DNA of 64,000 bases from Macrostomum lignano (taxonomy: Eukaryota), in the NCBI GenBank assembly GCA_002269645.1, contig NIVC01000245.1:434001-498000 (forward strand). Direction: 5' to 3'. The notes beneath the pieces are model-generated. The model ran no database searches and was not told the DNA's origin. It saw nothing but the letters and a program-made list of their open reading frames with translations. Below, one piece after another: positions 1 to 64,000 of this stretch; positions within the stretch are counted from its first letter, which is position 1; each line of letters starts with the position of its first letter. Both the position numbers and the translations under genes were made by a program.

Positions 1-18
1 AAATCCTATACTTAGCCG

Positions 19-670
19 GCGCCACTGTCTTATATTTGGCGCCGCTGTCCTATATTTGGCGCCACTGTCCTATATTTGGCGCCACAGTCCTATATTTGGC
101 GCCACTGTCCTATACTTGGCGCCACTGTCCTATATTTGGCACCACTGTACAATATTTGACGCCACTGTACAATATTTAGCGCCACTGTACAATATTTTGA
201 GCGATAGTCTTATATTTGGCGCCACTGTCCTATATTTGGCGCCGCTGTCCTATATTTGGCGCCGCTGTCCTATATTTGGCGCCACTGTACAAAATTTTGC
301 GCTACTGTACAATATTTGGAGCGACAGTCATATATTTGGCGCCACTGTACAATATTTGGCGCCACTGTCCTATATTTGGCGCCACTGTCCTATATTTGGC
401 GCCGCTGTCCTATATTTGGCGCCACTGTCCTATATTTGGCGCCACTGTCCTATATTTGCTGCCGCTGTCCTATATTTGGCGCCGCTGTCCTATATTTGGC
501 GCCACTGTCCTATATTTGGCGCCACTGTCCTATATTTGGCGTCACTGTCCTATATTTGGCGCCGCTGTCCTATATTTGGCGCCACTGTCCTATATTTGGC
601 GCCACTGTCCTATATTTGGCGTCACTGTCCTATATTTGGCGTCACTGTCCTATATTTGGCGCCACTGTCC
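19..670. repeat. 20-bp tandem minisatellite (GCCACTGTCCTATATTTGGC)n, ~32 copies
   Basis: Directly visible unit; explains the ORFs at 56..778, 216..773 and 256..954. Confidence 0.95.
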
Positions 671-689
671 TACATTTGTTCTATATTCG

Positions 690-885
690 GCTGTTCAGTC
701 CAAGGACTGGGGGTCGCCACACACACCCTCAATTACCTCAGCTTATGCTGGCACCCATTTTACAGCTGGGTGAACTGAAGCAATGCAGAGTCAAGTGTCT
801 TGCTCAAGAACACAAATTGTTCCGAGTGGATCGAGAATCGAACCCCCGACCTTTCAAATCGTATGTCCGACGCTCTAATTACCTA
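690..885 (-). mobile_element. tRNA-headed CORE-type SINE (partial)
   Basis: The minus strand has a B box (GGTTCGATTC) followed by TTGAGCAAGACACTTGACTCTGCATTGCTTCAGTTCACCCAGCTGTAAAATGGG, which aligns by eye to the MIR/CORE consensus. A second copy lies at ~40995..41110. Confidence 0.7.
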
Positions 886-909
886 TTTCTGGTAAGACTC
901 AAAACTCAC

Positions 910-3123
910 AGATTTCGCACGGCAGCTGTGACCCTGCCGCCACTTTCAAGCTGAGGCTTCTCTTGTTGCCGGCGTCCCCGCTGGCGCTGGCGTCCCCGGC
1001 TGCTGACCTTAGCCTGAGCATCTTCATCATTGCGCCGCCTCATCTGATCCAGTCGAGCAGCGGCTCGCATGCAGTCAGCCTTTTTCACAGCCTCCTGCAG
1101 CTCTATCAGTCGCTCCTTATAGGCATTTCGTTCCATTAATAATCGAGTGACTTCGACTTGAGTGACAGCTGGATGATTGCCGCATTCGACGGTGTCATCT
1201 GTTTGAGCTGAAGAGTCTGCTGTAGCAGTCTCGCTGCTCAGCTGTGTCTGAAATTTGATGATGCTTTCCTCCGCTTGACAGAGTTGCCTCAGGAGACTCT
1301 CGTTCTCTCTGCAAATTGTGTGGGTTGAAGGATTTACTTATAACTAGCTATAAGCCAAGAAGAATAAATTCTTAGTTTAGTAGGGTATCCAATGAGTTCT
1401 AGCCAATGGGGTAGAAGGGATCCAATGAGTTGTAGCCAATGGGGTAGAAGGGATCCAATGAGTTGTAGCCAATGGGGTAGAAGGGATCCAATGAGTTGTA
1501 GCCAATGGGATAGAAGGGATCCAATGAGTTGTAGCCAATGGGGTAGAAGGGATCCAATGAGTTGTAGCCAATGGGATAGAAGGGATCCAATGAGTTGTAG
1601 CCAATGGGGTAGAAGGGATCCAATGAGTTGTAGCCAATGGGGTAGAAGGGATCCAATGAGTTGTAGCCAATGGGGTAGAAGGGATCCAATGTGTTGTAGC
1701 CAATGGGGTAGAAGGGATCCAATGAGTTTTAGCCAATGGGGTAGAAGGGATCCAATGAGTTGTAGCCAATGGGGTAGAAGGGATCCAATGAGTTTTAGCC
1801 AATGGGGTAGAAGGGATCCAATGAGTTGTAGCCAATGGGGTAGAAGGGATCCAATGAGTTGTAGCCAATGGGGTAGAAGGGATCCAATTTACACGCTCAC
1901 CTATCCGCGTAGCTCACGCGAGCCGTTAGTCGTTCTTTAGTAGACTGAAGTTCGCTTCTGAAGATGGTAAACCCCGAAATTATCTGTACGAATATATATA
2001 TACCTGTATGTTATTGCATAAGGTCTATTTAATACAAAATAAAAAATAACTTACACTGCCTCACGCAGTTCGACAATTTCTCCATTCAATATGTCAACCA
2101 GTCGTTCAGTTTCTTTGAATGCCTTCAAATCTAAAAAAAATTGAAGCACCACAAACTTCACATTATCAACTATCAGTCAACTTCAGTATTATTCTATAAT
2201 TATGCCAGCCCATAGAACCAATTTGATCCTCGCCTTCATCAGCAGCTGCAGCCTCCTCCAATCTTCTAGAGAGTCGCCGACGCGCCTCGGCTTCTGACGC
2301 TGAAGTCCTGCGCCAGGCCTCGCGCTCCTCCGATGCGGCCTCCTCAGCTGCGGCTAGTAGCGCCTCAACCTGGCGCCTGGCGCGGATTTCGCGCTCCAAC
2401 TGACTGGCGGACTCGGCGCGCAACAGCCCCAGTTCGGCCTGCAAGTCCGACTGCGACGCCAAAGAGGACTCGAGAGATTCAAGGGCGCCAACCACCAGAG
2501 GCATCAGGCCTCGGACTGCGTCTTCGTCATATCTGGTGGTGGGTTGGTCAGTAAGCTGGTGAGATGTCAGTAGATTGGTTAGTTGGTCAGAGAGTTGGTC
2601 AGTAGGTTGATGGGATTGTCAGTAGTTTGGTCAGTAGGTTGGTGGATTGTCAGTGGTTTGGTGGGTTGGTCAGTAGGTCGGTCAATAAATTGGTTAGTTG
2701 GTCAGAGGGTTGGTCAATGGGTTGGTAGGTTGTTCAGTAGATTGGTTATAGTTGGTCAGTGGGTTAGTGGGTTGGTCAGAGAGTTGATCAGTGGGCTGGT
2801 CAGTAGATTGGTCTGTGTGTTAGCCAGTAGGCTGGTTAGTGGATTGGTCAGCCAAATAGTCAGCAAGTTGGTAGGGCAGTCAGTGAGTTGGTCAAGTAGG
2901 TGGTCAGTTTTTCAATTTAATTGGATTATATCGTTTTTGATTGTTTTTGATTACTTATATTAACCACTAAGAAAAATAGAAGTGCATACCTCTGTACAAC
3001 CCTTTCAAATTCAGCATAAATGCTAGTAGCCAAATCTTGAACACAGTCAGATAAGACAGTTGGACTTGATGAATTTTGTTGCTCTACTAAGATGTCTCCA
3101 TTAGAAAATTGGTGTGCATACAT
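910..3123 (-). CDS. JIP3/JIP4 (Sunday driver)-like RH1+RH2 motor adaptor; exons 2990..3123, ~2219/2234..2532, 2055..2130, 910..1308; probably continues beyond the left edge
   Basis: RH1-like VLSDCVQDLATSIYAEFERVVQRYDEDAVRGLMPLVVGALESL and RH2-like EVTRLLMERNAYKERLIELQEAVK. Splice phases are compatible. The apparent TGA at 906 lies inside a GTGAGT donor. Confidence 0.8.
1390..1888. repeat. 33-bp intronic minisatellite (AGCCAATGGGGTAGAAGGGATCCAATGAGTTGT)n, ~15 copies
   Basis: Directly visible; lies inside an intron of the JIP3-like gene. Confidence 0.95.
2545..2910. repeat. degenerate GGTTGGTCAGT-type repeat in an intron
   Basis: Recurrent GGTTGGTCAG/TAG words. Confidence 0.7.
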
Positions 3124-5768
3124 AATGTTTTAATATATATAAGCTGAAGTTATAATGAAGAGAAGAATCAATTTTAGCTTAGATTCAAAGTTGCTTTAAA
3201 ACTGAAATTATTCAATAATATTTCTATCTATAAGTTTCAGAAAATAGGTTTGTGTCAAAGATCTCTTTAAAATATTGGCATTATTATTAGTTATATGTAT
3301 CATGGGTATTATATTACTATTACTATTTCCTCCCTAAAAGCATTATTCTTTCTTATTTAAAAAGTTCCATTAGTGCATAATTGAAATTTAAAATTAATAT
3401 TCTCATTGCTTAGTTAATTACCTTTCTATACTAATGGAATATTAAAAAAATACAAAATGGAAAGCAACTTTTATAGCTTCCTATTCAATGAATATTATTG
3501 CATTTGCATTTAGTAAATATTAGTAAAAAAAACTTAAAAGCTTGATAATAATATAATAATATATGGGGGATATATTATATACATTCCATACCCTACATGG
3601 TTAGGTTAGGTTTTTGGGCATGCATATTGAAAATACTACGCCTTATTACCTATCAAACTATCATGACATTATTACATTAAGTTGCTATGAAACATAAACA
3701 GAACATTTGAGGCCAATGCATTGCATGATGATTAACATCTTACTTACAGCCATTTTAAAATATGCATAAACATTTTATTTTATATTTAATTATAAAATTT
3801 TTTACCTATTTCATTAGAACTATTTCTAGTACATTATGAAACATATGATAAGAGATAAAGGCTTTTGCATTTGATTGAATCGGTAATCAGTATGATTCGA
3901 TTAACCTTTGCAGTTCTCACTATTCTAAGTTCGTATAAAATAAAACAAAAGTTTCAATCCAAGTTTCATTAATAATATAATCTAAATATACTAAATCTTA
4001 ATATACTATATAGGCAAAGGCAAAGGTGCATGAAGCGAGTTATTATTTCTCAGAAAGCCATGAAATAATGGCTAGTTTAAATTAGTTCTCCCGATAATTA
4101 CACAAAAGCTTAAACAAAGTTCGTTTGAATTTTTTAAAGGTAATTTCAAACTGACTTTAAAAAGTTAAAAAAATTTCTTTTTTCTTTTTCAACATAAAAA
4201 ATCTAACTAGCGTTTTTACAAATAAAATAACCAAATGTCATTTGATAATCAAATCAAAAACATGTTACTTTCTCTTCAAATACATTCAGATGGAATAGTT
4301 GGACACAGTACGTACAACTATATATCTTTAACAAAGCCGCCCGCGTATTCCTTGTTTGTTAGCGGCTGTATTTCACTTCCCTGTAACCAATTTCGATTCA
4401 CTCTATAATTGTAGTCTAGTCCTGTTTGCTGATATACATGTACTGTTATATGTATGTACAAATACATGTACATGTACATAGACACATTCACCCAGACCTA
4501 CTAAAGTAGTCCCTGTGGCCAATCACTTCGGGTAAATACATTATTTACGCACTTCTAATAAATGAATCATTGACGATCATCGATTGAATGTAATGAATAC
4601 GCGACATTTACAGTGGATTCTATACAATGAGGAAGGAGAGAGCGCCCGTTTGTTTTGATACGTTAGCCATAATTTATAGAATTGATTGAACATGTACTCA
4701 CACGGAAATATAAGAACTATCTGATATATTCATGCTAAATATACTGTATACACGCTCATGTATATACATGTACATGTGTAGCAAATGAATGACATGTCTT
4801 GCTTTAATGATGGTCATCGGCCACGCAGGCTATAGCGTGTCGATCCAGTGACACCCTTTCATATTTCTGAAGGTCTAGAATTGCTCCGCCTGGGAGAGAA
4901 GGCCAATGAACACCGAAGTCAGAGCTGATGCAGGCGACACCTACCAGTCGATGTGACGTGCGCTGAAAAATTTCCAGCGACGCAAATAGACTTCGGAACG
5001 TTTTAGACGATGTCGCCGACGTCGAACTAATGTACGGGCGCAAGGCGCAGTGCTGATTGGCGCATAATGGAGTGGTGAATCACTATAAAGCTTTTTGGGG
5101 AAATGAATGGGACCTTCTGGCAGAATTATTTGATATCTCGACGGCCCGGGGGGACTTGAATTCTTGTTTGGAGAATGTGCGCATGCGCAAGAAAGTCAAT
5201 TAGCCCCGTGTTCATGGATTTCGTGTGCCCGAGTTGCTCCGATCCATTCCGGCGTAGCAAAGCATTTGTCAGGGCCGGGGAGGGGAGAGAAAACGCAAGC
5301 TGCAATCTACAGTGTGCAATTTCAGCTTTGTTTAATTCTGATAGATATATGCATATATTTTGATTGAAGCCTCAGCAATTAAGTTTTGTACACACTTGAA
5401 TATTATAGCTACACGGAAAACTATTTATACTAAAATACTTGGATTATATCTGTAGTTGAAATTTGTAATGCATGTACCAGAATTGGCATGAAAATATCGG
5501 TCGAAAATTCTTTATTTAGTCGCGAACCGACCGAACCGAAATTCTGAAGCGCATTCGTACACGTTGGACCAAACATTCGATTCGTGTCAAGTTTATTAGC
5601 CGCAAGTTTATTTTTGTACACACGTGTAAAGTTTCTGTATATATTTACTAACCACATGTGTTGTGCCACACTCCAAATCGCACAGTCCGAGCGCAACTCA
5701 TACGGAACTATTCTAGTAATCAGGCTTACGGAGTCTGGAAACAACCATCAGCTAAAAATTAGGACAGC

Positions 5769-7292
5769 ATGAGCATCAACGAGTCGAGATTCTGCAGCTT
5801 TCGGTACTGCAACAGATTCGTTAAGATGACAGAAATTAGCCAAGGCATCCGTCTCTGCCCGGTTCATTTTAATAAAGAAAAAGTTAACGCAGACGTGCGT
5901 AAAAACAGCCTGTTGAAGAGTTTGCGTTCTCTATTGGACTCCAGTGAAAACGAGAAGACGATACAGGCTCGACAGAGTGCCCTGGCGGCCGAAGTCAAAG
6001 AAGTCAATGAAACATTCGACGCACTAGAAGAGACGCTTCAGCGGTGGAGGCATCGGATAGTCAGCAGGCTGCAGACGGCGCACGATTCAATCAGCGACAG
6101 GTCCAGCGATGCCATCAAAGCTGAGCAGTACGAACGGGACCTGTCGAAGGCTAGCGAGGTCGGTGACATAAAGAAGGTGATGGAGCTGACTGGCATAACT
6201 GAACTGTGGCTGGAAGAGGCTACGGAAGCCCGTGCGAAGTTTTACGACAAGCACAGTTTGGTCGAACGGTCGGTAGGCGACGTATCCACCTGGGTGCAGC
6301 AGTTAAGCTTCATTATCGACAGGCACATGGACGGTGTAATTAGAGAGTTCTGGCTTGACGACGGTGATTCAAAGTCAGTTTGCGAGTCGATAGCAGTAAT
6401 TGACGATCTTGATGACGAGCCCTGCCACCTGGCGTGCTGCTCAAACACGGCTGGATTCGGTAGTGACCAGTGGGGTCGAATAGTGAAAGCTGACACGTCG
6501 AACTCGGGAATTGTCCCTCTGCCTCAGCCGTGCATATTTGTATCATTCGACTGGAAGTCGGTGGATTACCTATTGGCGATGTCCTTGGACGGAACGGCAA
6601 GGCTAAAGTACTATACAGAGCTTGATAACAATGATCAATCCATCAGCGGATTGCACTGCGACAATGACAGGCAGCTACTGTTTGTGGCTCAAATCCTGAC
6701 AGTCACAGTGACTGACCTAAGCGGCGAAGTGAAGCACGTGATCACCGAAGACACGCTGAGTCAAGAAACCGTGTTCATCAGCGCTATTGATGGAAATGCT
6801 ACTCACTTGTACCTGTTCAATCAAGAGTCGAAGTGTATTCTGGTAGTTGGCAAGAATCTTAGTCATCAGTTGGAGCGAATGATCAGCATCGGCTCACTGA
6901 TAAAAGGCTGTGTAAGCGAGATATTATTGCACGAAAAAGAAGTGCTAGTGGTTGACAGTTCAGTGGGTAAATTGCACGAAATCAGTAGCCTCAGTGGTGA
7001 GATAATTAATAGCTTTCCTAAAACCGAGGAAAACTTCAGTGCGCCATGTCACGCTACGATCGACATTCAAGGCAGAATATTCGTAGCGGAGACGGAGAGT
7101 CACACTGTTCGCGTGTTCTCCAACAGCGGCGACCCGTTGCAAACACTTGGCTCCCCTGGCCAGGCGGGTGACGACGAAAGCACGCTCCGCTGCCCGGATG
7201 CGCTGGCTGCGATTGACGCCGGGGACAAAGGACACTTCCTGATTGTTGCCGACAGTGGAAATTTCCGGCTTCGAGTGTTTTCTTTGCTGTAA
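5769..7292 (+). CDS. intronless Cys/His zinc-finger + coiled-coil + NHL-like beta-propeller protein (507 aa), paralog A
   Basis: N-terminal C-x4-C...C-x2-H, helical coiled-coil segment, and NHL-like repeats (IDIQGRIFVAETESHTVRVFS; LIVADSGNFRLRVFS). Confidence 0.8.
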   Translation: MSINESRFCSFRYCNRFVKMTEISQGIRLCPVHFNKEKVNADVRKNSLLKSLRSLLDSSENEKTIQARQSALAAEVKEVNETFDALEETLQRWRHRIVSRLQTAHDSISDRSSDAIKAEQYERDLSKASEVGDIKKVMELTGITELWLEEATEARAKFYDKHSLVERSVGDVSTWVQQLSFIIDRHMDGVIREFWLDDGDSKSVCESIAVIDDLDDEPCHLACCSNTAGFGSDQWGRIVKADTSNSGIVPLPQPCIFVSFDWKSVDYLLAMSLDGTARLKYYTELDNNDQSISGLHCDNDRQLLFVAQILTVTVTDLSGEVKHVITEDTLSQETVFISAIDGNATHLYLFNQESKCILVVGKNLSHQLERMISIGSLIKGCVSEILLHEKEVLVVDSSVGKLHEISSLSGEIINSFPKTEENFSAPCHATIDIQGRIFVAETESHTVRVFSNSGDPLQTLGSPGQAGDDESTLRCPDALAAIDAGDKGHFLIVADSGNFRLRVFSLL

Positions 7293-8344
7293 TGACACAC
7301 GGGCGTAGCTAGGGGGGGGGGGGGCACAGGCCGGACAGAATCATGGCACCACCCCGCTGACTTGGCGCCACTGTTCCCAAATTTTAGCAGTGCCCCGGAC
7401 AGACTTTGGCGCTTTCCTTACGATGGGGCTTCTGGTACTGCCATCTCCTCAATAAATATATGCTACGTCAAAGACACTGTGCAATTAAAAACTGAACCTA
7501 AGCAAAAACCCTAATTTCTATCTATGGTAAACAAATAATTTTACCTTGTTACCTGCATTCATAAATTACATGGCGTCAAAAATTTCAATTGTTCATATCA
7601 AAAAACCGATACAATATACGCGCATACTTAGAAAAGTGAGAATTTATATCAATTCTAATAATACTTTAGTCAGTGTAGCTCGAGACGTTTATCACGATTT
7701 CGACGATGTAAAACTTCGAACTGGCTGCGCCTAATCATAAACATCCGGTCTGTCTTACAAAGTTAATTAGAAATAGTATATTAGAAATGTGATAATTCTA
7801 ATACTACTGTTATCCAATCACAAATTACCGGTAGGTAAAGGAAAGAAGCTAGCTTGTTATGGGTAGCTCGCAAGAGAAACATATTTTTAAGTAAATAAAC
7901 TTGAATAAACATTACTTAATAGTGAAAGCGCAGAAATATACTTCATTGGTTGTTTATTCTTTGATTTTCTTGAATTTCAAATAAATAAATAAAATATTTT
8001 GACATTCCTCAATTCAGTATAGTAAGATCTACAGTAAGAAGTTCTGTGAATCAGTTTGGCAATATTATAAAAATGGATCGTATCCTAAACTATATTTTAA
8101 AAAATCGAACAAACAGTTATCGCTATATTGGCAAAGTTTAAAACCAGTTTGTAAAAATTACTGTACACTTTTAATTCCTATTTTAATACTGTACACCATG
8201 CTTGAAAACCTTGGTGCAAAAAGCCATAAAAGTTCAAAATCGAGCAGTTAGCAGTCTGAGCATCCTGATTAGATGGCATAGAACCCGCAAAAATGGAAGA
8301 TCTGACTAATCAACGTTGCACTGGCAGTACCAAAAAGTCTTCAG

Positions 8345-9943
8345 TTAAATAAAGTAAAAAACAAGTAGTGAATTGTCGCGTTCATTGGCGACAACCAGAC
8401 TGCTAGTAGCATCTTCAGCTTCAATCACAGCCAAGCCGAATCGATACATATCGTCTGACGGTTGTAGTTTAGCCACAATCAACGTCTGGATTAGCGATCC
8501 GTTCCAGCAGGATAAGACTCGCACGAATTGACCGCCGTTCTCGGAGACGTACATTAAGCCTCTGCTATCCATGACTACTTGCCCAGGAAGAACTAGCTCT
8601 AGGTCATCATACAAGTCTGGATACGCAGCCAGAACTTGACCGGTGATGGTGCACACCCGATGAATAAGACCGCTACGAAAGTTTAACAACAGCAGCTTGT
8701 TGTCATGCAGACAGAGCTCATCAAGGCTATCGACATCAAAGCCGCTCACATCAATACTAAACTCCAGCTTACCAGAGTTCTTACTGATTACCAGAACATT
8801 ACCCAAGGCCCGGTTCAATGCAAAAACTTTGTCTAAACTCCCAGCAATGGCCGTGATTCGCAAATTGCTCTGGTTGAGAGTGTCGCCGGTGATAACTCGC
8901 CGCACTGCTCCGCCAAGATTGGTCACGGTTATAACCAGGAATTGAGCTATAAATAACATCTGCCTATCATTGTCGCAGTGGAGTCCGCTGATCCATTCAT
9001 CCCAGTCCAAGTCAGTGTAGTACTTCACTCTTACAGCTCCATCGAGCGATGTTACCAACAAATGATCGGCGGTCTTATTTTGAAAAGAAACGAAAAGACA
9101 CGACTGAGGCAGAGGAGTCAGTTTAGAAGTTGACGACTCACAGGGCGCGACTTTACCAGTTGAATCATAACCGAACCCGGAAGTGTTGCAGCAGGCAGTC
9201 AAGTGACACGGACTATTCTCAAGTCCGTCTATTGTTGCCGATGCTTCCGGAAGACAAACTAGCGACGAATATACCGCCTCACTACTATCAGTAGTCGCAT
9301 CATCTAACCAACACCGTTTAGTTACGTCACCCATGTGTTTGTCAATGATGTAGTTCAACTGTTTAACACCACAGGATGCGTCTCCCACTGATCGAACTTT
9401 CACATCGGCACTCAGACCGCGCCTTGCCGAGCCCTGTCGACTGTGAAGCTTTACACGAGCTTCGGTAAACTGCTCAAGCCGCTCGTTAGCATCCTCGAGC
9501 CACAGCTCAGCCGAAGAAGTGAGATCCATCACTTTTCTCATGTCATTGGCTTCACAAGCATTTGATATGTCCTTCTCGCACTGCTCAGCCTCGGAAGCGT
9601 CATTAAGCCGATCAGACACCGAATCGTGCGCCGCCTGCACTCGACACAGAATCCGCTCCCTCCAGCGCTGCAGCTTCTCCTGAAGCGCATCAAACTCGTC
9701 ATTCACATCGTCAATCTCAGCGGCTAGAGCGCTCTGCTCAACTCGCAGCAGCGACCTATCAGACGAGTCTCCAATAAGACGCAACATTTGCACAAATTCA
9801 TCTTTTCGTTGCGTTAACTTAGCAAGATCTCGCTGCATGTGCAGCTGGCACAGTTGCAGTCCAGACAGGGGACTTCGGTCGCTAGCTGGAGAACGGCAGG
9901 CTCTGGAGCTGCAGACTGCATTCGGTTCTTCCGTTGTTGACAT
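8345..9943 (-). CDS. intronless zinc-finger + coiled-coil + NHL-like propeller protein (~532 aa), paralog B
   Basis: Shares blocks with paralog A (QSALAAE, ISGLHCDNDRQ.LF.AQ, PCHL..C.NT.GFG). The first in-frame ATG is at 9943; the track start at 9949 is TTG. Confidence 0.8.
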   Translation of the reverse strand: MSTTEEPNAVCSSRACRSPASDRSPLSGLQLCQLHMQRDLAKLTQRKDEFVQMLRLIGDSSDRSLLRVEQSALAAEIDDVNDEFDALQEKLQRWRERILCRVQAAHDSVSDRLNDASEAEQCEKDISNACEANDMRKVMDLTSSAELWLEDANERLEQFTEARVKLHSRQGSARRGLSADVKVRSVGDASCGVKQLNYIIDKHMGDVTKRCWLDDATTDSSEAVYSSLVCLPEASATIDGLENSPCHLTACCNTSGFGYDSTGKVAPCESSTSKLTPLPQSCLFVSFQNKTADHLLVTSLDGAVRVKYYTDLDWDEWISGLHCDNDRQMLFIAQFLVITVTNLGGAVRRVITGDTLNQSNLRITAIAGSLDKVFALNRALGNVLVISKNSGKLEFSIDVSGFDVDSLDELCLHDNKLLLLNFRSGLIHRVCTITGQVLAAYPDLYDDLELVLPGQVVMDSRGLMYVSENGGQFVRVLSCWNGSLIQTLIVAKLQPSDDMYRFGLAVIEAEDATSSLVVANERDNSLLVFYFI

Positions 9944-10699
9944 CGCCAATTTTCATCTATGACTTTATCAGTGCCATGAAAGTGTTTGTAAAGGCAATCA
10001 ATTTAGGTAAAGCAGCCTACGCGTGTTTGCGATTCACTAGCAACTTTTCTTAGACCCCTGTAGAATAAAAGCAAAGCACCATACAAGCGAGCCAATACTT
10101 TACAAAGGCAAGCACAAGTTCAAGCAGGGTGTAAAACGGCCCCAATTTTCTAATCGTCAGGCATGTGTACACTCTCTGTACCTTGGGAGGGAGGGGGGCA
10201 CGACAACATTCTGGACAATTTTCGTGCACAACTTCAAATGTATGTGATCGCGCACGGATTGAACCAAGAGTAGTGGTGCCAGAGTCAGGTGATTCTAGTA
10301 TCAATCATTATGAGCACAGCTCATCCAAAAATATAAGGCCAATGGTGTTAGTTATAACACACGCATGCCTCTAATAATACACGAATTACACGATCGGTTT
10401 TATAATGACACAACAAATCAGTGCCGAAATAATAGGCATATTTTTGTGTATTTATTAATTCAAAATGTGAAACCAAGAGTTTATGAGGGACTTATAGATA
10501 AACAATAACAAAAACGTGGGTAAGAAATGTTAGATAATTGTAAAATATTTGACTGCAACAGATATAATTTATCGAAATTTTGTCATTGAATTTCGGTCGT
10601 CAACATCTGTTTACACCTGCGGACCTCAAAAGCCTCTTTATCCGGCCCTCGGGTCCTTTGAAAATTCACAATAGCAATCCGTCCTGCTCAAGTTTGCGT

Positions 10700-11320
10700 C
10701 TCTTTTCAGCTCTCTTCTCCCCCCTCCTTTTTTGTCTCTTCTCACTTCTCTCCTTTCTCCTCTCTCTTATCAACTCTCTCTTCTCCTCTCCCTTCTCCCA
10801 TTTCTCCTCTCCCTTCTTCCCTTTCTCCTCTCCCTTCTCCCATTTCTCCTCTCCCTTCTTCCCTTTCTCCTCTCCCTTCTTCCCTTTCTCCTCTCCCTTC
10901 TCAACTTTCTCCTCTCCCTTCTCAACTTTCTCCTCTCCCTTCTCAACTTTCTCCTCTCCCTTCTCAACTTTCTCCTCTGCCTTCTCCCATTTCTCCTCTC
11001 CCTTCTCAACTTTCTCCTCTCCCTTCTCAACTTTCTCCTCTGCCTTCTCAACTTTCTCCTCTCCCTTCTCAACTTTCTCCTCTCCCTTCTCAACTTTCTC
11101 CTCTGCCTTCTCAACTTTCTCCTCTCCCTTCTCAACTTTCTCCTCTCCCTTCTCAACTTTCTCCTCTGCCTTCTCCCATTTCTCCTCTCCCTTCTCAACT
11201 TTCTCCTCTCCCTTCTCCCCTCTCTACTCTCTCTTTTCTTCGTTCAACTTTCTACTGTCCCATTTCGTCGCTCCTTTATTTCCTCGCTTCTCCTTTCCCC
11301 TTCTCTCTTCCCTCTCCTTT
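10700..11320. repeat. polypyrimidine 21-bp minisatellite (TTCTCCTCTCCCTTCTCAACT)n
   Basis: Directly visible; explains the S/F/P-rich and L-rich ORFs here. Confidence 0.9.
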
Positions 11321-11530
11321 GACCCGGATTCATTCGCTAGATTCTCTATTTGATGGTCGTAAAGTAAAAATGGCGTACGTTTCACACGACAAAAATAGGA
11401 TTTTAGTAAGTACGAGTATATAGGACGTTTAGTCCATGAAACGGTTCGCGCATAGCATTTGCTACAATTAGCTATTAACATGAAATTTCAACAGAGCAAG
11501 ATTCTATCAGGTTAGCTACACAAGCAAAGG

Positions 11531-14404
<2,874 letters not shown>

Positions 14405-14469
14405 AGATACGATGATGCGAAAATGAGTACTGTTTCATTGACAACAATGCACAGTGGAATTAAGCAACG

Positions 14470-14880
14470 GCTGCAGTTGTGGGTGAATCGATGATGCTTG
14501 CGGTGGGTGAATCGGGACTGATTGGGGTGGGTGAATCGGGACCGGTTGGGGTGGGTGAATCAGGACTGGTTGGGGTGGGTGAATCGGGAATATTTGGGGT
14601 GGGCGAATCGGGCATGGTTGGGGTGGGTGAATCGGGACTGGTTGGGGTGGGTGAATCGGGACTGGTTGGGGTGGGTGAATCGGGACCGGTTGGGGTGGGT
14701 GAATCGGGACTGGTTGGGGTGGGCGAATCGGGACTGGTTGGGGCGGGTGAATCGGGACCGGTTGGGGTGGGTGAATCGGGACCGGTTGGGGTGGGTGAAT
14801 CGAGATTGAGTGGGGTGGGTGAATCGGGACCGGTTGGGGTGGGTGAATCGAGATTGAGTGGGGTGGGTGAATCAGGACCG
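14470..14880. repeat. 24-bp G-rich minisatellite, ~17 copies, immediately upstream of LANCL3
   Basis: Directly visible. Confidence 0.95.
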
Positions 14881-16019
14881 GAACCGGAACTAAAGCTAGG
14901 AGAAGCGTACATAAATGAAGGAGTCCAGTATCACATAGCTTTGTTATTCCAGGCAAGACAAATTAATTTAGATGAACTTTGCCCAAATATACAGGCATAG
15001 CATTCAAATATAATATTTATATATAAATATATATAATATGTATGACAAGAGATAATTTTCAATCGCCTCGATTCTGGCAGTTGTGGCAAATTCGAGGTGA
15101 GAAAAACAAAACTGAAACTAATTAATAAATTAAATTATTACAAACACACACCTAAGTGGAGTAGGACATCCCAAACAGTATAAAACAAGCAATTAAGTAG
15201 AAATTTAAGCAAATTGAATTTTATAAGACAGAACAGCAGCGATTTGTAATTGCTTCATCACTTTAACAAAAGAACGCAACTAAAAAAAAAACAAAACTGC
15301 AGAAATCGAATGAAATAAAAACACACGAATGACTGAGAAGCCTGCGAGAGGATTAATAAGGGATTGAAAAGATTTTATTAGTCAATAAAAAAGCGGTGTG
15401 AATCAGACAATTTCTGCCATAAAAACACGGAAATTACCGTAAGTGTTCGCTGAAAAAAGCATTTGACATATTTAAGAGTTATTATGATACAAAAGGGGGC
15501 ATTGTGTTTACACAAGCTGCAGTTCACACAGTTCACAACTTACACATGCATGCAACATAATTATGTACCGGATCTCGAAGTCGCAAAGCATAAAAAACTT
15601 GTCACAATATTCATTGATGCTTGATTAATAAAATATTATTGCTTGTTAATTACTTTATTTTCTACGATTACAAAACTAAGTTCACGATAATAAAAAATGA
15701 TAGGCCGAGCAATTAAACAAATAACAATTAAATTCCTATATTAAAGTTCATCATCAGTAAAGGTGAAATTCGTTAACCAAAATCTAAATTCCAGGGTGCA
15801 GTATAAAAGTTTAGCAGAGGGCAATTATTAAAACCAAATAAATGCAATGAATTGCTGTGCCATAAAACTATTACTAACTATGAGGGCGGCGTGCGAAGAT
15901 ATAATTATGCCGATACGGCTAATTAGATAGCCATTAATTGGGCTATCTATACATTCTGCGACACCTATGCTTATGTTCCTGGTTTATGAAGTACTGCATG
16001 TTGATATTTAAGCTGTCTT

Positions 16020-16555
<536 letters not shown>

Positions 16556-17159
16556 AAGATAAAGTTAGCTAAAACACAGGATTAGCTGAGCAAATTGAAA
16601 GGCCAGCGTTAATTCAGAGAACAGACAATAGTACAGTTTCAAGCCATTCTTAGCGGGCACAGACGGACTAGATGCTGATCAGCCGTATCCTCATACTACT
16701 ATTATTACTAAAAAAGTTTATTTCGCCCCCATGATAAAAGAAAAAAATTGAATTACTATAAAAAGATTAGATTACAAGAAAAAAACGATTTCAATCGAAT
16801 TAAAAAAGTAGCGCTAATTTAAAAGCCACGTATTTAAAATTCGAAAAAGAATAAAGCCTAAAATTATTTTCTACAGAGTGAGGGCTGGAAACAGTTTGTG
16901 ATCAGCTCCTTCGGAAAGCTGTTAAATGAAGATAAAATGATGAGAAAAAAGCAACAGACAATTGTAAAACGAACGCAAAGCTGTTAAAGCCAAATTTTGT
17001 CATGAACTGGGGTCAGCAAGAATATTATTCTTCAGTTTAAGCGACTAATAAGCTAATTAATGAAATAATAAACATAATCAACAATTGCAGACAATAAATA
17101 TTACGGTACCTTTATACCTTTGTTGATTGCATCCTGACCAAGAGGCCTTCAGAGGAGTG

Positions 17160-18650
17160 CCAGTCAGGGAGATTTATAGAGAGATTGATGAAAGTCAGGG
17201 AGGGTAACAGTCTTGACTGAGTGACAGTCAGTGACGATGACATTCAGGAGTGACAGTCAGGGAGGGTGACATAGTGAGGGAGGGTGACAGAGTCAGGGAG
17301 GGTTACAGAAACAGGGAAAATGACAGAGTCAGGGAGGGTGACAGAGTCAGGGAGATTTATAGAGAGATTGATGAAAGTCAGGGAGGGTAACAGTCCTGAG
17401 TGACAGTCAGTGACGATGACATTCAGGAGTGACAGTCAGGGAGGGTGACAGAGTCAGGGAGGGTGACAGAGTCAGGGAGGGTGACAGAATCAGGGAAAAT
17501 GACAGAGTCAGGGAGGGTGACAGAGTCAGGGAGATTTATAGAGAGATTGATGAAAGTCAGGGAGGGTAACAGTCCTGACTGAGTGACAGTCAGTGACGAT
17601 GACATTCAGGAGTGACAGTCAGGGAGGGTGACAGAGTCAGGGAGGGTGACAGAGTCAGGGAGGGTGACAGAATCAGGGAGGGTGACAAAATCAGGAAAAA
17701 TGACAGAGTCAGGGAGGGTGACAGAGTCAAGGAGGGTGACAGAATCAGGGAGGGTGACAGAATCAGGGAGGGTGACAGAATCAGGGAAAATGACAGAGTC
17801 AGGGAGGGTGACAGAGTCAGGGAGGGGGACAGAATCAGGGAGGGTGACAGAATCAGGGAAAATGACAGAGTCAGGGAGGGTGACAGAGTCAAGGAGGGTG
17901 ACAGAGTCAAGGAGGGTGACAGAATCAGGGAAAATGACAGAGTCAGGGAGGGTGACAGAGTCAAGGAGGGTGACAGAATCAGGGAAAATGACAGAGTCAG
18001 GGAGGGTGACAGAGTCAGGGAGGGTGACAGAGTCAAGGAGGGTGACAGAATCAGGGAAAATGACAGAGACAGGGAGGGTGACAGAGTCAAGGAGGGTGAC
18101 AGAGTCAAGGAGGGTGACAGAATCAGGGAAAATGACAGAGTCAGGGAGGGTGACAGAGTCAGGGAGGGTGACAGAGTCAAGGAGGGTGACAGAATCAGGG
18201 AAAATGACAGAGACAGGGAGGGTGACAGAATCAGGGAAAATGACAGAGTCAGGGAGGGTGACAGAGTCAAGGAGGGTGACAGAGTCAGGAAGGGTGACAG
18301 AGTCAAGGAGGGTGACAGAATCAGGGAAAATGACAGAGACAGGGAGGGTGACAAAACAGGGAAAATAACAGAGTCAGGGAAGGTGACAGAGTCAGGGAGG
18401 GTGGCAGAGTCAGGGAGGGTGGCAGAGTCAGGGAGGGTGGCAGAGTCAGGGAGGGTGGCAGAGTCAGGGAGGGTGGCAGAGTCAGGGAGGGTGGCAGAGT
18501 CAGGGAGGGTGACAGAGTCAGGGAGGGTGGCAGAGTAGGGGAGGGTGACAGAGTAGGGGAGTGTGACTGATAGTCAGGGAGTGACAGTCAGTGAGGATGA
18601 CATTCAAGAGTGCCAGTCAGGGAGTGACAGCTAAGGACGGTGTGGCGGTC
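17160..18650. repeat. 18-bp minisatellite (GACAGAGTCAGGGAGGGT)n preceded by three ~185-bp higher-order units
   Basis: The block GGAGATTTATAGAGAGATTGATGAAAG recurs at ~17168, ~17350 and ~17530, followed by the 18-bp array. Confidence 0.9.
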
Positions 18651-18828
18651 AAAAAGTGACAGGCAGTGAGGGTGACAAACAAACAAACAAAGCACGATAA
18701 ACCCAAACATAACAGCAACTATACAAACCCTCTAAAAGTTAGCTGAGCAGGCGGGTAACTAATAATATATTTACACAGCGGGTTGGGCAATTCAGTCAAT
18801 AATTAGATAATTTATAAACATTTATAGC

Positions 18829-21800
18829 TTAGTCCAGCATGCCCAGCGGGGTCCCGGGTTTACTCCGACAAGACCCCATACTGCCTGCCGGGCTGTGGGT
18901 CACCGACATTGGCGGCATGACGCCGGAAGTGGAGCAGGGCGGCCCAACCGGCTGCTGAGGCGGCATCGGCCCCTGATGGTACATCTGCATTGGCATCGAC
19001 ATTGGCGGCGGCGGCGGCTGATGATGATGATGTTGATGATGAGGCATCGGCGGCGGCGGCATCATCATTGGCTGCTGATGCTGCATCGAATGAGGTGGAG
19101 GTGGCGGGCCGCCGTGAGGCTGGCCGTATTTAATCATGCCGCCAGCCGATGAATAGGGCGGATGCTGCGGGGGAGGGTAGTAGCCGCCGCCGCCGCCGCC
19201 GTACATCGGGCCGCCGCCGTTCATACCGACGCGGCCGGGATCGTACTGGGCGTTCTCCAGCCGGGTGATGCACCTCTCGTCGGCCTCGGCTGCTGCGGCT
19301 GCCGCAGCTGCTGCTGCCGCCGCTGCCGCTGCTGCCGCCGCCGCGGAGTTGCTGCCACCGCCGCCCGGGCCCATCGGTGGAGGCGGCCCGTAGCCGCAGC
19401 CGCCACCCCCACCGCCGCCGCCGCCACCGACGCCGCCCATAAGCGACGGTTCGAGCACCACCATGACGTCGTTAGGCCCGGGGCCCGACGCTGAGGCGGC
19501 TGCGGCGGTGGCGGCGGCGCCTTTCGCCGTCGACTTCTTGCCGCCGCCTCCACGACCGCCGCCTCCGCCAGTCGCAGCGGCGCCGCTATCGGCCGCTTTC
19601 CGCTTCTTCTTCGGCTTCGCCTTGGAGGCTGGCGCGGCGCCGCCGGTTGCCGAATTTGCCGTCGAACCTCCGTTGGCCGCCGTTGAAGTCGCTGTTGCCG
19701 AAGTTGGACAACCCGACGAAGAGGCGGCGGAGACGCCTGATGCCGGATCGACTCCGTTGCCAGCCGCGCAGCTTTTCTGCCACTTATGATACAAGGCGCT
19801 CTGCAGGCATTGCCTGGGCGGCTGGCCCAGCTGCTTCTGCAGCGTCATCAGCTCCTGCATTGGCTGCAGAATCACTGCTAGCCTACTGAAATTCACTAGC
19901 TCATTGGATAGACCCACTCTGGTCATTGGCGACTTCACAGCGGCGTCCGCGGCTGGGGCGGCGGTGAGTACGCATCGGGGCACCAGCTCCCGGTGCTGCT
20001 TGACCTCCATGCTCCACAGGTGAATCCGCATGTCGTCCAGGAAGAACTCGATGATCAGGCTGATCTCCGTGAGGATCTTAATTGGGTGGCAATTGGGGAG
20101 TTTTTTAATTGTTAAATGACTATTAGCGATATGATTAATGACCTCTAAATGACCTTTAAAATCAGTGAAGCTTAATTCCCCATAATGACTTCCGGATCCT
20201 TAGTGACCCGTAATGGCCTTGCAATCCCACTGATTTCTTAATGACCCGGGATGACCTTGCAATCCCACTGATTTCTTAATGACCCGGGATGACCTTGCAA
20301 TCCCACTGATTTCTTAATGACCCGGGATGACCTTGCAATCCCACTGATTTCTTAATGACCCGGGATGACCTTGTGATTCCCACTGATTTCTTAATGACCC
20401 GGGATGACCTTGCAATCCCACTGATTTCTTAATGACCCGGGATGACCTTGCAATCTTTATTTTATTAGAGGCAGGGGGGTTGTGTGCACCCTGGCGCACT
20501 TTAAGCGACATTGGCACACAACCGACGAGAGGCATTACTGCCCATTCCGCCGACTCCCCTGAGCAGGCATACAAGCGCGCGGATACGTACGCAGGCACAC
20601 ACTCACACAGGAGTGTACAGCGGCCCTAACTTTATATTAACATTAGGCATGTACACTTCACTGCGCCTTGGGGGGTTGGCTCTCAAGGCCGTTAATTGCA
20701 CGAGCAGAGCCAAGCCGAGATTCCAATTCAGCCCCAATTAATGTGACTGCACTTGGAATCGAGCCTGGGTCGCTGGCACACCAGAGCCTGCGCTAGACCG
20801 CTGGGCTACGGCCCCCCTGACCTTGCAATCTTACTGATTTCTTAATGACCCGGGATGGCCTTGCAATCCCACTGATTTCTTAATGACCGGAAATGGCCTT
20901 GCAATCCAACTGATTTCTTAATGACCCGGGATGACCTTGCAATCCCACTGATTTCTTAATGACCCGGGATGACCTTGCAATCCCACTGATTTCTTAATGA
21001 CCCGGGATGACCTTGCAGTCCCACTGATTTCTTAATGACCCGGGATGACCTTGCAATCCCACTGATTTCTTAATGACCCGGGATGACCTTGCAGTCCCAC
21101 TGATTTCTTAATGACCCGGGATGACCTTGCAGTCCCACTGATTTCTTAATGACCCGGGATGACCTTGCAATCCCACTGATTTCTTAATGACCCGGGATGA
21201 CCTTGCAATCCCACTGATCCTTAGTGAACCGGAATGACCCTAAAAAGCATCTAGATAGGTCTCATTTTGTTGTTTTGAAGTTCTACCAATAACTAAGCAT
21301 GACCCGCAGAAACAGCCTCAAGCATAGTCACCTTGCACATGACGGGCTGGCAGCGGCAATAGGTGGTCACAAGCTCGGCAGACGGACTCGTCACAATCAG
21401 CAGGTGAGAAGGAGGCGGCGGCGGGCCAGGAGGATGCGGCCTGGGCGGCGCGGACACCAGGACCTCCTGGGAGGAGCGCAGGCGCACGAAAGCTTCATCG
21501 CAGTTGCGCAACAGACTGTGAAAGAAGCGAGGAATGAGCGACCGGCCATAACTGTAGAGTCGGGGCGCCTGGTCCTCGGGCAGGGCGAAGGAGACCTGTC
21601 GGTGGAAGCAGGCACAGAATTAATGATAATAAATTTCATAGGATGACTGCGGCCAATTCTGCTCATTTCGCTGAGCCTTGAGCACATACATGTGCACTCA
21701 TTCACACGCCATGTACACTTTCTGTAGCCTTGGGGATTGGCCCAAATTTATTAAAAAACTGACACAAGCTATAATGCAAACTGCCCTAGAGGTTTCAGAT

Positions 21801-21966
21801 TGGCTTCTTAAATAAGCTTGAATTCTCTGTTCGTGCATAAGATGTTAACTAAATTGTTACGCCAATTTTTTAGATTAAAAATAAACATGGACAGACAGAC
21901 AGGCGGGCAGGCAGACAGACACTAAGACAGACAGACACTAAGACAGACGGACAGACAGACACTAAG

Positions 21967-22013
<47 letters not shown>

Positions 22014-22048
22014 GGCGGGCGGGCAGACAGACAGACAGGCGGGCAGGC

Positions 22049-22085
<37 letters not shown>

Positions 22086-22096
22086 GGCGGGCAGGC

Positions 22097-22129
<33 letters not shown>

Positions 22130-22256
22130 GGCGGGCAGACAGACAGACACTAAGACAGACAGACGAACAGACAGACAGGCGGGCAGACAGACGGGCGGGC
22201 AGACAGACGGGCGGGCAGACAGACAGACAGACAGACAGACAGACAGGCGGGCGGGC

Positions 22257-22301
<45 letters not shown>

Positions 22302-22822
22302 GGCGGGGAGACAGACAGCCACTAAGACACATGGTTAAGCAAAGACAAAATCATCATTACCTGAACAGTGGCTGCATCGTCAAAGAACTCGCAAGCGAAG
22401 GCATCCCACCACATCATCGAGGTGTCCCTGGGCCGCTGCGACAGTCGCCTGTTGATCTCGTGAATTCTCAGATCGCCACTCTGCGGCAGAGGCGGAGGCG
22501 GCGGCGGCTGGCGCATCATAGGATGATGGGGATGGTGAGGATGCTGCTGATGATACAGCGGTCCCATGGGATGCTGGTGAGGGTGATGAGGATGGGGAGG
22601 TGGCGGCGCCGGCCCCAATTGATGATGATGATGATGATGAGGCGGCGGCGGCAGCTGGTGATGCGGATTAGGAGCTATAGAGACGTTTGGCGGCGGGCCG
22701 CCGCGGTAGTAACAGGCCGAGGAAGAGTTCGGTGGTGGCAGCGGCGGCGGAGGCGGCGGCGGAGGCGGTGCCTGCTGTTGTTGAGCTGCTTGGACCGCCA
22801 ACTGGGGCTCGGGTGTCGCCAC
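18829..22822 (-). CDS. LDB1: LIM domain-binding protein (LDB1/2, Chip ortholog); exons 22361..22822, 21332..21595, 18829..20076
   Basis: Dimerisation domain (DLRIHEINRRL, WWDAFACEFFDD, GRSLIPRFF, HRELVPR, ILQPMQELM), basic NLS KPKKKRK, and LID halves DVMVVLEPSLMGG and DERCITRLENAQYD. All introns are phase 0. The symbol denotes the family, not the specific vertebrate paralog. Confidence 0.92.
20190..21235. repeat. 38-bp minisatellite (GATGACCTTGCAATCCCACTGATTTCTTAATGACCCGG)n in LDB intron 2, split by a SINE
   Basis: Period of 38 measured between ATGACCCGGG at 20241 and 20279. Confidence 0.93.
20458..20817 (-). mobile_element. full-length tRNA-derived SINE family A (~360 bp) with 15-bp TSD TGACCTTGCAATCTT
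   Basis: The minus-strand head GGGGGGCCGTAGCCCAGCGG (A box) ... GGCTCGATTCC (B box), an A-rich tail, and TSDs at 20443..20457 and 20818..20832. Confidence 0.9.
21885..22330. repeat. (GACA)n/(GGCA)-interrupted microsatellite in LDB intron 1
   Basis: Directly visible. Confidence 0.95.
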
Positions 22823-22934
22823 AGACTGCCGACTGCCGGGTCTGGACGACTGGCGAGACAGGAATAGCGGGCGAGTGTTGCTTCAATGGGACTGAAGTGG
22901 ACCGTTTAGCTACTGGGTCTTCGGCTTCTTTATG

Positions 22935-24230
22935 ATGACTGCGACTGTGTCTGCCCTGTCTGCAACTGTGTCTGCCCTGTCTGCGACTGTGTCTGCCCTG
23001 TCTGCAACTGTGTCTGCCCTGTCTGCGACTGTGTCTGCCCTGTCTGCGACTGTGTCTGCCCTGTCTGCAACTGTGTCTGCCCTGTCTGCGACTGTGTCTG
23101 CCCTGTCTGCGACTGTGTCTGCCCTGTCTGTGTCTGCGTCTGCCCTGTCTGCGACTGTGTCTGCCCTGTCTGCGACTGTGTCTGCCCTGTCTGCGACTGT
23201 GTCTGCCCTGTCTGCAACTGTGTCTGCCCTGTCTGCGACTGTGTCTGCCCTGTCTGCGACTGTGTCTGCCCTGTCTGCGACTGTGTCTGCCCTGTCTGCG
23301 ACTGTGTCTGCCCTGTCTGCGACTGTGTCTGCCCTGTCTGCGACTGTGTCTGCCCTGTCTGCGACTGTGTCTGCCCTGTCTGCGACTGTGTCTGCCCTGT
23401 CTGCGACTGTGTCTGCCCTGTCTGCGACTGTGTCTGCCCTGTCTGCAACTGTGTCTGCCTGGTCTGCGACTGTGTCTGCCCTGTCTGCGACTGTGTCTGC
23501 CCTGTCTGCGACTGTGTCTGCCCTGTCTGCAACTGTGTCTGCCCTGTCTGCGACTGTGTCTGCCCTGTCTGCGACTGTGTCTGCCCTGTCTGCGACTGTG
23601 TCTGCCCTGTCTGCGACTGTGTCTGCCCTGTCTGCAACTGTGTCTGCCCTGTCTGCGACTGTGTCTGCCCTGTCTGCGACTGTGTCTGCCCTGTCTGCGA
23701 CTGTGTCTGTCCTGTCTGCAACTGTGTCTGCCCTGTCTGCGACTGTGTCTGTCCTGTCTGCAACTGTGTCTGCGTCTGCCCTGTCTGCGACTGTGTCTGC
23801 CCTGTCTGCGACTGTGTCTGCCCTGTCTGCAACTGTGTCTGCCCTGTCTGCAACTGTGTCTGCCCTGTCTGCGACTGTGTCTGCCCTGTCTGCGACTGTG
23901 TCTGCCCTGTCTGCGACTGTGTCTGCCCTGTCTGCGACTGTGTCTGTCCTGTCTGCAACTGTGTCTGCCCTGTCTGCAACTGTGTCTGCCTGGTCTGCGA
24001 CTGTGTCTGCCCTGTCTGCGACTGTGTCTGCCCTGTCTGCGACTGTGTCTGCCCTGTCTGCAACTGTGTCTGCCCTGTCTGCAACTGTGTCTGCCCTGTC
24101 TGCGACTGTGTCTGCCCTGTCTGCGACTGTGTCTGCCCTGTCTGCAACTGTGTCTGCCCTGTCTGCAACTGTGTCTGCCCTGTCTGCGACTGTGTCTGCC
24201 CTGCCTGCTTCAGTGGCTGCCCTGTCTGTC
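22935..24230. repeat. 21-bp minisatellite (ACTGTGTCTGCCCTGTCTGCG)n, ~60 copies
   Basis: Directly visible; explains the ATVSALS and QTGQTQS ORFs. Confidence 0.97.
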
Positions 24231-24490
24231 TCAGTCTTGACCTTACTACTTGACTAAGTAATAAAAATACAGAATGGAAAAAAATTAAGTCATTTAATAA
24301 AGTCTTGTATACATGAATGGAAGCCGCTTATAAGGCAAAATTTTGTTTATTGAAAATTCAATTTTCAAAGAGTATAAAAAGTTTCAAATATTAGGAAATC
24401 CATTTTTTGTACAGGCTAGAGCGTTGTACATTAAAAATTATTTATTTAAACGCTAAAAGCAAAAAAATTGAATTAAAGGAACCGGTAGCC

Positions 24491-26339
24491 TCAGAGTCTC
24501 GCTAGGTGCCTCAGTGGACCTTTGTATTCAACACCTGAAATGGAAACAACAGATGAAATACCTGCAATAGTTGCATTGTTTATATCTCAGATCCTGGGTC
24601 TCAGGGAAATCCCAGACCCTGGGAGCTCAGGGAAATCTCAGATCCTGGGAGTCTCAGGGAAATCGCAGACACTGGGAGCTCAGGGAAATCTCAGACACTG
24701 GGAGTCTCAGGGAAATCCCAGACCCTGGGAGCTCAGGGAAATCGCAGACACTGGGAGTCTCAGGGAAATCTCAGACGCTGGGAGTCTCAGGGAAATCTCA
24801 GACACTGGGAGCTCAGGGAAATCTCAGACTGGGAGTTTCAGACACTGGGACTCTCATACACTGGGACTCTTAGACACTGGGACTCTCAGACACTGGGACT
24901 CTCAGGCACTGGGACTCTCAGACACTGGGACTCTTAGACACTGGGACTCTCAGACACTGGGACTCTGAAGGGATTTTAAAAGTGAAAATTTTAGGGAAAT
25001 CATCCCAGAAAGTGGCCTTTCAGAAGTTTTTAAGAAAAAGGGACTCTCCTAATGAGATAAACTAAAAAAGGTTTCTGAAAGGAAGAATGTGAGACGAGTT
25101 TAGGAAAAATATTTTGAGTCGAAATTTGTAGGAGAGAAATTGCTGCTAGAATTGCACACAAACTCACCCAGAAGGTCCCCGATGATGTGAAACCGGTCAG
25201 ACCCGAACACCATCTCCTGTCGTCCGTCCTCTGTGTGCACAATGAAGGTTGGCGATCCGAAAGCTCCCAGCTTCACTGCCTCATCTGTCACGGTTTTCAG
25301 CCGGCTCTTCACTTCGTCGCTCAACATGTCGGTCAGGGCGGCGGCGGTAACGTCGGCTGACAAACCCGCTGCCTCTGCTGCCGCCCTCAGACTGTCGGGC
25401 TGAGCGACGTCCTGGTGGCTGCTGAACAGACGGTAGAACAGCTGACGGCTAACCTAGGGACAGTTTGATAGGTATTAGCAGAATAATTTGACCGTTTCTA
25501 ACACGTCCTAGTAAGGGTCTTTACAATGGAGCATTATCACGTAACAGTTCATCAGCCGGCTGACTAAGCTCTCAGCCAAAAGTTGTTGATTATGGTCTTA
25601 GCCAATAGCGGCTGACTAAGCTCTCTCAGCCAATAGCGGCTGACTAAGCTCTCTCAGCCAATAGCGGCTGACTAAGCTCTCTCAGCCAATAGCGGCTGAC
25701 TAAGCTGTCTCAGGCAATAGCGGGTGACTAAGCTCTCTCAGCCAATAGCAGCTGACTAAGATCTCTCAGCCAATAGCGGCTGACTAAGCTCTCAGCCAAT
25801 AGCGGCTGACTAAGCTCTCTCAGCCAATAGCAGCTGACTAAGCTCTCTCAGCCAATAGCAGCTGACTAAGCTCTCAGCCAAGAGACTAACTAAAAGTTTT
25901 ATTATTTAGTCTATAGTCTATGGTTTAATCTCACACCGCTGCTTACTTAGAGAGTTACTAAATACTATAGGATAGAGGATTTCAATCAAGTACTAACCTC
26001 CTCAACAGCATCAGGTTGTCGCTTTTGCATAGCGGTTAGAAACTGCATAGTTGACATAGTACCAATTTTGAACATTCTCTCCACAACTTTATCGTTCATG
26101 ACCAGCGGTACTCTGTAGTGCTTAGATAATCTGGGCAGGTCGCGCCCAAGCATATAGTCAGCTTTCAGCTGCACACTGCCCGGCGATCTGTTGCCAGTGC
26201 TTTGCATTACACCACGAAGTAAAAATGGTCGAAAGTTAATAACTAAATTCCATACTGAACGATGCCGGCAGAGAACCTCGAAGCCCAGATAGGAGTAAGG
26301 CGACAGGATGTCATAGTAAAAGTCTATGCGGCGAGACAT
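24491..26339 (-). CDS. GSTK1: glutathione S-transferase kappa, copy 1; exons 25998..26339, 25168..25453, 24491..24534; ends in PTS1-type ARL
   Basis: FYYDILSPYSYLGFE (catalytic Ser motif), GAFGSPTF, MVFGSDRFH; the last exon reads GVEYKGPLRHLARL*. Confidence 0.93.
24585..24965. repeat. degenerate CAGACACTGGGA(G/C)TCTCAGGGAAAT minisatellite in GSTK copy 1 intron 2
   Basis: Directly visible. Confidence 0.85.
25595..25880. repeat. 28-bp minisatellite (AGCCAATAGCGGCTGACTAAGCTCTCTC)n in GSTK copy 1 intron 1
   Basis: Directly visible. Confidence 0.9.
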
Positions 26340-26399
26340 TGCGCTTATGGCTGAATTAGGTGGATGTGATTGGTGGCGATGCGCAGTCAGCATTAGTGA

Positions 26400-27112
26400 T
26401 GATTTGCAACCCTCTATCCTGATTTTTTAGTGAGCGTGCAACCCTCTCTGCTGATTCTTAAGTGGGCGTGCAACCCTCTCTGCTGATTCTAAGTGGGCGT
26501 GCAACCCTCTAACCCGATTCTTTAGTGGGCGTGCAACCCTCTTTTCCGATTCTTTAGTGGGCGTGCAACCCTCTTTCCCGATTCTTTAGTGGGCGTGCAA
26601 CCCTCTATCCCGATTCTTTAGTGGGCGTGCAACCCTCTTTTTCGATTCTTTAGTGGGCGTGCAACCCGCTTTCCTGATTTTTAGTGGGCGTGCAACCCTC
26701 TTTCCCGATTCTTTAGTGGGCATGCAACCCGCTTTCCTGATTCTTTAGTGGGCGTGCAACCCTCTTTCCCGATTCTTTAGTGGGCGTGCAACCCTCTAAC
26801 CCGATTCTTTAGTGGGCGTGCAACCCTCTATCCCGATTCTTTAGTCGGCGTGCAACCCTCTATCCCGATTCTTTAGTCGGCGTGCAACCCTCTTTTTCGA
26901 TTCTTTAGTGGGCGTGCAACCCTCTTTTTCGATTCTTTAGTGGGCGTGCAACCCTCTATCCCGATTCTTTAGTCGGCGTGCAACCCTCTATCCCGATTCT
27001 TTAGTGGGCATGCAACCCTCTTTCCTGATTCTTTAGTGGGCGTGCAACCCTCTTTCCCGATTCTTTAGTGGGCGTGCAACCCTCTATCCTGATTCTTTAG
27101 TGGGCGTGCAAC
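26400..27112. repeat. 32-bp minisatellite (GTGGGCGTGCAACCCTCTTTCCCGATTCTTTA)n, ~22 copies, directly upstream of GSTK copy 1
   Basis: Directly visible; begins ~60 bp from the ATG. Confidence 0.93.
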
Positions 27113-27535
27113 CATGTTCTTATTCTTAACCTGACTCCTAAATTAATTAATACACGCTGAATCCTACCAACAGTCTTAGTAGTATGCTAAACAAATTATC
27201 AAAAGTAAAAAGAATCATTAATGAATCGTGAATCAATCACGAAGACAAAAAAGATATATGCCATGCTCAGTATACTTTAGGTTTATTAAAATAATTTATA
27301 AAAACTACATAAACTCTAGCTAAAGGAAGTCAACATGTATAGTAAGAGTTAAAAGTACATAATTCTGTCGGCTGGCCGGTTTCCAGTAACAAATTTGGTG
27401 ATAAATCATTTAATAAAACTGCAACGCAATCAAGCAATGTTTAATTGGTGGTTTTAAATCAGAGGCAAATTGAACAATAAGTTCATTTGAAAACAGCAAT
27501 AATTTGTATATTGTATATAAAATATAAAGTTAGGT

Positions 27536-29910
27536 TTACAGTTTGGCCAAGTGCTTTAGTGGGCCCTTGTATTCCACACCTGAAATTAAGATACAAAACC
27601 TGTTGAATTGCCACCTATTTTGCCATTTATGATAAAAGACAACGGCTAAAAGGACACTCATTTTGAGATGTAACTACAATTGTTTCGAGCAACCTCAATC
27701 GGTTCTGGATGAGAAATATGGACAGAAAACTTTCGTACGGAGAAGGAATCTCAAGAAGTTTCGACAGAAAATCTGAGGGGGGGGGGTAATCCCAAAAAAT
27801 ATCGGCAGAGAATCTGAGGGAGAATTTTATAAAGTATCGGCAGAGAATCTGAGGGGGAATTTCATAAAGTATCGGCAGAGAATCTGAGGAGGGAATCTTA
27901 ATAATCTGAGGGGGGGATCTCAAGAAATCTCGGCAAAGAATCTGAGGGGGGAATCTCAAGAAATCTCGGCAAAGAATCTGAGGGGGAATCTCAAGAAATC
28001 TCGGCAAAGAATCTGAGGGGGGAATCTCAAGAAATCTCGGCAGAGAATCTGAGGGGGGAATCTCAAGAAATCTCGGCAAAGAATCTGAGGAGGGAATCTT
28101 AATAATCTGAGGGGGAATCTCAAGAAATCTCGGCAAAGAATCTGAGGGGGAATCTCAAGAAATCTCGGCAAAGAATCTGAGGGGGGAATCTCAAGAAATC
28201 TCGGCAAAGAATCTGAGGGGGAATCTCAAGAAATCTCGGCAAAGAATCTGAGGGGGGAATCTCAAGAAATCTCGGCAGAGAATCTGAGGGGGGAGTCTCA
28301 AGAAATCTCGGCAGAGAATTTAAAGGGGAATCTCAAGAAATCTCGGCAGAGAATCTGGGGGAAATTTTAAGAAATCTTCGATCAAAAGTTCGGTGAACCT
28401 TGAGAAATTTTGGAAGGAAATCTAAAAAAGGTTATTTTAAGACATCTCATGGGACAATGTAGGAGAGGAAATCTACAAAAGTAAAACAAAAATGAGATGT
28501 TTCACACACAAACTCACCCAGAAGGTCCCCGATGATGTGAAACCGGTCAGACCCGAACACCATCTCCTGCCTTCCGTCCTCTGTGTGCACAATGAAGGTT
28601 GGCGATCCGAAAGCTCCCAGCTTCACTGCCTCATCTGTCACGGATTTAAGCCGGCTTTTCACTTCTTCGCTCAACATGTCGGTCAGGGCGGCGGCGGTCA
28701 CGTCGGCTGACAAACCCGCGGCCTCTGCTGCCGCCCTCAGACTGTCGGGCTGAGCGACGTCCTGGTGGCTGCTGAACAGACGGTAGAACAGCTGACGGCT
28801 CACCTGGCGACAGTTCGAAAATAAGCATTAGTCATCCCCTGCTCGGTACTCGAAGAGAAAGTCTACTATCTAGATAACGCCGCTCTTCCTCAAATCAGAC
28901 CCACAGAACCCTGCAGTAGATGGCGCCACTCTCCCTCAAAGCAGCCCCACAGAACCCTGCAGTAGATGGCGCCACTCTCCCTCAAAGCAGCCCCACAGAA
29001 CCCTGCAGTAGATGGCGCCACTCTCCCTCAAAGCAGCCCCACAGAACCCTGCAGTAGATGGCGCCACTCTCCCTCAAAGCAGCCCACAGAACCCTGCAGT
29101 AGATGGCGCCACTCTCCCTCAAAGCAGCCCCACAGAACCCTGCAGTAGATGGCGCCACTCTCCCTCAAAGCAGCCCCACAGAACCCTGCAGTAGATGGCG
29201 CCACTCTCCCTCAAAGCAGCCCCACAGAACCCTGCAGTAGCTGGCGCCACTCTCCCTCAAATCAGCCCCACAGAACCCTGCAGTAGATGGCGCCACTCTC
29301 CCTCAAAGCAGCCCCACAGAACCCTGCAGTAGATGGCGCCACTCTCCCTCAAAGCAGCCCCACAGAACCCTGCAGTAGATGGCGCCACTCTCCCTCAAAG
29401 CAGCCCCCACAGAACCCTGCAGTAGATGGCGCCACTCTCCCTCAAAGCAGCCCCACAGAACCCTGCAGTAGCTGGCGCCACTCTCCCTCAAATCAGACCC
29501 ACAAAACCCTGCAGTAGATGGCGCCACTCTCCCTCAAAACAGACAGTAGCTGTCAGAACAATTACTTACCGGTTCAACAGCGTCAGGCTGTTTCTGCTGC
29601 AGAGCAGTCAAGAATCGCATGGTTGACAAAGTTCCAGTATTGAACATAATCTCTACAACTCTGTCATTCATAACCAATGGCACGCTGTAGTGTTTAGCCA
29701 ATCTAGGCAAGTCGCATTGCATCATGTGCTCGCCTTTCAGTGGCACTGTAGCCGGGGCCTATTATTGGCTCCTTTCATTATGCCGCCAAGAAAAAATGGA
29801 CGAAAATGAATGGCTAAATTCCATACTGAACGATGTCGACAGAGCACCTCGAAGCCCAGATAGGTGTATGGCGACACAATGTCATAGTAAAAGTCTATTC
29901 GGCGAGACAT
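27536..29910 (-). CDS. GSTK1: glutathione S-transferase kappa, copy 2; exons 29570..29910 (1-bp frameshift), 28518..28803, 27536..27579; ends in PTS1-type AKL
   Basis: Same exon structure as copy 1. Exon 1 is 341 bp versus 342 bp, with a missing base in the G4 run at 29754..29757; either an assembly error or a young pseudogene. Confidence 0.8.
27770..28370. repeat. ~36-bp minisatellite (GAATCTCAAGAAATCTCGGCAAAGAATCTGAGGGGG)n in GSTK copy 2 intron 2
   Basis: Directly visible. Confidence 0.9.
28899..29535. repeat. 46-bp minisatellite (CCTGCAGTAGATGGCGCCACTCTCCCTCAAAGCAGCCCCACAGAAC)n, ~14 copies, in GSTK copy 2 intron 1
   Basis: Directly visible; the ORF starts at 28966 and 29012 are 46 bp apart. 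Confidence 0.95.
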
Positions 29911-31620
29911 TTTACTTGGCTGAATAAGTAAAGTGTTTGATTTACATTATAAAAATGGTATTCACAGCAATGCAGCAATGGATCATATTGCAACAACTCT
30001 ACTTAAATCTGCAAACTAAAATATTTAGCACTCATAGAAGTTTGTTAGAGACTGCTTTTGGGTGATTGCTAGAGTTCTGCTATTACCAAAACGTTTTATA
30101 TCCATATCTAAATCAAAAACATACTGTTGAATGATGCCAAACACAACAATAATATAGTATTGAAAAAGTGACGTCAATAGCTTAACCTGTCTCAGTGATT
30201 TATTGTACAAGAATGGCTATAATCTGCATTTATCTTAACTTTAGACCACAGAAACCCTAACCACACAATGCCACGCCATACATGCATTTAGAAATCCCTA
30301 TTGCTCGAGTCAATGACCCTAGGGACACACAAAGCTTCCCTAGGCCCTTTGCATTAGAAGTGAAAATAATTATCTTAATTTTAGCCCAACCTTGCACAAT
30401 GCACAACCTTGAAAGTTCAGTTGGCCATGCAACTTAGTTTTAACACAAAAAATGTGACATAGTTTTTGGCCAAAAATGCAATATACATATAACAGAAACC
30501 CTAAAGCAAAATTAACGCAACTTTGGGTAAATAGCAAGAGTAAGGAGTAACGACTGTCTTATTAGGTCAAAATGCCTCATTATCTACTTAGTACTACTTA
30601 GGTATTTACTTGGGTGGTCATTTTTGCAACTTACCTTGGTTGGCTGCCAGATTGGCCAACTTGACTGACTATTGTACATGTATGATTTTAGCTTCTACTA
30701 TGCTATCTATATAATGTGCATATATAGAGTAAAAAATCTTTGTTGTTTGAGTACCCAAACCCACTGACTTAAGATGATATGAATAATAAGAATACAAATA
30801 TTACATTGTAAGCTAATTTAATACAATAATTAGGCTTCTAATATTGAATCCAATAGGTTAGAACATAAAGTGAATAGGGTACTGATCAATGCAATTTATT
30901 GATAAACAAATTTGGTAATACTAATACTAATGATAGAGATTTACCAAGACAAACAAATCTGGCAAAATCAAATTTGGAATTTGGAGTCTAGTCAATAAAA
31001 TGACAATAAAAGACAAAAATTAAGCATACCTTATTGATTTTTCTAGTCAATATATAAATAATAAATTTTCATTATAATTGAATTTAAGGTAGGCCTAGCA
31101 AAAATTGCACCTTGTAACCAATTTTATTGGGCAATTTTAAGGCTTAGAGAGAAATTTATCTTATTTTAAAAGATTGGAAATATAGACATATTTATACTAT
31201 ATATTTTGTCTAAAAATACTTTGATTTCTTGTTTTATTTTTTAGATATTATTATAATATAAGGTATGTAGTAGTGCACATAAAGATTAAAAGAAAAATAG
31301 GTTGATATGCCTCTAGGCTAAAATTTTTTAATTTCAAAGTATAATTTTAGAATTTGGAATAGGCCTACACATATTTAGTACACAAAAACCTAGCTCAAAG
31401 CTGTATTATGCAATGTCTAATAATATATACATGTAAATTTGCCAATAGAAATTTTATATAAACAAATTTGGTAAAAGCAAATCTGCAAACTAAAGTGCAT
31501 GTATCCAATGTATCTATCTAAATTATTGATCTAACCAAGGCTTTAATAACACTTATATAAATAATATAAACTGTCTATTAGACCAACCCCCATTTTTTTC
31601 TTTTATTAATAGGCCTAGTA

Positions 31621-31968
31621 TATAAGGCAATGTCCTAGTTTCCTGCATTAAATTATTTTGACCTAAAATTTAAAACAAACAAACAAAAACAAGTTTAGAG
31701 CTTAGGCCTAATTAAAGATTTAAAATGAGTCTTAAGTCTTAAAATAGAATAGTATATGGCATAGAAATACGTTAGCCAGAGTAGAAAATTGCCAAAGAAG
31801 TTGTTACTATTAGATTATAGGTTGCCAGCCAACATATAGTTGACTCAGCATCAATTGTAAAGATACAATATTTATAGATGCTTAAGGTTGTCTCTAACTA
31901 TGATTTACACTAAAAATAACAAAAATTAGGTCAAAATAATTTAATTTGGGAAACTAAGGCATTGTCAT
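31621..31968. mobile_element. possible old MITE with ~48-bp imperfect terminal inverted repeats
   Basis: 31621..31670 is an approximate reverse complement of 31921..31968 (shared core TTAGGTCAAAATAATTTAAT..GGAAACTA). Confidence 0.45.
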
Positions 31969-34900
31969 ACATAATATAGGCTTAAACAAAGCTTAGTAAA
32001 ACACATAAGCCTATAATAAACTTAAATATAATATAAGAAATATGCATTGTTAGATAAGTATATTCTAGAAAAATATATAGTAGAATAGAACAGAAGTATT
32101 GTCAATTGATACTACTGCTGTACATATATATATATATATATATATATACATAATACATTTAGATTTTCTATGGCAAAGAGATGCCTTAAGATTAAGACTA
32201 GCCACTAAACTCCTAGGCCTAGGCCTAATCTTACATAAACTTGAAATAGGCCCTACTAGGCAATCTAGATGGAAAGAAATTGGACAGAAATGCAAAGCAA
32301 ATTTTTGGAAAATAGAATTTTTATTAGGTTTCATAAGCATTTTGGGAGTTTTAGAAATTGCTTTAGAAATTAAATTTCGCTTAGTCCTAGGCCTATATAG
32401 AATTGCTGGGTTGCTTGTTGCTATCTAATTATTTAAATTAGTAATTTGCCTAGCCTAGAAAATAGATTTTTGCTGAATTTGCTTTTGCCAAATTTGTCTG
32501 CAATCAATTTCTGTCACTGAATTTGCCCGCATCCAGATAAACATAGGTAAGCTGAATTGCAGAAAAGCCTTTGAATGTCAATATTGAAATTACAGAATCT
32601 AGAGGGGTCTCAGTTATTGTTTAGTGCCAGATAATTTGATTTTAATTGTTGTTCTAACTTTACATCTAAGCATAATGATGATTTAATGTCATTTTTACAG
32701 CAAAGAATAAAACTAATACACGTGCTAACATTTTGATTAAGATTGCTTTAATTAAACACAGAAACAAAAAGCGTTATTAAATTCCAAGAAAATAATTATT
32801 ACTTTTTTAATATTTGAACCACAAGGAAAAACAAAATAGGTTGTTTATGCTACTGAAAAATAATTATTTTTTAGTTAGGTACAATAATATGTTTCTACTT
32901 TCTTAAAGATAAAAATAAAAACGTTAAGTTGTTTTTACTTTATGTGCAAACATTTGTTAAAATATAACTTCCAAGACATGACCAGAACCAATTTGTGAAG
33001 TATAACTTTTTGTCTCCGTAACTAGAGGGAGATACGTGCTATAAATTTTTTATTATTGAATGACAATCGCCAAGAAGAAAGTGAAAAATCGTGCAAAGTG
33101 AGGCTGTTAAGGCAGTCAAATATTAACAGAGTTTAATAGTTATTTGCTGTTTTTCTTGGAATTCCAAACCGATTCTGGTTCTGGAATTGGTAATATGAAA
33201 AGGCCCATGGAGTTTTACAAAGCTGTTCGAGATAATCAATTTACCCCTGTATGTTTCGCTCTAAATGGACTCTTTAAATAAAACTAGTTGCGTAAGAGCC
33301 CTCCCCCAAGGGCTGAGACTGAGACGCAGGGCCTTTGATTGCCCAAAACTTACCAATGAATGAATGAATTACCCCTGTATGTTATTAACTTCAAATGTGT
33401 ACATCATTTGAAAATGAAGATTGTAGTCTTTAGGTAACACTATACTATAGGCATAGCTATTAATTAGGCCTAAATCTTAAATTTAGTCAGGAGGGTGGCT
33501 TTGGCATGGAAAATTTATTTTATTTCCCATCTGCCATCATTCATATTTCAATTTTATTAAGTTAAAAAGTTAAGCTTTTGCAGCTATGCCATGCCCATGG
33601 CCTTGCCTTATGGCTTACGCCTACTAAAGCTCTATCTAAATGTAACAATTGAAATATAGGTCTTTTTCTGTTTCTGAATCTGAAACTTTCAAATTTTAAT
33701 CTTAAACTTTTTATAGATAGCCAAGCCTACTTGTAGGCCTAACGTCCAAATAGCAAAATTTAACTTAATGTTATCAGGCCTAAGCTAAGCTTTAAACAAT
33801 TGAAAATTTATTCTATAGAATTATTTTGTTAATTGCAGATTGCAAATGGCTTTTTGCAAACAGTAAGCTTAAAAACTAGTATAGGCCTAGGCCCTAATAT
33901 ATTTTGGCCCCAAAAATATTATTTTAAGTAAGCCTAAATACAACTTTCTTTTGGCTTAATGCCTTTATATAATATTATGGAAATAATATTTTGTGGCAGT
34001 CCACTGCTGCCAAACGCCCAACTTATTAATATAATGTGGACTGCAAAGCTTTGCCTAAATACTTCTCTATGGCCCAAATAGATGCTCAAGTTAAGAAGCC
34101 ATGCCAAACTTGAGGCTTGGCAAGAAGACTTTCTTTACTCACTTGCACAACCTTGGCTTAGACTTATGTCCCCAAACTTAGTGTTGCAAGATCTTTCTAG
34201 CAATAAAAGTCTCTCCTCTCAAAGTTTAAAACTCAAGGAACAATTAGCATTTGAAATTTCCCGATTTCCTAACTACTTACTGCAGAGGCTTATAAGTTTA
34301 TTCATTGAATTTCATTGCCTAGCTAATATACTACACAGGGCTGCCTATTGAAAGGCACCAATAATAAAACCAATTTAACCTCAACACAGTCCTATTTATC
34401 TGTTTACATTGTACAACAGCTATGTACACAGCCTGAGCCCAACCCCCCATTCTGGGCTAAGCATTAAATTTAACTCAACCCCTACCATGCAAGGTTTTAT
34501 TTGCATTGAATGCAGAACATGTGTACCCACTACCCCTCAATAAACAGCAACTAGTGGGTGGAGGTTGGGGTAGTTTTTTTTACAAATTGGCTATAGCCCT
34601 AGGCAGAATAGCCAAAGGTTATTGAAGTTTGAAAAAGCAGTTTTCTGCTTTTTTAAAGATCTTAAAATGTGAAAATAATAAATTAAAATAGCCTACAACC
34701 TGCTCCGCAAAATTTGTAGTTTTCCTTATATCTGTTTCAATTTTTATTAGTTTTTCATTGGGTATTATATAACAAAATTGACATAAATATGGCTATTAAA
34801 AGAAAAAAAATGCCTTAAGATGCTATTTATTAATCAAATGCTCCTAGTTACTTGGGCCTAGTGAAACATATTTGCATAAATATTTTAAAAAATCAAATAA

Positions 34901-35378
34901 CAAAATTTAGATAATAGGATAATTAAAAGACTAATAGCATCTTGAATTTTAATAAGATCTTGTCCTTTTTTCTTGACTTAATTTGTATAAGATTTATAAT
35001 CCTATAGGTAAAAAATCTTTAGGAAACTTTAATATAATATAGAGGTTGGGTAGGATTGAAATCAGGCAGGATTAGGATTGGGAATAGTTTTTCCCTGGGT
35101 TTAGGATTGGGTTTTGGGAATCAAGACTAGGTCTTTTAGTGTATTGTAGTTCATAAGTTCATATAGAGTTGAACTAATAGCATCAAGATTCAATATTAAA
35201 TGGTAAAACATAACAGAATAGATACAAAGTTTTGTAACCAATGAAGATTGATGTATCAAATTTCTCCCCATATTTTTGTCTTGCTACACCTCTGCTTTCT
35301 ATTGGTTTAACTGCATTCCCATTTGCGCCGGCACCTACAATTCCAGTTACATTTTGAGTAGCAACACAAGCAGCAACA

Positions 35379-35711
35379 ATGGCAGCAGCAGCAGCAGCGC
35401 GGTCGATCACCAATGCAGCTAAAAGCTTTCTACCGCAGCTCGATCGAGTCCTTGTGCAACGCTTCGAACCGCAGCTAAAAACCAAAGGCGGCGTCCTTCT
35501 GCCAGAGAAAACCATGGGCAAAGTGCTGGAAGCTACGGTGGTGTCCACGGGTCCTGGTAAGTTCCTCGACTCTGGCAAGATTCAACCGGTTAGTGTCAAG
35601 GCAGGTGATCGGGTTCTCCTGCCCGAGTTTGGCGGCACCAAAATCATGCTGGACGATGTCGAGTATTATCTATTCCGAGACGAAGACATCCTTGGCAAGT
35701 TCGAGTCTTGA
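35379..35711 (+). CDS. HSPE1: 10 kDa chaperonin (Hsp10/GroES family), intronless CDS
   Basis: FLPQLDRVLVQR, KTKGGVLLPEK, VKAGDRVLLPEFGGTKI, YYLFRDEDILGK. Confidence 0.96.
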   Translation: MAAAAAARSITNAAKSFLPQLDRVLVQRFEPQLKTKGGVLLPEKTMGKVLEATVVSTGPGKFLDSGKIQPVSVKAGDRVLLPEFGGTKIMLDDVEYYLFRDEDILGKFES

Positions 35712-36097
35712 GCTAAACAAGTTGAATAGACAGAAATGACCTAGGACAGTGTTACCTTGCTACCATCTCTTTGTTACTCAAAGTTTTTCTTCAGTCCTAG
35801 TTATTCACATCTAGCAATGATTGATACCCTCCATTTTAACACCTTTTTGAGCTTTGTACTCGTAGTTTCAAAATTTCATGGGTATCTTCTGTGTGTGTGT
35901 TAGTTGTATAACCAAATACATGCTTGATCAAACTGCAATGAAGAGCAAGCACGGTAAATGTAGTGCAACAACTGTGGTGGTGACAGCAGTTGGCATTTTT
36001 GATACCTAGGTTTTTTAATAAATCAATTAGCTTTTTCTTCAATGATAATTCATCTTTTTTCTGGTTCAACCGTAGAAAATCTTTAGTGACTTGAAGC

Positions 36098-36300
36098 TGT
36101 GCGCACCCAGGCGCACTCCAAGCGATATTGTCACAACCGGCGAGAGGCATTACTGTCCATTCCGCCGACTCCCCTGAGCAGGCACACAAGCGCGAGGATA
36201 CGTACGCAGTCGCACGCACAGGCCACACACTCACAGGAGTGTACAGCGACTCTAACTTTATTTATCGTTCTAAGGCGTACACTTCACTGTGCCTTAGGGG
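36098..36300 (-). mobile_element. 3' part of SINE family A
   Basis: Matches 20480..20680 (CAACCGGCGAGAGGCATTACTG...ACTCACAGGAGTGTACAGCG). Confidence 0.85.
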
Positions 36301-37126
36301 TTGTTTCAGTATAGATGTTTTGTTCAACGGTTGTCACCAACTAAAAGCTGGGGATAAACAAGGCCAAGGGGTTGGGCTCATGTGCTCCTGAAGTTAAGGC
36401 TTGTCTTCTCAATCTTATGAAGCTTTCCTTACAGTGCCTCAATTACAAAAAGATAAAAAATATGACTTGTAAACTTGCGCATGTGCATGTTCGGAAAGAC
36501 AAACTTCTACCAGAGCTTGTACATAGAAGTATTTGTGCAGTAAGTGTATAACATTCTTTATTAAAAAGACAGAATTTTCTGAGTGGAAGCAAAAGACACT
36601 ACTATAAATACTAGAAGTGCAGTGCTACAGTGTAGGTATAGTGAAGCTCGAAAAGTGCACACGTAAAGTAATTTAGCTTTTGAATCTTTAAAGAGAAAAT
36701 TGAGGCAATTGTAGCAGTTACCATAAGCATTTTCATGTCAAGAACCATTGTAGTAGAGTCTACAGTGATCCTCGGTACATATTACAACAGCACGACAGTT
36801 ACATGAATTCTGATTCTGGGCTGGCTATGGCAAACAAAAACTTTGATTAGCAACGTAATACACTCAAACAACATTTAGAAAGTCGTCACCTTAGTCGACG
36901 CAGAGTTGGCTGGGTGAGGAGGTATTGGGAAGAGCGGAGGGCGAATATTGATGGATTGACGCTTTCGCCTGGTTTTCATTGTTTTTTCGAGCATTTTTAT
37001 ATCGTAATGGTTGGCCAGATTATAGACGCTGGTCGAAAGAAGTGCTCACTGTAACAAAGGGTGGCGACTTTTCAATCCTGCTGAGTATGTTTTGGTATTA
37101 GAAGAATTGGCAACTTTAATCTCGTT

Positions 37127-40100
37127 CTAATCAGTGTCTCTATGCTTATCAATTAGCACCACAAGCGACGTCTGTTGGTGCTCGGCAGTCAGTGTCGGGG
37201 TGAAAAACCTAGCTCGAACGCTATTTAGCGAATCGTTAGATGATGCTAAGTCACCCTGGGCTGATCGACCACGGCAATGGCTGACTGCAACGACTGACAG
37301 AAATGCTAACAGTAGAAGAACAAACACAGTGACACTAATAGTAACAGTGACTCTGTTGATGTCGATGACCTCAGCCGAAGGACTGCTAGGACCAGACGTT
37401 AGACTAGGCCCAGTCAGGTCGGGGGGTGAAGCCCGTCTGCAGTTGTTCGTGTCAGGCAGCATTGTTCCGTTTGCTGTGTAGAGAATATGGAGTTGAGGGG
37501 TTGACCGCGGGTGAGGTACATGTACAGTACAATGTGCAAGGCCTGTACAGCATTCGCGACGTCTATAGCGATCTGTAGTTTAGCTGCTGTAATTTATTAA
37601 CGTTCAGCCGACGGATGACGTACTCTATCCGTCGGTGTGATACATGCAAATGTATGCATGTAAATATCCAATTACTATAACGACGTCCGGGTACGTTGGC
37701 AAAATGTCGGAATGTTGCACAAGAAATAGCAGCTTTTTCGAGGTTCTGGGAGTCATGAAGCCCTCTATCCTTAATACCCAAGGACAGCAACCTACATCTA
37801 CATGTATAGCAGCACTGAATTCAGCGCCCAATGCTGAATTCGATGCTTAGGGCCCCTAAGTATGAAGTCTTTTTATGGCGCTAAGATATTTTGTAGCACC
37901 CATAGAATCTGCGCACAATGCATGTAACTGGCTGCATAGTATACCCTTAAATTTTTGGTGCACCCTAAGTCCCAAACGCAAATTGGATTTCCCAGAGGCT
38001 ATAAATACAGCAATGCTGTACGCGAAGGGGGAATGCCTTAAAAATTGCGCTCCAAAAACTAAATGAAGGATCGCTGTAACCAAGCTTGTTGAAAGAATGA
38101 CGGAAGATCAAACCCCTTGGACGCGGCATCCACCAGCCTAGGAGACTATAAAGGCGCCCACCAAGAGACATGGGCGCTCACCTGAGAGACAGGGGCGCCC
38201 ACTAAGAGACATGGGCGCTCACCTGAGAGACAGGGGCGCTCACCTGAGAGACAGGGGCGCCCACCTGAGAGACAGGGGCGCCCACCAAGAGACAGGGGCG
38301 CCCACCTGATAGACTGGGTCGCCCACCTGAGAGACCCAGGGCACCCACCAAGAGACAGGGCGCCCACCAACAGATCTCTAGCTGTTAAACTCGATCTGCT
38401 TTTTATTTACTCACGATAGTAAAGACATCCGGGAGGTGTTGTCAATGGTTCGCATCTTGTGCAACCTAAGTTCTGATTTGTGCTGTCGAAGCTCAGGACC
38501 TTTACCTGGATAATAACGAAACGAAGCAATTAGTTATTAGTGCGTGATTTATGAACTATATTATGAAGCAACAAAAAGAAAAAATTAAAGCACTTACTAA
38601 GGCTTGGTATCCTTGATGCTTTGGAAAACAGTTGAAGGCTGAGCTGTCAGTAAAAGTTACTCTGGCCAGTCCCGATGAAGAGTTGACAAGCTTTTTTACC
38701 TGCATGACAGGGGCAAGCTGATAGTGTAGCATTGCAAAAAACTAAATTTGTACATTTACATACAGTGCGTACCAGTTCGTTAATAAGGTGCGAAATACCC
38801 CTAGTGCTAATTAAGCCCCAGGTACTAGCTAGCATAGCCAGCTAGCTAGCTAGCATAGGCTAGCATAGCTAGCATAGGCTAGCTAGCATAGCCTAGCTAG
38901 CCAGGTACTGGTGCTAGCTCGTAAAGCCACTGGTGCCAAAGCCGCTGGAGCTAAAGCCGCTGGTGCTAAAGCCCTCTAGTGCTAAAGCCGCTGGTGCTAA
39001 AGCCCTCTAGTGCTAAAGCCCTTAGTGCTAAAGCCCTCTAGTGCTAAAGCCCCCCCCTCTAGTGCTAAAGCCCCCCCCCCTGGTTGCTAAAGCCCTCTAG
39101 TGGTAAAGCCCCTGGTTTCTAAAGCCCCTGGTGCTAAAGCCTCTGGTGCTAAAGCCTCTGGTGCTAAAGCTCCTGGTGCTAAAGCCCCTGGTGCTAAAGC
39201 CCCTGGTGCTAAAGCCCCTGGTGCTAAAGCCCCTGGTGCTAAAGCCCCTGGTGCTAGCTCGTAAAGCCACTGGTGCCAAAGCCGCTGGTGCTAAAGCCGC
39301 TGGTGCTAAAGCCCTCTAGTGCTAAAGCCGCTGGTGCTAAAGCCCTCTAGTGCTAAAGCCCTTAGTGCTAAAGCCCTCTAGTGCTAAAGCCCCCCCTGGT
39401 TGCTAAAGCCCTCTAGTGGTAAAGCCCCTGGTTTCTAAAGCCCCTGGTGCTAAAGCCTCTGGTGCTAAAGCCCCTGGTGCTAAAGCCCCTGGTGCTAAAG
39501 CTCCTGGTGCTAAAGCCCCTGGTGCTAAAGCCCCTTGGTGCTAAAGCTCCTGGTGCTAAAGCCCCTGGTGCTAAAGCCCCTGGTGCTAAAGCCCCTGGTG
39601 CTAAAGCCTCTGGTGCTAAAGCCTCTGGTGCTAAAGCCTCTGGTGCTAAAGCCCCTGGTGCTAAAGCCCCTGGTTGCTAAAGCCCCTGGTGCTAAAGCTC
39701 CTGGTGCTAAAGCCCCTGGTGCTAACGCCCCTGGTTGCTATGCTAAAGCCTTTTAAATTAGGGGCGCCCCTACTATCCTGGGTTCGCCCCTGTGCAAGCT
39801 AATTTCTATACATCAGCATCACAAATGCCCAAAAGGTTTAAAAATAGCATATGATATGCATGTATTCTAGTATTCAAAATTGTATTGTCATTGAAACTAA
39901 CATTATCCATCGCTAGATCTTTGCGAGCATGAAAGCCGGAGTCAGACCGAATTTGAACCAGAATGTTGTTCCAAGGCACAGAGGGCGGAGTGAAGTACAC
40001 GTTGGCTTGGCCTAAGCTGCATGAAAATGTCAAGTACAGATTAGACGTCCACGATTCCAGCTTCATAGCATAACTTTCTGCGGGATTTTTATCAGTCAAG

Positions 40101-41289
40101 GTTGCAATGAAGCATATAGCTTGTATGTAGTGGTCGGTTATGTTGGTAAGTATACTACTCGGCAGTAGTTAATCCCCTTCCTAACTCGCGCTGTCACGTG
40201 AGGTAGAAAGCAATCTGATTGGTGACGATCATCTACATGTAACAGTTGATGATGATCAGGATACGCGTACATGTAAACAACGCCAATGCAACATCGGATA
40301 CATTGGAGATGTCCTGCCACGCGTCGATGACAAAAATAATCAGTAAGTTACTTCTACGAGACTTACGCCGACGTTAAACCAACATTAGTGAAAAGTGGGG
40401 TTCAACCCTCACGCAAGTACTAGTAGACAGAGATCAAATTTTGGCTTTTTTAACTTTTGTCCGTCAATCAAAAGCCACACGCCCTCTTAGCTCCTACCAC
40501 TCTTAGAGCTGTGCACAGACATTTATTTTATGCTGCGCTATTTTCTTTATGGCGATCGCATTTTAGGTAGTATGAAAGATTTTACGTTTCAAATCTTTAT
40601 TCATCTACTTTTATTAGTACTCTGAATCGAATTTTTAGCAGGCGGCGTCAGTAATTCCGTGGATTTACATGTATTGTAAAAGAGCTCATTTGCGATGGAC
40701 GTATGTTGGACGTCGGGTACATTGGTAACTTCGGCAGACGTCGGAATATTATATACGGGATGCCAGCAGGGGCGTAGCCAGAGGGGAAAGAGGGGTAATT
40801 AGGGTGTCCTGCTTCACTAATGAGCTCGCAAAAGTATGCGCTGACAGACGCATCCACGACAAGCTACGGCCACTGCATGCTCAAGGTTCTTTTAAACATT
40901 ACTGAATCGCTATATGACATTGCTTAATTTAATTGCATGCATTCTTGTGCCGCGAGACAGCGGGGGATGCGATAGCTGTTGATGACTCCTATTGCTCGTA
41001 TATAGCCTAGTCAGTGGGGGTTGTGTCGGACCCACGACCAGCTGATAGGTGTGGGGTTCGATTCTCGACCCACTCGGAACAATCTGTGTCCTTGAGAAAT
41101 ACACTTGATAATAAATAATAACTCGTATATATGCATGCAGTAAAGTAATACGTAAGACATAGGTGCTAGAATCATGGTCAACATACTGCTATCTGATGAA
41201 ACAACCAGAAACTGCAGCAGAAACAGCAGGACCAATATCGTCAAAGTACGTGACGACTGCAATCGAATGCGGTGCTTGTTGACAACCAT
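37127..41289 (-). CDS. putative multi-exon single-pass membrane protein; structure incomplete
   Basis: Signal-peptide-like exon 41187..41289 with a GTATGT donor, a phase-compatible exon at ~39905..40080 ending KDLAMDN, and a terminal exon with a TM helix (VTISVTVFVLLLLAFLSVVAV) at 37127..~37478. The middle exons could not be resolved. Confidence 0.35.
38150..38370. repeat. 21-bp minisatellite (CACCTGAGAGACAGGGGCGCC)n
   Basis: Directly visible. Confidence 0.88.
38825..39750. repeat. GCTAGCATA repeats followed by a 15-bp minisatellite (GGTGCTAAAGCCCCT)n with a ~330-bp higher-order duplication
   Basis: The block GCTAGCTCGTAAAGCCACTGGTGCCAAAGCC occurs at ~38915 and ~39253. Confidence 0.92.
40995..41110 (+). 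mobile_element. 5' fragment of the CORE-type SINE
   Basis: A-box-like TAGCCTAGT and B box GGTTCGATTC, then CTCGACCCACTCGGAACAATCTGTGTCCTTGAG, which is shared with the copy at 690..885. Confidence 0.7.
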
Positions 41290-43677
41290 GTTGATTTCGG
41301 ATGGTGAAAACTTCGAAAGTCGTTATCGCGGAGTCGCAGGCACTCATAGAGTTTGCCTTTTTAGTGCGAGTAAATAGGTCGTTAAATAGTCTTTTTCAAA
41401 AAGGCTAGCTTTTCTCTATCCCATTATTTTCATTTTTAGAATTTTGCTGTGGCAATTTCAGATTAGCTACGTGAACGTCTAAATTACAGTGCAGTGCGGA
41501 ATGCCGCAAACCGGGTGTGCATGCCAAGGGCTTATAGCTAATACCAGCTAGGTTATACCGAAAGTTTTGCGTCTATTGTTTAGCTTTTGGCTGCTCTTCC
41601 ACTTAGTCTTTAAAATGAACTATTGTGCAATATGCAGTGAAGCGCCTTCTCTGCTTAAACAATCAGCGCAATCTAGCTAGAGCTATTAGAAAAGTCTAAA
41701 CAATATACCACAAAGCTTACGAGCCATATTTATGAGCAGTCCTGTCAACAATATAATGAAAGCCTTTCAAACACAACTGTCTCTCTTCTCTGCTATTTTT
41801 GATTAATTGCTGTCAGCTGGAATATACGGGCTTGTTCAGTTGAGAGTCGAGACTGACTGCATATTCATCTTTCCGCGCCTGTATATGGCTCAATAATGAG
41901 CGGAAAGATGTGAAATGCATATTAACTTGTCCTAGCTCAAGTATAATTACTGCTTTGCTTCAATTGTTGCTTTCTGATCGTCAGAGATTGCAAGGCTGCG
42001 ATGCATTGCATAGGGCCCGGCGGGCCACCAATTCAATTTTATATCCGGATATCAACCCGTATTTTAATTAATGCTTTAATTTTTTTCTAGGAAAGTTATG
42101 CGTAGGTCGTGAAACTGCTTTAAATTAGAGATTTTTATGCTTATCAAGTTTGGAGCATGTCAAATAACAAACCTGATACGCTGGGAAGTCCCTGGCCATC
42201 CTTCAAAGAAAATTTTATACTTTCTTCAGAGTCCAGTTGAGTCGGAGCCTGATTTCGGGCCCCATTCCGGATGACATCCAATTGGTACATGCACATTTAA
42301 GCTGACTGAACAGTTGGAGCAATCGCATGCCCAATTGCAATTTAGTTCGGAAGAAACTAAATTATTATAATTCTACTTAGTCTACTGTCAGTAACCAGTA
42401 GCGCATGCTAGTAAAGTAACTCAATGACTAACATTGCACAGCTCACCAAAGACTGAAGGAAACTTACGAGTTTAATTTAAAGTTTATCATATTACTCCGT
42501 TTGTTTAATATGTTCATACTATACATGGATTTAGTCATGATGCCTGCCAACTTGAATGGGTCTTGAATAAATGATTTGACTCGGCACTACTTAGTGAAGT
42601 TTGCCAAGAATTTAAGCTAATTAAATGAACTATACAGTACAATCATTTTTGCATGCGAGTGACCGTGGCTTTCTAATGAATGACAAATATTTGTCAAGTT
42701 CTGCATAACTCGTAGATGAAAAGATCAGGCATAGGGCAATCTAACGCGACTCAAACGATACAGTAAGAATTGGAAAGAACTCTTTTGAAGCCCCTCTCCT
42801 TAACATTGAACAAATAAATTGGCACAGATGTGTCATATTTATTGAAAATGAAGGCCAACAAAAGTTTCAAGCAAAAATAGCGCAGGCAAAAGCATAACAT
42901 TATTAACCATATAAAAGTTCGGTTCGAAAATCCTTCGCAGTGAAGAAGCATATATTGACACAACCTGATTCACCTGAACTTTTATTATGAGATGAAGAGG
43001 AAAGAAGCATAGGAGTGGCAATGCCAATTATGGCACTGAAAAATAGCTAATACGAGCGTATTAAATAATTTACCCAATTACAGAATCATATACACAGTTT
43101 AAATATTCCAACCAAGTATAACAATTCAATAGGTTACGAAAAGCCCGACCCAAGAGTACAAAATGATCGTTAATAGTCATCATAACGACACAGAAAAAAA
43201 CTCAGGGACAAAGAGAAATTTATTCCAAAAACGACCGCAGCATAACAATGACAATGCAACTCAAAATTGCAATTGAAAGCTCATTAGAACGACTCCACTC
43301 TATCGGGATTAATAAACTGTCTTAAAAGTCTTAACTACAAAGCTGAACCAATTGGATTTCCGATCGAAGCACTTATTGGTGTATTGCATAACAAGGACAA
43401 AGGACAAAACTTTATTTTGAAGTTAAGGAGTACTTAATGCAGGTACTATAAAACGGGAAAATTCCTAGCTCTAAGATGTATTTGGCCGCAAAAATAGGTC
43501 TCCAGTGCATTTTTGTACTTCATTTGCCCACGGGTGCAAGTTTCTTGACAACTCAGTCAACCAATATATAATCTATAAAAATATACTCTACAAAAACACT
43601 CTTTAGCAAAACTGGTGCTAATTAACGGAAGAGATTTATATTAGCTTGGAAACAAATATTAGAATGCTAAAAAAACT

Positions 43678-46018
43678 TTACGATTTCATATCGCGAAGTT
43701 TAGACATTGCGTCGCGGAACAGATCTTTGTACTTGGGCCTGTAGTCTTGGTTCACTAGCCGTTTTCGTTCGGATCTTGTCTCTTCGGCAAATATCCCGCT
43801 GAGCCGCTGCTCGAAAGTCGCTCTACTCAACTCGCCTTCATCATTGCCCATTGCTAACAGAGCGTCATCGCTGAGAGTCTGCGACTGAGCTTGGGCCATG
43901 GACACTCGAGCCTGCTTGCCCGCCAGCAGCTGCTCGTACTCCACAACCAGCCGGTTGTACTGATCATTTAGCTCAGTGAGAAGAGAGATCTCAGCCAAGG
44001 CCGTTCCGGCCAGCTTCTTTGTAGCCCCAAGTCGGGACAAATTCTCTCTGGACGAGAACACGGTACCGCCCGACAGCAGCTGGCCGCAGTCAGCGTCTCC
44101 GCGAATCTGCTGCACGTCAGATTCGATTGGCGAGGCCAGGTCGTCGTTGCCGCCAACTACGAAACTGTTAAAGTTATCAACGCCGACCTGTAGAAATTCT
44201 TCGAACTCGTCCGCATCTTTTAATGGGCGATAGCTTGGAGGAGGCATTGGTCGATGGAGTCGCTGTTGATGTTGTTGATGCTGCTGGTGCTGCTCCAACA
44301 ACTGCTGCCGCAGCTGAGCGCACTCCTGGCGGGCCAGTTCAGCGTCCTGTTCAGCCGCTGCCAGCTCGGCAAGCAGTCGACGATTTCGAGCTTCGCTGTT
44401 AGCAACAGCTGCGGCTGCTAGGGCGGCATCGGGTTCGTCAACAGCCGGCGGCAGCTGCGGGTAGCTCGACGTCCGCGCTACCATCGACTTTGTCAGGCGG
44501 CCAAGTCGGGAAAGATCGCCGGACTTTTCCGATGCAGCACTGGCGGTGGCGGCTGTGGCGGCGGCTTCGGCTGCTGCTGCGGCTGCTGCTGCGGCATTGG
44601 CTGCAGCAGCGTCTCGCTGCTCCAGTTGCTGGTTGAGCTCCTCTACTCGAGCCTCTAAGTTTGAGCACTGCTTACCAAGGGCAGCGGCTCGCTCTCGAGC
44701 GGTCGCCCGCTCTGCCAGAAGTTCCCGGTTTCTAGCCTCGAGTTCGGCGTACTGTCTGTCAACTTCTTCAACCATTCGCACTTTGCCGTCGTTCAGGCCG
44801 CGAAGGGTTTGCACCTGGCGGGTCAGGAGCTCGATCTCCTGGGTCTGGTGCTCGCAGAGGCCTTTAAGTCCAGATAACTGAAGCTCCAGGTCGCGATTTC
44901 GTTCCAGCAGAGCCTTGCCTGCAAAGGAGGAGTGTCGTTTTTCATTTAATCAGAGATAAGCTACGGTTGGCGAGGTTGGAACAAGAGCAATAATAGCACT
45001 AGCTACTAGCTAAGTTAGGTTTGATTTTTACTTCTATAAGTTCTATGCTCTAGCTAGGGGTAAGCTTATTCTAAAAAGGTTGCATCCACTAATTTAAAGT
45101 TGACTAATTTTTACAAGAAATATGCGTAGATCTTAGTATTATCATCCTGTGCCTTTTTCGTTCATCTCCCAATATAACACTTCTTACTTGAGCCCTTCTC
45201 ATTCTCATCCTACCGTTCTCTCTTTCTGCTCTTCAGTTGCCTCTCTCAAATTTTTATGTACAGCATATGAACTAGTCACAGAGCCCTTTAGAGTCTAGAG
45301 TATCACAAATTTGTCGCGTTTTTTCATATCAAACTTCTACTAAATTCTTAACTTCATGGCTTCTCCTCCTCTGTAACGATTCGTGAGAGTGAGAGTCAGA
45401 CATCGAAATTGAGCTAGACAATTATGATGAGGTAGACCACCAAGAGGACTTTGACGGAATGCTGAATGCATGAAAGAGGGAAAAGTCCCAGTTCCCAGTT
45501 ACTGTACGAGCATGCATTAGCGCAAATTTAGCGCCACAGACGAGATTTTTAGCTTTTAAAGAAGTGTTACTGTTTAACCTAAAAATTAAAGTTATTCCGT
45601 CTAGAAGGGTCCCGTGATTCCCCCAATGACCCCCTTTGAATGTGTTTAAAAGCAATGCTGTGATGGTCAGCTCACCCAGCTCGGCGGCCAGTATCAGGTC
45701 ATTCTCATGCCAAGCGGTGCTGTCAACCAGCGAGCAGGCCTCGTCGACCGAGGTGTCACCAAAATCAGCTGGCATCGGCAGCGTTGCTTCATCGTTGGAG
45801 TATGCAGAATCACCTTCAGCTGACTGAGTCGCATTCAGTAGCAGGTTTTGCTGCTGATGATGGCGATGATGCTGCTGCTGCTGCTGCTGCTGCTGCTGAT
45901 TCCTTGTGGCAGTGTCCAAAGTCCACTGCAGTGTCATCTCGTGTCTAGGCGGACCCGGCGATTGAGGAGGTACCGAATGCGATTGAGCAGCCAAATTAGC
46001 AGCATTGGCGGCTGACAT
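43678..46018 (-). CDS. CDR2: CDR2/CDR2L (centrocortin)-like coiled-coil dynein adaptor; exons 45676..46018 and 43678..44918 (527 aa)
   Basis: CC1 box DLILAAELG|KALLERN, QEIELLTRQVQTLR, ISLLTELNDQYNRL and C-terminal PKYKDLF match CDR2-family blocks; the exon lengths sum to 1584 bp, in frame. Confidence 0.85.
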
Positions 46019-47072
46019 ATTGAAAAAGTAGCTCTGGGCTATGCTTTTGTTGAGCCAACAGAAATCTAAAAGATGCTTCAAACGACAACGGGTAAGATGA
46101 TAGAGCCAGCTATTATATAGACTCAAGATACTGAGTAGCCTTTTTCGGAGCAGCAAAATCTTTCTTCTCGCCTTGCTCTGCTGTCTTCTGCTTTTAGTTC
46201 GCAACAATTAGCGCAGTAAGAATTGTTTGCCACCAGACTGTCTGTCTTTTGTCTCGTCAGGCCGTTTTACTTAATTATTTCCGTCGGCCTATTTTATATT
46301 TGGCATGACGAAAAAGAAGAGTAGGAGTTTTTCACTGGAGGCGGGGAATGCACAGAAAAATTAAACGGACTAACAGCACAATCAACTATCCGCAATGATA
46401 TATCGGTTTTGGTCTGCCGAGGCGTTGAGATTTTGTGTGCGCCATGTGGTGTAGGTAGGGGGGGGGGAGGGCAGGCAGGGCAAGTCAGTCAGGAAAGACA
46501 GGAGCCGCCCGACGAACTTACTTGCCCACGTATGCCCCACCACCCTACACCCCTCCGCTTGGCGCACATGTTTTAGTCTTGGGACCCACGCGCTGGCTTG
46601 GGGGGCGGGGGGTTGGTCGTGTGACGGACTGTACATTCACTGTTCATAGATTATATATCTCGCTTACTCAGCTGAAAGCTGGTTCATTCGGGTAAAGAAA
46701 TTATTCCAATTAAGTAGGTTTGTCGGACTAGATTTTGGGTGTACACTCGGGGGGAGTCTGAGTCTACCCTCCCCCCCCCAATTAATAGATCTGCTGACCA
46801 ATTAAACCTTTTCTTTGTGTGGCGTGCTCTTTTATTGGCCTCTTGCACGCAAACCGCCACGTGTCACATCGCATTATATTATGTGTAGTTGATTAATTAT
46901 GCTTGATTATGAAATGAACAATTAAATAGGGTTACAGGGGAGGGGGATCGGGGGGAGGCATTCATATCTACGAAATTTGTATCTTCGAAAAGCAGCCTCT
47001 TTAACAACTCTGAAACTTTATTTCTCCGTTGGGATTAGGGTTCGACTAGGCCCGCATAGGGTTAGGGTTAAG

Positions 47073-47250
47073 CTTGTCGGAGATATGATTATGAAGTCAT
47101 ATCATGATAAGTGTCGGAGATATGGAGTTTCGGAGATATGAAGTGTCGGAGATAAGTGTTGGATATTTGAAGTGTCGGAGATAGGAAGTCCATTACTAAG
47201 CCTCTCGGAAGTATGAAGTTTCGGAAATATGAAATCTCGGAGATATGAAA
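47073..47250. repeat. degenerate GTCGGAGATATGAAGT short tandem repeat
   Basis: Recurrent TCGGAGATA words. Confidence 0.7.
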
Positions 47251-48111
47251 GCACCCTGATGTTAATCACAGTTTAACGCACAAAATGAGCTAAAGCTCTG
47301 TTTACCATGGACACTATACTCATTCATTATTACGAGCTGAACTTACCTTTCGTTTCAATTTCTTTATAAGTAGTGATTCAAATAAATCATCAAAGCTGGT
47401 ATTTATGAAACAAACACTTGTAAGTTTGTTATTAGTCTAAATTAGGGAATAATGTTCTAAGCATCCTTTCCAAGAAACTATGTGCAGTGCTCGAGTGGCA
47501 CGCTTCGAAATCAATATTTAAACATTTATTTTTTTGGCAAAGCTTGCTTACAATTACAACAAAACTTAACACACGCTCTATGCGGTCATGCTCTAGAAAT
47601 GAGTCCAAGTTTTCTCATTGTCAACCCACTTAAAATTGCTTTGTAAAAAAACAGTCGATGTGCGTATTAAACTTCGAATCTTTCACCGATTGGTCAATTT
47701 TAATTAACCTCACTAACTCTATGGCACTGCTATGTACCCTAACTGTTAACTGTTAATTAAGGGTACATGATGTACTTACTCGTACTTCGAAACATCATAG
47801 GATCATATATAGACAAGCTGGGCCACTCATTAACCGCTTATGTGGCCCCAGAAGCCAATGTAAAAAATTTACTTCTCGCGACAGCGCAAAAATCAACTAC
47901 TGAACACAATTTCGTCAGTAGTCTCTGCAGTGCATGTATCATTCTTAATTTGATTAAACTTTCCTACTCTGGTCAAAAATTAAGCTCAGTTTCCGTTGCT
48001 TGCAAGTCATTGGTTCTGCACAAGGATTGGTTGAAAAAAATCTGAAAAGAATTCGGACAAGCATAAGATGATTTACCTACAGTATTCCTTTCAAGACTTC
48101 CTACGGTAACC

Positions 48112-51100
48112 ATGATTCTGTTTACCATTGTCTTACTGCTGAATTCAATGTCAGTCACCTCTGGCCTGGACTTCAAGCTGGCAGTTGTGATTGAGCAGAA
48201 TGCAGTGAGCAGCTCCCTCATCGACCTGGCTGTGAGCAGACGGGTGAACTCGAACTGGAGACTGTTGCCAGGCCACTCAATGTCACATGCGATCGTGCAG
48301 GTGGCCGCGGATGGAGCCCAGCAGGCTGCTAAAGAAGGTGAGTAACTACGATTCATGCCGTTGAAACTACTTTGTATTTGCAGTCAAATTTATCCGAGAT
48401 TTGGGGTTCTCGGGCACAAGAACGGCGTCAATTTTGACTTCAAATTCTTTCTTATGAGGACCCAACCCAAGGCAAAGAATTTGTCCATGCCTAATTACCA
48501 ATGATCGGGAAAGTAAGGGACATTTTTCATCCTGCTTCAGCGGTGAATCTTCTTGCGCCTGCATGCTTAGGGTATCCGACGGAATCCGACGTTTCTAACG
48601 TGTCAGCCACTCGCCATTCCAGTGTGCTCTCAGTCCGGTCTGTCAGCTCTGCTAGCGATTGGCGGTTGCGGTCTCATCTCGGACCTGAGCTCGCTGGCCA
48701 AGTCCCTGAAACTGCCGTTTATCTTTCTGCCAACCGCTCTGTGTGAGGACGCATATTTTCGTGAGTTAAATACTGAGTTAGAAATCACTAAGTCTATCAG
48801 GGTGCTACATTAAACTAAATTACACTTGAATAAATCCCAAATTAGTGCGCAATTGCATGTAGGCAACATAAACGGAAATACTAGTGATTTTAAATGTCCC
48901 ATCATGAACTGCTGCTTTCCTTACTGAAAAATATTTATTCAGTAAGTATAAATAATTTATGAATTATTCAATGTGGTGGCATGTCGGTTTGTCGGCTCCC
49001 CCGCTCCGCTGTACGATTAAGATTATATTTGACAGATACTTTGTGGTGTTAGGACACTCAGGACGTGCTTCGGTAGATAATTGATAATACAGGCACGCTG
49101 GTGTACTGTATGGGTAGCGTAACATAGATTATATAAGACGATTGAGGCATATCAATACTAGTATACCGCCAAACCTGGTCTATGGGGAAAGCCAACCCCC
49201 CCCCTGACAAGCGGAAGAAAGGCAAAATAGATCGTAAACAGTGCAGAATGCACTACAAAAACAGTAAAAGAACTTTAAGTGCAATCAAAAGGTGAGGACC
49301 ACTGTATATGCGAGCGTAACAGGAAGTAAAATTTAAAGATCGTGTAAAGGGGATGTCAACTTAAGGGCTCTGGAATGGAGCCCGAAGTTCAGCTCCGGCC
49401 CAAACCGACTGCAATCGATAACTTGTCGGCCCAGACGACTAGAATCGCCGAGACATCCCATCCGGGTCCCTTCCCCTTTATCCCCTGGGACCCCAAGGAA
49501 GGGACCCGGATGGGATGTCTCGGCGATTCTAGTCGTCTGGGCCGACAAGTTATCGATTGCAGTCGGTTTGGGCCGGAGCTGAACTTCGGGCTCCATTCTG
49601 GTGCTTAAGTTGACATCCCCTTTCAGATCAACTTCCAGTAAAAAATACACCACGGAGATAAAAAACACTTTTCATCACAAAATTAATGATTGCATTTGAT
49701 CGAAGACATTGAAGACCACCAGTTTTATTTAGCAGATACAAAATGATCCTCTACTATATTTTACTATAGCTGAGTAGTAAAAGTTTTATGTTCATACTGT
49801 TCTCTTTGATACGATCTTTGGGTTTTACGTCCTGCTTTAAACTGTGGTCATTGCCAAAAGTACAAGTGTTTGACCCTCTAGAGTACGGAGCCATTGGCAG
49901 TCACTCGATGTCTGCGGTATTCGATGCGACAGCCAAAGTCATCTCGACCCTGGATGAAAAACAAGTGGCCATTTTGTACGACTCTTTCAACGGTAATCAC
50001 TAATATCATAATTATGTTCATGATAAAAGTGCGCTTGATCGAAAAATAATACTGTAATTCCACTCTACATTTCTTTACCCTCACAGAGAATGGCTTCATC
50101 CAGTTGTTGCAGACGCGACTCTCGAGCATCGGCATCAGCTCCGTCCCTTTCAACGCCGACCCCACACTCAGCGGAGATCTTCTCTCCGAGAGGCTCAGAC
50201 GCCTCATGAAGAAGCGCCTGTTCAACGCCATCGTCATGGCGACGCCTCGCAACGCGCAAAGCATCGTGGCAGCCGCTGCGAACGCCAGCGTCATGCAGCA
50301 GAACTACTTCTGGCTCGTGATTGACAGCGGCGGACTCAGCAAGTCCCACCTGATGCAGGTGTGTCCCAACAACTGCAACCTGGCTCTGCTCAGAGGAGGC
50401 ACAACTGGCGTCAATCGGTCATCGGACTGTCCGCCTGCAGTGAGAGACGTCTTTCCGAGCTGCGACACCGACAGCATTCGGGTGAGCGCCAGCTGCCGTG
50501 TCGTGCCCTGCCCTGCCCTGCCGTGCTCTGCCCTGCCCTGCCCTGCCCTGCCCTGCCCTGCCCTGCCCTGCCCTGCCCTGCCCTGCCCTGCCCTGCCCTG
50601 CCCTGCCCTGCCCTGCCCTGCCTGCCCTGCCCTGCCCTGCCCTGCCCTGCCCTGCCCTGCCCTGCCCTGCCCTGCCCTGCCCTGCCCTGCCCTGCCCTGC
50701 CCTGCCCTGCCCTGCCTGCCCTGCCCTGCCCTGCCCTGCCCTGCCCTGCCCTGCCCTGCCCTGCCCTGCCCTGCCCTGCCCTGCCCTGCCCTGCCCTGCC
50801 CTGCCCTGCCCTGCCCTGCCCTGCCCTGCCCTGCCCTGCCCTGCCCTGCCCTGCCCTGCCCTGCCCTGGCCTGCCCTGCTTTGCTCTGCTCGATTTGCTC
50901 TGCATCTCACATTAATACTCGATCTCCTTTCAACCGAAATCTCGCACAGACACTGGACATCCGTCTCGTGGATGCGATCGAGGCTCTGGCGAAGGCTCTC
51001 ACAGACTCGCTGACTCAGCCGGGATTCCGAGAGAGCAACGCGTCATGCTTTCCGCTGCAGCCGTGGTCGTCTGGCTCTCAAGTGCTCAGCAATGTCATGT

Positions 51101-54100
51101 CTGTGAGTTTTTGGTTGCTGCATTTGATTTTTTCATTGCAGCATTTTTGCTCACTTTGACGCTTATTTCATTGCTCATTATTAACGGGTCTACAGGTATT
51201 TGAGCAGTTGCACTCGCCACTCTGTCTCATTTCAGCTATCGAGCTTCGACTCGGGTCGCGGTGAGATTTCCTACAACTCGACAACAGGATTCTTCAACGC
51301 TCAGGGCGTTGAGATCGTTGCGTCATTCACTGAGCAGGTGGGAGCGGCAGCTCGGTTCGAGCTGAGCGGTCGGTTCAGCAGCGGCTCGTTGACGAAACTG
51401 TTCCACAAGAGCGGCGGTGCATTTGTGTTTCCCAACAGCTTCACAGGGTTCAACAATGCTAGCATTGTTATCTGCGCTCCATCGGTACGAAAAGCTAATA
51501 TCAATTTCTAACTATTTTTTTCAATTTAGTCTGGTTTACCTATTAAGGCACTGATTTACTTGACTTAGTTGCAGGAGGCTCTGTGCGTCCGGAAACAGTG
51601 AGGAGGCGTTGCCGCCCATTTCGCTAACCCCTGGCGACCACAGGCAGCTGGCGCCGGTGTCCGCAGCGTGGTCCCCCTCCAGAGAGTCCAGGAGGTGGAT
51701 TGTCGCTCCCTCGGTAGCCCTTAGGTAGTGGACGAGCTGGCAGAGATTCTCGGGCCTGAAAACGTCCGAGAGGTCCGGGTTTGGGCCGAGGTAGGTGAGC
51801 ACGTCCTGAGCAAAGGCGGGGAATTCACAGATAAAGTGCTCCGCATTCTCGACACCGGAGAGGCAGAAAGGGCATTCCTCACTGCGAATTTTTCCCTGGA
51901 GGTGACGATGCCTGGCAAAACAGCCCTGACATCACCTCCCTGGTGTCCCTGCTTTTGTCCAAGCAGGGCCCTGCGAAGGGCGGAGGAAGGACAGGGGACA
52001 TCCGCGCGTGATCGCCGGTAGTCAGGGGCGTTAGCTCACCTCTCCCTGTGCTTAGACGCCACCCACTGGTTGACCCGAGTGGTGACAACGGGTACGGGCC
52101 ACGGGCAGGGGACCAGTAAAAGAACCGGTCGAGCCAGCCTTGGCCAGGCGATCGGCCAGCTCGTTGCCGGGGTGGCCCGAGTGCCCAGAGATCCACCTTA
52201 GGGACACCTTGTTGCCCGATGCAGTCAAGGACTGTACGCGAGCATGTGGTGGTGCGCTTAAGGGCGTGAATCGCGGCTTGACTTTCCGAGTGGAGGGTAA
52301 TCTCCTTCCCCCAGACGCGCTGAGATTGTATGGCGCAGAAGCTGAGGCGAGAACTTTGTTCTGGAAGACGGTGGAGCAGGTGCCGGTGTGTTGGGAGAAG
52401 GTCGCCACAGTTCTACCTCCAGACACGATGCAGTAGCCGTAGCCTGAGGGGGAGTTGATTTGGGCCCGTTAGTGAAGCAGTAGATTTCATGGGGTTTCCA
52501 GTTGTCTCTTGCTTCATGACGTGGTGGAATGCTGTTTTTGAATTTGAGCGGAGGGCAGAGCGTGGACGGGATTCAATCCGAGAGGGTCAGCAGGCCTCTC
52601 GCTGCTTCCAGGTCTCGCAGGCTGAGGTCGCCATGCGGCCGGAGGTTTCGCTTTCTGATGGCGAACTGCTTCTGGATTGGGACACCCGCGTCAAGCAGAC
52701 GGTGGGTGGTTTTCATTGCCTCCCCTCTAACAAAGAGGTCAAGGAGGGAATGTCCAAGAAGGAATTCATGCCAGCGAAGGGCGTAGAGGGAGCCGCGCTC
52801 ATGACATCTCGAAAAGCGCGGCCTTGCACCCTTTCACCTCTAGGGCACTGTTTCAAATGAAGCCGGCGAAGGAGATGGCCGGTCTAACAATGGCAGTGTA
52901 AATCCACCAGAGGCGGCGGGGGTGGTGGCCCCAGGTAGCGCCGAAAGCTCTGCGGATCTGTGCGAGAGTCGTGAGAGCTTTGCGGGCTTTGGTTTGGACG
53001 TGCGGGGTCCAGCTCAACCTGTGGTCGAGGGTGACGGCCAGACATCTGGTTTGTTTCTCCATGGAAACGTGTTTGCCATAGAGGGAGAGCAGTTTGATCC
53101 TCCAGTTTCGGCGGCTGGTGAACATGATAGCCACGGTTTTAGACTCAGAACCTGAGACCGCAGCTGTGTGCCCAGCGCTTGGCACGGTGAATGAAGGCTT
53201 GAAGGAGGTCCCTGAGGACCGCGGGTGATGGTCCAGCCACAGTGGCGATAACATCGTCCGCGTAGCCGGCCTTCTGAACTGGGTCCGTATGCGGGCTGCA
53301 AAGCAGCTCGTCCATGACTAAATTTCAGAGAATCGGGCTGAGGACTCCACCTTGCAGTCCGTCTTTCTGGACTTCCCCGGAGCGGGAGTGTCCGAGGAGG
53401 TGCGAGGTGGCAGTACGATGGGTGACCATGTACATGATCTAGCGGGTAAGGTGCTCGTGCGTGCCCCTGGATTCCAGGGCCCGCTTAAAGGCTTCAAAAA
53501 GCACATTACTGAAAGCACCATCAATGTCGAGGAAAAGCGAGAGCGCGTATCCACTGCCAAGCACGGCGCGCTCCAGCTTGTCGACAATGGCGTGCAGCGC
53601 ACTTTCGATAGAGCGTCCAGGACGAAAGGCGTGCTGATTGGGGAGAGCGGGGAGTTCCTCAGCTCTACGAGGAGAAGGCGCCAGAGCACCAGCAGTTCCA
53701 TCAGTTTGAAGAAGAAAGATGTCAGACTAATGGGGCGGTAAGCTTTGGCAGAATGATGGTCTCCCTTCCCTGGTTTTGGTATAAAGACCACCGTGGCCTC
53801 TTGCCAGGCTTTTAGCACGTACCCGAGGGTAATGCTGGCCTTGAAGAGGTTGCAGAGGAGGCCGAGAAACCTGTCATTCTCAACTGCCTCATGAAGGAAG
53901 GCAGGATAAATGTAGTCAGATCCCGGTGACTTGAAGGGAGAGAAGGATTTTTCGGCGCAAGCCGTCCTCTCTCTAGTAATGATGGTCGAAGCCAGGATCT
54001 GTCCGCCCGGAGAGTGGTCCGGTGGGCCTAGCTGCGGTGCGGCACGTGGGAAAGAGCTGGTGAGCATGATGTCCAGCGATTCCCTGGGGTTCTCAGCGAG

Positions 54101-57100
54101 CCAGCCGTCCGGTCTTTTAATGACTGAGAGCTTTGAAATTATGTCGAGGGTGAGAGCCTTAACCACGCGTGAAGTAGGGCGGGTGCCTTCTAACTCCGCG
54201 CAGTATTGACGCCATTTGTCGGACTTGGCTTTCTGGTTTCACGCTTAAAGTTGTGAATTGCGTCTTGATAGGCGGCCAGGTCAGCTGGGTCCTTGCTCCT
54301 GCGAGCTTTCCGTTGGAGGCACTTTGGCTTGCGCCGGAGGGATCCAAGCGCCGGGTGCCACCAGGGGCGGTTTTTTACCTTTGTAGGCTTTAAGAGGACA
54401 GGAAGCCTCATGGGCTGTCAGGACGGTCTTGCTGAGCATGTCTGCAAGGTCATCCACTTCCTGACAGGTTGTTGGAGCGGCTGTAGTCAGCTGATCTGTC
54501 TGGCATATCAGGGTTTCCGCGAAAGCCGTCCAGTCAGTGTTCCGGACGTTCCTTCTCCACTTGAGGCAAGAGGATTGCAATCGAAAACGAACGAAGCGAT
54601 GGTCAGACAGAGACTCCTCTTCGTCCCACACCTCCCAGTCCTTGACCAGGGGCCAAACCATGGGAGACGAGGGTTACGTCGAGGGCCTCCGTCTATCGCC
54701 CGTTGACAAAAGGTGGGGGTTCCACAAATGTTGAAAAACTCAGTGTTGGTGGTGCAGATGTAAGCAAGGAGTTCCTCACCTCTGCTGTTGAAGGTATTAC
54801 TGCCCCAGTGGGTGTGGTGGGCGTTGACGTCGCCCGCCACCAGCAGCTCGAACCTGCGGTTAGAGCACTAGTCCACGAGGGAGGTGAGGTTGGGTGGAAC
54901 CGCGGGGCCATCGCCAGGGATATAAATCGAGGTGATGATGACCCTGCGGTTGGTGATTATGTGGTTGGACTGAATGACACAGAGGTCTCTATCAGAGAGG
55001 TCCGGTCTGTGACAAGCTTTGAGATGGGTAGACACGAACATGGCTGCTCTGGGGTTTTGGGGGTCCTGAAAACAGTCAATACCAGCAGGAATATTCGGAA
55101 TCTTACCTTTCTTCGTCCAGGGCTCCTGGAGTAGGATAATGCCCGGTTTCACGAAGTTTGCCACCTGCATCAGGTTGGTCGAGGCCGCGATGCAATGGTG
55201 TAGGTTTAGCTGCAGGATGTCCACTTCGGGGATTCCACGAGTGGTCCGCGCAGCTTCCTGCCGGCTCAAGGCCAGTTGTGCAGGAGAGCTGTCTCTTCTG
55301 CCTCGCCGATAGCTCCAGGCTCCAGTTCCATGGGCTCCTCCCGGATGGTCTCCATGGTCCAGGGCGGGGCCGCCAACTGGGCGGCATTCTCGCTTTCGGC
55401 CCGGTTTTCCGGCTGGGGTTTGCTTCGGTTGTTGGCCTTGGCGGTGTCCAGCAGCTGCTGAGTCAGACCAGAGCGGATAGTGTTCCGGGCGGGTTTCCGG
55501 CCCTTTCAACGTCCGCCTGTTGCTGCAGCTTTCGCAGCTTTCCCTCTGACAGGGTCCACGTCTTCGGAGGGGTCGTGACGAACGGGAGTTTCTTTTCCTG
55601 GGCGTTTCCGCCCGGCAGAGCCCCCGCTCACCCACTTACGCTTCTCCGGGGGCGGTGGACGGGTGGCGTCAGACTCAAAGCTAAAGAGCTGAATCTGCAT
55701 CAGCCCGACAGAGATGAGGGACATGTCCAGATAGCTGAGCATCCAGCTATCCAACAGTCCAAGAATAGACGTGAAACTAGTCACTAGCAGGCGACGCAGT
55801 TCGTCGACCTTGGTGATGGAGCTGCAAGCCGGAATCCAGGCACGGTGCCGGTGTGTCCAGGGTCGCTCGTCCTCCCTTTCGATAAACAGGTTTTCCAGCT
55901 CCGTACCCCAGTCGAAGGTTTTCAGCATCTCGAAGAGCTGCTGTCCAGACTGGCTGTCAGCGGGCTGGATATGGAGGGCTTGGTCCTCGACTTTCGTCTT
56001 TTGGACTGAAATAACGCTACTGCTCAAGGCCAGCTTGACCAGGTGGGAGTCCAACCTGCGCCAGATAAGGTTGAGCTGTTCGGCCGTAAGAGGCGTCTCC
56101 TGGCCTTGGATAATCAGGGCCGGCTGCCTCTTGGCCATAGCCGCATAGGTGCGCTTCGGCTTGGTGGTTTGGCCAGCACCCCCCGCTTTGGATCCCTCCA
56201 CGGCCGTTGGAGCTTCCACACGGGCAGAGGTCCCGTCACGGGAGGGGCCAGCCGCTCCAGGAGCTTCGGCGGCACCTGAAGCTTCTGACCGGCACGCGGG
56301 GTCCACCTTCTTGTCGGATGTTCGCTCCTCCGCGGGATTCGCAGAGTTACCGGCACCCTCTTTGGAGGTGGCCGGAGGGGCGGCTTTAGCACTCCTCCGT
56401 TCCTCCGCTTTGCGCTGGAGAAAGGCTTTGTAGCGAGCAATGCTACGGGCCTTCTTTTTAGAAGTCTGAGGTCCACTGTTCTGTTGTCCAGCCACTCCGG
56501 TATTTTCCTGAGCGGCGGCAGGGGCTGACTGAGAGGCACCGGGGGTTCCGGTGTTGCGAATGTCCGGGTGGGCCGCGGTACCAACCTCGGTTGGTGCTCC
56601 AGCAGTCTCGGACGTGTTGGGTGTAAGTGAATACTCCATGAGTCGCTGAAAGGCGAGTGGGGGCTAGAGGTGAGAAACCGCTGAGGCCGTAACCCCAAAC
56701 CCAACAGACAGGCCAAGAGATAGCGACCGGGATGTGGCTTAAGCCCTTACCGGCCCGACCGCTAGCAACCGAGAAACTCCCCGGCTAAGAGCCCGGCTTG
56801 GAAAAACCAGAGGCCGAACCAAAGGTCCATCAGCACGGTACTACACTGGGCCCTTGAGGGAATCAGGAGGACTGCCTCCGGAGCCTGCGGACTAGCCGTA
56901 TACCCAAAACGGCTGAGACAGAAGCCAAGGCCACGGATGGGTTGCCGCCGCCGGAGCCCAGTCAGTCCAGCAGCCCTAGAGCTGTCTTGAACACATGCGG
57001 GGCGTGAACCCCTGGGTCGGCTTGTGAGTCAGCTTGGAGAGGGTTCTTCTGCCATTCTTGCACCAGAATAGAGGGGTGCAGGTGTGTAGGATCGCAGACC

Positions 57101-60100
57101 TTAGCTCGTAAGCCTGGTCTTTCTCGTACTACACAGGCGTGCTGAACCCACCATTGCATGCTATTAAGGCACTGAGAGGTAACTAATTTTTTTTTCTGCA
57201 GTCTCCACCAGCAATGGTGTTTAAGCGGGTATCGACAAACGGCTTTGTGGTCGCTAGTGGATTGGCGATCGACCTGCTGGATTTCTTGGCTCGTAAATTG
57301 AATTTTCGGTAAGGTGTTGTCAGTAGCTCACATTGGATTTGGCCTTTTGTTCTTCAACCTAAATTTCTTACGTCTTTATATGGCTACAGGTATACAACAA
57401 AGAGTCCGGACGATGGTCAATGGGGAGGTCCCAGTTCAACATCATCCTACTATACCGGATGTGTTGGTGAAGTTCAGCGTGGTGTAAGTTTCCTGAGTGA
57501 CTGTGCATTGTGTTGTGCAATAGTACCCTTTTGCACTCTCGTGGACCACTCCAACCCTCCCAGTCGGCCCTTTCCCTCTATTTTTTCAATCAATAATCCA
57601 TGCGTACGCTGATAACACCACCTTGCATCTCACCCTCATACCGTACATTTGTTCCTAAGTTATTTAATATTCATGTAACGCGTAAGACAGATGAAAACAT
57701 ATACCGATAATGAAGTCGCTGTCTGGTGGGCAGCCCCGTCCTTTGCTCGCGTTTGGTCCGCCTCCGTTCGCTATTGAACAAATTACTCGTCTACCATAAA
57801 AATTGCACGGCGAACTGCATCGGCTACGGTGTAAGTTCGTGTTCCTGAGTTACTTTTCTTTTCCTGCTTCTCCTTGGGCGCGGGACGAGAGCCTTGACTG
57901 GGGACCTGGGGGGGGGAGTCGCAGCTTCCGACTGGTCAAAGCTGTAGGCGTCGCTTCGAAGGGGCGCACAACAATTGTTATACTTTCTTCTAGGATCGTG
58001 TTCCTTTTGCGACTTTATCCATCGCCTCTTTCTTTTATCATGCTCGATTAAGATTGCTCAGCTTGGCGCTGGCCCGTTCACAAAGACCACAGTTCGGGAC
58101 GCAGTGATCGACTACACAACGGACCTGTATGCGGAGTACAGCGGAGTGATAGTCCCTCGTGCAGAGGCTCGCACAGGCCTGTGGAATGTGTTCCTGCCGC
58201 TCCACTGGACTGTGTGGCTGGCTTTGGGTGGCTCCGTCTTCGTAGCGGCCTTTTTCGTATGGATTCTCGCCTACTTTTCACCATTCTCGAGCACAAATTT
58301 GAATCTTGACGGTGCAAATATCGACGAGGCCCGCTATGTGCAGTATGTTTGGACCATGATCGGTAGCTTCCTGCAGCAGGGCCAGGACTTTTACCCAAGC
58401 GCAATGTCACCAAGAACATTACTGGCCTTCTGGTGGTTTTTCAATGTTATCATCTACGCGGTGTACACAGGTATTTCATCGATTTTGAGGGAACAGTTTT
58501 TCTAGTGTTGGCTGTCGGTAAAATGAACCCTTAAGTGGTTGTATGCCATACGATGCAATTGAAAAGGATTGTTTGAACAAGGCTTGAATTGCGTTGGAAC
58601 TATGCTTTATTCAAGATTTTTGAGAGTGCAGAACTCAAACTCAGTTTCAGGGCTATATCCTCAGGATGTCTAAAATTTCCGAGTTAAACAAATCACTAAG
58701 TGGTTTCTATGCTAACTTCCTTATTGATGAGACTACTACGCGCTTTTAAATCATCTCGGAGTCATTCAGATATCCTGAGGACGTAGCTTGAAAGTGAGTA
58801 AACAATCCAGCCTTATGGAGTCATTTTAGCCAAGGGTAATAAGACTGGGGCACAATCACTGGAGATTTGAGGTTGTGTCCTTGTTGTCCTTGTCCTTGTT
58901 CTTGTCGCTGCGGATTCTAGAGGGTAAGGACCCAAGGGGGGGGCGGAGAAGGTGCGGCTCTAAATTTTTGGCAAAAATTCCCTTGGCCCCCTTATTTTTT
59001 TGGTCTCCGCCGTAGTGGGGGGGGGGCGACCGCCCCCCGACCCCCTACCCCACCTGGTTGCGCCACTGTGTGTCCAGGAGCTACTATTGTACTTTCAGCC
59101 TGAGCCCACGAGGTAATTTTTGACGTGGATTGTGTCTAGGAGTTACTTCTTGGTAGGAATTGTTCCACCCAGGATATTTAAGCGCCTAAGTAACACCCAA
59201 GGCATCAAGCGCCAATTTTTTATATGATACTATGACTACATGTGGAATTTCTAGTTGTAACTCATCGAAAATAATCTATGAAGAAAAAAACAAAGTCGAT
59301 GATGCGAAAGCCAATTTTTTGCAGCATTTCTTACTTCGACCCTGACCGTATCGGTGACCAGTGTGCGAATCAGGACTCTGCAGGATCTGGCTGATCAGAA
59401 CGAGATTCAACCAGCCGTGTCCTCCGGAAGCAATATGTACACTCTGCTGACAACTGCCCAGACTGGGGTGTATAAGCAGCTTGGTGAAAAATTACTGGCT
59501 GTTCGTAGCTGTGCTGTTGAGGTAATTCACGTTCGTGAAACTCATTTTGCTTTAATATAGTTGACTAACTATTCTATCCCGTGCAGCGATCCGGCGTTGG
59601 CGACGTCGGCTGAGATTTCCGACGTTTGTTAATGTCGCTACTAGATGGTTAATTTTATATTACACCGACGTTTAGCCGACACATTAACGTAGTGATTCGT
59701 CGGCGTAATTTAAAAGGATCCATTTATCGGCAACCTTTGTCGACTAAGGACCACTAGCAGTGTATACGTTTAATACGTTTAGGACGTTGGAATGTTGGAC
59801 GAGCTTAAAGGTATTAGCATAAGGTGCATACATTAATTTTACCTCGTAGGAGGTGTGCATGTACTCGTACATGTAATTCGTGGTAATTCGTATCTTAATA
59901 AGTTTTCCATTTAAATTCTTTGCTTGGAATTTGATAATAAACAAATCTAACCGCCTCCGAAAACTTCCCGCAGATGGAAACCAACTACAAGATCGCTTGC
60001 ATAGGTGACTTCTCGCTGATTGAATACATGGCCAAGATGAATTGCTCTCGTTGGTATGTCGCTTCGGAAGTTTTCAATGCTGCTACTGTGGCTTTCATCA

Positions 60101-60463
60101 TGCCGGAAGATGCTGTTTTTGGAAAGGCTATAAATTATTAGTGAGCGAAATTAATTCATTTTCTACTGCAACTCTGATTTTCGTATACGCTTTTGAAGCA
60201 TAACCTCTAAAATTACATGCCTAAAAATCTTCAGCATGCAGAAACTGCACGAGGCTGGCCAAATCCAACATCTGAAGCAGAAGTACTTTTCGCCAGAGAC
60301 CGACGTTACTTGCGCCAAAGGAACTAAAAGCAATACTGGCTCTGCTGATGCCATCGGCATAGAGACCATGGCAGGTATAGTTTTGGTCACGGCTTGCTTC
60401 TACGCTATTGGCCTTGTGCTGCTTGTTGGAGAACTGTGCGTTGCGCGACATAATAAAAAATAA
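48112..60463 (+). CDS. divergent ionotropic glutamate receptor-like subunit (ATD-S1-M1-P-M3-S2-M4); exons 48112..48337, 48623..48760, 49882..49992, 50087..50481, 50950..51102, 51236..51484, 57202..57308, 57390..57483, 58053..58470, 59325..59521, 59974..60140, 60235..60463
   Basis: Signal peptide, [38 protein letters not shown], pore [12 protein letters not shown]3 [24 protein letters not shown], and M4 [10 protein letters not shown]. All junctions are phase-compatible GT-AG. Confidence 0.9.
49346..49623. mobile_element. foldback/MITE-like near-perfect palindrome (arms 49346..49474 and 49497..49623)
   Basis: About 100 bp of perfect inverted repeat plus a further 20-bp outer match, around a 22-nt loop. 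The ORF track shows the same peptide on both strands. Confidence 0.85.
50505..50878. repeat. (CCCTG)n pentanucleotide microsatellite in iGluR intron 4
   Basis: Directly visible; lies between the GTGAGC donor at 50482 and the acceptor at 50949. Confidence 0.97.
51555..57160 (-). mobile_element. full-length non-LTR retrotransposon (ORF1; ORF2 with APE endonuclease, RT, RNase H and Cys/His knuckle), R1/Loa-like, frameshifted; 15-bp TSD CTATTAAGGCACTGA
   Basis: [13 protein letters not shown] and [12 protein letters not shown] (endonuclease), YRPISLTSF (RT), [28 protein letters not shown] (RNase H), CPFC...HFIC. TSDs at 51540..51554 and 57161..57175. Confidence 0.93.
55506..56639 (-). CDS. LINE ORF1 protein (377 aa as annotated)
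   Basis: Long ORF 5' of the endonuclease ORF with a low-complexity N-terminus and a globular core ending RAWIP; no CCHC knuckles are visible. Confidence 0.75.
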   Translation of the reverse strand: MEYSLTPNTSETAGAPTEVGTAAHPDIRNTGTPGASQSAPAAAQENTGVAGQQNSGPQTSKKKARSIARYKAFLQRKAEERRSAKAAPPATSKEGAGNSANPAEERTSDKKVDPACRSEASGAAEAPGAAGPSRDGTSARVEAPTAVEGSKAGGAGQTTKPKRTYAAMAKRQPALIIQGQETPLTAEQLNLIWRRLDSHLVKLALSSSVISVQKTKVEDQALHIQPADSQSGQQLFEMLKTFDWGTELENLFIEREDERPWTHRHRAWIPACSSITKVDELRRLLVTSFTSILGLLDSWMLSYLDMSLISVGLMQIQLFSFESDATRPPPPEKRKWVSGGSAGRKRPGKETPVRHDPSEDVDPVRGKAAKAAATGGR

Positions 60464-60824
60464 AATTGAAATTATTTTGAAAGAAGCAAATTTATGCAAT
60501 TTTATACAGACGGCCACTTTTCTATTTTTTAGAATTTCTTGCTTGTAAAAGGAGTGCATACATGTAACCTGCAATAAGTAAATCACTATTTTCATTTACA
60601 ACCGTACAACTTCTCCAGGAGAAGATGAGTGTTATGATATGATCTTTGGTGTTATGTACCCCATATCACAATTAAAAGTATATGGCACCGCTTCAAATGA
60701 AATGTTGCCCCTCGCAAAAAATTCTTGCTACGCTCTTTGTAACATGTGGAAACGAATCTATTAGACATACTCGTATTATGCTCTGCATCTTACATTATAC
60801 TGAGTTTTAAATGTGCCTAATCAC

Positions 60825-61118
60825 GGGGGCCATAGCCTAGTCGTCTAGCGCGGCGCTTTGATCTGCCAGCGTCCGAGGCTCGATCCCAAGTGCAGTCACA
60901 TTAATTTGGGCCTAAATTGGAATCTCGGCTTAAGTCTACTCGTGCAATTAACGCCCTTGATGGCCAACCCCCAAGGCACAGTGAAGTGTACATGCCGAAT
61001 GATAAATAAAGTTAGGGCCCCCTGTACACTCCTGTGTGAGTGTGTGCCTGTGCGTATGACTGCGCACGTATCCGCGCGCTTGTGTGCCTGCTCAGGAGAG
61101 TCGACGGAATGGGCAGTA
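60825..61118 (+). mobile_element. SINE family A copy (3'-truncated)
   Basis: Head GGGGGCCATAGCCTAGTCG ... GGCTCGATCCC; the body matches the reverse complement of 20540..20817. Confidence 0.88.
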
Positions 61119-62906
61119 ACCAAACTCAAACTCGTTGTGATACAAACCAAACAAACCAAGCTCGTTTTGTGAGTTCTAAAGTGGATGGGCTAACGATGAG
61201 CATTTTTGTATCGTGAGCAAGCCGACCGGTATATTCGTAGTAAGGTAAATGTACGTAGGTTAGTTCACGTAGATCCCCAAGATTTCACAGAGGAAATATT
61301 CCTCCTATTCATATCTCCACAGTATATATCGATTGTAATTACGGCTTTTGTGCATTTGAAATCAAGCTGGGACTTCCAAAGCCGAGACTGCAGCCCAGTC
61401 TTAATAGGGCAGCTGCTGATATTGCTGGCGCCTATTCTGCATGCTAAATCAAACACTAAACTGCCTCTTGTTCAGATCTTTGTGCATAGAGCCTAACACG
61501 AGAAGAGAATTTGCAATAAATAATAAATAAGAAATAAGTCAACGATGATCACCAAAACGTCACAGAGCATGGAATATTTAGTCAGAGATTCACACAGATG
61601 AACAATGAGCTTTGAGCATGGCTTTAATTCCAGCAGCGCTCCCACTGATAGATAAGCTTTCATATTTGATGCGAAAAACACGAGTTTTGCAGAAACTATC
61701 ATATTTGATCGATTACAAGTGCCATTGGTCTGTACGGAATACGAAGATTCTGCCATTAGGTAACATGTATGGTTGTTAGATAATAGATTGATAAAAAAAT
61801 AGTTTGATAGATGGATAGAGCCTCGCACTAAGAGAAAAGGTTCATGTAGTTTTGTTGAAGATGCCGAGCTTGGTCGATAACTTTAGCTAGCTTATCTACT
61901 TATCTGCCAGCCATCTTGGAGCCATCGTTGTCACAGCATTTCGACTTATTCGAATAGGCAAAGAACGAACAGATGATTTTAACAAAGGATTGCAAACTTT
62001 AATGTGCTGTTTAACGACTGAAAACGCATTTAATTTTAACTACATATATGAGTCCATGGATGAGTCAATGGAGTTTTCCATGATATGAGTCTAACTTGCA
62101 GCCAACAATGTTCTCAGGTAGATTCTAAAATACTACTTTCAATTTACAGTTTATTAGTTGAGGGGTGGATACATATCCGTGGAACATGCCGCGTGTATTT
62201 ATAAGTTCAGTGATTCCCTGAATTGAAGTTTTTTGCGATTATCTCCTTGATCCTCATTAGGGTAGGGCAGGTAGGTAAAATAGTTGTTTTTTGTCGGCAG
62301 GAATGTCAAGTGTTAGTGGACTAATAACTTTAAAATGTTTTACATACAAAGCAGTGCGGCAGTTTCAAACCCCACAGTACCGGCTTTGTTCGACCTTGCA
62401 GGCTGCACGCTTTACGCCTCACAGGCATTTTCTACATCTATTCATATTTCAGAAAAAAAATTGTAAAGTTAAAATGCTGGAATTAAAACTAAACAGTGCA
62501 TTCAATAAGCGATTGACCAGTGTATTGTAGGAGCATAAAATCCATAAACTGCAGAAGGACGGTTTTGATATTAGGGCTGAAAATTTTATAGCTTTCTCGA
62601 TAAAAAACTTTTCAGGGTGTAGAAATCATAGAGATTTACGTGCAGCTGGAACGTTTCTCCAGGGAGCTTTTTCTATGTGACAAATTAATTATTCGCGTAA
62701 GTAGACTCATGACTAATCGATTACTACAATGATTGACGTCGTTAATTGCGGTGCAACTTAATTTAGCAGTGGATTAAGGACAGTAACTAATTTACGACTC
62801 AAAATATCATTAATAAGCTAATAAAATTAAGGTGTCTTGAAATAAGAAGCTTTTCTCGTGGCATAATCGAGTAAATAGCAAGTTATTAATTATTGTCAGC
62901 AAAGTT

Positions 62907-64000
62907 TCATTCCGAGTTGCTACTGCAGCACTGCGACCTGCGAATCTTCATGCAGAGCAGTTCTCCAAGCAGCAGAGCCAGTCCAAATCCGTAAAGCGCT
63001 CCGGTGACAGCGAAACAGCCCGCTACAACATCGAGACTGATCGCTGGTGCAGCGGAACTGCTCACTCCAGTGTTACAAGCGGTGATATTGTTCGACGCGT
63101 CGTACATGTTCGTCACTAGCTGCAGTTGACCGGACTCTCGGAACTTTCGAATGCTGTCGGGGTACATAATTACAGGCGTGGTTATATTATTTGCTACTTG
63201 TACTGGTCAAGTAAGGGGGCCGATTCCCAGTGGTCCACGCGGCGTTCTGGTGTGCCAGCGGCCAGGCTCGATTCCGAGTGCAGTCACATTAATTTGGGGC
63301 TGAATTGGAATCTCGACTTAGTTCCGCTTGTGAAATTAGGGCCAACCCCCAAGGCACAGTGAAGTGTACATGACTAACGATAAATAAAATCAGGGCCGCT
63401 GTGCACTCCCGTGTGAGTGTGTGCCTGCGCGTATGACTGCGTACGCATCCAGGCGCTTGTGTGCCTGCTCAGGGGAGTCGGCGGGTGGGCAGTGATTCCT
63501 CTCGCCGGTTGTGTACGAGGTAACAATGTCGCTTAAAATGCGCCAGGGTGCTAACAGCCCCCTGCCTCTGATTCGGCATCCTAGAACTGCTTACGAAGGA
63601 GGACTTGTAATAAAGGATACTTCAGTCTGCAATAAACAAACTGTAGCTTAGAGTATAGCACAAAATATTCCTCAATCAATATTAAAAATATGAGCTAATA
63701 TAAAATGAATATCGATTTGTCGACAGAACATCGTATTGATGCAAGAGCAGAGCAGTGCAGATAACTATAGTAAGTTTTTAGGGTCGAACCCAAGAAACTT
63801 GACAGAGTCGCACCCTTGTAAATTTCCAAAAAGGTAAATGAAACTTTCGACGTAGCAAGCACCTTCTGCAAGCTGTGCGAGTTTTCTACTGAGTAGTATA
63901 TACTACTGATACTCACTAGTAGTCCATCAGCTGGCCAAAGAAGGCATCCTCGGGGTACAAAAACGCCACAGTAGCCGCATTGAACACTTCGTCAGCGAAG
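62907..64000 (-). CDS. 3' end of a second iGluR-like paralog; exons 63917..>64000 and 62907..63153
   Basis: [25 protein letters not shown]|YIRKFRESGQ...AISLDVVAGCF...LLLGEL mirrors the + strand gene, with the same phase-2 intron. Confidence 0.88.
63215..63569 (+). mobile_element. near full-length SINE family A copy in the last intron of iGluR paralog 2
   Basis: Head GGGGGCCGATTCCCAGTGG ... GGCTCGATTCC; 3' end GCGCCAGGGTGC...CCCCCTGCCTCT. Confidence 0.88.

What the first reader, a model, noticed from the sequence alone, without database searches (positions are those of the whole stretch)
58053..60140. iGluR-like subunit with a rewritten gate ([11 protein letters not shown] for SYTANLAAFLT) and a non-glutamate-type binding set
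Splicing 58470 to 59325 gives [12 protein letters not shown], so the most conserved iGluR motif carries N5F, A7T, A8S and F9T; positions 7 and 8 (the lurcher site) control gating. The S1 Arg (TTVRD) and the PxT Thr are kept, but S2 GST becomes GSN and the Glu705-equivalent is Asp (CIGDFS), a pattern seen in glycine/D-serine receptors and chemosensory IRs. It keeps a full ATD, an AMPA/kainate-like pore (FLQQG) and only a ~8-aa tail. It is a candidate for a new lineage-specific sensory or constitutively active channel subfamily.
Basis: partly seen in the sequence, partly recalled or inferred. Interest (0 to 1): 0.72.

Follow-up and report, generated by a model that had tools for sequence, protein, structure and literature searches.

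The report
Flatworm glutamate-receptor-like channel, altered gate
This is an intact gene for a glutamate-receptor-type ion channel subunit from a Macrostomum-like flatworm; its unusual gate motif is real but typical of a flatworm-specific gene expansion, so it is a modest novelty.

Summary
The finding covers exons 9-11 of a 12-exon, 834-codon gene (48112-60463, + strand). It encodes a full-length ionotropic glutamate receptor (iGluR) subunit. The 58470|59325 junction is the only workable one and sits where a Macrostomum lignano paralogue has its intron. It gives [11 protein letters not shown] against SYTANLAAFLT.

The rewritten gate is not special to this gene. All nearest relatives are M. lignano paralogues (100% bootstrap clade), mostly YTGDLTAHLT, and Thr at position 7 is invariant in the ten scored. 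Only Phe5 and Thr9 are unique to the window.

Three multiple or profile alignments give Ser653, Asn654, Met655 and Asp705, with Arg485 kept. A published sequence rule calls that pattern glycine-type. Mollusc, annelid and nemertean relatives with a canonical gate share it, so it is a class trait.

The protein is outside the AMPA, kainate, delta and IR25a groups. It best fits a spiralian-only class, possibly the lophotrochozoan phi or zeta class.

"Lineage-specific subfamily" and "non-glutamate pocket" are supported. "Sensory" and "constitutively active" are untested, and the conserved binding pocket argues against an always-open channel. Interest is moderate to low.

The parts
48112..48337 (+). 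Exon 1: ATG, signal-peptide-like N-terminus and start of the ATD.
   Evidence: ORF and GT donor. The start of P0007 resembles it. The ANF_receptor match begins at residue 39. Boundaries of exons 1-3 have no clean homologue support.
48623..48760 (+). Exon 2 (ATD).
   Evidence: AG/GT sites and phase continuity. Lies inside a continuous ANF_receptor match.
49861..49992 (+). Exon 3 (ATD).
   Evidence: AG/GT sites and phase continuity. Lies inside a continuous ANF_receptor match.
50087..50481 (+). Exon 4 (ATD).
   Evidence: tblastn of P0001 and P0007; AG/GT sites.
50950..51102 (+). Exon 5 (ATD).
   Evidence: 49/51 residues identical to M. lignano P0004; tblastn.
51236..51484 (+). Exon 6 (end of the ATD and linker).
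   Evidence: 74/83 residues identical to P0004.
51485..57201 (-). Intron 6 (5.7 kb) holding an antisense, frameshifted non-LTR retrotransposon.
   Evidence: Pfam RVT_1 1.2e-15, Exo_endo_phos_2 1.4e-10 and RNase_H 6e-08 on minus-strand translations.
57202..57308 (+). Exon 7 (start of S1).
   Evidence: Lig_chan-Glu_bd match.
57390..57483 (+). Exon 8 (S1; DDGQWGG, with Trp at the GluA2 Tyr450 position).
58053..58470 (+). Exon 9: S1 end (Pro478, Thr480, Arg485 at 58095-58097), M1, pore loop (Gln586 at 58374-58376, Asp590 at 58386-58388) and M3 up to V-Y-T plus the first base of Ala.
   Evidence: The best-conserved exon against paralogues, 52-59% identity.
58471..59324 (+). Intron 9, phase 1, splitting the fourth codon of the SYTANLAAF motif.
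   Evidence: Same position and phase in the M. lignano P0001 gene. No alternative junction restores the canonical motif.
59325..59521 (+). Exon 10: rest of M3 ([12 protein letters not shown]) and S2 with Gly652-Ser653-Asn654-Met655 (59426-59437).
59974..60140 (+). Exon 11: S2 with Asp705 (60007-60009) and the first cysteine of the ligand-binding-domain disulphide (KMNC).
60235..60463 (+). Exon 12: end of S2 (second cysteine), M4, tail VARHNKK and TAA stop. An AATAAA overlaps the last codons.
62910..63999 (-). 3' end (S2b and M4 exons) of a second, divergent iGluR paralogue. It lies tail-to-tail and runs off the window end.
   Evidence: tblastn; translation [27 protein letters not shown] followed by an M4 exon.

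Best explanation
The locus is an intact 12-exon gene (48112-60463) for a full-length iGluR subunit with ATD, clamshell ligand-binding domain, M1, pore loop, M3 and M4. It comes from Macrostomum lignano or a close relative. It belongs to a Macrostomum-specific expansion nested in a flatworm clade. That clade groups with a spiralian-only AKDF-type class (the AMPA/kainate/delta/phi subfamily), possibly what others call lophotrochozoan phi or zeta. Inferred mechanism: the subunit assembles into tetramers, probably with paralogues. It binds a small alpha-amino acid through Arg485, Pro478/Thr480, Trp450 and Asp705, with Ser653/Asn654/Met655 in place of Gly/Ser/Thr. That pocket is glycine-type by the published rule, not glutamate-type. 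It opens a cation pore with Gln586 and Asp590, so calcium permeability and polyamine block are expected. In this clade the M3 gate has been remodelled. The residues expected to line the bundle crossing read Thr3, Thr7, Thr11, Thr15, which are mostly kept across the clade, and Thr7 is invariant. Positions 4, 5, 8 and 9, expected to pack against neighbouring helices, drift freely. The window copy carries Ala4, Phe5, Ser8 and Thr9. Shown: gene structure, junction, domain content, residue identities, clade membership. Inferred: ligand class, permeation, heteromeric assembly, and that the channel is still ligand-gated.
For: The 834-codon ORF runs across 12 GT-AG exons. Pfam finds Lig_chan 3.8e-27, Lig_chan-Glu_bd 4.7e-13 and ANF_receptor 1.1e-12. 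GluA2, GluK5 and GluD1 structures match at about 1e-31 to 1e-33. The intron position is shared with the M. lignano paralogue. The best database matches are all M. lignano, at 46-71% identity. In an NJ tree of 131 taxa and 380 columns, the window groups with six M. lignano proteins at 100% bootstrap, and the flatworm clade with Fasciola, Paragonimus and Spirometra has 78%. Class profile scores for the window core are: spiralian class 320 bits, deuterostome phi-like 220, kainate 180, IR25a-like 180, delta 169, AMPA 143. M3 motifs are listed. The pocket register is supported, and the rule for positions 653/655 is quoted in PMC6307864. The window keeps 30 of 35 pan-family conserved columns, as many as or more than most of its paralogues (25-32).
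Against: There is no transcript or cDNA evidence for this copy. No near-identical protein is in the databases. Exons 1-3 lack clean homologue support. The tail lacks the C-terminal PLDC-x-x-Y motif of several paralogues. The window keeps 57 of 68 clade-invariant columns (84%), near the low end of the clade's 83-98% range. The tree is neighbour-joining on a sample biased to relatives of P0001, without NMDA, epsilon or lambda references, and deep nodes are weak (42-63%). Ligand, permeation and gating are inferred from sequence rules only. Pore-facing assignments come from remembered GluA2 structures (Thr617, Ala621, Thr625, Met629), not from a model built here.
Confidence: 0.7

Rival explanations
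1. Constitutively open or leaky channel. The changes at positions 7 and 8 (Ala-Ala to Thr-Ser, around the Lurcher site) and loss of Asn5 destabilise the closed gate, so the subunit conducts without ligand.
For: Position 8 is the Lurcher site, where Ala to Thr gives constitutively open channels (quoted in PMC12226733). The window has Ser8 and Thr7. Phe5 and Thr9 occur in none of the 150 other relatives.
Against: Thr7 is invariant in the whole Macrostomum clade and occurs in 15 of 141 other relatives. Ser or Thr at position 8 occurs in 12 of those 141. These are therefore tolerated natural states. Arg485, Thr480, Asp705, the 653-655 motif and both ligand-binding-domain cysteines are kept, which is unexpected if gating no longer depended on ligand. 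A permanently open Ca-permeable pore (Gln586/Asp590) would be toxic, as in Lurcher neurons (general knowledge).
Confidence: 0.1
2. Young, decaying duplicate (unprocessed pseudogene, or a copy under relaxed constraint) in a duplicate-rich genome. On this view its unique gate letters and short tail are drift, not function.
For: Phe5 and Thr9 are unique. The tail lacks the paralogues' conserved end. A retrotransposon sits in intron 6. The mosaic relation to P0004 suggests recombination between copies. There is no matching annotated protein.
Against: There are no stops or frameshifts in 834 codons, and all 11 introns are GT-AG. The copy keeps 30 of 35 pan-family columns, which is within the paralogues' range of 25-32. 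Binding and pore residues are intact.
Confidence: 0.12
3. Peripheral chemosensory receptor, working like arthropod IRs: a tuning subunit of a lineage-specific, tandemly arranged family that detects environmental amino acids, not a synaptic receptor.
For: The expansion is lineage-specific, with 15 clusters at 50% identity (P0001-3, P0005, P0009-16, P0018, P0021, P0041), those looked up being M. lignano. A second paralogue lies 2.5 kb away, tail to tail. M3 is divergent and the pocket is non-glutamate. The cytoplasmic tail is very short.
Against: The protein is not in the IR25a group, scoring 180 bits there against 320 for the spiralian class. It keeps the ATD and the Arg/acid pair that, from general knowledge, most divergent IRs have lost. 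There are no expression data. This rival concerns the site of action and is compatible with the best explanation's mechanism.
Confidence: 0.3
4. Non-conducting, delta-like organiser subunit that signals through its extracellular domains and not through its pore.
For: NCBI's automatic names for the nearest non-flatworm relatives are 'delta-1-like'. The gate is divergent.
Against: A true delta receptor (P0098: 480 bits to GluD1 against about 290 to AMPA) sits in a different clade. The window scores only 169 bits against the delta profile. P0017 is equidistant from GluD1, GluK3 and GluA2. The pore residues Gln586 and Asp590 are conserved throughout the clade.
Confidence: 0.05

Closest known systems
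Uncharacterised Macrostomum lignano iGluR paralogues (e.g. PAA BOX15_Mlig017883g2 = P0001; UniProt A0A1I8H5G6, A0A1I8H6T5, A0A1I8IU14)
   Same: Same domain order, same intron in M3, Thr at gate position 7, pore QQGQDF, the G-[ST]-N-x pocket motif and Asp705. They form a 100% bootstrap clade with the window protein.
   Different: They are 42-49% identical over the ligand-binding and channel regions. The higher overall figure for P0004 (71%) comes from its near-identical ATD exons; it is 59% identical in exon 9. Most paralogues have Gly4-Asp5...His9 (YTGDLTAHLT), while the window has Ala4-Phe5...Ser8-Thr9. The window lacks their C-terminal PLDC-x-x-Y ending.
Spiralian 'delta-1-like' or 'kainate-3-like' iGluRs (Haliotis XP_067672970, Pecten XP_033737179, Lineus XP_064635760, Owenia CAH1794110), possibly the lophotrochozoan phi or mollusc zeta class of PMC8437780 and PMC12226733
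   Same: Full-length iGluRs with the same pocket signature (GPFT..R, G-[ST]-N-[LVM], Asp705). They give the highest class-profile score, 320 bits.
   Different: They keep a canonical or near-canonical gate (YTANLAAFLT) and vary at the Q/R site (Glu, Asn, His). They are 26-35% identical to the window protein.
Vertebrate AMPA (GluA2), kainate (GluK2/3/5) and delta (GluD1/2) receptors
   Same: Same fold and topology. Arg485, Pro478, Thr480, Gln586, Asp590 and the ligand-binding-domain disulphide are shared. PDB matches are at 1e-31 to 1e-33.
   Different: Identity over the aligned core is low (23% in the profile alignment). Only 4 of 9 gate-motif residues match. Ser653/Asn654/Met655/Asp705 replace Gly/Ser/Thr/Glu. 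The protein lies outside all three clades.
Glycine-binding iGluR subunits (GluN1/GluN3 and glycine-type epsilon/phi subunits as classified in PMC6307864)
   Same: Ser at 653, a non-polar residue at 655, an acidic residue at 705 and Arg485.
   Different: It is not related by descent to NMDA subunits. No NMDA sequence was among the 150 nearest relatives of its paralogue P0001 whose identity could be checked. Asn654 is invariant in its class and has no counterpart in the rule. The ligand is untested.
Arthropod ionotropic receptors (IR25a/IR8a and divergent IRs)
   Same: Both are protostome lineage-specific iGluR radiations. IR25a itself keeps an almost canonical motif (FTANLAAFLT).
   Different: The IR25a-like profile scores 180 bits against 320 for the spiralian class. 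Unlike divergent IRs (general knowledge), the window protein keeps its ATD and the amino-acid backbone-binding residues.

Membership tests
Ionotropic glutamate receptor superfamily | ATD + bipartite S1/S2 clamshell + M1, pore loop, M3 + M4 in one chain. | tested here: met
   Pfam ANF_receptor, Lig_chan-Glu_bd and Lig_chan all score above their cut-offs. The alignment to GluA2 runs end to end.
Ionotropic glutamate receptor superfamily | Conserved SYTANLAAF gating motif in M3. | tested here: not met
   Only 4 of 9 residues match (VYTAFLTST). That is exactly the minimum number of conserved residues required for inclusion in PMC6307864, which discarded sequences with fewer than four. The motif is typical of the family but not required: 35 of 151 relatives have 4 or fewer matches.
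AKDF subfamily (AMPA/kainate/delta/phi) | Phylogenetic placement with AKDF and not with NMDA, epsilon or lambda. | tested here: inconclusive
   The best-ranked structures for the window's C-terminal half are GluA2/GluA4, GluK5, GluD1 and GluK2. Named proteins among the 150 nearest representatives of the paralogue P0001 are AKDF-type or IR25a. No NMDA, epsilon or lambda references were in the tree.
AMPA, kainate or delta class | Nesting inside the class clade, with the best score against the class profile. | tested here: not met
   The NJ tree places it outside all three. Profile scores are 143, 180 and 169 bits against 320 for the spiralian class.
Phi class (GluF) / mollusc zeta | Monophyly with deuterostome GluF. 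PMC6307864 also notes that no Phi subunit has Gln586. | tested here: inconclusive
   The deuterostome phi-like group scores well below the spiralian class (220 bits against 320, below two other spiralian or unnamed groups) and is not sister in the NJ tree. The window has Gln586.
Chemosensory IRs (IR25a/IR8a co-receptors; divergent IRs) | Placement in the IR25a/IR8a clade, or loss of the ATD and of Arg/Thr/acid ligand-binding residues. | tested here: not met
   The IR25a-like profile scores 180 bits. The ATD is present. Arg485, Thr480 and Asp705 are present. Divergent IRs themselves were not in the comparison set.
Glycine-type binding pocket (sequence rule) | Arg485 + acidic 705 + Ser653 + non-polar 655. 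| tested here: met
   Arg, Asp, Ser and Met occupy these positions in the register given by two MAFFT alignments and hhalign. The rule is quoted. The actual ligand cannot be tested with these tools.
Lurcher-type constitutively open channel | Ala to Thr at motif position 8, with standing current. | not testable with these tools
   The window has Ser at position 8 and Thr at position 7. Testing this needs electrophysiology.

The most novel reading that the evidence does not exclude
The Macrostomum/flatworm clade is an undescribed iGluR class. Its gate has been rebuilt around an all-threonine pore face (Thr3/7/11/15) and is coupled to a glycine-type pocket. On this reading the window subunit, with unique Phe5/Ser8/Thr9, would have qualitatively different gating. 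It could be leaky, or act as a gating-modifier partner in heteromers. That would show that the most conserved iGluR motif can be replaced wholesale while ligand gating is kept.
Probability: 0.12. Interest if true: 0.6.

Novelty: new variant of a known kind. Interest (0 to 1): 0.35.

Why it matters
SYTANLAAF is the most conserved stretch of animal glutamate receptors and the site of disease-causing gain-of-function mutations. A natural family that keeps an intact amino-acid pocket and Q/D pore while rewriting positions 4, 5, 7, 8 and 9 is a ready-made mutational series. It could show which gate residues are truly required. Flatworms were absent from the main iGluR phylogeny read here (PMC6307864), whose inclusion filter on this motif would have dropped several of these paralogues. 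Receptor diversity in this phylum is therefore probably under-counted. For this single gene the gain is modest: it is one more uncharacterised member of a family already present, unnamed, in public protein sets.

Tried and rejected
- Alternative splice sites: every AG in the intron and every GT/AG pair near the junction was enumerated. None restores ANLAAF.
- Hidden alternative M3 exon: tblastn of eight relatives found nothing in intron 9.
- The locus of the closest partial relative, P0004, is not on record. Its M3 could not be read, and no dN/dS could be computed.
- Synteny with the P0001 locus: only exon-level similarity and a 90%-identical repeat fragment were found, so the loci are not orthologous.
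- Literature: no paper on flatworm iGluR classes or on this motif variant was found. The scallop paper has no supplementary text held.
- The pairwise GSN = GST register was rejected in favour of the ungapped register.
- Pfam on the raw minus-strand ORFs of the intron insert found nothing. Frame-stitched segments did match.
- Structure prediction was not run.
Full report
**What is there**

The window is eukaryotic DNA with spliced genes, microsatellites and retroelements. The finding's interval, 58053-60140, holds three exons of a larger + strand gene. I assembled 12 exons:

- 48112-48337
- 48623-48760
- 49861-49992
- 50087-50481
- 50950-51102
- 51236-51484
- 57202-57308
- 57390-57483
- 58053-58470
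- 59325-59521
- 59974-60140
- 60235-60463

All introns are GT-AG, the phases are consistent, and the product is 834 residues with no internal stop. The C-terminal 403 residues match Pfam Lig_chan (3.8e-27) and Lig_chan-Glu_bd (4.7e-13). The N-terminal 431 residues match ANF_receptor (1.1e-12). GluA2, GluK5 and GluD1 structures match at 1e-31 to 1e-33. Exon boundaries from exon 4 onward are corroborated by tblastn of relatives. Exons 1-3 rest on splice signals and the continuous ANF_receptor match only.

**The junction and the gate motif**

Exon 9 ends GTG TAC ACA G|gtatttc. Exon 10 begins ttgcag|CA TTT CTT ACT TCG ACC CTG ACC. Together they read [13 protein letters not shown] enumerated every AG acceptor for this donor. 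Only 59325 and 59415 keep the frame open, and 59415 deletes the rest of M3. No donor/acceptor pair nearby gives ANLAAF.

I fetched the gene of the M. lignano paralogue P0001 (contig NIVC01000845). Its intron sits at the same codon and phase: TAC ACG G|gtgagg...ttgcag|GC GAC CTG ACG GCC CAT. The motif differs from SYTANLAAF at positions 1, 5, 7, 8 and 9, which leaves 4 of 9 identities.

**Who its relatives are**

A word-indexed search with the C-terminal half returned eight proteins. Seven are from Macrostomum lignano, the best at 46% identity, and the eighth is a weak spider hit.

An exhaustive HMMER search with P0001 gave 150 representatives. I looked up 30 of them by name. I then built a neighbour-joining tree of 131 sequences over 380 columns with 100 bootstraps. 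The nesting was:

- The window protein with six M. lignano proteins: 100%.
- Adding two further M. lignano proteins (YTADMIGYLT): 63%.
- Adding Fasciola, Paragonimus and Spirometra proteins, which makes a flatworm clade: 78%.
- Outside that lie an unnamed set of metagenome or transcriptome proteins, then mollusc, annelid and nemertean proteins that NCBI auto-names 'delta-1-like' or 'kainate-3-like'.
- One 63-member grouping had 95% support. It holds the flatworm, unnamed, named spiralian and ATD-less 'YSGNLIAFLT' sequences. It excludes delta, deuterostome phi-like, IR25a-like, placozoan, AMPA and kainate sequences. Every member whose source was looked up is spiralian; the unnamed members' taxa are unknown.

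P0098 served as a true delta anchor (480 bits to GluD1). The spiralian relative P0017 is equidistant from GluD1, GluK3 and GluA2.

Class profiles built without any flatworm sequence scored the window core as follows:

| Class profile | Score (bits) |
|---|---|
| Spiralian class | 320 |
| Unnamed set | 260 |
| ATD-less spiralian group | 238 |
| Deuterostome phi-like | 220 |
| Placozoan | 217 |
| Kainate | 180 |
| IR25a-like | 180 |
| Delta | 169 |
| AMPA | 143 |

Published work reports a lophotrochozoan phi clade and a mollusc-specific 'zeta' class (PMC8437780; PMC12226733). I could not obtain those sequences, so whether the spiralian class equals either is open. The main metazoan study had no flatworms and discarded sequences with fewer than four conserved SYTANLAAF residues (PMC6307864).

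**The gate is a family trait**

M3 motifs in the Macrostomum clade are YTGDLTAHLT (most members), FNGDLTAHLT, FTGDLTAHLT, YSGVLTSFLT, FAGNLTAYLT, YTGDLTAKLA and near-canonical YTANLTAFLT. Across ten clade members, variation by position is:

| Motif position | Residues seen |
|---|---|
| 7 | Thr in all ten |
| 6 and 10 | Leu (one Met at 6) |
| 3 | Thr, in 7 of 10 |
| 11 | Thr, in 7 of 10 |
| 15 | Thr, in 7 of 10 |
| 4 | Gly or Ala |
| 5 | Asp, Asn, Phe or Val |
| 8 | Ala or Ser |
| 9 | His, Phe, Tyr, Lys or Thr |

From memory of the GluA2 structures (a lead, not a test made here), positions 3, 7, 11 and 15 (Thr617, Ala621, Thr625, Met629) line the bundle crossing, and position 8 is the Lurcher site. 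On that reading the clade has fixed a threonine-rich pore face and lets the packing face drift.

Among all 151 relatives with an M3, 35 have four or fewer identities to SYTANLAAF. Thr7 occurs in 15 of the 141 relatives outside the clade, and Ser or Thr at position 8 in 12 of them. Only Phe5 and Thr9 are unique to the window.

**The binding pocket and a register correction**

Arg485, Pro478, Thr480 and Asp705 are confirmed, as is Trp at the Tyr450 position.

Pairwise phmmer does the same, but it needs a one-residue gap upstream and a five-residue gap downstream. Two MAFFT alignments and an hhalign profile-profile alignment are ungapped from the DLxxQxEI anchor to LL/FF (Phe658-Phe659). They place window G-S-N-M on Ser652-Gly653-Ser654-Thr655, with high per-column confidence. 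The pocket is thus Ser653, Asn654, Met655, Asp705.

The rule used in the field is Gly653/Thr655 for glutamate, and Ser653 plus a non-polar 655 for glycine (quoted). By that rule the pocket is glycine-type.

The same G-[ST]-N-[LVM] and Asp705 occur in Haliotis, Pecten, Lineus, Owenia, Nucella and Saccostrea relatives that have canonical gates. The pocket is therefore ancestral to the class and independent of the gate change. Its conservation, with both ligand-binding-domain cysteines, argues that ligand binding still matters.

**Is the gene alive?**

- There are no stops or frameshifts, and all splice sites are canonical.
- The protein keeps 30 of 35 columns that are at least 85% conserved across the other 124 sequences in the alignment, which excludes only the six M. 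lignano clade-mates. Its paralogues keep 25-32.
- It keeps 57 of 68 columns invariant in its six clade-mates (84%), near the low end of the clade's 83-98% range. Its basal branch may account for that.
- Against function: no transcript evidence, no near-identical database protein, and a tail (VARHNKK) lacking the PLDC-x-x-Y ending of several paralogues.

I put a pseudogene or relaxed copy at about 0.12.

**Mechanism and rivals**

The most likely reading is a subunit of a ligand-gated cation channel. I infer that it is gated by a small amino acid, has a Gln586/Asp590 pore, and probably forms heteromers with paralogues (confidence 0.7 for identity and class, lower for ligand and permeation).

- Constitutive leak (0.1) draws on the Lurcher analogy. 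It is weakened by the natural recurrence of Thr7 and Ser8 and by the conserved pocket.
- A sensory role (0.3) is compatible with the mechanism but has no evidence beyond the expansion and clustering.
- A delta-like non-conducting role (0.05) is not supported by the tree or profiles.

**Verdict**

It overstates the uniqueness of the gate, mis-registers one motif, and offers functions that remain untested. The gene is a new variant within a known superfamily, and the family is already present, unnamed, in public protein sets. Interest is 0.35.

Noticed in passing
window 62910-63999 (minus strand): The 3' end of a second, divergent iGluR paralogue lies tail-to-tail about 2.5 kb from the first gene. 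Its S2b exon reads [27 protein letters not shown] and has the same TA|gtgag donor. It also has an M4 exon with a different tail. Its M3 lies beyond the window end.
   Followed up: partly
window 51485-57201 (element on minus strand, roughly 52000-56700): Intron 6 is 5.7 kb because it holds an antisense non-LTR retrotransposon with endonuclease, reverse transcriptase and RNase H domains. The element is broken by stops and frameshifts. A 70-100 bp piece is 90% identical to a repeat in the M. lignano contig L001 at 13637-13873.
   Followed up: yes
window exons 5-9 compared with protein P0004 (M. lignano A0A1I8...): The relationship is mosaic. Identity is 96% and 89% in ATD exons 5-6, then 35%, 71% and 59% in exons 7-9. 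The break falls exactly at the retrotransposon-bearing intron 6. That suggests recombination or gene conversion between paralogues, or a chimeric database model. The P0004 locus could not be fetched.
   Followed up: partly
window 50493-50879: A (CTGCC)n microsatellite of about 78 copies at 96% match sits in intron 4. It stays open in all three forward frames and mimics coding sequence.
   Followed up: yes
window 60451-60463: The stop codon is embedded in CATAATAAAAAATAA, so an AATAAA signal overlaps the last codons. The tail lacks the PLDC-[VFI]-[VFI]-Y ending shared by paralogues P0001, P0002 and P0003. No remnant of that motif is visible downstream.
   Followed up: partly
window 5769-7292 (+) and 8345-9949 (-): Two convergent, apparently intronless paralogous ORFs of 507 and 534 residues. 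The first has a weak NHL-repeat match; Pfam found nothing for the second.
   Followed up: partly
window 56-954, 10580-11353, 17590-18538, 22930-24257: Long tandem-repeat arrays that stay open in several frames on both strands (for example TGQTQSQ / ATVSALS units). They coincide with strong GC and AT skew in the composition profile.
   Followed up: no
window 18829-20031 (-) and 43678-44814 (-): Two further long ORFs. One is low-complexity, rich in Gly, Ala, Pro and Gln, with a weak LIM-interaction-domain hit. The other looks like a coiled coil. Neither was identified.
   Followed up: no
relatives P0052 (Fasciola), P0152 (Paragonimus), P0058 (Spirometra): Parasitic flatworm members of the same clade have even more divergent gates (WEADITAYLT, WQADMTAFMT, YQAELVAFLS), and Fasciola P0052 and Spirometra P0058 also have an altered pore loop. 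P0152 is annotated in NCBI as 'putative ATP synthase F0 A subunit', which looks like a mis-annotation.
   Followed up: no
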